A stretch of 32,000 nucleotides of DNA from Limnoraphis robusta BA-68 BA1. Lineage in GTDB: Bacteria > Cyanobacteriota > Cyanobacteriia > Cyanobacteriales > Microcoleaceae. Shown here one piece after another: positions 1 to 32,000 of this stretch. The stretch spans positions 179 to 32,178 of the forward strand of contig NZ_JAYGHR010000068.1 in assembly GCF_034932365.1 (NCBI RefSeq), written 5' to 3'. Below the pieces are notes generated by a model. The model made no database searches, was not told where the DNA came from, and was given only the letters and a program-made list of their open reading frames with translations. Position numbers and translations under genes: made by a program. Within the stretch, counting starts at the first letter, position 1; each line of letters begins with the position of its first letter.

Positions 1-84
1 ATTTAGAGAGTATCAAGTTTAATTTGTATTTTTAATTGTTTTTAGTTTTAGGTTGTCAACTACCCAGTTTCTTTTTTGCCCAAG

Positions 85-1875
85 ATGGATCAACAAACCC
101 TTCCCATCGACAATTCTGATATTCTCATTGTTGACGATCAACCTGCCAACCTGCGGCTTTTGTCAAGATTACTCAGTCGCAAAGGATATGAGGTTCGTCA
201 AGCGATTAACGGTACAATGGCGTTACAAGCGGTTCAGGCGAAGTTGCCTCAGTTGATTCTGTTGGATATTATGATGTCAGATATCGATGGTTATGAGGTC
301 TGTTCTCGTTTGAAAGCTAATCCCGAAACGGCTGATGTTCCGGTTATTTTTTTGAGTGCGCTTGATGATGTTTTTGATAAGGTGAAAGCGTTTACGGTGG
401 GGGCTGTAGATTATATTAGCAAACCGTTTCAATCTCAAGAAGTTTTAGCTCGGGTACAACATCATCTCGCCTTACAAGCGGTGAATCAAAAAATTTCTCT
501 ACTGAATGCGGAACTTGAACAACAAGTTAAAGAACGGACTCATCAATTGGAGGAAGTTCATGCTAAATTGACTAAAATGGCGTTTCACGATGAGTTAACA
601 GGTCTACCTAATCGAGCCTTATTTATAGATCGATTACAAGAGGCACTCAAACAAGCTCAAGCTGATTCTTCTTATAAGTTTGGATTGCTGTATATTGATT
701 GCGATCGCTTCAAAGTGGTTAATGATTCTCTCGGTCATTCGGTTGGTGATCAGTTATTAACGGCTGTGGCTCATCGATTAGCAGAGGCTTTACCCGAGGT
801 TAATATATTAGCACGGTTAGGCGGCGATGAATTTGCGATTCTCCTGACTCAAGTTGCAGATATTACGCCAGCAGTAGGGGTTGCTGAAAAAGTAATTGAA
901 ACTTTATCTTGTCCTTTCAAGCTGCGAAAATATGATGTTTATGTGAATGCGAGTATTGGTATTGCCTTGAGTAACAGTAGTTATACTCAACCTGAGCATA
1001 TTCTCCGAGACGCAGATGCAGCGATGTATCGGGCTAAAAAACAGGGAAATCGCTATCAAGTTTTTGACCCGGCAATGTATCATAAAGCGGTGCAAACGCT
1101 GCAAATTGAAACGGATTTACGGAAAGCGATTTCTCTCAATGAATTGAAACTCAATTATCAGCCGATTATTGATTTAAAGACGGGGAAATTGATGGGGTTT
1201 GAAGCTTTAGCACGCTGGATACATTCAAATCTGGGTTTTATTTCACCTGCTGAATTTATTCCGATAGCCGAAGAAACAGGTTTAATTATTCCGATTGGTT
1301 ATTGGATATTAGAACAAACTTGTCAACAACTGAAAACCTGGCAAATGAACGGTTTGGCGGGGTCAGAAATTACAATTAATGTCAATTTATCTGCGCGTCA
1401 ATTTTCTCAAATAGATTTGATTTCGCAAATTGACAAAATTTTAGAAAAAACGTCTCTAGACTCTCAATATCTAAAGTTTGAGATTACAGAAAGTGCGATT
1501 ATGGAAAATCAACAAAAAGCACAAAATGTTTTAGAACAACTTCGTGAGCGGCACATTCATATTTGTTTAGATGATTTTGGGACGGGTTATTCTTCTCTGA
1601 GTTATCTTGATTGTTTTTCGATTGATACCTTGAAAATTGATAAATCTTTTACAGGACGTTTAAATGGAACTGCTGAAAAACTGGGGTTAGTACCTGTTAT
1701 TATTAATATTGCTCATCACATGGGGATGAATGTTGTCGCGGAAGGGGTTGAAACAGTAGAACAATTAAACCAGTTACAAGAACTCAATTGTGATTTTGGT
1801 CAAGGTTATTTATTCGCAAAACCATTGGATGTGGAAAATGCAACTCAGCTCTTAGAATCATCTCTTCAATGGTAA
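85..1875 (+). CDS. Response regulator with receiver, GGDEF and EAL domains (c-di-GMP turnover)
   Basis: ORF 76..1875, with the first ATG at 85. N-terminal REC signature (ILIVDDQPANL, LLDIMMSDIDGYEV, ISKPF). GGDEF motif is intact (RLGGDEFAIL). EAL-domain motifs are intact (GFEALARW, DDFGTGYSSLSYL, KIDKSF, EGVET). Confidence 0.9.
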   Translation: MDQQTLPIDNSDILIVDDQPANLRLLSRLLSRKGYEVRQAINGTMALQAVQAKLPQLILLDIMMSDIDGYEVCSRLKANPETADVPVIFLSALDDVFDKVKAFTVGAVDYISKPFQSQEVLARVQHHLALQAVNQKISLLNAELEQQVKERTHQLEEVHAKLTKMAFHDELTGLPNRALFIDRLQEALKQAQADSSYKFGLLYIDCDRFKVVNDSLGHSVGDQLLTAVAHRLAEALPEVNILARLGGDEFAILLTQVADITPAVGVAEKVIETLSCPFKLRKYDVYVNASIGIALSNSSYTQPEHILRDADAAMYRAKKQGNRYQVFDPAMYHKAVQTLQIETDLRKAISLNELKLNYQPIIDLKTGKLMGFEALARWIHSNLGFISPAEFIPIAEETGLIIPIGYWILEQTCQQLKTWQMNGLAGSEITINVNLSARQFSQIDLISQIDKILEKTSLDSQYLKFEITESAIMENQQKAQNVLEQLRERHIHICLDDFGTGYSSLSYLDCFSIDTLKIDKSFTGRLNGTAEKLGLVPVIINIAHHMGMNVVAEGVETVEQLNQLQELNCDFGQGYLFAKPLDVENATQLLESSLQW

Positions 1876-2145
1876 ACCCCATGAGTCGCAATTGTATTTT
1901 TGAAAACTCTGGCATTACTACACATAAAAGGCTCAAACTGTGTAGCCTGAGCCTGTGAAAATTTATGCTAAAATCGGTGTAATTGAAAACACGATCTAAA
2001 AAATCATCAAACTCGAAAACAGAGAAAAAATGCGTTTTCTATAAGAGTTTTCATCCGTAAGGGCGGGTTGAATTGCACTTTATCGATTGATAGAATGGCG
2101 AATCTACCTATCCCAAATCGGCTGCAAAAACTCTATACACACAAG

Positions 2146-3165
<1,020 letters not shown>

Positions 3166-3539
3166 TCAATTACAAGATGATATTGTCTCATTCTTGGTTA
3201 CTGATTACTTTTGTTGCTGAGGCGAAGTGTTTGGAAAGCTTGTCTGCTATTGGAAAACCGGAACGTAAAGAACTATTACAACTGATTTCAACTGATTTCT
3301 CTGTTCGTTAGCCGTTTCCGACAGCACCTCTGACTTGCGATAGAAAGGGCAAAATCGAAAAGTCTATCTTTAGACAGTGGTGCAATTGGGTTTGTCGATG
3401 TGATAATCAATCCAGAATGAATGCGTTTGTTTGTTCCTTATCGACAAGAAAGACTTGAGGGTATTTTTAAGGGACTGGGCAGTTAACCCAGTCCTTATTT
3501 TTTTGCAAAATCTCACGAACACCTTAGATTTGAGTGAAC

Positions 3540-4892
3540 TTACTTCTGAGAATCTATCGAGCAAGTTTCAAAACTACATTGATTAAAGCGTTTTCTTCTA
3601 GATGCAACAAACTTGTAAATCTTAGGGCCAAAATTCGATGAACCTGGAAGATAGAGAACCAGTTGTAACGGCCATAAAATCGGAATATACCGCAAAATTT
3701 CTCGAAAGGCAAAAAATCCCTTTCTGACCGCTCCATTCGGTAAAATTAAGTGCATTTCCTCTAGACAAGCTTGCAGTGAAATCTGTGGATGAGTCTCAGC
3801 TATCCTTGGCCATCGTTGTTCTAAATCACTGTAAATTAGACGATTAAACCAATCAAAATAACACAATACTGTCATTGAGCGAATACACAGAGGACATAGA
3901 CCATCATAGAGAATTTCCGGTTTCTGATTTGAGGCGGAAGACCAGGGACGAGTCGTGAATTTTTGAACAATAGAAGCCCAAGGAATAAACACCGCATAAA
4001 GTGCAATAAACTGGAAAAAAGGCGCTCTCTGGGCTAAATAAATGCCGATGTGAAGAGATGCTCCTAAAGGAATATAAATCCAGACAAGTTGTGGAAAAAT
4101 CAGCACGAGAAAGAAAGTGGCTTCAAACCCAACCGCCATCAATGAAGATAGCACCGCCATTGTATGATTATGTGCGAGCCAGACTCCTAAATCACTTCCC
4201 CAGCGCAAACCATCTGTTAGCAAATAGTATTGCAGTGTATATCCATTGAACCAATCTAATCCATCATTCGTGAGTTTAGCTAGTCCTGCACTCAGATAAA
4301 CCAATGCAAACATCCACTGAACAAACAGTAACGGCCAGCGAGCAAAACTGCTATTTTCCTCTACAATATTGAAGGTTTCAAACTTTCGTTTTTTCAGGTT
4401 AAATTGAATCCGTTTTCCGATGTCATCAATCGATAAAACTCGACCAGATGGACTGAGTGCCAGCACAAATAAAGCCATCATCATTAAAGCTTCAGGATGA
4501 TGATATTTTCCAAAAGAATAGAGATATTTTTGCATCCAAAGACAGCCGAGTGAGAAGGGGATTAAACTCAAGTTGGTTTTGAAACCGAGTAAAGCAAAAA
4601 GCCCTGTTCCTACGGTAATCCAGTAAATCGCAAATATAAAAATATCGGGTGGCGGTTCACTCCAGCCAAAGGGTAAAGTTAGTAATTGAACAAAAGGTAA
4701 AGGAGTATAAACAGCATCAGGCCATGAGGCTCGATTCAAGATATTATTGAAATAGTCTGGTTTGAGAATATAGATGAGTTGAAAGGTGACAAAAATAATC
4801 CGACAAATAGCCAGATTAAACAAGGGTGCTGGACGAAACCAGTAATTATTCCAGATTTCTAAGATTGAATGTTGACGTTTTTGTATTTCCAT
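3540..4892 (-). CDS. Polytopic membrane protein (HTTM-like) fused to a C-terminal DCC/DUF393-type thiol-disulfide oxidoreductase domain
   Basis: 450-aa ORF. The first ~320 aa hold many hydrophobic helices. The C-terminal part carries the CxxC motif ILYDGLCPLCIRSM typical of DCC-family proteins. The HTTM assignment is from recollection only. Confidence 0.55.
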   Translation of the reverse strand: MEIQKRQHSILEIWNNYWFRPAPLFNLAICRIIFVTFQLIYILKPDYFNNILNRASWPDAVYTPLPFVQLLTLPFGWSEPPPDIFIFAIYWITVGTGLFALLGFKTNLSLIPFSLGCLWMQKYLYSFGKYHHPEALMMMALFVLALSPSGRVLSIDDIGKRIQFNLKKRKFETFNIVEENSSFARWPLLFVQWMFALVYLSAGLAKLTNDGLDWFNGYTLQYYLLTDGLRWGSDLGVWLAHNHTMAVLSSLMAVGFEATFFLVLIFPQLVWIYIPLGASLHIGIYLAQRAPFFQFIALYAVFIPWASIVQKFTTRPWSSASNQKPEILYDGLCPLCIRSMTVLCYFDWFNRLIYSDLEQRWPRIAETHPQISLQACLEEMHLILPNGAVRKGFFAFREILRYIPILWPLQLVLYLPGSSNFGPKIYKFVASRRKRFNQCSFETCSIDSQK

Positions 4893-4905
4893 TTTTTTCT
4901 CCAGA

Positions 4906-5403
4906 CTATTTTTTAAATATAGTTTTTGTGACAGTTTCAGGAATGATTTTAATACCGTCTTTGGTAATTTTATAACTGTCCACGTTTAACAATAGTTCCT
5001 GAATCTGCTTTCCATTTTTAGCTTCATACAGTTTGATAAATTCAGATAATGTCTGCTCATCCTTTTGTATATTTGCTGTATAAGTTTTAAACTTATAATC
5101 TTTCATTCCCAGTGATTTATGATTGAAAACTCCTTCTGTTCCATCGGTTAATTTACCAACTAAAGTATACTTTTTGACGGTTTCTCCTTCATACTTTGCA
5201 CTGCTATACATTGCATAGGATAAAAAAGGATAAAGTAGCGGATCACAACCTACATTAACAGCAGCAGGTAAAAAAGAAAAGATCTGCCCTAAGCAAAAAA
5301 ATCTAACCGCAGCCCCTGTTTGCAAAATTAAGCAGATCAGGATCAACGGAGAGATGAGCTGTTTTGCTCTGTTTTCGAGATTTATGGAAAGTGTGGTTTT
5401 CAT
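4906..5403 (-). CDS. Hypothetical protein with an N-terminal transmembrane segment
   Basis: 165-aa ORF starting 14 bp downstream of the HTTM/DCC gene on the same strand, so probably co-transcribed. It has a hydrophobic N-terminus and no recognisable motif. Confidence 0.5.
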   Translation of the reverse strand: MKTTLSINLENRAKQLISPLILICLILQTGAAVRFFCLGQIFSFLPAAVNVGCDPLLYPFLSYAMYSSAKYEGETVKKYTLVGKLTDGTEGVFNHKSLGMKDYKFKTYTANIQKDEQTLSEFIKLYEAKNGKQIQELLLNVDSYKITKDGIKIIPETVTKTIFKK

Positions 5404-5459
5404 TGTTTTTCCCTGATATTAATGCTTGTTTCCGTTAAAAAACTTGAATCACGACTGAA

Positions 5460-6734
5460 CTAAAGAAAAAATGAGAATGCTTTTTTGAATCGATAAACTG
5501 CTTGTTTAAACCCTTGGATAAATTGCTGAACACTTTTTAAAGCTAATCGTTTTAATCGATAACGAACAACTTGATAACGATGATCAATTGTCGGCATTCT
5601 GAGCAAGATATAAACAGCTTTTCGAGTCAAACGAGCGAGAAATCCTTTCAGTTCTATTCCAAAACTAGAGACAGTTGCAGAGTGAACTCCTAACGTTAAC
5701 ATCTGTCCTAAATGTAAATAATGAAACGCTCGTAAGGGTTTTTTATCAATTGCTGCTTTGAGATTTTTAGCCGCACAATTTGCTTGTTGAAATGCGGCTT
5801 GAGCCGTTGTTGGAACTTGTTGACCTTTGCGATCGCGTATATCTGCTAAATCACCTAAAGCAAAGACTTCAGGAAAATCAATCAGTTGCAGTGTCGGTTG
5901 AGTTAGTAGCTGTCCTTGACTATTATGTTGACATGAGAGAAGATGTAGCCATTCTCTGGCTTGAGTTCCAATGGTTCCAATCACTAAATCCACAGGAACA
6001 GTATAGGTTTGACTTCCCTGAATTATATTAATAGAATTTTCACCTACCGCCTCAACTTGGGTTTGAAACTTGATCTGAACACCCCGATTAATTAGGGATT
6101 TATACGCCACATTTTGGCAACAGGTAGAAAAGTTTTTGAGGATTTTTTGACCTCGAACAATTAAAGAAATCTCGCCTCGTTCTCCTAAACGATCTACTAA
6201 TTTCCCTGCTAATTCAACTGCATTTGCTCCGCCACCGAGAATTCCAACTCTAATTTTAGATAAGTTAGAATTTTCGAGAATGTGTAGTTTCTCTTGCAAA
6301 CGTATTGCATCACTTAGGGTTCGGAAAGCATAAGCATGAGTCGAGACACCTGGAACATCAGAATAGGTTCGTCTTCCAACAGCGAGAACTAAATAATCGT
6401 AGAATAAAGCAGGGCTATCTTGCAGTTGAATTTGATGTCTTTCTAAATCAACCCCTTGGATCGTTCCTTGACGAAATTGCACCTCAGTGTCTATTAATAA
6501 TTTTCAAAAGGGAGGCGCAACTTCCCAAGTTTGAAGTTCTCCTGTGATTAATTCATAGAGAAAGGGAGTAAACAGGAAGCGATCTTTTTGATCAATTAAA
6601 ATAATTTCGGGTTTGTTCGCTTTAGATCCAAATAGACGATCTAAGTACAAAGCTGTGTATAACCCCGCAAACCCACCCCCGAGAATACAAATTCGAGCTT
6701 GATTGCTCGACCCTGATTGTAAATTTTTCAGCAT
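5460..6734 (-). pseudogene. Type II NADH dehydrogenase (NDH-2, FAD/NAD(P)-binding oxidoreductase) interrupted by a single in-frame TGA
   Basis: ORFs 6504..6734 (RICILGGGFAGLYTALYL dinucleotide-binding motif) and 5460..6482 (second GGGANAVELAG motif, ALGDLA) lie in the same frame. They are separated only by TGA at 6504-6506 and seven sense codons (PPF*KLLIDTEVQFRQG). Confidence 0.75.
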
Positions 6735-7004
6735 ATATTAGCCTCTTACATAGAGAGGTTTGTCAATAGCTTAATTAGACCGATGAACGCTATCCAAGCG
6801 ATAGCAGTGACTGGGTAAAGTTTAGAGGTTTTTTTGAAACTTTCAAGGATTTTATCAAACAATAGAAATGAGCTTATGCGGTTCAAATGACTAATACAAG
6901 ATACTTATGTAAAATAATCCGGGTGGAATGTAAAGGGTTTGTAAAATCTCTCTTGATTTTTTAGGGATTTAGCTTAAACTTGATCCATTTTTCCAAGATT
7001 TGAG

Positions 7005-7012
7005 GCGATCGC
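7005..7012. repeat. HIP1 octamer GCGATCGC (one of at least 14 copies)
   Basis: Copies read at 701, 5829, 7005, 8713, 9313, 10783, 11237, 13588, 14557, 15383, 18384, 19032, 21719 and 25783. This many is far above chance for an 8-mer and is a hallmark of many cyanobacterial genomes. Confidence 0.9.
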
Positions 7013-7196
7013 ATTTCTCGGGCTGAGGTTGAGGGACTGATGTTTTTCCCGAATTCCTCAAATTTATTGGATTTTATTGATTAATCTAAGTAGTCGGACA
7101 TAAATCAACCAAGCTGTGTCAACAACTGTAAATCTTGCTCAATTCCTTACGGTTCCCAGATCCGCCGGAACCTGTTCCCTTGTCTTCACGATTAAC

Positions 7197-7227
7197 TTGA
7201 CTTTTCCCCGACGACTTATGCTATAAT
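7197..7227 (+). promoter_or_regulatory. Candidate sigma70-type promoter for the tRNA-Leu gene
   Basis: TTGACT at 7197-7202 and TATAAT at 7222-7227. The 19-bp spacing is longer than optimal. The -10 box ends 16 nt before the mature tRNA 5' end. Confidence 0.35.
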
Positions 7228-7243
7228 AGAATGCTAGGAATAA

Positions 7244-7325
7244 GCGGACGTGGCGGAATTGGTAGACGCGCTAGATTTAGGTTCTAGTACCGCAAGGTGT
7301 GAAGGTTCAAGTCCTTTCGTCCGCA
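7244..7325 (+). tRNA. tRNA-Leu (anticodon UAG), class II with a long variable arm; CCA not encoded
   Basis: Acceptor stem GCGGACG/CGTCCGC with discriminator A. Anticodon stem CTAGA/TCTAG with loop TTTAGGT (anticodon TAG). Variable arm TACCGCAAGGTGT. T arm GAAGG-TTCAAGT-CCTTT. Confidence 0.9.
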
Positions 7326-7369
7326 TTAACTTCATCAAAAAAAACACTTAAGGGACAAGGCTTTCACTT

Positions 7370-7407
7370 GCGGATTCACATATTTGCAGAATCTCAATGG
7401 TTTTGAC
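7370..7407 (+). other. Non-coding relic or copy of an internal tnsC segment, lying between the tRNA and the transposon end
   Basis: gcggattcac + atatttgcagaatctcaatggtttt matches tnsC positions 10064-10073 and 10075-10099. That is 35 identical nt with a single 1-nt gap. Confidence 0.8.
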
Positions 7408-7453
7408 CGTAATAAACCTAACTTGGTTTTATTACTAAAGACGTTATACAATA

Positions 7454-7700
7454 TGTCGAGTATCAAATTATATTTCGTTTTCTCAAATTAATTTCGCTAG
7501 AATAAATTAGCTGAAATCATCTTATAGCAATACTTTCAAGGATTATAGCCCGATTTTCGCAACCCAATCAATTTCACAAATTAGTTTTCGTTTTTTAAAG
7601 AAATCACAAATTAGTTTTCGTTTTTTAAAAAAGCGGCGATTTTAAGTATTTTTCCATCGATCACAAATTAAGCTTCATTTTTTAAAATTTTTGTGATATC
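7454..7700 (+). mobile_element. Tn7-like (type V-K CAST-like) transposon left end with TnsB-binding-type repeats
   Basis: The terminus TGTCGAGTATCAAATTA resembles the ShCAST left end I recall (TGTACAGTGACAAATTA). Repeats of the form [TC]CA[AC]AAATTA-N-TT[TC]G occur at 7461-7481 and 7482-7497. There is an exact 26-bp duplicate tcacaaattagttttcgttttttaaa at 7574-7599 and 7604-7629, and a third copy at 7661-7687. This region lies immediately upstream of tnsB. Confidence 0.65.
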
Positions 7701-7763
7701 TTGATTTTATTGTGGCTGTTGACGAATTACTCTATACCAAGCAAGATTGCCCAAGACAAACCC

Positions 7764-9509
7764 ATGAACGACTCACTCGTCAATAAGTCTAACGGTGATT
7801 CATTTCAACTCAATCTTTCTTCAATTTCAGAGGAGGTTCCCGAAGTTACAGAACCTTCACACCAAACGGAAGGGTACGAGATAGTAACAGAACTTTCCTC
7901 CGAAGCCAAGCTCAAGATGGAATGTGTTCAAAACATCTTATCTGCACCCAATCGCAAAATTAGAGGAGAGAGAGTTAAAGAAGCCGCAGCTAAGTTGGGG
8001 AAAACTGTCCGAACAATTCAGTATCTACTCAAAGATTATAACGAGAAAGGCATATCTGCCATCACCGTAACAGAACGCTCGGATAAAGGAGAATATCGGA
8101 TTAGCCCACAATGGCAAGATTTTATTATTAAGACTTACAAGGATGGTAATAAACAGGGGCGTAAAATGACTCCCGCTCAAGTAGCGATTCGGGTAGCAGC
8201 AGAAGCGGATCGGCAGGGATTGACAGAATTTCCTTCTCGGATGAGTGTTTATCGGGTTCTCAACCCCATTATTGAGAAGAAACAGAAAAAGCAAAAAATC
8301 CGTAATATAGGTTGGACAGGTTCAACGCTTTCCCATAAAACTCGTGCGGGTTCAACAATAGAAGTCAAGTACAGCAACCACGTTTGGCAGTGCGATCATA
8401 CCCCACTCGACATCATGCTCGTTGACCGATACGGTAAACCTCTAAGCCGTCCCCGGTTAACGAAAATCACCGATAGCTATTCTCGCTGCATCATGGGAAT
8501 TTACCTGGATTTTGACTCACCCAGTTCTCAAGTGGTATCTTTGGCTTTGCGTCATGCAATTTTGCCCAAAAAATACAGCCCTGAATTCAAGCTCAATTGT
8601 GAGTGGGGAACTTATGGGGTGCCGGAACATCTGTTTACCGATGGAGGTAAGGAGTTCAAATCCGATCACTTGAAACAGATTGCTTTTCAACTCCAGATGG
8701 AGCATCATTTGCGCGATCGCCCTTCCGAAGGGGGTATTGAAGAACGTGGGTTTGGAATAATTAATACAGATTTTTTAGCGGGTTTCTCTGGATATCTTGG
8801 TTCTAATGTTCAACAACGCCCTCCCGAAGCTGAGAAAGAAGCTTGCCTAACTTTGGAAGAACTTCACCAATTGATTGTCCGCTATATTGTGGACAATTAC
8901 AACCAAAAAATCGATGCTCGTAGTGGAAATCAAACTCGGTTTCAACGTTGGGAAGCAGGTTTACCTGCGCTTCCGCGATTGATCGGCGAGCGAGAGTTGG
9001 ATGTTTGCCTGAAAAAACAAACCCGACGGACAATTTATCGAGGAGGATATCTAACCTTTGAGAATATCCGATACCGAGGAGACACTTTGGCTGCCTATGC
9101 AGGGGACAACGTAATTTTGCGTTACGATCCCAGAGATATTACAACCGTGTGGGTTTATCGCTTAGACAAGGGAAAAGAAGTCTTTTTAGCACCTGCCAAT
9201 GCGATGGACTTGGAACGAGAATGTTTATCTCTTGAAGAAGCCAAAGCCGCAAGCAGAAAAATACGGGCCGAGGCGAAGACGATTAGCAACCATTCTATTC
9301 TCGAAGAAGTACGCGATCGCGATGCTTTTATCAAGGATAAGAAAAAGAAAAAAAGTGTTCAGCAGCGAAAGAAAGAGGAACAGAAATTGGTTCATCCTTC
9401 TCCAGAGCCAATCACTCAACGAGAAGAACCTGCTGTAGAACAAACTCTTTCTCCTGTTAAGAGGCGAGTTTTTGACTATGACCAACTCCGTAGAGATTAT
9501 GACGGGTAG
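7764..9509 (+). CDS. tnsB: Tn7-like transposase TnsB (DDE/RNase H-fold, Mu-type)
   Basis: ORF 7701..9509, with the first ATG at 7764 giving 581 aa. DDE region motifs: HVWQCDHTPLDIMLVD and LFTDGGKEFKS. The size and Lys-rich C-terminal tail fit V-K TnsB (ShCAST TnsB is about 584 aa as I recall). Confidence 0.88.
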   Translation: MNDSLVNKSNGDSFQLNLSSISEEVPEVTEPSHQTEGYEIVTELSSEAKLKMECVQNILSAPNRKIRGERVKEAAAKLGKTVRTIQYLLKDYNEKGISAITVTERSDKGEYRISPQWQDFIIKTYKDGNKQGRKMTPAQVAIRVAAEADRQGLTEFPSRMSVYRVLNPIIEKKQKKQKIRNIGWTGSTLSHKTRAGSTIEVKYSNHVWQCDHTPLDIMLVDRYGKPLSRPRLTKITDSYSRCIMGIYLDFDSPSSQVVSLALRHAILPKKYSPEFKLNCEWGTYGVPEHLFTDGGKEFKSDHLKQIAFQLQMEHHLRDRPSEGGIEERGFGIINTDFLAGFSGYLGSNVQQRPPEAEKEACLTLEELHQLIVRYIVDNYNQKIDARSGNQTRFQRWEAGLPALPRLIGERELDVCLKKQTRRTIYRGGYLTFENIRYRGDTLAAYAGDNVILRYDPRDITTVWVYRLDKGKEVFLAPANAMDLERECLSLEEAKAASRKIRAEAKTISNHSILEEVRDRDAFIKDKKKKKSVQQRKKEEQKLVHPSPEPITQREEPAVEQTLSPVKRRVFDYDQLRRDYDG

Positions 9510-9587
9510 TTTGTTGAGCGTGTTGAGAGAGGATTTCAAGATTGTTTAATTAAATATTTTTGACCTTGGTGCAGAACTTAAAATATC

Positions 9588-10421
9588 ATGGCAGATGATT
9601 TACGCAAATGGATAGAAAATCTCTGGGGAGACGAGCCTCTGACAGCAGAAACCCAAAAAGAACTGGAACGTTTAATCTCTCCCCAGGTGATTGAGCTTGA
9701 TCATATCGAGAAAATTCATAGTTGGCTCAATGATTTGCGCCTGATGAAACAATGCGGCCGAATTATTGCACCGTCTCGAACGGGAAAATCTGTGACTTGC
9801 GACATTTATCGGCTGCTAAACAGACCTCAAAAACGCTTGGGAAGAAGGGATATTATACCCGTTTTATATACGCAAGTTCCGGGGGACTGTCAGTCGGGAG
9901 AATTATTATCCTTGCTACTGGAAGAATTAGGCTATGATGAAACCTCGGGCAACGTGACTCAACTTCGCCGCCGCTTACAGAGGTTACTCAAAGAGTCAAA
10001 GGTGGAGATGATTATTATTGATGAAGCCAATTTCCTCAACCTCAAAACCTTGAGTGAAATTGCGCGGATTCACGATATTTGCAGAATCTCAATGGTTTTA
10101 ACTGGAACAGATGAATTAGATAATCTAATAAAAAAAAAGGAGTACATTCACAGGCGATTTGTTGAATGTTATCGGCTCAAAGCCCTAACAGAAAATCAAT
10201 TCCCTAAAGTTGTTCAAATGTGGGAAGATGATATTGTTAAGCTGCCCGTTCCTTCTAACTTAACAAAGCCAGAAACCTTGAGACGATTGTACGAGAAAAC
10301 GGGTGGCACAATTGGTCTCTTGGATCGAGTTTTAAGAAGGGCTGCGATTCTTTCATTGAAGAAGGGCAATTCCAAGATTGATCGGGAAACTTTGGATGAA
10401 GTTCTGGTTCGATATGAGTAA
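9588..10421 (+). CDS. tnsC: AAA+ transposition regulator TnsC (short V-K type)
   Basis: 277 aa. Walker A is PSRTGKS and Walker B is MIIIDEAN. The sequence reads colinear with ShCAST TnsC as I recall it (VLTGTDELD, MWEDDIVKLPVPSNL). Confidence 0.88.
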   Translation: MADDLRKWIENLWGDEPLTAETQKELERLISPQVIELDHIEKIHSWLNDLRLMKQCGRIIAPSRTGKSVTCDIYRLLNRPQKRLGRRDIIPVLYTQVPGDCQSGELLSLLLEELGYDETSGNVTQLRRRLQRLLKESKVEMIIIDEANFLNLKTLSEIARIHDICRISMVLTGTDELDNLIKKKEYIHRRFVECYRLKALTENQFPKVVQMWEDDIVKLPVPSNLTKPETLRRLYEKTGGTIGLLDRVLRRAAILSLKKGNSKIDRETLDEVLVRYE

Positions 10422-10427
10422 TGAGAT

Positions 10428-10925
10428 ATGACTAATCGAAAACCTCAGCTTTTTACGGTTGAACCTCTCAAAGGAGAGAGTCTCAGCCATTTTTTGGGCA
10501 GGTTTCAGAGGGAAAATTATCTCAAGCCTGCTCAACTGGGCAAATTAACGGGATTGGGGGCTACAATCTCCCGGTGGGAAAAACTTTATTTGAACCCTTT
10601 TCCTCAACCTCAAGAATTGGAAGCATTGGCGGCTATTGTTCAAGTTGAAGTTGACAGACTGATGCTGATGCTTCCCCATCGAGGGATGACCTTACAACCC
10701 AGACCGATTTTGTTGTGTGGCGCTTGCTACCAAGAAAACCCCTGTCATCAAATTGTCTGGCAGTCGAAAAATAAGTTTGGGTGCGATCGCCATCAACTGC
10801 GTTTATTATCGAAGTGTACCAACTGTGGAACCCCCTTTTCAATTCCTGCTCAATGGATACAAGGAGAGTGTCCCCACTGTTTCCTACCATTCACAACAAT
10901 GCTAAAATGTCAAAAGCACCTCTAA
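10428..10925 (+). CDS. tniQ: TniQ family target-selection protein (short V-K type)
   Basis: 165 aa. The N-terminus (EPLKGESLSHFLGRFQRENYL) and Cys-rich zinc-finger part (LCGACY, CHQIVWQ, CDRHQLRLLSKCTNCGTPF, CPHC) closely parallel ShCAST TniQ as I recall it. Confidence 0.88.
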   Translation: MTNRKPQLFTVEPLKGESLSHFLGRFQRENYLKPAQLGKLTGLGATISRWEKLYLNPFPQPQELEALAAIVQVEVDRLMLMLPHRGMTLQPRPILLCGACYQENPCHQIVWQSKNKFGCDRHQLRLLSKCTNCGTPFSIPAQWIQGECPHCFLPFTTMLKCQKHL

Positions 10926-11395
10926 ATACGGCTATGGACTCGACTACCGAAACGTTGGAAAACCCATATTCTCAGTTTCAAGCTGCCTGTTCCAAGATTT
11001 ACATCGAATTGGTTGACATGGAGTTGACAGTCCAAGCAATGGTATCAAGGTCTGAGTCCAGCGCACCTGAGTATGAAGTGATCGCACCGTCTGAGGTGTC
11101 CCAAGAAGCTCAAGAAGGGCTAAAACTTTACTACGATAACGGTGGCCAGAAGACCTGGGTTTTATCGGAAGCTTTAGCGAATGGTCAACCGATTACGAAT
11201 CAGCAAATTGACGAGATGGTATCATTTTTTAATGATGCGATCGCCAAAAGAAATCAACCCGAATGGAACGATATTAATGCTCCCTTTCAACCTTTGATTT
11301 GTTGGAAATTGATGGGAGGGGATTTTGGTAATCTTTGGTCAAGAACAACGAAGGAGTTGTATGTGAGTATCAAAAAGCAATTAAGTCAGCAATAG
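10907..11395 (+). CDS. Hypothetical acidic protein, first gene after tniQ
   Basis: ORF 10781..11395. The ATG at 10907 overlaps the tniQ stop (10923-10925) by 19 nt. No motif recognised. Confidence 0.5.
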   Translation: MSKAPLNTAMDSTTETLENPYSQFQAACSKIYIELVDMELTVQAMVSRSESSAPEYEVIAPSEVSQEAQEGLKLYYDNGGQKTWVLSEALANGQPITNQQIDEMVSFFNDAIAKRNQPEWNDINAPFQPLICWKLMGGDFGNLWSRTTKELYVSIKKQLSQQ

Positions 11396-11599
11396 TTTTA
11401 TCTTGAAAAAAGTGGCAGGGAGTTGTTAGAAAAACTTTTGATTTCGGAAAATTATTAAGCATCTAAATTAGATGCACTTGGAAAAGTAAAGCTGCAAAAT
11501 AAAACGGGTTTCGTCTTTCATTGAACACAACACCCGTTATAGGCGATGGGGGAATTTGCGTTGAGATACAGATACTTTAGCTGAAACCCTTGGCTTATC

Positions 11600-11633
11600 G
11601 ACTTCTGACTTCTGACTTCTGATTTCTGACTTC
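11600..11633. repeat. Heptamer tandem array (GACTTCT)n, about 5 units
   Basis: gacttctgacttctgacttctgatttctgacttc lies directly 3' of DGR target 2. It is in inverted orientation relative to the arrays at 12534-12705. Confidence 0.9.
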
Positions 11634-11645
11634 CGCGAAGCGGTA

Positions 11646-12530
11646 TTAAGTCCTGGGGGGGACACATACCACACGAAACCCGATAGTGAAGTTGGCGCTG
11701 GCGGGGTTATTGATCCTGCGGAACGCGGAGCGGCAGCGGCTTGGATTGAGATCCGAGGAGCCGCCACGAAGGACTCTTGTGTTATATGCAATATATGTAG
11801 TTTTTTTATTTTCTGACAACCACGCACGACCATCATCGGGTGCGCCTTCATAATTGTCGTGGAAATTATCTTCGCACCATTCCCAAACGTTGCCGTGCAT
11901 ATCGCACAAGCCAAAGGGATTCGCCACTTGGAAGTAGCCAACCGGAGTAGTTTGTTCTCGATCTTCTCCTTTGGGGCCTCTGCCGTAGGAACCGCTATAG
12001 ACGGTTTTGCCGCCAAATTCTTGATCCGTTCCACAATAGTTGGCCAGATCTGTGGTGATGGTTTCTCCAAAGTGAAAGGGTGTTGTGGTTCCGGCGCGAC
12101 AGGCGTATTCCCACTGGGCTTCGCTGGGCAGGCGGTAATCTCTGCCCGTTTTTTGACTCAATCGGGCGCAAAATTCTTTGGCATCAAACCAGGAGACTTG
12201 CTCAACTGGGCGACTCCAACGGTCGTAATTTTCGTAGGCATCTTTGAAGCGGGAGGGGTCGGGCTTGAGATCCCGTTCAATCTTTTCAGTAGTTTCAACA
12301 ACGGCTTTCCACTGACCCTGGGTGATAGGATAACGCCCCATAAAAAATTCTGAAATGGTAACTTCGTGTTGACGGCCTTCATCTTCGGAGCGTTCCAACT
12401 CATCCTCAGTCGAACCCATGAGAAACCTTCCTGCGGGAATTTTCATCATTGCCAGTTCAACATTATTACCCAACATTTCGACATAAAACTGGGCTTGTCC
12501 CGTTTGCTTGCGAATTGTTATTTTTGCCAT
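11646..12530 (-). CDS. Stand-alone FGE-sulfatase / C-type-lectin-fold protein, DGR target 2
   Basis: ORF 11646..12548, with the ATG at 12528-12530. Motifs: RFLMGS, HEVTISEFFMGRYPITQGQW, RLPSEAQWEYACRAG, HGNVWEWC, and C-terminal RGGS...GFRVVCVPPRT. It is paralogous to the C-terminus of ORF 14749..17682. Confidence 0.85.
   Translation of the reverse strand: MAKITIRKQTGQAQFYVEMLGNNVELAMMKIPAGRFLMGSTEDELERSEDEGRQHEVTISEFFMGRYPITQGQWKAVVETTEKIERDLKPDPSRFKDAYENYDRWSRPVEQVSWFDAKEFCARLSQKTGRDYRLPSEAQWEYACRAGTTTPFHFGETITTDLANYCGTDQEFGGKTVYSGSYGRGPKGEDREQTTPVGYFQVANPFGLCDMHGNVWEWCEDNFHDNYEGAPDDGRAWLSENKKTTYIAYNTRVLRGGSSDLNPSRCRSAFRRINNPASANFTIGFRVVCVPPRT
11649..11768 (-). other. DGR variable region VR2
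   Basis: The last ~40 codons of target 2. It aligns colinearly with 14752-14871, with identical anchors (cacgaaaccc, gcggagcggcag, ggagccgccacg) and clustered substitutions between them. Confidence 0.75.
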
Positions 12531-12533
12531 TTT

Positions 12534-12754
12534 GAAGTCAGAAGTCAATTTTGAAGTCAGAAGTCAGAAGTCAGAAGTCAGAAGTTAAGAGTTAAGCTGT
12601 TACACATCTAAAATTACACGACACCCAACACCCGTTTGAAGTCAGAAGTCAGAAGTCAGAAGTCAGAAGTCAGAAGTCAGAAGTCAGAAGTCAGAAGTCA
12701 GAAGTTAAGAGTTAAGCTGTTACACATCTAAAATTACACGACACCCAACACCCG
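12534..12754. repeat. (AGAAGTC)n heptamer arrays within a 120-bp tandem duplication
   Basis: Heptamer tracts at 12534-12547, 12553-12585 and 12638-12705. The 54-bp unique part gaagttaagagttaagctgttacacatctaaaattacacgacacccaacacccg is identical at 12581-12634 and 12701-12754. The array starts 3 nt upstream of the target-2 ATG. Confidence 0.9.
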
Positions 12755-12814
12755 ACACCGATCTCTACAATGCAGTTTAAATGCACAACAGCTTAGGAGT
12801 CAGAAGTTCTAGAT

Positions 12815-13208
12815 TTATTCTTTGAGTTTTTTGAGAGTTGTCACTAATATTTTAATGATTTCTTCGGTTTCTTGGGTCAGTCCTTTGAACTTTTCTAATG
12901 ATACCAGTTCTGCTTCTACGATAACTTCCAGCCAGAATCGCGTTTCTCTTGCTTCCTTAAGAGCAATTTCATATTTACTAATAAAATCTCTTTTAGATTG
13001 AGCGGACTGAGCTTCACTGCAACTTGTTGATTACTCACACCATCCGCCAACATTAATCTTTCTCCCTAATTCTATCTCATTACTTCTGACTTCTGACTTC
13101 TGACTTCTGACTTCATCTAGATTGTCCTTCTAACCAAGTGCAAGCTTTGACTATTCTAACCGCAAACTTTTTGGTTCTTTCCTGAATAGAAACTTGTTGA
13201 TTACTCAC
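12815..13208 (-). pseudogene. Disrupted four-helix-bundle (Avd-like / 23S rRNA IVS-like) protein gene
   Basis: The minus strand encodes an N-terminal piece from GTG 13208 (MSNQQVSIQERTKKFAVRIVKACTWLEGQSR). The 95-bp repeat copy at 13021-13115 follows. Then comes a C-terminal piece in another frame (SEAQSAQSKRDFISKYEIALKEARETRFWLEVIVEAEL...KKLKE, stop at 12815-12817). About 20 central residues of the family pattern are missing. Confidence 0.6.
13021..13115. repeat. 95-bp direct repeat, copy 2 (contains a GACTTCT heptamer tract)
   Basis: aacttgttgattactcacaccatccgccaacattaatctttctccctaattctatctcattacttctgacttctgacttctgacttctgacttca. It differs from 13191-13285 at 3 of 95 positions. Confidence 0.9.
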
Positions 13209-13285
13209 ACTATCCGCCAACATTAATCTTTTTCCCCAATTCTATCTCATTACTTCTGACTTCTGACTTCTGACTTCTGACTTCA
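13191..13285. repeat. 95-bp direct repeat, copy 1 (forms the 3' end of the RT ORF)
   Basis: Same unit as 13021-13115, offset by 170 bp. It encodes the RT tail [24 protein letters not shown] and contains the RT stop (13210-12). Confidence 0.9.
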
Positions 13286-14313
13286 ATTGAGTTTCGGAGT
13301 TTGTGGGTGTCGCCGTGACGCAGGTGCGCCTCCCAACTTTGCATTCGCTGTTTTAATTTTTCCAGGGTAAGAGAACCCCGTTTGTACTCTTTCTGCATGG
13401 TTTTTAGCCTCAGCCTCCCCCGTCTCAAGTTATCGTTGCGAACCCGAATTTTCTCGGGAAATACTCTAAATCCCACGAAGTTTGCCCCGATGCGCGTTTC
13501 AAACAGTTGGCTTTTTATAGGATGAATTTTCAAGCGCAAACTTGCCAGATTTTCTTCGATTTTTTGTCGGGCTTCTGCTAACATTTCGCGATCGCCTGCA
13601 AAGAGCGCAAAGTCATCAACATACCTCAAATATTTCTGAACGCGCAGTTTTTCTTTTACAAAATGGTCGAAGCTATCGAGGTAGAAATTTGCTAAGAACT
13701 GACTGGTTAAATTTCCGATGGGCAAGCCTTTTCGTCGCACTACCGGAGTTAGCAAATCATCCCCCGGAAAATACTCGATTACGGGGTCTTGGGGGTTGCT
13801 ACCATCAATTATAGTATCGATTAGCCACAGGGTATCTTTACACTTGATTTTGCGCCGGATTTGGGCTTTGAGTATTTCGTGGTCTATGCTGGGAAAGTAT
13901 TTGCGAATGTCGCACTGCAATACATAGCTGCTGGAACGGGCAAATTGGGTGAAGCGTTGCAGCGCTCGGTGGGAACCGTAGCCTACTCGGTTGGCGTAGC
14001 TATCCCGAATAAATGACCGCTCTATCCGGGGGACGATAACGTTGCAGAGGGCGTGGTGAACAACCCGATCTCGGTAGGGTGCGGCCGAAATTAACCGGGG
14101 TTTGGGGTCGTAGATTTCAAAGGTTTTGTAGGCTCCGGGGCGGTAGGTTTTGTCTGTTAATTCGGTTTGGAGTTGAAATAAATTTGGCTCCAGGTTATAG
14201 TTGAATTCCAGTACGTTTTCTCGATATCGTTTGCCTTTTTGGGCGAGACGGGCGGCTAAATTTAAGTTCTCCCAGGCGAGAATTTCTGACCAAAGGTTTC
14301 CGTACCGCTTCAT
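13210..14313 (-). CDS. DGR-type reverse transcriptase
   Basis: 367 aa. RT motifs: [18 protein letters not shown]; [14 protein letters not shown] (the SQ motif I associate with DGR RTs); and the YVDDFALF catalytic box. It lies 9 bp downstream of an Avd-like gene and next to VR-bearing targets. Confidence 0.88.
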
Positions 14314-14322
14314 CCTATCTGT

Positions 14323-14661
14323 TTACCCCCTCTGCTGCTTGATCCATCCGCCTAGATCGTACCCTATTGCGCCGATTTGTTTGTTGATATATTCATAACG
14401 CTGTCCGGAAATGAGTTGAAAATCGTACAGCAAACGGGTTTGATATCGGATTATATCGAGTTGAATGTTAATACTTTCCAGGTGTTCTAATTTTTCTCCC
14501 CTGCTGAACCGGGCGCGAATTAATTTTTCCAGCAATTCATAGAGGTTGTTGATGATGCGATCGCCCAAACTAAATCGGTGATCCCTCGGCAAGCGATTCA
14601 AAATCGGAACGTACCACTTGATTAAATCATAGGTCTTCTGAATAATGGGCAGTTCGTTCAT
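14323..14661 (-). CDS. avd: DGR accessory variability determinant (Avd, four-helix-bundle protein)
   Basis: 112 aa. The N-terminus is IIQKTYDLIKWYVPILNRLPRDHRFSLGDRI. Its position between the VR-bearing target and the RT is the canonical DGR arrangement. Confidence 0.8.
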   Translation of the reverse strand: MNELPIIQKTYDLIKWYVPILNRLPRDHRFSLGDRIINNLYELLEKLIRARFSRGEKLEHLESINIQLDIIRYQTRLLYDFQLISGQRYEYINKQIGAIGYDLGGWIKQQRG

Positions 14662-14748
14662 ATTTTTTAACTTGAACTAAACATCAATATCTCCTCAAAT
14701 TTTCGACTCGCCAAAGGCGAGCATCCCGGAGGGCAAGAGGGCAAAGGG

Positions 14749-17674
<2,926 letters not shown>

Positions 17675-17682
<8 letters not shown>

Positions 17683-18724
17683 CTTCTTCTGTCTGACCTA
17701 AATCTTTAAGAAGTTGTTTGATCAGTCCATCTTTTGTAGATACTCGTCCTTTTGTTACCATAAATAGGGCATTAAGAAGTTGATCGTTTGCCAATGTTTC
17801 TGTTTTCCGATTTTCTATAAATTGGTCAACTAGGGCATCGAGATCTTGATCGGTTAATTTTTCAGAATTTTCTGCAATACCAATCTCCTTCCCTAACTGA
17901 GCCGCAATAATTTTAACTAAATGCGGTTTTTCAGGTTCTTTCATTGTTAAACGCAAACATCGTCTCAAAAACGGTGGCGGAAAATCTCGCTCTCCATTAC
18001 TGGTTAAAAGCACAAAAGGAAAGGCGGTGCAGAATATGCGTCCTTCAGAAATATCTGCACTAATATCGGCAGTGTAAGCCGTGCGGACTGAGGCGGTTTT
18101 TACTTCTTTTTTTATTCTCACAAGTTCGGGAATTTTAAAGCTTCCTTCTTCAAAAATAGTTAAAAGATCGTTGGGGAGATCAATGTCACTTTTATCAATT
18201 TCATCAATCAACAAAACGCGGGGTTTGTCCGAAGGCAGCAAAGCCGTTCCTAAAGGCCCCAAAGTAATATAATTTTCAATACTTCTGAGTTGCTCTTTGA
18301 ATCGTTTTTTTCGTTCATCAGGCGAAAGTTGTGAAAAGTTCGGGGGTTGCTGTTCCTTCTCTTCTTGTAATCGTTGTAGTCTGGCGATCGCATCGTAGTT
18401 GTACAGTCCATCTTTTAGCGTTGTTCGAGTTGTAATCGGCCAATACAAGACTTCTCCTAGTTTTAACTCTTTTGCCACTGCATAAGCTAACGAGGATTTC
18501 CCTGTCCCCGGTCTTCCCGTAACTAATAATGGTCGCCGCAAGTACAAAGCCGCATTCACCATTTGAATTTCTTCCTCTCTGGCTTGGAAGGTTTCTCCTC
18601 TGATTTCGCGCCGACTTTCTCCCGAAGTGATATCTTGACCGAATGGCCGCCAATTCGGAGGCTCTGGTAATTTCCAATTATCGTGAGGTTCGCTATTTCC
18701 GGTAAAAATTTTCCAATCATTCAT
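17675..18724 (-). CDS. MoxR-like AAA+ ATPase
   Basis: 349 aa. Walker A is VTGRPGTGKSSLAYAVA and Walker B is VLLIDEIDKSD. It lies between the VMAP-like and vWA-like genes. Confidence 0.8.
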
Positions 18725-18733
18725 AGCAATTTA

Positions 18734-20089
18734 TCATAACTTGTTTTCAGTCAAAGCTTGTTCTGGTGGTATTATATTGGGGTCATCCCAAAGCAAACAC
18801 AAATGACGACCAATATGATTTTCAGGGGGTTCACAATCCATAGCTTCTACTCTTTTTGATTTTACTTGGTTTGGTAGTGACTGTAGATAGCTATCTTTAA
18901 GAAGTTCATCTAGGACTGTCTGGTTGTTAATCTGAGGGAGTTGTTGTCGAATCCATAAGGCTAAAGGAACTGCTTTTCGCCAAAGTAAAGTTCCCGGCTC
19001 TTTTCCCTGAAAAACTGTTGTTATTTTTATAGCGATCGCTTGTTGATCTTGTGTGACTTTCTTTTGTAAGCTTCTGCAATTTACGCTATCTCCCAAAATA
19101 AAAATTTCCTCGGCAGGTTGAGCTAATTTAGACTTCAAAATCTCTCTTTTTTGATACCACCTAACCCTAGCTGGAGTATTGCCTTTTAATCTTTCTGAAC
19201 ACCGCAACAAAACTTCGTAATCTTCACCAATTGTTGTCATGTAGTCTTCGTCTTCATCCTCTTGCCAACTTTCCCACCAGTCAACCGCATGATTCATCAG
19301 TTTTGCAGGTAAAAAAATATGAATTTGTTCGAGGTCTTTTGAACACTCCTCTAAACTTTGAGAAATTAAATCTTTTAACAGTGCCGGGATATTTTTTAAC
19401 GCTTCATCTGTTTGTATTGTATTATCTTGGTTGTTGAATTTAAGTCGTTTATAATTAGATGAGGATTTTTTAACATTGTAGTTCAACCAGGCTTCAACAC
19501 TATAGCTTCCTTCCAGCTCTTGAATTACAATAAAAAGACCCGGAACATATTCCTCCTCTTGTTGTTGTTCTCGCTTTAATTGTTCAAGTAATTTATTACA
19601 TTCTTCGATATTATTTTCTATCCACCTACTTAAGTCTTGTTTGAGTTTACAATTTATCTTTGGATTTAAAAATAAGTGACCGATAAATTTTTCTATACAA
19701 GTGTAATTTTCTTCCTGGCGAGGCAATTGTAAACTGTTAATCAACTCTTTTAATGATGCAGGTGATTCCGGATCAATTAAATATTTAGGTAAAGATAATC
19801 TATAGGCTTTTTTAATTTGATATTTTTCTTGATCATAGTAAGGTTCGATATTTTTTATGACCTCCTCTATGCTAAAATTTTGACTTTGTTTGTTTAGGTC
19901 TTCAAGCTCTTTCTCTATTCTATTTATATCTTCGCCTAATTCCTCTAATTGAGCTTCGAGACTATTTCTTTCTGCTGGATTCGTTTCTCTCCTATATTTG
20001 CGAGCAACATCTTCATAATCTTGTCTACGAGCTTCTAACTCGGCTTCCAAACTTTTTTTTTGAAGTCTGATATATAATAATTCCTTCAT
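18734..20089 (-). CDS. VMAP-like (vWA-MoxR-associated) protein with an N-terminal coiled-coil adaptor module
   Basis: 451 aa. The N-terminal ~60 aa coiled coil is nearly identical to the CHAT C-terminus. The C-terminal half (IHIFLPAKLMNHAVDWWE, VLLRCSERL, ALWIRQQ) resembles the VMAP-C pattern as I recall it. The call rests mainly on gene context. Confidence 0.5.
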   Translation of the reverse strand: MKELLYIRLQKKSLEAELEARRQDYEDVARKYRRETNPAERNSLEAQLEELGEDINRIEKELEDLNKQSQNFSIEEVIKNIEPYYDQEKYQIKKAYRLSLPKYLIDPESPASLKELINSLQLPRQEENYTCIEKFIGHLFLNPKINCKLKQDLSRWIENNIEECNKLLEQLKREQQQEEEYVPGLFIVIQELEGSYSVEAWLNYNVKKSSSNYKRLKFNNQDNTIQTDEALKNIPALLKDLISQSLEECSKDLEQIHIFLPAKLMNHAVDWWESWQEDEDEDYMTTIGEDYEVLLRCSERLKGNTPARVRWYQKREILKSKLAQPAEEIFILGDSVNCRSLQKKVTQDQQAIAIKITTVFQGKEPGTLLWRKAVPLALWIRQQLPQINNQTVLDELLKDSYLQSLPNQVKSKRVEAMDCEPPENHIGRHLCLLWDDPNIIPPEQALTENKL

Positions 20090-20266
20090 TACATGAACTG
20101 ATTTAACTCTTTTTCAATCCGCTCAAGATCTTCGCCTAATTCCTCTAATTGAGCTTTGAGGCTATTTTTTTCTGCTGGATTTGTTTCTCTCCTATATTTG
20201 CGATTAACACCTTCATAATCTTGTCTACGAGCTTCTAACTCGGCTTCCAAGCTTTCTTTTTGAAGC
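19928..20266. repeat. Two 139-bp direct repeat copies (19928-20066 and 20128-20266), about 93% identical, offset exactly 200 bp
   Basis: atcttcgcctaattcctctaattgagctt...ttgtctacgagcttctaactcggcttccaa occurs in both copies. They encode the VMAP N-terminus and the CHAT C-terminus. Confidence 0.9.
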
Positions 20267-21633
20267 TGCTGCGCCAAAGTTAAGGATTTGGAAAAATTGG
20301 AACTTTTTGGAACCTCAGTCTTTTTTGATCCTTCCTCTTCTGAATGAGCAAAAAGTTGTCCTCCTTCATTATCCTGCCAACGCAAATATAATACCGGACG
20401 ATACCACTGGTTTCCTTCAATTCCGATTGCACTCTGTCCATGTTTTAATGCAACCGCCAACGGTTTTTTTTCTCCAAGAGAGCGGTAAAAATATTCGGAA
20501 AAAGCACAAGCAGCATCTACACGAATAGAATACTGCATGGCGACAACTGCCGGAATACCTTGACCAATCAGATTTTGTGCCACCCCATTGAAAACACTCT
20601 CACTCGAACGAGACATCCCACTTCTGCAAGCACTGAGAACGATCAAAGCTATTCCCGGTTCTGAGTTGGGTTGTTCTCGACGTTGCGAATTTCCTAGCAG
20701 TTCGCCCAGTTCTTTAGCACTTACAAAGTCAGCCGTTCCATCGGTTTGTTCAAAAACCAAATAACCTTGGGGGTGTCCCAAAGCAGCACCGCATTCGCAC
20801 TGAGTTTTATTCTGTTTATAGGCTTTCCTGCACCGAGGTTCGTTACAGCGCTTACCCCAAAAACCGTGACCATCAAAATGCAAGATATGAGGATTTTGTT
20901 GATTTTGGCATTCGAGCAACCGAGTTCGCAGCGTGTTGAGAGTGGGAGGATTTAGAGTTTCTAATTTAACTTTTTCTTGCTCTTGAGCTTTTTGCAATCC
21001 ACGAATAATTGCTTCTTTTTCCCCGGAAGATAAAGGGTTTAGGTTCAGCCTTTCATCCCCAGCACCCGACGAAATTAACAATATATTTGGTCGTTCAACG
21101 GGGGGTAAGTTGGGGCGAGGACTGCCATAGGCAATATAGCGGGAAAAAGTTGTTCCTTGATGTGCTAAAAAGCCATAATCATTGTGAAGTAACTCCCAAG
21201 GATAATCGGTTAACGGAAGATATTTAGGGCCATCTTCGGGAAAATTAAACTGAATATGCAGCCAAGTATTACTGCGTTTAGCTTCTGCGACTGCGGTTTC
21301 CATGCGGTTCTGAATCTTTTGACCCAGTTTTTCGTAAAGTCTACGTCCTATCACCTCCAGATAGTTGGGCTTAAAATTGGTTTTATCTTTGAGTAAAAGC
21401 TTCTCATTGATTAACCAATTTTGCTCGGATTCATCAAAATTATCCGGTTTAAAATCGGTCAATTCTAATATCTTAGTAATTGTGAAACGCCTGTCTTTAA
21501 TTTCCGAGCTTTCATTCTCAAAAAAAGGTAGAGATGGTTCGTAATGAGCTTCCCCGGATGAACCTTCTACAGTAACTTTGAAACGGTGTGGGTTTCCTTC
21601 AATTGGATAGAACCTCACTTGCAGCAGCTTCAT
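20089..21633 (-). CDS. CHAT-domain (caspase-like) protease with a C-terminal coiled-coil adaptor module
   Basis: 514 aa. Catalytic dyad context: ILHFDGHGFWG (His) and ALIVLSACRSGM (Cys). The stop overlaps the VMAP start by 1 nt (TAATG). Confidence 0.8.
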   Translation of the reverse strand: MKLLQVRFYPIEGNPHRFKVTVEGSSGEAHYEPSLPFFENESSEIKDRRFTITKILELTDFKPDNFDESEQNWLINEKLLLKDKTNFKPNYLEVIGRRLYEKLGQKIQNRMETAVAEAKRSNTWLHIQFNFPEDGPKYLPLTDYPWELLHNDYGFLAHQGTTFSRYIAYGSPRPNLPPVERPNILLISSGAGDERLNLNPLSSGEKEAIIRGLQKAQEQEKVKLETLNPPTLNTLRTRLLECQNQQNPHILHFDGHGFWGKRCNEPRCRKAYKQNKTQCECGAALGHPQGYLVFEQTDGTADFVSAKELGELLGNSQRREQPNSEPGIALIVLSACRSGMSRSSESVFNGVAQNLIGQGIPAVVAMQYSIRVDAACAFSEYFYRSLGEKKPLAVALKHGQSAIGIEGNQWYRPVLYLRWQDNEGGQLFAHSEEEGSKKTEVPKSSNFSKSLTLAQQLQKESLEAELEARRQDYEGVNRKYRRETNPAEKNSLKAQLEELGEDLERIEKELNQFM

Positions 21634-21648
21634 TTATCTGTTCCCCAA

Positions 21649-22068
21649 TTACTCACCCAGGTCTTCGTTCAGGTTACTGTCATCATCCCCTTTGAGAAGA
21701 CCTCCAACAGCATTTTCTGCGATCGCTCGTCTTTGATCCGGATGCAAAGCTTCGTACCACTTAATCAGACGTTCCTTATCAAAAAGTGGAGATAACTTCA
21801 CTTTCACTTTCTGAATTTTTTCTTGACTGACATCGCCACCACCTTCACCACCAATTTCCCCTCCAGTTCCCCAAACATTAATTTTGATACTTCCCTTACC
21901 GCTCCCTTTACCCGTTCGTTTGGCTGTAACTTGTAATTCCAGTTCCACGGACTCAACAAATAGAAAAGGAGCATCTTTATCCTTTCCAGGCGTTACCGAA
22001 AGTAGGTCTTCCTTCACCTGTTGAATAAATTCAGCCAGTTCTATTGAGTCTTTCTCATCTTTGGACAT
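21649..22068 (-). CDS. Trypco2-family protein (protease-co-occurring domain)
   Basis: 139 aa. The pattern IELAEFIQQVKEDL...FLFVESVELELQVTAKRTGKGSGKGSIKINVWG...KVKVKLSP matches the Trypco2 family as I recall it. It is the first gene of the operon, 15 bp upstream of the CHAT gene. Confidence 0.6.
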   Translation of the reverse strand: MSKDEKDSIELAEFIQQVKEDLLSVTPGKDKDAPFLFVESVELELQVTAKRTGKGSGKGSIKINVWGTGGEIGGEGGGDVSQEKIQKVKVKLSPLFDKERLIKWYEALHPDQRRAIAENAVGGLLKGDDDSNLNEDLGE

Positions 22069-22224
22069 CAGTTTTGCCTTAGCCTCCTTACTTTTCTCTC
22101 ACCACATCAAAAAAGTGATGCTAAATCTCCCCTTGAATACAAGTACCCGCGCCCCCAGTCGATTTGACCCAAAAACGGGAGTATTTACAGCATTATAGCT
22201 AAAATAAGAGTACATTTTCTGAAC

Positions 22225-22455
22225 TTGATGATCGTGTCAAAAATTTATTTTAAGAAGCAACGCTTAACCGTCCAATTACCAGTAGAAGTAATCGAGAGAG
22301 CCAGAAATTCGGTTTATTGGACACCCAGCTTAACCCTTGCCGGACTGGTAGAAGAAGCTTTGGAGAATTGGATTAACCAACTTGAAACGGTACATGGCGA
22401 GCCTTTTCCCCAGCGTTTGGGAGAACTTAAGACGGGTAGACCAATTAAGTTATGA
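22225..22455 (+). CDS. Small putative ribbon-helix-helix-type DNA-binding protein
   Basis: 76-aa ORF (alternative ATG at 22228). The beta-strand/helix pattern RLTVQLPVEVIERARNSVYWTPSLTLAGLVEEALENW is reminiscent of CopG/ParG-like proteins. It is divergent from the Trypco2-CHAT operon. Confidence 0.4.
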   Translation: MMIVSKIYFKKQRLTVQLPVEVIERARNSVYWTPSLTLAGLVEEALENWINQLETVHGEPFPQRLGELKTGRPIKL

Positions 22456-22535
22456 GCTTTTTCTATGATTGACACTTGATAATGAATTGTGTTCTAAATT
22501 CTTGATCTCTATTCGAGATTTAGCACCAGTTAAAA

Positions 22536-23813
22536 TTAGGTTTTCATCACTTTATTAACTGAGTAAATAGCCGTTGATAAAATTTCAGCAGCTTGTTCAA
22601 TTTCCTCGTCGGTCGTCAACTTACCAATTCCCATTCTTAACGCGCCCTCTACCAACTCAGAAGGTAAGCCCAAAGCTTGCAGGACATGGGAAGGTGCCTC
22701 TACACCCGACGAACAAGCAGCACCCCTAGAAATGGCTAATTTTGAACGCACTCTGGCAATAATGGCACTGTTAGGAATGCTGGGGACTGAGATGTGGAGG
22801 TTTCCCGCCAAACGGCAGTCCGTATCTCCATTGATAACTAGATTTGGAATAGCATCGGACAAAAGCTTTTGGAGTCGATCTCGCTTGGCTGCTATCGCCA
22901 ATTCATCTTGTTCCATCTCCAGCTTTCGCAACCGACACGCTTCTCCGAGTGCAACGATTCCCGGCACGTTGAGAGTTCCCGATCGCATTCCTTTCTGATG
23001 TCCGCCCCCGTAGAGAATGGGTTTTAGGCTATGTCCTTTCTGCACCACCAACGCCCCCACACCTTTTGGCCCGTAGAGTTTATGAGCGGAAATCGCAAGA
23101 TAGGTAATTCCCCACTCTGCAAAATTAATCGGAATTTTACCAACAGCTTGGGAAGCATCGCAAAGGAACGGAATGTTATATTTTTGGGCAATCTGGCCAA
23201 TTTGTTGAATTGGATAAATATTACCAATTTCATTATTAGCTGCCATAACGCAGAGTAGAGAAAGACCGCCAGCGCAAATTTTATCTAAATATTCGAGGTC
23301 AATTTTTCCTTTAGAATCAACTAGAATGGAAATCACTTCTGCAAGCCCTTTTTTGGCAATTTCTTCGCAGGTATCTAAAACAGCTTGATGTTCAACAGTT
23401 GTTATAGCGATTCGAGGTAATGTTTGAGATTTTCTATTAATTAATTTATCAATAATCCAGTTGAGGATTCTTTTGAATATAGATTTTTTAGCTAATATTT
23501 TATTTTTGCGCTCATTTCTTTGCTGATTATTCCGATCAAGGCTGCCGAAAATAGCAAGATTAATACTCTCCGTTGCTCCTGATGTCCAAACAATCTCTTT
23601 GGGGGAAGCTCCAATTAAATCTGCAACATGAATTGCAGCCTGATTAACGGCTTTTTCAGCTTCATCTCCATATTCGTGATCGATACTGCTGGCATTTCCA
23701 AATGCTGTGGTCATATAGTAAAGCATTCGTTCCGCCACTCTTGGATCAATTGGAGTGGTTGAATGGTAGTCTAAATATATTACGTTGTTATTTTTATTAC
23801 TACTCATACACAA
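22536..23813 (-). CDS. Class V aminotransferase-fold cysteine desulfurase (NifS/IscS/DndA-like)
   Basis: 425 aa. Motifs: SGATESINLAI; the PLP-lysine motif ISAHKLYGPKGVGAL; and the catalytic Cys loop SRGAACSSG. The start lies 2 nt after the BrxL-like stop. Confidence 0.85.
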   Translation of the reverse strand: MCMSSNKNNNVIYLDYHSTTPIDPRVAERMLYYMTTAFGNASSIDHEYGDEAEKAVNQAAIHVADLIGASPKEIVWTSGATESINLAIFGSLDRNNQQRNERKNKILAKKSIFKRILNWIIDKLINRKSQTLPRIAITTVEHQAVLDTCEEIAKKGLAEVISILVDSKGKIDLEYLDKICAGGLSLLCVMAANNEIGNIYPIQQIGQIAQKYNIPFLCDASQAVGKIPINFAEWGITYLAISAHKLYGPKGVGALVVQKGHSLKPILYGGGHQKGMRSGTLNVPGIVALGEACRLRKLEMEQDELAIAAKRDRLQKLLSDAIPNLVINGDTDCRLAGNLHISVPSIPNSAIIARVRSKLAISRGAACSSGVEAPSHVLQALGLPSELVEGALRMGIGKLTTDEEIEQAAEILSTAIYSVNKVMKT

Positions 23814-23815
23814 AA

Positions 23816-25264
23816 CTATTTAGCTTCTACATGAATATCTCGACCAAACTGTCTAAACTCATCGTCTAGATAATATAATGAGTTGCGAATTCCTTGGCGC
23901 AACTTTTGAGCAGGTTCTAAGCAGTCTCGCTGGTAATCCGTCAAGGTTAAATCAAGGTGAGGATAAAGAAGTTTAAGAAAACCGGCCGATGATTTTAAAA
24001 TTGAATTTTGATCGCGCACTGAAACATTTTCAAAATGTGTGTGTTCTTGAACATAAGAGAAAAAACTATGTTCATAGCGTAAAGAAAGTAAGACTTCTCC
24101 AAAAAAGTCCATCTTTAATCCTACTTGTGTTGCAGCCATTTCTCTGCGGAATTTAGGAATTTCCCAACCGGGGATAATACCAGCAAAACGATCTAAAAAT
24201 GCAGTTTCTGAAAAGAATATAGGTAAATTCTTAATAAGATTTTCCTGATGTCGTGGTTTTAAATATTCATCGAGTTCAATATTGGCAAGCATTACAAGAG
24301 AGCAGTCACTAGAAATATCTGCGAAGCCAGAACGGTTATATCGACCATTAGCGAGATAAGTTTTTAAAACACCAATGACTTCATCAGGATTGTCAAAAGT
24401 GAGACTTTGAACTTCGTCTAAAACCAAGACATCATTCCGCCCCAGCAGCCCAATTTCCTTCGTTTTTCCATTGACAAATAATTGGGCGGGGGTAACTTTT
24501 CCTCCACCAATAACTGTGACTTTACTGCTGATATTTTCAAAGACAAAACTTTTACCTGTACCTTTAGGGGCAAGTTCTATAATATGAAAATTGGGTTCGA
24601 CTAAAGGTAAAAGACGAGCTAAAATCCAAGTTTTTGCTTCGCTAGTGTATTTAGAATGTTCGGGATTAAATCCCATCGAACAAAACAGTAAATCCTTCCA
24701 TTGTTCCGTATTAAATTGCCTTCTACATTCTGCATAAGCTTGTAAATTAACTTCAGAATACTGAAAAGGTTCAAAATCGAGAATTTCTACTGTTCCATCG
24801 GGTTGTAAGCCGAGTAAAATTTTTCCCCATAAACCGTGACGGAGTAGCTTTCTATGCTGGTTGATTAAATGAGTTGAGATTGAACAATTATTTAAGTTAA
24901 GAATTGGAACTCTAGCAAAAGGTTCAGGTATAGTTTTTGAATTTTGTTCTAGAATAACCCGAGCTTGCATCAAAGCAATTAACTTTACAGTTTCTCCTTG
25001 AGATAGATTAAACTGAATTTCATTGCGATCATCTTTACGAGGAAAAGCTTTTTTAACAAATGTACTAACTTTATCTAATTCTGCTTGAGTGAGATTACCT
25101 GTACCTGGAACAATTTTATCCAATAGCCATTCTGCTACAAAACTAGGAACACCAACGGCTGTGAGTCCGCTAGAAGGAAGTCGGGCTTTATCAATACAAA
25201 GTGTTCCAAAAGTTTGGCGAACTAATTCATTTTGATAACCCGTTAAATTAGAGGAATTCATCAA
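23816..25264 (-). CDS. BrxL-like AAA ATPase lacking the Lon-protease domain (TIGR02688-like)
   Basis: 482 aa. The N-terminus (VPSFVAEWLLDKIV...KVSTFVKKAFPRKDD) parallels the BrxL N-terminus as I recall it. Walker A is LAPKGTGKSFV and Walker B is VLVLDEVQS. It overlaps the PglZ stop by 17 nt. Confidence 0.6.
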   Translation of the reverse strand: MMNSSNLTGYQNELVRQTFGTLCIDKARLPSSGLTAVGVPSFVAEWLLDKIVPGTGNLTQAELDKVSTFVKKAFPRKDDRNEIQFNLSQGETVKLIALMQARVILEQNSKTIPEPFARVPILNLNNCSISTHLINQHRKLLRHGLWGKILLGLQPDGTVEILDFEPFQYSEVNLQAYAECRRQFNTEQWKDLLFCSMGFNPEHSKYTSEAKTWILARLLPLVEPNFHIIELAPKGTGKSFVFENISSKVTVIGGGKVTPAQLFVNGKTKEIGLLGRNDVLVLDEVQSLTFDNPDEVIGVLKTYLANGRYNRSGFADISSDCSLVMLANIELDEYLKPRHQENLIKNLPIFFSETAFLDRFAGIIPGWEIPKFRREMAATQVGLKMDFFGEVLLSLRYEHSFFSYVQEHTHFENVSVRDQNSILKSSAGFLKLLYPHLDLTLTDYQRDCLEPAQKLRQGIRNSLYYLDDEFRQFGRDIHVEAK

Positions 25265-27470
25265 TATCTAGTCCACTACTAAAAATTTGTTTAACAATAA
25301 GGCTTGATTCTAATATGTTCGCTTTATCAGTTTCAGCATTGGTGTATTCAAACGTAAGGTAGCCAGAAAGTTTAATACTTTGTTCATTGACTTGGGAAGG
25401 CAATTCTGGAAAAGCTGGAATTGGAAGGTTGAGAACTTGTTTTTCATTTGCTGAAATAGTATGGAGCAAAGGGTATCCCTTTTGAAAAGTAGGTAGTTCT
25501 TCAATATAAAGCCATAAGTTTGTTATGGAAATTGAGTTAGGGTTGTCTATCGTAACTTTAATTTGTCCAGGTTCTCTGGGTTTCCCTTCTCCCCAACAAG
25601 AAACAAAAATAGGAAGTCGCTGAGTACATTGACGCAATACTGAAAAACCAACGATAACTTCTTCTGGAAATAAACCACCATGAGAGCCTATGACTTGTTT
25701 TTCTTTAGTGTAGCTGAAAGCGTTGACTGTAGCCGAACTGCGAACAATGCTAATGTCATGGGGAAGATCATAGCGATCGCAGTCTAATACAACAAATCGA
25801 GAATCATCAGTTTTACCGATTCCCATTCTACCCTTTGCTTGCAGTTCTGATGGACAAGCAGACAGAAAGTTAGATAAGCCCAAGATTTGACCGTGATCGC
25901 TAGCGATCACAACAGTTAGGTTCTCAGGTTGAGGATGTTGTTTAATACAGTGATGAATTTCACGAGCAATTTGTTCTAAAATTGAAGGACGCTTTACTTG
26001 ATAAAAGTTAAGCCAATCAACACGATCATGATATAATTCATCAAGCTTGGTAGTATCCCAACAATAAAGTAAATGTTTGTTTGCTTTTAGATCTTGATAT
26101 AGACTGTCCATTTGTGTATCCGTGTACCGTTTTCCCTTCCCTAATTTTTCAAATACTTTACTGCAATTATTTGTCCAATCTAGCGATTTTGGTGTTTTTT
26201 GAGCATAAAGTCCCCATTTTGCGTATTCAGTTTTTGTAGGTAAAAGACTAAACCGAGGTTGAATTTCGGTTTCAAGGTTTAATCCATAAGAATCTTTCAA
26301 GTAAGATAATAAATCCAGGTGATCTAGCCATCCTAAACCATCTATAACAACCCAAAAAACTGGATTTTTATTGCATAAGTTTAGAGTATGCTCGGTAACG
26401 TTATAGTTGAGCAAAGAACTATTTACAGGAGCAACTTTTAACTGAGGATAATATTCCAATAACCATTCAATAAAACTATCAGCAAGATAATCACTAAATT
26501 TTTCCGATGTTGATACTTGCTGTAGCATAATCTCCCAACGTCGAAACGGTAAATATTTTTGCGTTACCCAATTAAGCGTTTGCTCGGGTGTTGCAGATAA
26601 AGGTAAAGGCTCGGGTTTAAGTGGTGGCTGACAATTATGAAGATGTTGTTTTTGCTCTTGATTAAGATAGTTTGCTAGTCGCTTTTCTCTATTGTTGATA
26701 ATCCATTTTTGCCGATTAGAAAGAACTTGATAAGCTACATTAGCAACCCGTTTCATATCAGCTTGTTTTGAAGGAATAAGCTCGTCAAGAATTTTGCACT
26801 CAGTTTTATAAAGTTGCTCTTGCCAATAACGCTCAAATTCTACAGACAACCAATTTGGAACAGGATTAGGAAAAACATCAATTTCGTGAACTTGAGGCTC
26901 TGCAATTCCTAACCATTGCCTTAGTAACTGAACTTTATTATCAGTTTGGTAATAGGAAGAAAGATTTGAATTTTTGCGTTGATGTTGCCAAACTTTTTCT
27001 AATGGTTGATACTCAGCACTAACTTGAATACTTAACCAAGCTGCAAGGTTTTCTTCAGAAGGTTCCTTTTGCCAAAGGTCGTTTTGAGTTTGTTCTGTTA
27101 AGTAATCTGCAATGGCAGTTTTTCTGGGATAGCGGCTTAATTGAGTAGCAAGGTTGAGTCGCTGTTCATTTGTCCAGTAATCAGGAATAGGTACAGAACC
27201 AAAAATAGATTCTAGCTCAATGCAAGGATCTTTTTTGATCTCTAGGATCGCATCAGTTTTATTCCATACCCGCAGCCATTCTTGAGACCAATCACAAAGT
27301 TGCTTTGCATTAGATCCTTTTCCTGTTACCCAGTAGCGCCCTGGCAAAACAAAAAATGACTTTATCCATTCAACTTCAGTTTTTATTACCGTGTAACCCT
27401 GGGGAATATCATACAGTCCAGTGGGATCTAATACAACTGTGAAGTCACTAGAAGCAAGATAATTAATCAT
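25248..27470 (-). CDS. pglZ: PglZ-domain (alkaline-phosphatase superfamily) protein
   Basis: 740 aa. Motifs: VFWVVIDGLGWLDHL, TVVIASDHGQILG, GSHGGLFPEEVIVGF. The ATGATTAA overlap (8 nt) joins it to the upstream giant gene. Confidence 0.8.
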   Translation of the reverse strand: MINYLASSDFTVVLDPTGLYDIPQGYTVIKTEVEWIKSFFVLPGRYWVTGKGSNAKQLCDWSQEWLRVWNKTDAILEIKKDPCIELESIFGSVPIPDYWTNEQRLNLATQLSRYPRKTAIADYLTEQTQNDLWQKEPSEENLAAWLSIQVSAEYQPLEKVWQHQRKNSNLSSYYQTDNKVQLLRQWLGIAEPQVHEIDVFPNPVPNWLSVEFERYWQEQLYKTECKILDELIPSKQADMKRVANVAYQVLSNRQKWIINNREKRLANYLNQEQKQHLHNCQPPLKPEPLPLSATPEQTLNWVTQKYLPFRRWEIMLQQVSTSEKFSDYLADSFIEWLLEYYPQLKVAPVNSSLLNYNVTEHTLNLCNKNPVFWVVIDGLGWLDHLDLLSYLKDSYGLNLETEIQPRFSLLPTKTEYAKWGLYAQKTPKSLDWTNNCSKVFEKLGKGKRYTDTQMDSLYQDLKANKHLLYCWDTTKLDELYHDRVDWLNFYQVKRPSILEQIAREIHHCIKQHPQPENLTVVIASDHGQILGLSNFLSACPSELQAKGRMGIGKTDDSRFVVLDCDRYDLPHDISIVRSSATVNAFSYTKEKQVIGSHGGLFPEEVIVGFSVLRQCTQRLPIFVSCWGEGKPREPGQIKVTIDNPNSISITNLWLYIEELPTFQKGYPLLHTISANEKQVLNLPIPAFPELPSQVNEQSIKLSGYLTFEYTNAETDKANILESSLIVKQIFSSGLDIDEFL

Positions 27471-30400
27471 TAGTCTCCTCTAATTTAATATTTAACAATT
27501 GGGTAAGTTTTTCATAAATACTTTGACGTTGAAGCAGAGGAAGTTGGCAAAACATTGTAATAATTTTATTCGCCTGGTCTTTATTCTGCTCTTCTTGACA
27601 TTGGCGTTTTATTAAGTTTAATGATTCTTGATTGGCAGAGTTTAAAAATTCTATATATTGAGAAGTTTCATTTTGAATTTTAGCTAATAACTGATTTGCA
27701 ACTTGCAGTTTTTCTGTATCATCAAGTAACGGATATAGTTTTGTTACTTCTTGCTGCAAACCTTCTAGCCAAACAAAAGCTTGAGATTGTTGGTGTTCTC
27801 GAAGAGTATTTTGGGTGCTTTCAATCTCCTGATAAAAAGTATCAAATAACTCTTCGGTTATTGGGGTGAGAGCATCGGACGTTCGCTTCCAACCGATCAA
27901 CTTGTCTAAACATTCCTGGCAAGATTTAATGGTAGAGTGAGAAATAGAAGAAGTAATCTGTAGAATGTCAATTGCTTGTCGAATGTTATTTTTAAGTGTT
28001 TTATAGCGTTCTTCTTGTACTGAACCTAAGTACAAAGATGAAATTTCTAGAACCTCTTCTAGAAGCTGTTGGGCTGTCGCAATATTGCTTAAAGATTGCA
28101 GTCTGTTTTCAAACTCTGCTAAATTTAGAGTTAAACTTCTTATTTTTTTCCGGATATTTTCTTTTGTAGTTATAATTCGGGATTTTATTTTATCCTCCAA
28201 TTCTTTATTTTCTACACTGTTAAAACTCTCAATATCAGCCAATAACTTGGTTAATTCAGCAAGCCTTGTTACCCGATTTGCTTCAGAATCCCAGCGTTCA
28301 ATTTGCTCAATTATTGATCTTCTAGAAGCAAACTTTTTCTCTGTCTTCTGATAATTATCGTATTCATTAGATTGCTGAAAAATTATATCAAGCTTGATAT
28401 AATTCTCTTCTAATTTCTTAAACTCTTTTAAACTATCAATTTTTTCAAGGTAATTACTTTGAGCTTCAAGATTGGCTTTATGATTGAGAATTGTTTGTTT
28501 TAATTTTTGAATATGATTCTCAATTTCTACTTCATGGTCTTGAATATAGAACAGTTCACTTTTCAATTTTTCTATTTGTTTGATTCTTTCTTCGCATTGA
28601 AAAACGTTCAAATTATTGTCAAATTTAAACTGACGAATGCTTTGAAGTATTTTTAAATCATTATCTTTTATCTTCAACTGTTCTTGTTCTTCTGTTAAGT
28701 CTTTATAATCAACTTCTAGGTTCTCAATAGCTTGATTAATATCAGTCTGAATTTCTTGAAAATCTTCTGATTTTTGTAAAATTTTTGTGATTTCATTTAA
28801 ACGATTTTTAAGCTTTTCATATTCATCTAGACGAGGGAGTTTATTACTTATGCTATTCTTAATTTTTTCCAAAAATGTTATTTTACTTTGAGACTTAATA
28901 TCTTCAAGTTGTTTTTGGTACTGTTCTAGAGAACTTACCTCCAAGTGACTGGTTTGTAAACTACTTAAGGTGATTTCTTGATACACAGAGAAAGCTTCCG
29001 ATATCTTTGAGAAGGGTAAATCACGAATTCGTTGAAGCTTATCTTGAACTTTAGAAAGTTCTGAACGCAGTATTTTCTCTGCATCGCTTTGCTGTTGAAT
29101 TACGGACAACTCTTCTGTTAGTTGAGTTTGAAGATATTGAATTCGAGAACTACTTTCTGGTTCAGTAAATCGATTAGCTTGACTTTCAATTTTTCTAATT
29201 AATTCTACAATTTCACTGGGGGAGGTCACAACAGCTAACTGTTCTTGCCAAGCATCTAGCTGTTCATTTAATTCTTGATACTTAATATTTATCTCCTTGA
29301 TAATTTGCTGAATTTCAATTAGAGAAATGGTTTGAGGAAGAGAAATCATTATTAACTCAATTTCTGATTGAGCCTCAGTAAAATCATGCTGAGTTGAATT
29401 TTGATTTAAGTTTTGATAAAGTTCCTGAATTTTTTTAAGAGATTCATCAGTTTGAGCTTTTTCTTGAAGTTTAAGTTTGGAGTTTTCAGACCTATTCTTA
29501 GCAGATTGTAAGGTTTCAATCAAGTGTTCTGGAAGTCCAGAAACTTCACTAATTTTTTGTATATATTCTTCTGCTTTATTTATACATATATCACATTCTT
29601 CAATCGTATTTAGAGATTCTGAACCTTCTCTAAAATCTGATACTAGCTTGCTAATTTTGTCGAATAACGCTTGTTTTGCTTGCGTATAGCGATTTTGCTG
29701 TTCTTGGGTCGGTTGAACTGAGATTCCATCGGAGGAGGTTTGAACACTTGGAGAAAAGGGAAGGAATTTAGGATATAACTTCAGTAAACTGTTCAGATCT
29801 GTTGACTTAGATAAGTCTTCTACTTCTACTATGACAGCAAACCCATCATCAATTTCCTTCACTTTATTAGTGATTTGTTCTTGCTGTTGACGAAGTTTTG
29901 AAGTTTCTGTTTGATCGGCTTCACCAGAATTAAGAAACTCAGTTATAGCTTGTAAATGCTGTTGCGCTTTGTTGTAATCTATCAATGAATCAAGAAGTTC
30001 GGGAACTGTTAATCGTTCACGACGGATCAATTTTGCTCGATGAGTGACAATCCATTTTTCAACGAAGTCTTTAGGTTTTTTAAAAATGTCAGTATTAGCC
30101 CAATCTTGTAAAGGAAGAGTTAGTATAGAAACTGGACTTCCCTTTTTGACTAATACTGTACTTGCCCCTTTCAAAACTATCTCTTTACGATGGTAAGCCA
30201 TCCATGAAACTATCAAAACAGTGAACACATAATCATTACAACCAAAAGGCGGTTCGGATAAAGCTTTCCAAACTTTTTCAAGCTCAATAATTTTTTCATT
30301 CTTATCCTTCAATTCAGTTAATTCAGAAATTTTATCCCAAGCTGCTCGGACGTGTTCTTCGGTGGGAGGTTGAACAACATATTTCTGAGAGGATTTTTGA

Positions 30401-32000
30401 AAGAGCTTCCAACAACTACAGAAGACTTGATCAATAGTATTGCGATAGAAAGATTGAGTTGGTAAACCTTGAGGCGTAAACTGATCGGCAGCAAGTTGTT
30501 GAGCTACACAGGCTGCAATTTGCGATCCACTTGAATGGCCTGAGCGCATTTTATCAACTTTAGCCACTGGAGGAACAAAGGGATATAATTCTTGTAGCAA
30601 GGCGCTGATAATTCGCTGAGGCACGTTTTGGGCAACCGAGGGGATTTTATCACTTTGACTGCAATGATAAGTGCAGTCAGTCAAAATATTTTTAAGCTGT
30701 GTATCAAACTGTTCTGTCCATCGTTCCATCAATCGGTTGTAAGCTATTCCCATAAGCCTTTTTTCAGAAGGTTGTTTATTTTTCAGTTCTGTTATTCGTA
30801 GAAGAACTCGATCTAAATCTCCTGTTTCTTGATTAGGAATTGCTATTGCTATTCGATTTTTATGATGAGAACTAGCCAAATGTTTATTTACATTTTTACG
30901 AAACTCTTGCAATTCTTCTTGGGTTTTAGCTAAAACATAAGTCAAAATTCCCCTGGCTGAAACGTTTTTTAATGTCAGATGGCTAGACAATGCTTTTTCT
31001 AATTCATTGATGGTATAAATTTTATATTCATATTGCCAATCTTCTCCAATTAATTGATTAGTTTCTACAAACTCACTGGCAACTAAAGTTTCATTGCCCA
31101 GGTAGGTTTTTATATCGCTATTTGCCTGGACTACAACATCCGTAATAAATGATGGTTTTCCTTTTATTTTTTCTTCAATTTCATCTTCAATTCCTCGAGG
31201 ACTAACCCCTTCAAAAAATTTGTATAGTTTGATTTCGGGACGATAGTAGATTAGATCATGAATTTCTTTAAGTTGATTTAATGCTATTTTTAAAGGAGAA
31301 CGATTTAAGCCAGTCAAACAAGACAATATATCTTCATGATCTTCTCGTTCAGGCTTGGTTAGCCTTTCTCCAGCCGCATAGTATAAAAATAAAGCTTTAA
31401 GAACGGTGATAAGTTCATCTGAGTTTTCTGAACCTATCACCTGCTTACAAGCTTTTTTATAACTTTCATAAATGGGCTGATTTGAGAAATTCTCACTAAA
31501 AGTATCAACTAGAGAAATAGGATAAATATAGTTCAAGTTGCTATTTGATTCAAGTGACTGTTCTTGAATAAATGTCTTAACGTAGCCTTTGATAAATTGA
31601 AGGGCAGTTCTATCTTGAGTAAAATCTAAATAACACAGTAAATAAGTGGTAACGGGATGAAGAGGAAAACATCCGATAGAAATGTGTTCATAAAACTGCT
31701 CAAAAGACCAACCCTTTTCTTGATAAATTCTTGTTACTTTTTCAAAGGTTTTCCTTCCTTCGGACAAGAATGTATTATCCCATCTTGTTTTTAATTCTTG
31801 CCAAAGTTTAGTTTGTTTTTGAATTAAGAGATTGCCAATTACTAACTCAAGACAAGAAGTCAAACCATCATAAGTAGTGTCTTTGGGGGCAAGTCGTGTA
31901 GAAATTTTTAAATAGCTTTCTCGGTTATTTTCTGAAATTCCTACTGCTTTGTCTGGATGAATCTGAGTAAAACTGAGGAGAGAAATTTTTCCTCGATATC
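27463..32000 (-). CDS. BrxC/PglY-like giant protein, 5'-truncated by the window edge, with a long C-terminal coiled coil
   Basis: The ORF track starts it at TTG 31863. The same frame stays open with no stop up to position 32000, so the N-terminus (the expected P-loop part) lies outside the window. FPLHPVTTYLL and EPPFGCNDYVFTVLIVSWMAY resemble the DUF499/BrxC patterns I recall. Residues ~650-1466 are heptad-rich and Glu/Lys/Gln-rich. Confidence 0.6.
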   Translation of the reverse strand, partial: YRGKISLLSFTQIHPDKAVGISENNRESYLKISTRLAPKDTTYDGLTSCLELVIGNLLIQKQTKLWQELKTRWDNTFLSEGRKTFEKVTRIYQEKGWSFEQFYEHISIGCFPLHPVTTYLLCYLDFTQDRTALQFIKGYVKTFIQEQSLESNSNLNYIYPISLVDTFSENFSNQPIYESYKKACKQVIGSENSDELITVLKALFLYYAAGERLTKPEREDHEDILSCLTGLNRSPLKIALNQLKEIHDLIYYRPEIKLYKFFEGVSPRGIEDEIEEKIKGKPSFITDVVVQANSDIKTYLGNETLVASEFVETNQLIGEDWQYEYKIYTINELEKALSSHLTLKNVSARGILTYVLAKTQEELQEFRKNVNKHLASSHHKNRIAIAIPNQETGDLDRVLLRITELKNKQPSEKRLMGIAYNRLMERWTEQFDTQLKNILTDCTYHCSQSDKIPSVAQNVPQRIISALLQELYPFVPPVAKVDKMRSGHSSGSQIAACVAQQLAADQFTPQGLPTQSFYRNTIDQVFCSCWKLFQKSSQKYVVQPPTEEHVRAAWDKISELTELKDKNEKIIELEKVWKALSEPPFGCNDYVFTVLIVSWMAYHRKEIVLKGASTVLVKKGSPVSILTLPLQDWANTDIFKKPKDFVEKWIVTHRAKLIRRERLTVPELLDSLIDYNKAQQHLQAITEFLNSGEADQTETSKLRQQQEQITNKVKEIDDGFAVIVEVEDLSKSTDLNSLLKLYPKFLPFSPSVQTSSDGISVQPTQEQQNRYTQAKQALFDKISKLVSDFREGSESLNTIEECDICINKAEEYIQKISEVSGLPEHLIETLQSAKNRSENSKLKLQEKAQTDESLKKIQELYQNLNQNSTQHDFTEAQSEIELIMISLPQTISLIEIQQIIKEINIKYQELNEQLDAWQEQLAVVTSPSEIVELIRKIESQANRFTEPESSSRIQYLQTQLTEELSVIQQQSDAEKILRSELSKVQDKLQRIRDLPFSKISEAFSVYQEITLSSLQTSHLEVSSLEQYQKQLEDIKSQSKITFLEKIKNSISNKLPRLDEYEKLKNRLNEITKILQKSEDFQEIQTDINQAIENLEVDYKDLTEEQEQLKIKDNDLKILQSIRQFKFDNNLNVFQCEERIKQIEKLKSELFYIQDHEVEIENHIQKLKQTILNHKANLEAQSNYLEKIDSLKEFKKLEENYIKLDIIFQQSNEYDNYQKTEKKFASRRSIIEQIERWDSEANRVTRLAELTKLLADIESFNSVENKELEDKIKSRIITTKENIRKKIRSLTLNLAEFENRLQSLSNIATAQQLLEEVLEISSLYLGSVQEERYKTLKNNIRQAIDILQITSSISHSTIKSCQECLDKLIGWKRTSDALTPITEELFDTFYQEIESTQNTLREHQQSQAFVWLEGLQQEVTKLYPLLDDTEKLQVANQLLAKIQNETSQYIEFLNSANQESLNLIKRQCQEEQNKDQANKIITMFCQLPLLQRQSIYEKLTQLLNIKLEETND

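Follow-up and report, generated by a model that had tools for sequence, protein, structure and literature searches.

How does a short, internal piece of a transposition gene come to lie outside of the very transposon that carries this gene? The question is posed by a 32,000-nt stretch of Limnoraphis robusta BA-68 BA1 DNA (contig NZ_JAYGHR010000068.1, positions 179 to 32,178; "the window" hereafter, to which plain coordinates refer), where the spacer between a tRNA gene and the end of a type V-K CAST holds a near-perfect copy of a segment of tnsC, 46 bp from the insertion point of the CAST bearing that tnsC. The features concerned are laid out as follows:

7244..7325, + strand: tRNA-Leu(TAG), called by ARAGORN; matched by no guide and not the homing target of this CAST
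7326..7369, no strand: Leu-side host spacer, 44 bp, found in empty (uninserted) alleles
7370..7407, + strand: tnsC-derived fragment, 38 nt here and 39 nt in alleles with the G (see below), oriented as the tnsC of the element
7408..7448, no strand: host spacer on the Thr side, holding an AT-rich hairpin (7409-7435); in empty alleles it runs on into the tRNA-Thr trailer
7449..7453, no strand: 5-bp target-site duplication CAATA, with its second copy past the far end of the element (C68:47271-47275) and a single copy in empty alleles
7454..7700, + strand: transposase-proximal end of the V-K CAST (right, PAM-distal), in which putative TnsB sites recur (repeats D10 and D13)
7764..9509, + strand: tnsB, 581 aa (Pfam Mu-transpos_C, rve)
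9588..10421, + strand: tnsC, 277 aa (Pfam TniB, AAA_22)
10064..10102, + strand: donor segment within tnsC, directly behind the Walker B motif (about codons 159-172)
10428..10925, + strand: tniQ, 165 aa (Pfam TniQ)
C68:43803-45785: cas12k (NF038191 V_Cas12k, 875.8 bits)

When tnsC 10064-10102 is aligned to window 7370-7407, 37 of the 39 nt match, the two differences being one G missing from the fragment after 7379 and one A>G change at 7405. This bears out what a preliminary description, made from the letters alone, had pointed out, i.e., 35 identical nt over 7370-7404 with one base missing, and direct reading likewise confirmed its distances (47-84 bp from the TGT terminus, a GGTT at 7399-7402, and a tRNA ending 128 bp from the element). 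The quick fading of similarity on both sides was also correctly seen, as resemblance to tnsC beyond the edges of the fragment is not significant (shuffle P 0.10-0.56), and a longer, decayed tnsC homology spanning the 128 bp was rejected on the same grounds. A BLAST search returned the fragment against tnsC with E = 1.3e-9 (against the 7.26-Mb genome, within which it is the sole tnsC match of such quality), and its local score of 66 compares with values of at most 33 for random 128-nt genome windows, save one outlier of 192 that is taken to be a window overlapping tnsC itself. Furthermore, a second, independent assembly (GCA_034932045.1, L044) is identical to the locus over 20 kb, which makes an assembly error very unlikely; given the score, the E value and this assembly, both chance and misassembly were rejected as the source of the fragment. 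Weaker resemblances elsewhere, namely partial matches on contig C14 within a pentapeptide-repeat-like gene and a 40-nt match in L041 that is not a tnsC, were dismissed as chance. The AT-rich hairpin next to the fragment (fold z -3.4) received no terminator call, and a hairpin within the fragment itself was rejected, as it folds no better than shuffles do (z -0.8 and 0.0).

The element beside the fragment is an ordinary 39.6-kb type V-K CAST. Over 47 bp, its end at 7454 matches the far end in inverted orientation at 87% (C68:47224-47270, the element finishing at C68:47270), the inverted ends start with TGT, and CAATA, present once in empty alleles, flanks both of them. There is no ORF between the end at 7454 and tnsB, the operon is devoid of tnsA, and cas12k is followed by a nine-repeat CRISPR array and then by a truncated repeat with a 17-nt spacer. 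An Rfam search for a tracrRNA after cas12k gave no match; the place expected for it is occupied by a 550-bp gap, which presumably resembles a V-K tracrRNA. Upstream of cas12k (L001:9363-11786) lies a 608-aa same-strand ORF, with no divergent regulator ORF of at least 80 aa directly there, and array spacer 2 (L001:14459-14491) begins with a tRNA T-arm-like 13-mer identical to C85:12958-12970, a full protospacer for this spacer being absent from the genome. As for tniQ, a 744-bp, 95% identical orphan copy of its 3' end and the next ORF (G000:C61:179162-179905 vs window 10783-11526) starts at the HIP1 octamer GCGATCGC, and the 3' 135-140 bp of tniQ are tandemly duplicated in L144 (starting at the same HIP1 octamer) and in L145, so that this octamer is possibly a hot spot of cargo exchange.

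V-K CASTs home to tRNA genes via truncated repeat-spacer guides; in the published layout, the target tRNA lies beside the CRISPR-side (left) end, with 46-82 nt between this end and the PAM, and the transposase-proximal end is the right one by convention (10.1101/2021.02.06.429022; PMC9938897). Here, the 17-nt anchor guide matches tRNA-Thr(GGT) at 17 of 17 positions, with a GTG PAM, 59 bp from the CRISPR-side end. With the anchor protospacer at the far, CRISPR end, 7454 must be the right, PAM-distal end, not the left one as it had been labelled in the preliminary description, and the fragment adjoins the tnsB-side end rather than the CRISPR-side one. The tRNA-Leu is thus a bystander whose 128-bp distance from the CAST, earlier found puzzling for tRNA-directed homing, needs no explaining; more generally, the tRNA next to the tnsB end of such an element may not be its homing target. 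Elsewhere, transposon-end-like sequence begins 34-36 bp after tRNA-Leu(TAG) in other species (L003:1644-1690; L011 near 1620), which probably makes that tRNA a CAST target there, and the tRNA-Leu(TAG) of the congener G004 faces a tRNA-Arg(CCG) across about 130 bp (L006:1310-1595), a similar convergent pair with another partner.

The same geometry bears on the proposal that the fragment is a Cas12k target common to the attachment site and tnsC, which the element would also carry internally and protect. GTN trinucleotides do occur in and next to the fragment, and the GGTT at 7399-7402 had been offered as a PAM for a protospacer near 7403-7425; however, since the CRISPR-side end of a V-K element sits beside the PAM, this GGTT would point to the wrong end, and the real protospacer lies in tRNA-Thr at the other end of the CAST. 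None of the eight array spacers matches the fragment, and neither these spacers nor the truncated guide match the 35-mer or 7403-7425 (the best being 12/17 anywhere in the flank); the spacers of strain WC205, compared by eye, do not match it either, and the 36-nt core of the fragment has no match in 400 other cyanobacterial genomes. For this CAST the proposal is refuted, and as a general account of the fragment it has next to no probability left.

The direction of copying follows from the peptide that the donor segment encodes: this peptide is conserved in TnsC homologs (the tnsC relative of 80% DNA identity, L046, has homologous codons), hence the coding copy is the source and the transfer ran from tnsC to the flank, the reverse transfer being rejected for the same reason. 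Of its 39 nt, the fragment shares 36-38 with modern tnsC alleles; the nearest outside relative (L046) has an overall identity of 80%. Given how distant the outside relatives are, this points to a donor of this very CAST lineage, and a search of 143 family genomes gave no close DNA relative of this tnsC. Dating the fragment by its mismatch (TTG, as in L155 and L046) was tried and set aside as weak, for L155 looks recombinant there: 10 of its 24 differences from the tnsC of this genome are clustered within 60 nt overlapping the donor segment (L155:2258-2317, tnsC nt 492-551), a cluster that suggests a recombination tract.

Further evidence comes from alleles devoid of the CAST. Other L. robusta alleles were gathered by way of variant TnsC and flanking NADH dehydrogenase sequences, and four public runs were added. 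(The NADH dehydrogenase itself, window 5460-6740, is split here and in L044 and is an intact protein of 424 aa in most other strains, so the stop, seen in two assemblies, is a recent strain-specific change.) Six empty sites were found, in L068 (GCA_000972705.2, strain CS-951), L154, L156, L157, L158 and L159, each with one CAATA and a distance of about 155 bp between tRNA-Leu and tRNA-Thr, and all six bear the fragment. L156 and L157 are possibly a single sample, and L157 and L159 seem to equal contigs of runs X3 and X4; other L. robusta sources with the fragment thus number at least five, and in three of these the 36-nt match is perfect. The perfect match is seen in L156, L157, L158 and all of the CAST-bearing lake strains, the G is missing in this genome, L154 and L159, and in CS-951 TGTC replaces CAC. 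Run X1 equals the window up to 7453 and then diverges, and run X3, with zero depth over the CAST, shows an empty site that contains the exact 36-mer. Uninserted genomes thus do carry the segment, an outcome that the preliminary description had coupled with an unrelated conserved flank; the second half of that pairing does not hold, the segment being tnsC-derived. Its presence at empty sites makes the fragment most likely older than the present insertion. Moreover, the flanks of this genome are identical to the empty allele L154 and those of the lake strains to the empty allele L158, which indicates separate insertions into fragment-bearing alleles; the simplest reading of these sequences would be at least two homing events into alleles already holding the fragment, repeated precise excision being a less likely cause of the fragment-bearing empty sites.

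The only L. robusta allele without the fragment belongs to WC205 (GCA_022184905.1, L047), where a decayed, chimeric element begins 34 bp after tRNA-Leu and its two flanks do not match each other. This element (L047:3250-9260) occupies the same site and has the same anchor spacer, with tnsB deleted, a tnsB-side end of this CAST family and a Thr-side end of a different type; its MerR-like and methyltransferase genes are kept, and no cas12k is present among the called genes. In L158, a tyrosine-integrase island (L158:134-1560) is inserted in the same tRNA-Thr, the 3' part of which was left duplicated.

Taken together, it is very probable that the fragment is a non-functional relic that predates the present insertion and came about via deletion or patching. 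As to which of the two, the sole short tnsC copy of this genome lies near the insertion point of its own element, in the orientation predicted by unidirectional homing, which suggests an earlier encounter at this very site, and we lean, with somewhat better than even confidence, towards a neutral relic of an earlier CAST of the same family that collapsed at the tRNA-Thr/tRNA-Leu hot spot. An ancestral L. robusta would have carried a CAST here in the usual orientation; this would have collapsed by deletions at short homologies, one reaching from the tnsB end through tnsB into the 5' part of tnsC, the other taking the remainder, with 39 bp left; and the compact allele would then have spread through the species and been re-invaded at CAATA by RNA-guided homing at least twice. 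Re-invasion beside the fragment would account for the fragment and its donor now being 2.7 kb apart. Collapse is favoured by the decay of this family through deletion and by a site hit by islands and endowed with variable trailers: both WC205 and run X4 show internal deletions of tnsB (with joins of about 3 shared bases), the tRNA-Thr trailers vary between alleles, and an integrase island has entered the site in L158. The preliminary description had listed a scar of an older CAST at the same site among its readings, and this is the best supported of them, the segment being both tnsC-derived and present at empty sites. Another sign that this CAST family decays by deletion, a 42-bp, end-only remnant elsewhere in the genome (C2:12066-12107), lies ~45 bp from an apparent intron-containing tRNA-Leu, judged by eye (ARAGORN, run without its intron option, made no call); a junction similar to that of this remnant is found in run X11.

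Collapse, however, demands two deletions stopping 39 bp apart, which counts against it, as does the absence of any recognisable transposon end, duplication or cargo remnant in the 44-bp and 75-bp arms; no intermediate alleles of such a collapse were found at the site. In addition, had the earlier CAST inserted at the same distance as the present one, only ~29 bp of Thr-side DNA and not 75 would be left, so an extra event is needed, e.g., replacement of the tRNA-Thr trailer by an integrase-type island, of the kind that islands and replaced trailers in L158 and L047 exemplify. Precisely these difficulties are avoided by a short templated patch, whereby single-stranded tnsC DNA would have paired with the spacer at short homologies and taken the place of ~40 bp of it, again without any function: one event would suffice for a short, sharp-edged, near-perfect copy without end remnants, no Thr-side replacement would be called for, and five bases (TTGCG) are common to both sequences at the left edge. 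Such a patch could have drawn on an incoming or nearby element, or on the forks of an aborted copy-and-paste transposition (SPDIR-like or by template switch); SPDIR yields microindels of this type from chromosomal or mobile DNA (10.1101/2024.07.02.601687), and, V-K elements lacking TnsA being replicative in their transposition (10.1101/2021.02.11.430876), donor DNA would be brought to the target. Yet extended homology at the sides is not significant (P 0.10-0.56), and no pre-patch, parental allele was seen among about 20 loci, so that we regard patching as the chief alternative to collapse, a possible, though rather unlikely, origin.

A third route, that of a CRISPR spacer cut from tnsC by the host Cas1-Cas2 and integrated off target, is suggested by the exact core of 36 nt, equal to the mean V-K spacer length (10.1101/2021.02.06.429022), and by the GTT (a GTN PAM) that the core follows on the tnsC minus strand, a post hoc match with a ~1-in-8 chance. 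Such an integration should have left a flanking repeat or a duplicated target, neither of which is present (direct-repeat P 0.89); the match extends to 39 nt through the would-be PAM, which reads GTN in the flank as well, the orientation does not fit the CAST's own array, and the position at the attachment site is left unexplained, all of which makes this origin very improbable. No evidence was found of mis-copying by the reverse transcriptase of the cargo DGR either.

Would a relic of this sort be expected at other CASTs? The preliminary description had proposed a search for tnsC fragments outside of the left end of other V-K CAST loci, and self-comparison of 72 other TnsC loci (about 69 distinct TnsBC-TniQ loci), covering mostly the tnsB-side flank and with the type V-K assignment (Cas12k) not established locus by locus, returned no short tnsB, tnsC or tniQ copy in the outer flank; the matches otherwise were a repeat within one tnsB, tniQ 3'-end duplications inside of elements, and chance-level ones. 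No other carrier turned up when plasmids and contigs from genomes, metagenomes and viruses were scanned for the pattern, although blanks in these scans are weak. In five congeneric genomes, the tRNA-Thr locus lies away from tRNA-Leu (1.2 Mb apart in the closed genome G004), meaning that the fragment sits in a junction seen solely in L. robusta among the genomes examined. The tnsC fragment, therefore, looks specific to this lineage.

A fragment found in all but one of the L. robusta alleles seen might still be there for a reason. It could be kept as a host countermeasure, either as an antisense RNA, with tRNA-Tyr-Thr read-through at the empty site yielding an RNA antisense to the tnsC mRNA, or as a direct-repeat deletion trap after insertion, with recombination deleting the tnsB end and tnsB, so that the CAST would be immobilised and its defence cargo fixed. 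As far as sequence goes, an RNA read from the minus strand of the empty site would be antisense to tnsC, and in the occupied site the two copies form direct repeats that enclose the end and tnsB. Against this, the CAST has entered at least twice, an AT-rich hairpin stands between tRNA-Thr and the fragment, no repeat-mediated deletion was seen (in run X11, tnsB depth is not reduced, as judged on contigs), the tnsB deletions that are seen use other joins, and about 69 other loci offer no parallel. In addition, two classes of alleles have lost the full match to tnsC, since both changes seen break it. Pairwise differences per base average 0.037 in the fragment, against 0.017 in one arm, 0.062 in the other and 0.025 upstream of the tRNA; in this comparison of seven related alleles, which makes for a weak test, the fragment seems no better conserved than the neighbouring DNA, and nothing suggests that the match is being preserved. 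The earlier suggestion of a sequence under selection is accordingly unsupported, a function for the fragment is unlikely, and the countermeasure in particular would be improbable.

Were the fragment to restrain the transposon, it would matter much more, no host being known to us to encode an antisense RNA or a deletion trap directed at a CAST, and the evidence points away from such restraint; as a scar, it is a small natural-history record. Read as such, it suggests that the "empty" attachment sites of L. robusta have been occupied before and emptied again, and that one tRNA has seen a V-K CAST family go through a cycle of insertion, collapse and re-invasion.

Set against known systems, the element itself conforms to the ShCAST/AnCAST-type V-K (Tn7-CRISPR-Cas12k) plan in its tnsB-tnsC-tniQ operon without tnsA, cas12k, array and 17-nt anchor guide, as well as in the GTN PAM within a tRNA, the 59-bp spacing and the 5-bp duplication. 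It departs from the V-K CASTs covered in the available parts of the published accounts in having a second, convergent tRNA at its PAM-distal end, by which the preliminary description was led astray, and those parts describe the loss of tnsBCQ by degradation and no tnsC remnant in a host flank (10.1101/2021.02.06.429022; PMC9938897). SPDIR, which the published work consulted describes in Acinetobacter baylyi and not in cyanobacteria (10.1101/2024.07.02.601687), resembles the present case in producing a short patch at an ectopic position, the template of which can be traced to another part of the genome or to a mobile element. It differs in that SPDIR patches are recognised by two illegitimate joints at extended microhomologies relative to a parental allele, and no parental allele was found for the fragment. 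Decayed island remnants are known at tRNA integration hot spots, where the scars are usually ends or duplicated 3' parts of the tRNA. The fragment shares with them that it is a short mobile-element leftover between tRNAs repeatedly hit by CASTs and integrase islands (L047, L158), and differs in being an internal coding piece without an end, alongside which the same CAST family has re-inserted; most likely, then, the fragment adds one case to a known type of scar and is unusual just in being an internal coding piece.

Follow-up and report, generated by a model that had tools for sequence, protein, structure and literature searches.

The vWA-MoxR-VMAP ternary systems described by Kaur, Burroughs, Iyer & Aravind (2020, eLife 9:e52696; PMC7159879) are linked to a diversity-generating retroelement (DGR) in about 80% of their cyanobacterial representatives, and the template repeats (TRs) can sit elsewhere in the genome. 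A model in which a sensor signals to MoxR and then to an effector was proposed by Doré et al. (2024, PNAS 121:e2316469121; PMC10907252), according to whom clade 5E cyanobacterial DGRs diversify putative antigen sensors. The DGR-linked cyanobacterial VMAP class is therefore already published, and the link drawn in a preliminary description of the locus considered here is not a new one. The statement in that description that such systems have no experimental characterisation agrees with the literature searched, in which no expression, cleavage, phage-challenge or variable repeat (VR) sequencing data on any VMAP system were found. Hence we infer every mechanistic step given below from the protein families and from the two papers.

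The locus lies in a window of 32 kb, the whole stretch of Limnoraphis robusta DNA that was analysed. It is probably a well-preserved DGR-associated cyanobacterial VMAP-type vWA-MoxR ternary conflict system which has lost its template and whose receptors are most likely frozen.

Organisation of the gene cluster

The ORF listing of the window confirmed the seven minus-strand genes spanning 13210-22068 in the order, and with the coordinates and junctions, of the preliminary description (Table 1). In gene order, the junctions are a gap of 15 nt, an overlap of 1 nt in which one base is common to the CHAT stop and VMAP start codons, a gap of 9 nt, an overlap of 8 nt between the MoxR and sensor genes, a gap of 87 nt and a gap of 9 nt. 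No promoter- or terminator-like signal exceeding background was found to divide the cluster at these junctions. The extent given earlier is exact for these ORFs but does not mark the end of the unit as a second target gene, encoding only a CLec protein, is located further downstream.

Table 1. Features of the locus, with positions in the window.
Feature	Position	Strand	Evidence
Trypco2-domain protein, 139 aa, first gene in cluster	21649..22068	-	Pfam PF19631 Trypco2
TCAD3-CHAT-EAD9 caspase-like peptidase, 514 aa, predicted effector/signalling protease	20089..21633	-	Pfam
VMAP protein, EAD9 - VMAP-M1 - VMAP-C, 451 aa	18734..20089	-	Pfam
Near-identical pair of EAD9 adaptor modules (VMAP N-terminus and CHAT C-terminus)	19907..20265	-	Direct repeat D3
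MoxR-class AAA+ ATPase, 349 aa	17675..18724	-	Pfam AAA_5, Foldseek
vWA-like (SAV_2336 N-terminal) - helical linker - FGE-sulfatase/CLec protein, 977 aa, predicted sensor/DGR target	14749..17682	-	NCBIfam, Pfam
VR1-like segment at 3' end of sensor gene, putative former DGR variable repeat	14750..14872	-	Aligns with relatives' TRs
DGR accessory protein Avd, 112 aa	14323..14661	-	NCBIfam, Pfam
DGR-type reverse transcriptase (RT), 367 aa, C-terminal residues replaced from ~344	13210..14313	-	Pfam RVT_1, motifs
Rearranged spacer in relatives' TR slot	12549..13285	.	Heptamer repeats, duplications, broken ORF, no TR
Stand-alone FGE-sulfatase/CLec second target, 300 aa, VR2-like 3' end at 11647-11768	11646..12548	-	Pfam

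Domains of the encoded proteins

All seven domain assignments made beforehand were borne out by Pfam, NCBIfam or structure searches. The Trypco2 protein matched its Pfam family with an E-value of 3.5e-18 (66 bits, cut-off 24). The CHAT protein matched TCAD3 (1.1e-19, residues 2-41), CHAT (1.3e-25, residues 96-403) and EAD9 (1.9e-14, residues 454-513), and its catalytic residues H256 (in FDGHGF) and C336 (in VLSAC) are present, as they are in seven orthologues. The VMAP protein matched EAD9 (1.1e-12), VMAP-M1 (3.2e-20) and VMAP-C (7e-31). The matched adaptor that had been proposed is thus present as EAD9 on both proteins, and the pair forms a direct repeat of 159 nt, 89% identical at the nucleotide level.

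The ATPase, annotated by NCBI as a 'MoxR family ATPase', matched Pfam AAA_5 with 35.7 bits (cut-off 22) and the 13 best Foldseek PDB matches of its AF2 model were all NorQ or CbbQ MoxR ATPases (E 7e-9 to 1.3e-7, target-normalised TM 0.60-0.67). The sensor protein matched NCBIfam NF041121 SAV_2336_NTERM (1.8e-141, residues 30-497) and Pfam FGE-sulfatase (4e-54, residues 716-971). It gave no match to Pfam vWA even at E <= 1, and its vWA region gave no Foldseek match at E <= 1e-3. The best matches of the AF2 model, themselves weak, were to MIDAS/vWA domains, NorD among them, and an ExSxS motif, E180-x-S182-x-S184, follows the first strand. Membership of the N-terminal region in the vWA family is weakly supported by this model.

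Conservation in other loci

VMAP and MoxR genes were found beside a vWA gene in 68/80 related cyanobacterial loci. Where enough flanking sequence was available, Avd and RT were located downstream in 15/61 loci and Trypco2 and CHAT upstream in 5/55. A Trypco2 homologue lies immediately 5' of CHAT in L051, L056, L057, L058, L064, L066 and L075, the pairing thus being kept in at least seven other loci. The layout of target, avd, RT, TR and second target, common to the clade 5E loci of Doré 2024, occurs in 16 relatives, and the full layout including TR and second target in two loci (L057 and L066). The full seven-gene layout is found again in Stenomitos frigidus. Given that the VMAP-MoxR-vWA order repeats in 68 of the 80 loci and the full order in two, the arrangement is not due to chance. 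The locus fits the systems of Kaur 2020.

The diversity-generating retroelement

Avd matched NCBIfam NF033474 DivGenRetAVD over its full length (5.4e-39, 133 bits, cut-off 80) and Pfam bAvd (2.8e-21). The RT matched Pfam RVT_1 (1.3e-19), contains the IGNLTSQ and YVDD motifs and is, over residues 1-343, 64-78% identical to the RTs of TR-bearing relatives. From about residue 344, however, its tail is encoded by heptamer repeats, whereas the relatives end in F..LVFTR. The second target matched Pfam FGE-sulfatase (1.3e-52) and shows 72-76% nucleotide identity to the 3' part of the sensor gene. It has no vWA domain, and relatives also have a layout of RT, TR and short target.

Of the 30 columns which are A in the relatives' TRs, VR1 and VR2 disagree at 20, against 5 of the 71 other columns (Fisher p 1.3e-9), the differences falling at codon positions 1-2. 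Both segments bear the signature of past adenine mutagenesis. The segment called VR1 in the preliminary description can be aligned with the TRs of 16 relatives, but it is not verifiable as a strict variable repeat because the window contains no TR.

In 62/73 related RT loci a TR is located <=700 nt 3' of the RT, at a median distance of 68 nt. Searches of the 32 kb window by an ungapped A-tolerant scan, blastn, A-tolerant Smith-Waterman alignment, the TRs of 16 relatives and an nhmmer TR profile found no TR and matched only VR1 and VR2; the contig is readable for ~10 kb beyond the window searched. The slot is instead occupied by a spacer containing tracts of the heptamer (GAAGTCA)n in either orientation, duplications of 95 nt (97% identical) and 82 nt (100% identical) and a broken ORF for a four-helix bundle, the gene call for which in L083 gave a weak match to 23S_rRNA_IVP. 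This spacer did not match the VRs, the TRs of the 16 relatives, the TR profile, the post-TR motif or the relatives' spacers. The earlier proposal of CLec hypermutation by the DGR is not supported, its essential component, the TR, being absent from the window and the native C-terminus of the RT having been replaced by sequence derived from the repeats. Ongoing hypermutation from this locus is unsupported.

Transposon module and neighbourhood

The cluster sits in a defence island context, directly preceded on its upstream side by PglZ, BrxL and SspC/BrxC-like genes and followed downstream by a Tn7-like module. The module comprises ShCAST-like tnsB, tnsC and tniQ genes and a left end adjoining tRNA-Leu. 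TnsC (277 aa) matched ShTnsC over its full length (E 1e-53), TniQ (165 aa) matched ShTniQ (E 4e-60) and TnsB has rve and Mu-transposase C-terminal domains. The left end, with repeated motifs resembling TnsB sites, lies about 120 nt past the tRNA gene. The module resembles ShCAST in these three genes, in the absence of tnsA and in the position of its left end after a tRNA gene, but differs from it in that no cas12k, tracrRNA, CRISPR array or right end was found in the window or the next 10 kb. No Tn7-like genes were found near any of 80 related loci (0/80). Of the suggestion that the operon is cargo of a CAST-like transposon, the module and left end are therefore substantiated but, with no cas12k or right end within about 34 kb, CAST membership and cargo status are putative.

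Proposed working of the system

The cytoplasmic CLec domain would bind an invader molecule and the vWA domain would couple this binding to the MoxR hexamer, as NorD does to NorQ. ATP-dependent remodelling would work via the VMAP protein, whose N-terminal EAD9 is predicted to recruit the CHAT protease via the near-identical EAD9 at the C-terminus of the latter. The active Cys/His protease, with Trypco2 as a putative partner, may then cleave targets, leading to growth arrest or death of the infected filament cell. The final ~120 nt of each CLec gene were probably once rewritten by the DGR, until the TR and the conserved element after it were lost, presumably when a rearrangement linked to the heptamer-repeat tracts struck the extreme 3' end of the RT gene. 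With these elements lost, the specificities of both receptors are most likely fixed as they now stand, barring a template provided from another part of the genome.

A different order of events, the model of Kaur 2020 as summarised in Doré 2024 (PMC10907252), is possible but doubtful. The VMAP protein would detect the invader, MoxR would activate the peptidase recruited by EAD9 and the vWA protein would be cut, releasing the CLec domain as a hypervariable, non-enzymatic blocker of invader molecules. Low-complexity linkers in the sensor (residues 45-120, S/P/Q-rich, and residues 560-610) are possible cleavage sites and EAD9 is classed with adaptors recruiting 'signaling' peptidases, not terminal effectors (Kaur 2020, PMC7159879), but a sensor role is argued for by Doré 2024 (PMC10907252). 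The sequence does not discriminate between the two orders of events, though the second CLec target, lacking a vWA domain, would have nothing to be released from. In the DGR targets characterised so far (Mtd, TvpA), a lectin fold that binds ligands and is diversified has, to our knowledge, always been a receptor.

That the DGR is still active, with a TR elsewhere in the genome and the RT and Avd acting in trans on VR1, VR2 and possibly the targets of a second L. robusta VMAP locus (L081), is unlikely. The intact state of Avd and of almost all of the RT, including its motifs, would be unexpected in a long-dead DGR and leaves room for such a template. VR1 and VR2 also retain a common G/C-rich 3' end, GTCCCCCCCAGGAC, with a short hairpin just 3'. 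Furthermore, the VRs of the two CLec targets at L081 share 77-81% identity with the VRs of the window, and that locus contains an Avd remnant only, with no RT or TR of its own. However, a DGR usually produces its RNA in cis with the RT operon, as in the Bordetella phage system, and the TR directly follows the RT in most loci of this RT clade, as given above. The native C-terminus of the RT and the conserved post-TR element have been lost, and the hairpins do not exceed shuffled sequence in stability (z about -0.5). Frozen receptors are thus the preferred reading.

It is quite improbable that the locus is not directed against invaders but serves a filamentous cyanobacterium as a module for signal transduction or developmental cell death, with CHAT acting like HetF or orthocaspases. 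Regulatory roles for cyanobacterial DGR targets have been argued by Vallota-Eastman et al. 2020, and the CHAT domain weakly matches the HetF model. Neither Trypco2 nor VMAP nor the vWA protein is covered by a PADLOC 2.0 model, and the system therefore does not count as an established defence system. A sporadic phyletic distribution, the swapping of effectors between loci and hypervariation of the receptors are nevertheless hallmarks of conflict systems (Kaur 2020, PMC7159879). The defence-island context also argues for a conflict system.

The least probable alternative is that the TR is missing through a short-read assembly artefact, the spacer between RT and second target having been collapsed or mis-joined at its duplications and long heptamer tracts; repeat-rich sequence of such a kind is typical of mis-assembly sites, but the same sequence is present in two records (a 121,528-nt contig, P0001 and P0121, and a 115,499-nt contig, L083 and L084, which may derive from the same reads), the RT ORF runs unbroken into the repeat, the start of the second target follows the repeats without a frame break and the slot is filled by a broken gene unrelated to DGR spacers.

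Comparison with known systems

The ATPase and its vWA-like partner resemble NorQ-NorD and CbbQ-CbbO both in their structural matches, the weak ones of the vWA-like region including NorD of the NorQD complex, and in having a MoxR ATPase with its vWA partner in the next, overlapping gene. Those pairs, however, function in metal insertion or enzyme remodelling (nitric-oxide reductase, Rubisco) and lack VMAP, peptidase, lectin domain and retroelement alike.

In Trichodesmium erythraeum IMS101 (L025), the order is VMAP, MoxR, vWA-FGE target, Avd, RT, TR and second FGE target, and identity to the counterparts in the window is 75% for the RT and 71% for Avd. In contrast to the window, a TR is present 150 nt after the RT, with VR mismatches falling at TR adenines in 14/15 and 18/19 cases, and the upstream region yielded neither Trypco2 nor CHAT homologues.

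The systems of Kaur 2020 (PMC7159879) pair Trypco1/2 with trypsin-like peptidases whereas Trypco2 is paired with CHAT in the window, their caspase-like domains always occur with an alpha/beta-hydrolase gene which the window lacks, and the TRs of their DGR-linked members are confirmed whereas none is present in our 32 kb. They nevertheless share with the window the MoxR AAA+ ATPase, the vWA protein fused to FGS/CLec, the protein with VMAP-M and VMAP-C, an EAD common to the VMAP protein and a stand-alone peptidase, the adjacent DGR RT and Avd, and a filamentous cyanobacterial host. The clade 5E loci of Doré 2024 (PMC10907252) have DGRs that are active or intact and whose TRs and VRs match in pairs, unlike the window with its absent TR and modified RT C-terminus, but like the window they combine a long target carrying a vWA N-terminal extension with a short CLec-only target, and have MoxR, adaptor (Trypco) and peptidase genes alongside.

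Composition of the seven-gene cluster

Seven consecutive ORFs on the minus strand fill positions 13210-22068, with junctions of +15, -1, +9, -8, +87 and +9 nt from the first gene to the last, identical to the gene run and gap sizes in the preliminary description. A splitting of the cluster by separate promoters or terminators would have spoken against a single operon. Promoter-like matches inside the cluster numbered 21 against 17.5±3.7 in shuffled sequence and terminator-like matches 13 against 13.9±3.8, thus the counts are only at the shuffled background; such a scan is weak evidence and uninformative for cyanobacteria, and the sequence offers no argument for internal transcription units. 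A gap of 467 nt separates the first gene, encoding Trypco2, from the class-V aminotransferase gene upstream.

Profile searches with the encoded proteins matched the Trypco2, CHAT, VMAP, AAA_5, FGE-sulfatase, RT and Avd families as the preliminary description had proposed, but the vWA assignment found no match in Pfam. The second, short CLec-only target lies outside the interval considered in that description.

Features of the locus, with position, strand and supporting matches
Feature	Position	Strand	Evidence
tRNA-Leu	7244-7325
Tn7-like left end	~120 nt after tRNA-Leu		four direct TnsB-site-like repeats CAAATTANNTTTCG at 7464, 7577, 7607, 7664
tnsB (602 aa), tnsC (277 aa), tniQ (165 aa)	after left end, up to 10925
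Second, short CLec-only target	11646-12548		FGE-sulfatase 1.3e-52
Rearranged slot	12549-13285		at TR position of relatives; (GAAGTCA)n tracts in both orientations, 95-nt and 82-nt duplications, broken four-helix-bundle ORF
Heptamer (GAAGTCA)n tracts	11600-11633 (just after VR2), 12550-12710, 13073-13115, 13243-13285	both orientations	cyanobacterial STRR type
82-nt unit	12553-12634 and 12673-12754		100% identical, 120 nt apart
Broken four-helix-bundle ORF	12815-13209	minus	23S rRNA intervening-sequence protein-like, Avd-related fold; split by one 95-nt repeat copy
95-nt duplication	13021-13115 and 13191-13285		97% identical
RT	13210-14313	minus	RVT_1 1.3e-19; DGR motif (I/L)GxxxSQ as IGNLTSQ, YxDD as YVDD
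Avd	14323-14661	minus	bAvd 2.8e-21; NF033474 DivGenRetAVD, 133 bits vs cut-off 80, full length
977-aa protein (predicted sensor)	14749-17682	minus	FGE-sulfatase 4e-54 (residues 716-971); NCBIfam SAV_2336_NTERM 1.8e-141 (residues 30-497)
MoxR ATPase	17675-18724	minus	PF07728 AAA_5, 35.7 bits vs cut-off 22
VMAP protein	18734-20089	minus	EAD9 1.1e-12; PF19963 VMAP-M1 3.2e-20; PF20028 VMAP-C 7e-31
CHAT protein	20089-21633	minus	TCAD3 1.1e-19; CHAT (PF12770) 1.3e-25; EAD9 1.9e-14
Trypco2	21649-22068	minus	PF19631, 3.5e-18

The VMAP-C domain of the 451-aa VMAP protein scored 108 bits against a Pfam cut-off of 27. The catalytic dyad of the CHAT protein is intact, with H256 in FDGHGF and C336 in VLSAC, and both residues are invariant across 7 CHAT orthologues. 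Pfam EAD9 modules were found at residues 8-65 of the VMAP protein and residues 454-513 of the CHAT protein, that is, on both the core VMAP protein and the stand-alone effector as ternary systems require, and the pair fits the idea of a homotypic adaptor. The two modules are ~90% identical in nucleotide sequence over ~150 nt, suggesting a recent duplication or gene conversion.

For the MoxR protein, a profile comparison with PDB sequences gave only P-loop-level matches, thus a comparison of structures was needed. The 13 best PDB structural matches of an AF2 model (pLDDT 72) built with database homologue sequences were all NorQ or CbbQ, which belong to the MoxR class of AAA+ ATPases, with E values of 7e-9 to 1.3e-7. 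The MoxR protein and the 977-aa protein are identical to database entries from Limnoraphis robusta Tam1.

The putative vWA domain of the 977-aa protein gave no Pfam match even at E <= 1, and an AF2 model of residues 110-600 (pLDDT 73) gave no Foldseek match at E <= 1e-3. The weak Foldseek matches of the same region were mostly MIDAS/vWA proteins (MDN1, NorD in the NorQD complex, integrin I-domains and CMG2), with HPRT folds among them, and a conserved E180-x-S182-x-S184 follows the first strand, which is the expected place of a MIDAS. The N-terminal part is covered by SAV_2336_NTERM, a model whose name states no fold, and homologues of the protein bear other C-terminal domains, namely GUN4, WD40 and Ppx-GppA. 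The N-terminal domain is a likely, still putative vWA domain.

Conservation of the cluster in cyanobacteria

One genome per species was scanned with an alignment of the vWA-like domain, which gave 80 cyanobacterial loci; genes at these loci were counted by tblastn with the proteins of the window. At 68 of the 80, genes for VMAP and MoxR immediately precede the vWA gene, with order and strand preserved, and in no fewer than 12 of these 68 the MoxR ORF extends 8 nt beyond the first vWA residue that was matched. Avd and RT follow the vWA gene at 15 of the 61 loci with sufficient flank. Trypco2 and CHAT were found upstream at 5 of 55 loci with sufficient flank (7 loci overall), and the complete seven-gene order was present at two loci, both from Stenomitos frigidus (L057, L066). 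An absence of conserved co-occurrence, which would have counted against the proposed system, is contradicted by the core order in 68 of 80 loci, and therefore the assignment as a ternary system stands.

The DGR lacks a template repeat in the window

The RT is 64–78% identical to RTs with verified TR/VR pairs. In all 16 relatives carrying Avd and RT, the TR lies 50-320 nt after the RT gene and precedes a short second target of the CLec-only kind; mismatches between TR and VR fall almost entirely at TR adenines. The layout of the window matches these relatives, short target included, except for the TR. Both strands of the 32 kb were searched for a TR by an ungapped adenine-tolerant scan, blastn at word size 7 and an adenine-tolerant Smith-Waterman alignment, and only VR1 and VR2 were found. 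The TRs of the 16 relatives matched the window only at 14750-14872 (VR1) and 11647-11768 (VR2), and an nhmmer profile of these TRs also returned only VR1 and VR2. Of 73 RT loci taken from genomes and metagenomes, 62 had a TR by the same profile no more than 700 nt past the RT gene (median distance 68 nt). The motif conserved 3' of the TR in relatives is absent from the window, and the spacers of relatives have no similarity to window positions 12400-13400. The nearest relative in the RT metagenome scan was only 77% identical, thus the ancestral TR of this lineage is beyond reconstruction and the loci recovered were used for the base rate of TR occurrence. A cognate TR would be expected to follow the pattern CGTGGCGGCTCCTGG...CTGCCGCTCCGCG...GGGTTTCGTGTGGT, in which N marks the 30 TR-adenine columns.

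Several candidates were rejected. One VR acting as the TR of the other would place 23 of 33 mismatches at non-adenine positions of the putative template, and the avd-RT gap (9 nt) and the target-avd gap (87 nt) are too short and contain no match. A possible remnant, GGGTGTCGTGTAAT at 12613-12626 and 12733-12746, has 3 mismatches to the VR core, lies inside a duplicated unit with no extended similarity and was judged to be a chance match. Hairpins are present after VR1 and VR2, yet they are no more stable than those in shuffled sequence and were given no weight.

In place of the TR, the window has a slot of repeats and duplications. Homology of the RT to its relatives ends at residue 343, at coordinate 13285, which is the exact start of a repeat, and the ~10 native C-terminal residues have been swapped for a repeat-encoded tail (in relatives the last 9-24 residues contain an F..LVFTR motif). 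The simplest reading of this sequence arrangement is that a rearrangement took away the extreme 3' end of the RT gene together with the TR and the downstream element, and it was probably through the heptamer and duplicated repeats that the TR was lost. Within this DGR clade, such loss of the TR, or its relocation, may have happened more than once. About five RT loci from metagenomes (L088, L128, L148, L152 and L156) gave no match to the TR profile after the RT gene, and at three further RT loci (L111, L115 and L124) the profile match was on the opposite strand.

Evidence for past action of the DGR was seen on comparing the two VRs. Among the 30 columns with adenine in the TRs of relatives they differ at 20, and among the 71 remaining columns at 5 (Fisher p 1.3e-9); the TR-adenine columns lie at the first and second positions of codons. 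As read from this pattern, which identifies the variable repeats only indirectly, a DGR acted here in the past and the VR1/VR2 differences are its historical signature. The only other database record of the locus is 100% identical to the window. The proposal that the CLec domain is hypermutated by the DGR thus holds for past adenine mutagenesis of VR1 and VR2, but it lacks a TR within the 32 kb.

Besides local loss of the template, it is possible that a template elsewhere in the genome, acting in trans, still serves the RT and Avd of the window. A second VMAP locus in a Limnoraphis robusta MAG (L081, 6691-13940) encodes Trypco1, a trypsin-VMAP protein, MoxR, vWA-FGE and a short FGE target; the first two of these make its effector set different from that of the window. 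This locus has two CLec targets and an Avd remnant only, without RT or TR. A trans-acting template is possible because the VRs of this locus are 77–81% identical to those of the window while it has no RT or TR of its own, and Kaur 2020 (PMC7159879) mentions templates elsewhere in the genome acting in trans. Loss of the local TR by rearrangement is the more probable reading.

Genomic context of the operon

Genes for tnsB, tnsC and tniQ of ShCAST type are present without tnsA beside a transposon end at a tRNA gene, and the TnsC and TniQ proteins match those of ShCAST over their full length (1e-53 and 4e-60). The end of tniQ (3') overlaps with an ORF at 10781-11395 (+) whose product would be 162-204 aa long; this ORF is without a Pfam match but is a gene call in the public record of the same contig (L083, 9267-9755). 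On the chromosomal side of the tRNA are a response-regulator-GGDEF-EAL protein of 599 aa at 76-1875 (+) and several redox genes at 2146-6482, all of which look like ordinary flanking genes.

The operon and an adjoining BrxL/PglZ/SspC-like island are on the cargo side of the left end. This defence island, upstream of the operon, spans window positions 22536-32000 and positions 1-10008 of L084, the public record supplying ~10 kb beyond the window end. Its first gene is the class-V aminotransferase, which may be a cysteine desulfurase of the SspA/DndA kind and lies 2 nt after a short BrxL (482 aa). PglZ (740 aa) comes next, then a protein of 1810 aa, weakly similar to SspC/BrxC, whose gene extends past the window end; farther on are genes of HTH-HNH and LAGLIDADG type and another SspC-like gene. 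By its gene content the island is a mix of BREX-like and Ssp-like parts.

No cas12k, tracrRNA or CRISPR array was found by Rfam, Pfam and gene list, or PDB sequence search in window 10926-32000 and the next 10 kb, nor were inverted TnsB-site motifs of a right end seen in the same interval. No Tn7-like genes were found within 10 kb in the 80 related loci. The description of the operon as cargo of a CAST-like transposon is plausible in view of the left end and the ShCAST-like tnsB/tnsC/tniQ at tRNA-Leu, but neither cas12k nor a right end accompanies them in the window and the next 10 kb. In the broadest form of this proposal, an RNA-guided (type V-K CAST-like) transposon at tRNA-Leu would carry more than 24 kb of cargo (the complete VMAP system, the DGR and the BREX/Ssp-like island) and move hypervariable-receptor immunity between cyanobacteria. 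The RT and Avd would still work with a remote template and supply both ternary systems of one genome, with four CLec receptors in all; we consider this proposal quite improbable.

Proposed mechanism and comparison with known systems

What the analysis shows directly is which parts the locus has, that its catalytic and adaptor residues are intact, that its gene order is conserved and that adenine mutagenesis took place in the past. In a mechanism after Doré 2024 and Kaur 2020, an invader molecule would be bound by the CLec domain and the vWA-MoxR pair would turn this binding into ATP-dependent remodelling of VMAP. CHAT-EAD9 would then be recruited via the EAD9 of VMAP, and proteolysis, with Trypco2 as a partner, would arrest or kill the infected cell. 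In the wiring of Kaur, VMAP would instead be the sensor and the CLec domain would be released as the effector, an arrangement we regard as a less probable alternative.

VMAP systems with DGR-diversified lectin sensors constitute a predicted anticipatory immunity of multicellular bacteria. No experimental study of any VMAP system was found in the literature searched, as had been stated beforehand, and PADLOC 2.0 has no models for VMAP-specific components. The present locus is compact and annotated, its adaptor and catalytic residues are all intact and a TR-bearing orthologue from Stenomitos frigidus is available for comparison. It could be used to reconstitute the MoxR/vWA/VMAP complex, the pairing of the two EAD9 modules and the activation of CHAT. 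For studies of hypermutation it is of less value because the template is missing. It does provide what would be a natural 'frozen receptor' state, along with a dated breakpoint from which the decay of DGRs could be approached. Should the entire block turn out to be cargo of a CAST, the locus would illustrate how systems of this kind spread.

The locus belongs to an already known, computationally defined class, since DGR-linked VMAP systems are described in both Kaur 2020 (PMC7159879), where a DGR accompanies ~80% of the VMAP ternary systems in cyanobacteria and the vWA protein bears a fused FGS domain, and Doré 2024 (PMC10907252), where most clade 5E cyanobacterial DGRs are assigned to such sensors. 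Its local peculiarities are the missing TR and the place behind a CAST-like transposition module. Kaur pairs Trypco with trypsin, and caspases with alpha/beta-hydrolase; unlike these pairings, the present locus has a conserved Trypco2-CHAT pairing without a hydrolase. Combinations similar to this one are mentioned by Doré.

What the first reader, a model, noticed from the sequence alone, without database searches (positions are those of the whole stretch)
22536..32000. BREX type-4-like operon (BrxC/PglY, PglZ, BrxL-like) translationally coupled to a cysteine desulfurase
The gene order giant BrxC/PglY-like, PglZ, BrxL-like matches the 3' part of type 4 BREX (brxP-brxC-pglZ-brxL in Goldfarb et al., 2015). 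Type 4 is the BREX class with a PAPS-reductase (DndC/SspD-like) gene instead of a methyltransferase. Here a NifS/DndA-like cysteine desulfurase starts 2 nt after the BrxL-like stop. The other junctions overlap by 8 and 17 nt, so the desulfurase appears to be an integral fourth or fifth gene. In Dnd and Ssp systems, cysteine desulfurase plus a PAPS-reductase-like enzyme is the sulfur-insertion core for DNA phosphorothioation. I infer that this BREX variant marks self DNA with sulfur rather than methyl groups. To my knowledge the type 4 BREX mechanism is uncharacterised. By eye this block is more AT-rich than the rest of the window. It has only one HIP1 site, at its 3' side (25783), which hints at separate acquisition.
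Basis: partly seen in the sequence, partly recalled or inferred. Interest (0 to 1): 0.8.

Follow-up and report, generated by a model that had tools for sequence, protein, structure and literature searches.

The report
Sulfur-linked BREX-like defence locus, writer broken
This is the downstream half of a cyanobacterial anti-phage island that pairs BREX-like genes with a DNA-sulfur (phosphorothioate) marking system; the idea is already published, and in this strain a selfish nuclease cassette just outside the window has deleted key marking genes.

Summary
On the minus strand of 22536-32000 lie four tightly packed genes: a giant ATPase, PglZ, a short BrxL and a DndA/SspA-type cysteine desulfurase. 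The gene junctions, the AT-richness and the single HIP1 site are as described.

- The contig is from Limnoraphis robusta Tam1. It has no PAPS-reductase gene (brxP, sspD or dndC) in the 15 kb upstream.
- Upstream are sspB, a truncated sspC, and a 3-kb LAGLIDADG + HTH-HNH cassette.
- A 94%-identical relative shows that this cassette replaced the sspC 3' end, sspD and a DUF4007 (BrxA-like) gene.

I surveyed 79 cyanobacterial loci. The block belongs to a conserved five-gene module: DUF4007-like, a 146-aa protein, the giant ATPase, PglZ and BrxL. The module sits inside dnd clusters, inside ssp clusters, or alone. The desulfurase follows BrxL only in ssp clusters (11/13, against 0/14 in dnd and 1/15 alone). 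It is therefore SspA.

The main ideas are already published in 2026:
- BREX type 4 makes phosphorothioate DNA.
- ssp and brx genes lie together in cyanobacteria.

This locus is an undescribed variant architecture of a known kind, with a disrupted writer. Interest is modest.

The parts
27463..32000 (-). Giant BrxC/SspC-like ATPase, residues 300-1810 of 1810. The N-terminal 299 residues lie beyond the window edge and carry Walker A (GKGKS, residues 77-81) and Walker B (LFDE, residues 267-270). Residues up to about 948 (window about 30052-31998) form the SspC-homologous core. Residues 949-1810 (window 27466-30051) are a long tail without detectable homologues, probably coiled coil.
   Evidence: ORF and open frame to the window edge. 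Full length from contig JAYGHS010000098.1. Invariant P-loop and Walker B in 12 homologues. hhalign against SspC: 97.7% probability, E 1.5e-12, giant 241-948 aligned to SspC 177-849. PADLOC SspC 3.4e-14. No Pfam, NCBIfam or PDB sequence match. At least 248 homologues; all named ones are cyanobacterial and carry no functional annotation.
25248..27470 (-). PglZ, an alkaline-phosphatase-superfamily phosphodiesterase/nuclease-type protein of 740 aa. It overlaps the giant gene by 8 nt.
   Evidence: PADLOC PglZ 2.7e-23 over residues 107-657. Pfam PglZ 23.3 bits, just below the cut-off of 25. AlphaFold2 model with mean pLDDT 89.6. Foldseek best matches are PorX (a PglZ-type domain, E 5e-14), then NPP/ENPP phosphodiesterases. 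Invariant D377, T412, T414, H526 and H597, and near-invariant D525, in 35 homologues.
23816..25264 (-). Short BrxL of 482 aa: BrxL_N plus the BrxL AAA+ ATPase domain, without the C-terminal Lon protease domain. It overlaps PglZ by 17 nt (14 nt with the ATG start).
   Evidence: TIGR02688 at 420 bits, above the 329 cut-off. Pfam BrxL_ATPase 5e-103 and BrxL_N 2e-21. PADLOC BrxL 3.9e-125. It matches only residues 33-456 of the solved 679-aa BrxL (8emc), E 1.3e-54.
22536..23813 (-). SspA/DndA-type cysteine desulfurase, 425 aa from the TTG or 423 aa from the ATG at 23807. It starts 2 or 8 nt after the BrxL stop.
   Evidence: PADLOC DndA 1.8e-134 and SspA 5.9e-133. Pfam Aminotran_5 1.6e-64. It scores below the NCBIfam cut-offs for NifS, IscS and DndA. 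The residues I take to be the PLP-binding Lys (SAHKLYGPKG) and the catalytic Cys (GAACSSG) are conserved. It follows BrxL in 11/13 ssp-context loci, 0/14 dnd-context loci and 1/15 stand-alone loci.
23423..23537 (-). Strain-specific in-frame insertion in the desulfurase, about 35 aa and rich in Lys and Asn.
   Evidence: Absent from 9 orthologues and from the 94%-identical relative L084. Pfam matches the protein in two separate stretches.
25773..25780 (.). The only HIP1 (GCGATCGC) site in the block.

Best explanation
Window 22536-32000 is the downstream half of a cyanobacterial defence island. The island couples an Ssp-type DNA phosphorothioation (PT) writer to a BREX-like effector module.

In intact relatives the gene order is: sspB - sspC - sspD (a roughly 265-aa PP-loop/PAPS-reductase-like protein) - [DUF4007/BrxA-like - 146-aa protein - giant BrxC-like ATPase - PglZ - short BrxL] - sspA.

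The desulfurase in the window is SspA. From what is known of Dnd and Ssp systems, I infer that it takes sulfur from cysteine as a persulfide and passes it to SspD. SspD, with the SspB nickase and the SspC ATPase, then puts sulfur into the DNA backbone.

I infer that the five-gene module is the effector arm. Its gene order matches BrxA-BrxB-BrxC-PglZ-BrxL of type 1 BREX without the methyltransferase. By analogy with BREX, it would bind and scan DNA and block replication of DNA that lacks the host mark.

In this strain, Limnoraphis robusta Tam1, a 3.0-kb cassette has replaced 3.1 kb of the island. The cassette carries a LAGLIDADG endonuclease gene on the opposite strand and an HTH-HNH nuclease gene. 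The lost DNA held the last ~400 codons of sspC, all of sspD, and all but 22 codons of the DUF4007-like gene. The locus therefore cannot write PT by itself. The four window genes and the 146-aa gene remain intact.
For: Shown by tool results:
- Gene identities.
- Upstream context of the same contig.
- Survey of 79 species-level loci. Among 42 well-covered loci the five-gene module is present in all. There are 14 dnd-context, 13 ssp-context and 15 stand-alone loci. SspA follows BrxL in 0/14, 11/13 and 1/15 of them.
- SspD has a PAPS_reduct domain (6e-13) and an SGGKDS PP-loop motif.
- Relative L084/L085 (metagenome ERZ25039549) is 94.4% identical in DNA from the last 66 nt of the DUF4007-like gene through most of sspA (broken only by Tam1's extra ~115 nt; the rest of sspA is 89.5% identical). 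It carries intact sspC (1171 aa), sspD and the DUF4007-like gene where Tam1 has the cassette.
- tblastn finds no SspD remnant. It finds SspC only to residue 748, and only residues 254-275 of the DUF4007-like protein.
- The window genes are full length. Against that relative, dN/dS is 0.19-0.33.
- BrxL and SspA overlap or lie within 10 nt in 10 of 18 loci.

From the literature:
- BrxP+BrxC make PT. BrxP is in effect an SspD-SspB fusion and BrxC is an SspC homologue. sspBCD lies next to brxCZL in some cyanobacteria (PMC12914056).
- A desulfurase is found in 56% of type-4 BREX taxa. DUF4007 is BrxA-like. BrxC carries a coiled-coil tail (PMC12839542).
Against: - No experiment bears on this locus. 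PT in L. robusta DNA, anti-phage activity and co-transcription are all untested.
- The promoter and terminator scans show nothing above chance.
- The 146-aa protein has no detectable homology to BrxB or to anything else. The BrxA-B-C parallel therefore rests on gene order alone.
- The module also occurs alone next to housekeeping genes in 15 of 42 loci, so its dependence on PT is not proven.
- I could not search the rest of the Tam1 genome. A second dnd or ssp writer elsewhere could supply PT in trans.
- The dN/dS values cover both lineages since they split. They cannot show that selection continued after the deletion.
Confidence: 0.8

Rival explanations
1. This is a self-contained canonical type 4 BREX operon (brxP-brxC-pglZ-brxL plus desulfurase), with brxP just beyond the window edge.
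For: The order giant ATPase - PglZ - BrxL matches type 4. BrxL is of the TIGR02688 type. A desulfurase is common in type 4 loci (PMC12839542).
Against: No PAPS_reduct gene lies in the 15.4 kb upstream, and tblastn finds no remnant. Separate sspB and sspC genes are present instead of a BrxP fusion. The giant protein is a second, divergent SspC/BrxC paralogue alongside a bona fide SspC.
Confidence: 0.03
2. The locus still works as a defence system. PT is written by another dnd or ssp cluster elsewhere in the Tam1 genome, and the intact effector genes (146-aa protein, giant ATPase, PglZ, BrxL) and SspA still function without the DUF4007-like partner.
For: All four window ORFs are full length and have low dN/dS. 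dnd and ssp clusters co-occur in some cyanobacterial genomes (PMC12914056). The same module works beside dnd writers in 14 loci. Housekeeping desulfurases and dedicated ones can replace each other in PT systems (PMC12839542).
Against: The DUF4007-like gene is present in 42 of 42 well-covered loci but deleted here, which suggests an essential partner is missing. No second writer was seen on the 43 kb of this contig that I could read.
Confidence: 0.3
3. The locus is a recently inactivated relic. After the cassette removed sspD and the DUF4007-like gene, the remaining genes are no longer needed and have simply not yet decayed.
For: The deletion and replacement are clean and look recent. The flanks are 94% identical to an intact relative. 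The desulfurase has acquired a strain-specific 35-aa insertion. Related loci show many truncated PglZ, giant or SspA genes.
Against: There are no frameshifts or stop codons in 9.3 kb of coding sequence. dN/dS is 0.19-0.33, although that value mostly reflects the time before the deletion.
Confidence: 0.35
4. The desulfurase is an ordinary NifS/IscS housekeeping enzyme that happens to lie next to a defence operon.
For: The top NCBIfam hits by E-value are NifS and IscS. Its GC3 (0.35) resembles that of neighbouring genes more than that of the BREX-like genes, which are at 0.23-0.25.
Against: It is below the curated cut-offs for NifS (363 against 531) and IscS. Its best PADLOC matches are DndA and SspA. 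Its position after brxL is conserved in 11/13 ssp-context loci and absent in 0/14 dnd-context loci. The start and stop codons often overlap by 4 nt.
Confidence: 0.03

Closest known systems
Type 4 BREX (brxP-brxC-pglZ-brxL, with an optional cysteine desulfurase): Goldfarb 2015; Yuan et al. Nat Commun 2026 (PMC12914056); NAR 2026 (PMC12839542)
   Same: It has a BrxC/SspC-family ATPase followed by PglZ and a short (TIGR02688) BrxL, with a DndA-like desulfurase at the operon end. It has no methyltransferase inside the module. It is linked to DNA phosphorothioation genes.
   Different: - There is no BrxP (a PAPS-reductase-DUF4007 fusion).
- In intact relatives the writer is a separate sspB-sspC-sspD set, or a dnd cluster.
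- The module carries its own second DUF4007-like gene, a 146-aa gene, and a second ATPase.
- That ATPase is highly divergent, 1810 aa long, with a tail of about 860 aa and no Pfam match.
- In Tam1 the writer is disrupted.
SspABCD phosphorothioation system with SspE (Xiong et al. 2020, as cited in PMC12914056)
   Same: sspB (PADLOC 1e-118), sspC and an SspA-type desulfurase are present. Relatives have sspD and sometimes a GmrSD-type SspE.
   Different: sspA is separated from sspBCD by a five-gene BREX-like module. In Tam1 sspD is absent and sspC is truncated. The presumed restriction arm is BREX-like and not SspE or SspFGH.
Cyanobacterial neighbourhoods 'sspBCD near brxCZL' and 'dndBCDE with brxL, brxZ, sspB and a methyltransferase' noted by Yuan et al. 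2026 (PMC12914056, section 6)
   Same: These are the same kind of loci. My survey recovers both contexts, including the TIGR04096 PT-associated methyltransferase.
   Different: The paper notes only that the genes lie together. Its description of the dnd-context example lists no brxC, presumably because the giant ATPase is too divergent to detect. It does not describe the conserved five-gene unit, the stand-alone copies, or the HNH/LAGLIDADG replacement of writer genes.
Type 1 BREX (brxA-brxB-brxC-pglX-pglZ-brxL)
   Same: The gene order is parallel: DUF4007-like (BrxA-like according to PMC12839542), a small protein, a BrxC-like ATPase, PglZ, BrxL. BrxL matches the solved type 1 BrxL (8emc) over its N-terminal and ATPase domains.
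   Different: There is no PglX methyltransferase. BrxL lacks the Lon protease domain. The small protein shows no detectable similarity to BrxB.

Membership tests
BREX type 4 | brxP: a PAPS-reductase-domain gene (usually fused to DUF4007) in the operon | tested here: not met
   No PAPS_reduct gene is called in 15.4 kb upstream or 9 kb downstream. tblastn with six SspD seeds on L002 and the window finds nothing at E<1 apart from one chance-level match (E 0.47) inside the unrelated RT gene.
BREX type 4 | BrxC/PglY-family P-loop ATPase | tested here: met
   Walker A and Walker B are invariant. hhalign against SspC gives 97.7% probability and E 1.5e-12 over 630 columns. PADLOC SspC 3.4e-14 and BrxC 1e-4. 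The homology is remote; there is no Pfam or NCBIfam hit.
BREX type 4 | PglZ-domain protein | tested here: met
   PADLOC PglZ 2.7e-23. The predicted fold matches the PorX PglZ-type domain at E 5e-14. Pfam scores 23.3 bits, just under its cut-off of 25.
BREX type 4 | BrxL (Lon-like ATPase) | tested here: met
   TIGR02688 at 420 bits against a cut-off of 329. Pfam BrxL_N and BrxL_ATPase. PDB 8emc at E 1.3e-54.
BREX type 4 | Phosphorothioate modification of host DNA that depends on the locus | not testable with these tools
   This needs LC-MS/MS or PT-seq on L. robusta DNA.
SspABCD | SspA cysteine desulfurase | tested here: met
   PADLOC SspA 5.9e-133. It co-occurs with sspBCD in 11/13 loci and with dnd or stand-alone contexts in 1/29.
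SspABCD | SspB (DUF4007) | tested here: met
   L002 3267-4202: PADLOC SspB 1.3e-118 and Pfam DUF4007. It lies outside the window.
SspABCD | Full-length SspC ATPase | tested here: not met
   The protein is 741 aa and covers only positions 1-724 of the 1104-position SspC model. It aligns to residues 2-748 of the 1153-aa Plectonema SspC, and no remnant of the rest is found.
SspABCD | SspD (PAPS-reductase-like ATP pyrophosphatase) | tested here: not met
   Absent from the locus. It is present in 12/13 well-covered ssp-context relatives and in the 94%-identical relative L084.
DndABCDE | dndC, dndD and dndE next to the desulfurase | tested here: not met
   None is found in L002 or the window. They are present around the same module in Nostocales loci.
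PbeABCD (archaeal PT-dependent system) | HKD nuclease-SF2 helicase, small protein, CxC ABC ATPase and a DndE cognate | tested here: not met
   I had remembered Pbe as BREX-like, and that was wrong. PMC10853773 gives the composition listed here, and none of these proteins is in the locus.

The most novel reading that the evidence does not exclude
The five-gene unit (DUF4007/BrxA-like, 146-aa protein, giant BrxC paralogue, PglZ, short BrxL) may be a self-standing BREX-like effector that has no writer of its own. It would read phosphorothioate marks made by either of two unrelated-in-detail writers: Dnd (marks on both strands) or Ssp (marks on one strand). This would explain why it is embedded in both kinds of cluster and why it keeps its own DNA-binding and ATPase paralogues in addition to those of the writer. 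A linked possibility concerns the HTH-HNH (+/- LAGLIDADG) cassette. It may be a selfish or competing element that specifically replaces PT-writer genes.
Probability: 0.35. Interest if true: 0.55.

Novelty: new variant of a known kind. Interest (0 to 1): 0.33.

Why it matters
The headline idea is already in the literature, so the finding does not open a new field. That idea is a BREX-type system that marks self DNA with sulfur and has a dedicated cysteine desulfurase.

What this locus and its relatives add:
- A clearer parts list for the cyanobacterial version. The writer (Ssp or Dnd) and the BREX-like effector are physically separable. The effector has its own BrxA-like and BrxC-like paralogues. 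The same effector is found with two different PT writers and also alone.
- That makes it a good natural system for asking what the BREX core (BrxC, PglZ, BrxL) senses.
- A natural knock-out in Tam1. The writer and the BrxA-like gene are removed by a nuclease cassette while the effector genes stay intact. Compared with the 94%-identical intact relative, this could show whether the effector is toxic, inert or still protective without its mark.

Tried and rejected
- PbeABCD as the closest known system. I rejected it after reading PMC10853773: Pbe is an HKD-helicase/CxC-ABC ATPase system and is not BREX-like.
- dndCDE downstream of the desulfurase. Rejected. Downstream is an unrelated system (Trypco2, TCAD3-CHAT-EAD9, EAD9-VMAP, MoxR ATPase, SAV_2336-N/FGE-sulfatase) followed by bAvd and an RT.
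- The 146-aa protein as BrxB. Pfam, PADLOC, NCBIfam and a PDB profile search all found nothing. It remains unassigned.
- The HTH-HNH protein as a sulfur-binding-domain (ScoMcrA-like) PT-dependent nuclease. A PDB profile search and Foldseek on an AlphaFold2 model (pLDDT 81.8) gave only weak Cas9-type HNH matches and no SBD match. This is not supported, but whole-chain Foldseek cannot exclude it.
- Sequence search of the giant protein against the PDB. It gave only chance coiled-coil hits.
- Promoter and terminator scans. They showed no excess over shuffled sequence.
- HIP1 depletion as evidence of foreign origin. It is marginal (P = 0.05), and the AT-richness is family-wide.
I got around this through the homology search.
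- I could not search the rest of the Tam1 genome for a second PAPS-reductase gene.

Full report
**1. What is in the window**

On the minus strand of 22536-32000 there are four co-directional ORFs with overlapping or nearly abutting ends.
- A giant ORF runs from 27463 and is still open at the window edge.
- A 740-aa ORF lies at 25248-27470, a 482-aa ORF at 23816-25264, and a 425-aa ORF at 22536-23813.
The first two overlap by 8 nt and 17 nt. There is a 2-nt gap before a TTG start of the last gene, or 8 nt before the ATG that gene callers chose.

Family searches give the following.
- The 482-aa protein is a short BrxL. It scores 420 bits on TIGR02688 (cut-off 329) and has the Pfam BrxL_N and BrxL_ATPase domains.
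- It matches residues 33-456 of the solved 679-aa BrxL, so it lacks the Lon protease domain.
- The 740-aa protein is a PglZ protein. PADLOC gives 2.7e-23, and Pfam gives 23.3 bits, just under its cut-off.
- An AlphaFold2 model of it (pLDDT 89.6) matches the PglZ-type domain of PorX at E 5e-14, then NPP-type phosphodiesterases.
- The residues expected for a metal site and a Thr nucleophile are invariant or nearly so in 35 homologues.
- The 425-aa protein is a class-V aminotransferase-fold cysteine desulfurase. Its best matches are PADLOC DndA and SspA, at 1e-134 and 6e-133.
- It scores below the curated NifS, IscS and DndA cut-offs of NCBIfam.

**2. The giant protein**

The full protein is 1810 aa, from contig JAYGHS010000098.1 of Limnoraphis robusta Tam1. 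It has no Pfam, NCBIfam or PDB sequence match.
- Twelve homologues share an invariant Walker A (GKGKS) and Walker B (LFDE).
- A profile-profile comparison with the SspC proteins of related loci gives 97.7% probability and E 1.5e-12. It aligns 630 columns, giant 241-948 to SspC 177-849.
- The protein is therefore a remote SspC/BrxC paralogue. Its last ~860 residues have no detectable homologues. Weak PDB hits to coiled-coil proteins suggest a coiled coil.
- BrxC proteins are reported to carry coiled-coil tails of 250-500 residues (PMC12839542).
- The family has at least 248 members. All named ones are cyanobacterial and carry no functional annotation.

**3. What lies beyond the window**

It does not. 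Reading upstream to downstream, the contig carries:
- a GmrSD_N protein and a small HTH protein;
- sspB (DUF4007; PADLOC 1e-118);
- sspC of 741 aa, which covers only positions 1-724 of a 1104-position SspC model;
- a 64-aa ORF and a LAGLIDADG endonuclease gene on the opposite strand;
- a 465-aa HTH_3 + HNH_4 protein and a 146-aa protein;
- then the giant gene.

tblastn with six cyanobacterial SspD sequences finds no remnant in the locus or the window.

Downstream of the desulfurase is an unrelated system: Trypco2, CHAT, VMAP, MoxR and an FGE-sulfatase-domain protein.

**4. Comparison with relatives**

A scan of one genome per species returned 79 loci with a giant homologue, almost all cyanobacterial. 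I annotated them with phmmer seeds.
- A five-gene unit is conserved: a DUF4007-like protein (~276 aa), the 146-aa protein, the giant ATPase, PglZ and BrxL.
- Of 42 loci with enough flanking sequence, 14 lie inside dnd clusters. These have a PT-associated methyltransferase (TIGR04096) and dndE on one side and dndD and dndC on the other.
- Another 13 follow sspB-sspC-sspD. The remaining 15 stand alone among housekeeping genes.
- A desulfurase follows brxL in 0/14, 11/13 and 1/15 of these three groups. In 10 of 18 ssp-context loci it overlaps brxL by 4-19 nt or lies within 10 nt.
- So the desulfurase is part of the operon, but it belongs to the Ssp writer. It is SspA and not a generic component of the BREX-like unit.
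- SspD in these loci is a ~265-aa protein with a PP-loop (SGGKDS) and a PAPS_reduct domain.

**5. The Tam1 locus is a damaged copy**

A metagenomic relative (ERZ25039549) is 94.4% identical in DNA across most of the shared region. That region runs from the last 66 nt of the DUF4007-like gene through p146, the giant gene, pglZ, brxL and most of sspA. It is broken only by the ~115-nt insertion in Tam1's sspA, after which identity falls to 89.5%.
- To the left of that point the relative has a full-length sspC (1171 aa), sspD and an intact DUF4007-like gene.
- In Tam1 those 3.1 kb are replaced by the 3.0-kb LAGLIDADG + HTH-HNH cassette.
- sspC stops at residue ~748 of 1153, and only residues 254-275 of the DUF4007-like protein remain.
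- The four window genes and the 146-aa gene are full length. Against the relative they show dN/dS of 0.19-0.33. This shows past purifying selection but cannot date the deletion.
- dS differs strongly along the locus: sspC 0.65, giant 0.18, pglZ 0.14, brxL 0.01, sspA 0.32. This indicates a recombination mosaic.
- The Tam1 desulfurase also carries a unique 35-aa insertion.

**6. The cassette**

The HTH-HNH family is large, with at least 1097 hits, and the named members are cyanobacterial. It turns up repeatedly at damaged PT-writer genes.
- In Plectonema it sits where sspD should be.
- In two survey loci it is flanked by sspD fragments, and in one of those also by a truncated sspC.
- In Euhalothece it directly follows an sspC truncated only 14 residues before the Tam1 truncation point, and is itself followed by an sspA fragment.
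- In Nodosilinea it lies between sspBC and sspA with no sspD.
- In Calothrix NIES-3974 it sits next to an sspA fragment.
- sspD is intact in 0 of 6 loci with the HNH gene and in 16 of 17 without it. Fisher P is about 7e-5, but the loci are not phylogenetically independent.
- The N-terminal domain of the protein matches nothing known. A sulfur-binding-domain relationship was sought and not found.
- Whether this is a homing-type selfish element or a competing nuclease system is open.

**7. How it most likely works**

Shown: the gene identities, the synteny and the deletion.

Inferred from the published behaviour of Dnd, Ssp and type 4 BREX systems:
- SspA mobilises sulfur from cysteine.
- SspD, SspB and SspC install single-strand phosphorothioates at short motifs.
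- The BREX-like unit distinguishes marked from unmarked DNA and blocks replication of the latter. Its parts are a BrxA-like DNA binder, a small partner protein, the BrxC-like ATPase with a long tail, the PglZ phosphodiesterase/nuclease and the BrxL ring ATPase.

In Tam1 the writer cannot function from this locus alone. Either PT is supplied in trans, or the remaining genes are a recent relic. I cannot decide between these with the tools at hand.

**8. Comparison with what is known**

- Yuan et al. (PMC12914056) showed genetically that BrxP+BrxC of type 4 BREX synthesise PT.
- They also showed that BrxP is in effect an SspD-SspB fusion and that BrxC is an SspC homologue.
- They noted that sspBCD operons lie near brxCZL genes in some cyanobacteria. 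In Fischerella they found dndBCDE clustered with brxL, brxZ, sspB and a methyltransferase.
- The NAR 2026 survey (PMC12839542) found a cysteine desulfurase in 56% of 457 type-4 taxa and proposed it as a sixth core component.

Strict membership in type 4 BREX fails on brxP, and membership in SspABCD fails on sspD and on a full-length sspC. The locus is best described as a variant architecture of the PT-linked BREX/Ssp kind. In it the writer and a BREX-like unit that has no writer gene of its own are separate. It is caught here in a disrupted state.

**9. Composition**

- The block is AT-richer than the rest of the window (35.6% against 41.2% GC) and has 1 of the 14 HIP1 sites.
- The same AT bias relative to flanks is seen in 42 of 45 related loci. 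It is a property of the module and not evidence of a recent separate arrival in this genome.
- The desulfurase has a GC3 of 0.35, like its neighbours. The three BREX-like genes have 0.23-0.25.

**Verdict**

- Observation: confirmed.
- Interpretation: partly supported.
- Novelty: a new variant of a known kind.
- Interest: modest, about 0.33.

Noticed in passing
window 13210-17682 (minus strand), plus 11646-12548: A bAvd-like gene (14323-14661) and a reverse transcriptase (13210-14313) follow a 977-aa protein that ends in an FGE-sulfatase (C-type-lectin-fold) domain. This is the layout of a diversity-generating retroelement attached to the MoxR/VMAP/CHAT/Trypco2 system. A second 300-aa FGE-sulfatase ORF shares 133-nt 3'-end repeats with the first (76% identity). 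The mismatches are not adenine-specific, and I did not find a template repeat.
   Followed up: partly
window 7701-10925 (plus strand): A Tn7-like transposition gene set: a TnsB-like transposase (Mu-transposase C-terminal and rve domains, 602 aa), TniB/TnsC (277 aa) and TniQ (165 aa). I did not check whether it is CRISPR-associated.
   Followed up: no
window 12536-12754 and 13021-13285: Tandem heptamer repeats (GAAGTCA)n, and a 95-nt direct repeat pair (97% identity) that flanks the 3' end of the RT gene.
   Followed up: no
L002 6413-9421 (same contig, just beyond window position 32000): A 3.0-kb LAGLIDADG (minus strand) + HTH-HNH (plus strand) cassette replaces the sspC 3' end, sspD and the DUF4007-like gene. 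The HTH-HNH family (at least 1097 members) recurs next to truncated ssp or dnd genes in at least six other cyanobacteria. sspD is intact in 0 of 6 loci with it and 16 of 17 without it.
   Followed up: partly
L007, L011, L037, L041, L053, L057 and others; proteins P0126, P0139, P0142, P0195: In many relatives the PglZ ORF is 1200-1600 aa long. Database homologues of 990-1240 aa carry an N-terminal Ser/Thr protein kinase, and several also a NERD domain. This recalls PglW of type 2 BREX.
   Followed up: no
window 23816-25264 compared with L085 9206-10651: brxL is 99.6% identical in protein (dS 0.01) to the metagenomic relative, while neighbouring genes have dS of 0.14-0.65. This implies recent recombination or gene conversion confined to brxL.
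   Followed up: partly
window 23423-23537: A strain-specific, in-frame, Lys/Asn-rich insertion of about 35 aa in the cysteine desulfurase. It is absent from all nine orthologues compared and from the 94%-identical relative. Its effect on activity is unknown.
   Followed up: partly
L047, L048, L050, L083 and other stand-alone loci: Stand-alone copies of the five-gene module often have a truncated PglZ (about 110-220 aa) or a split giant gene. This suggests decay when no PT writer is adjacent.
   Followed up: no
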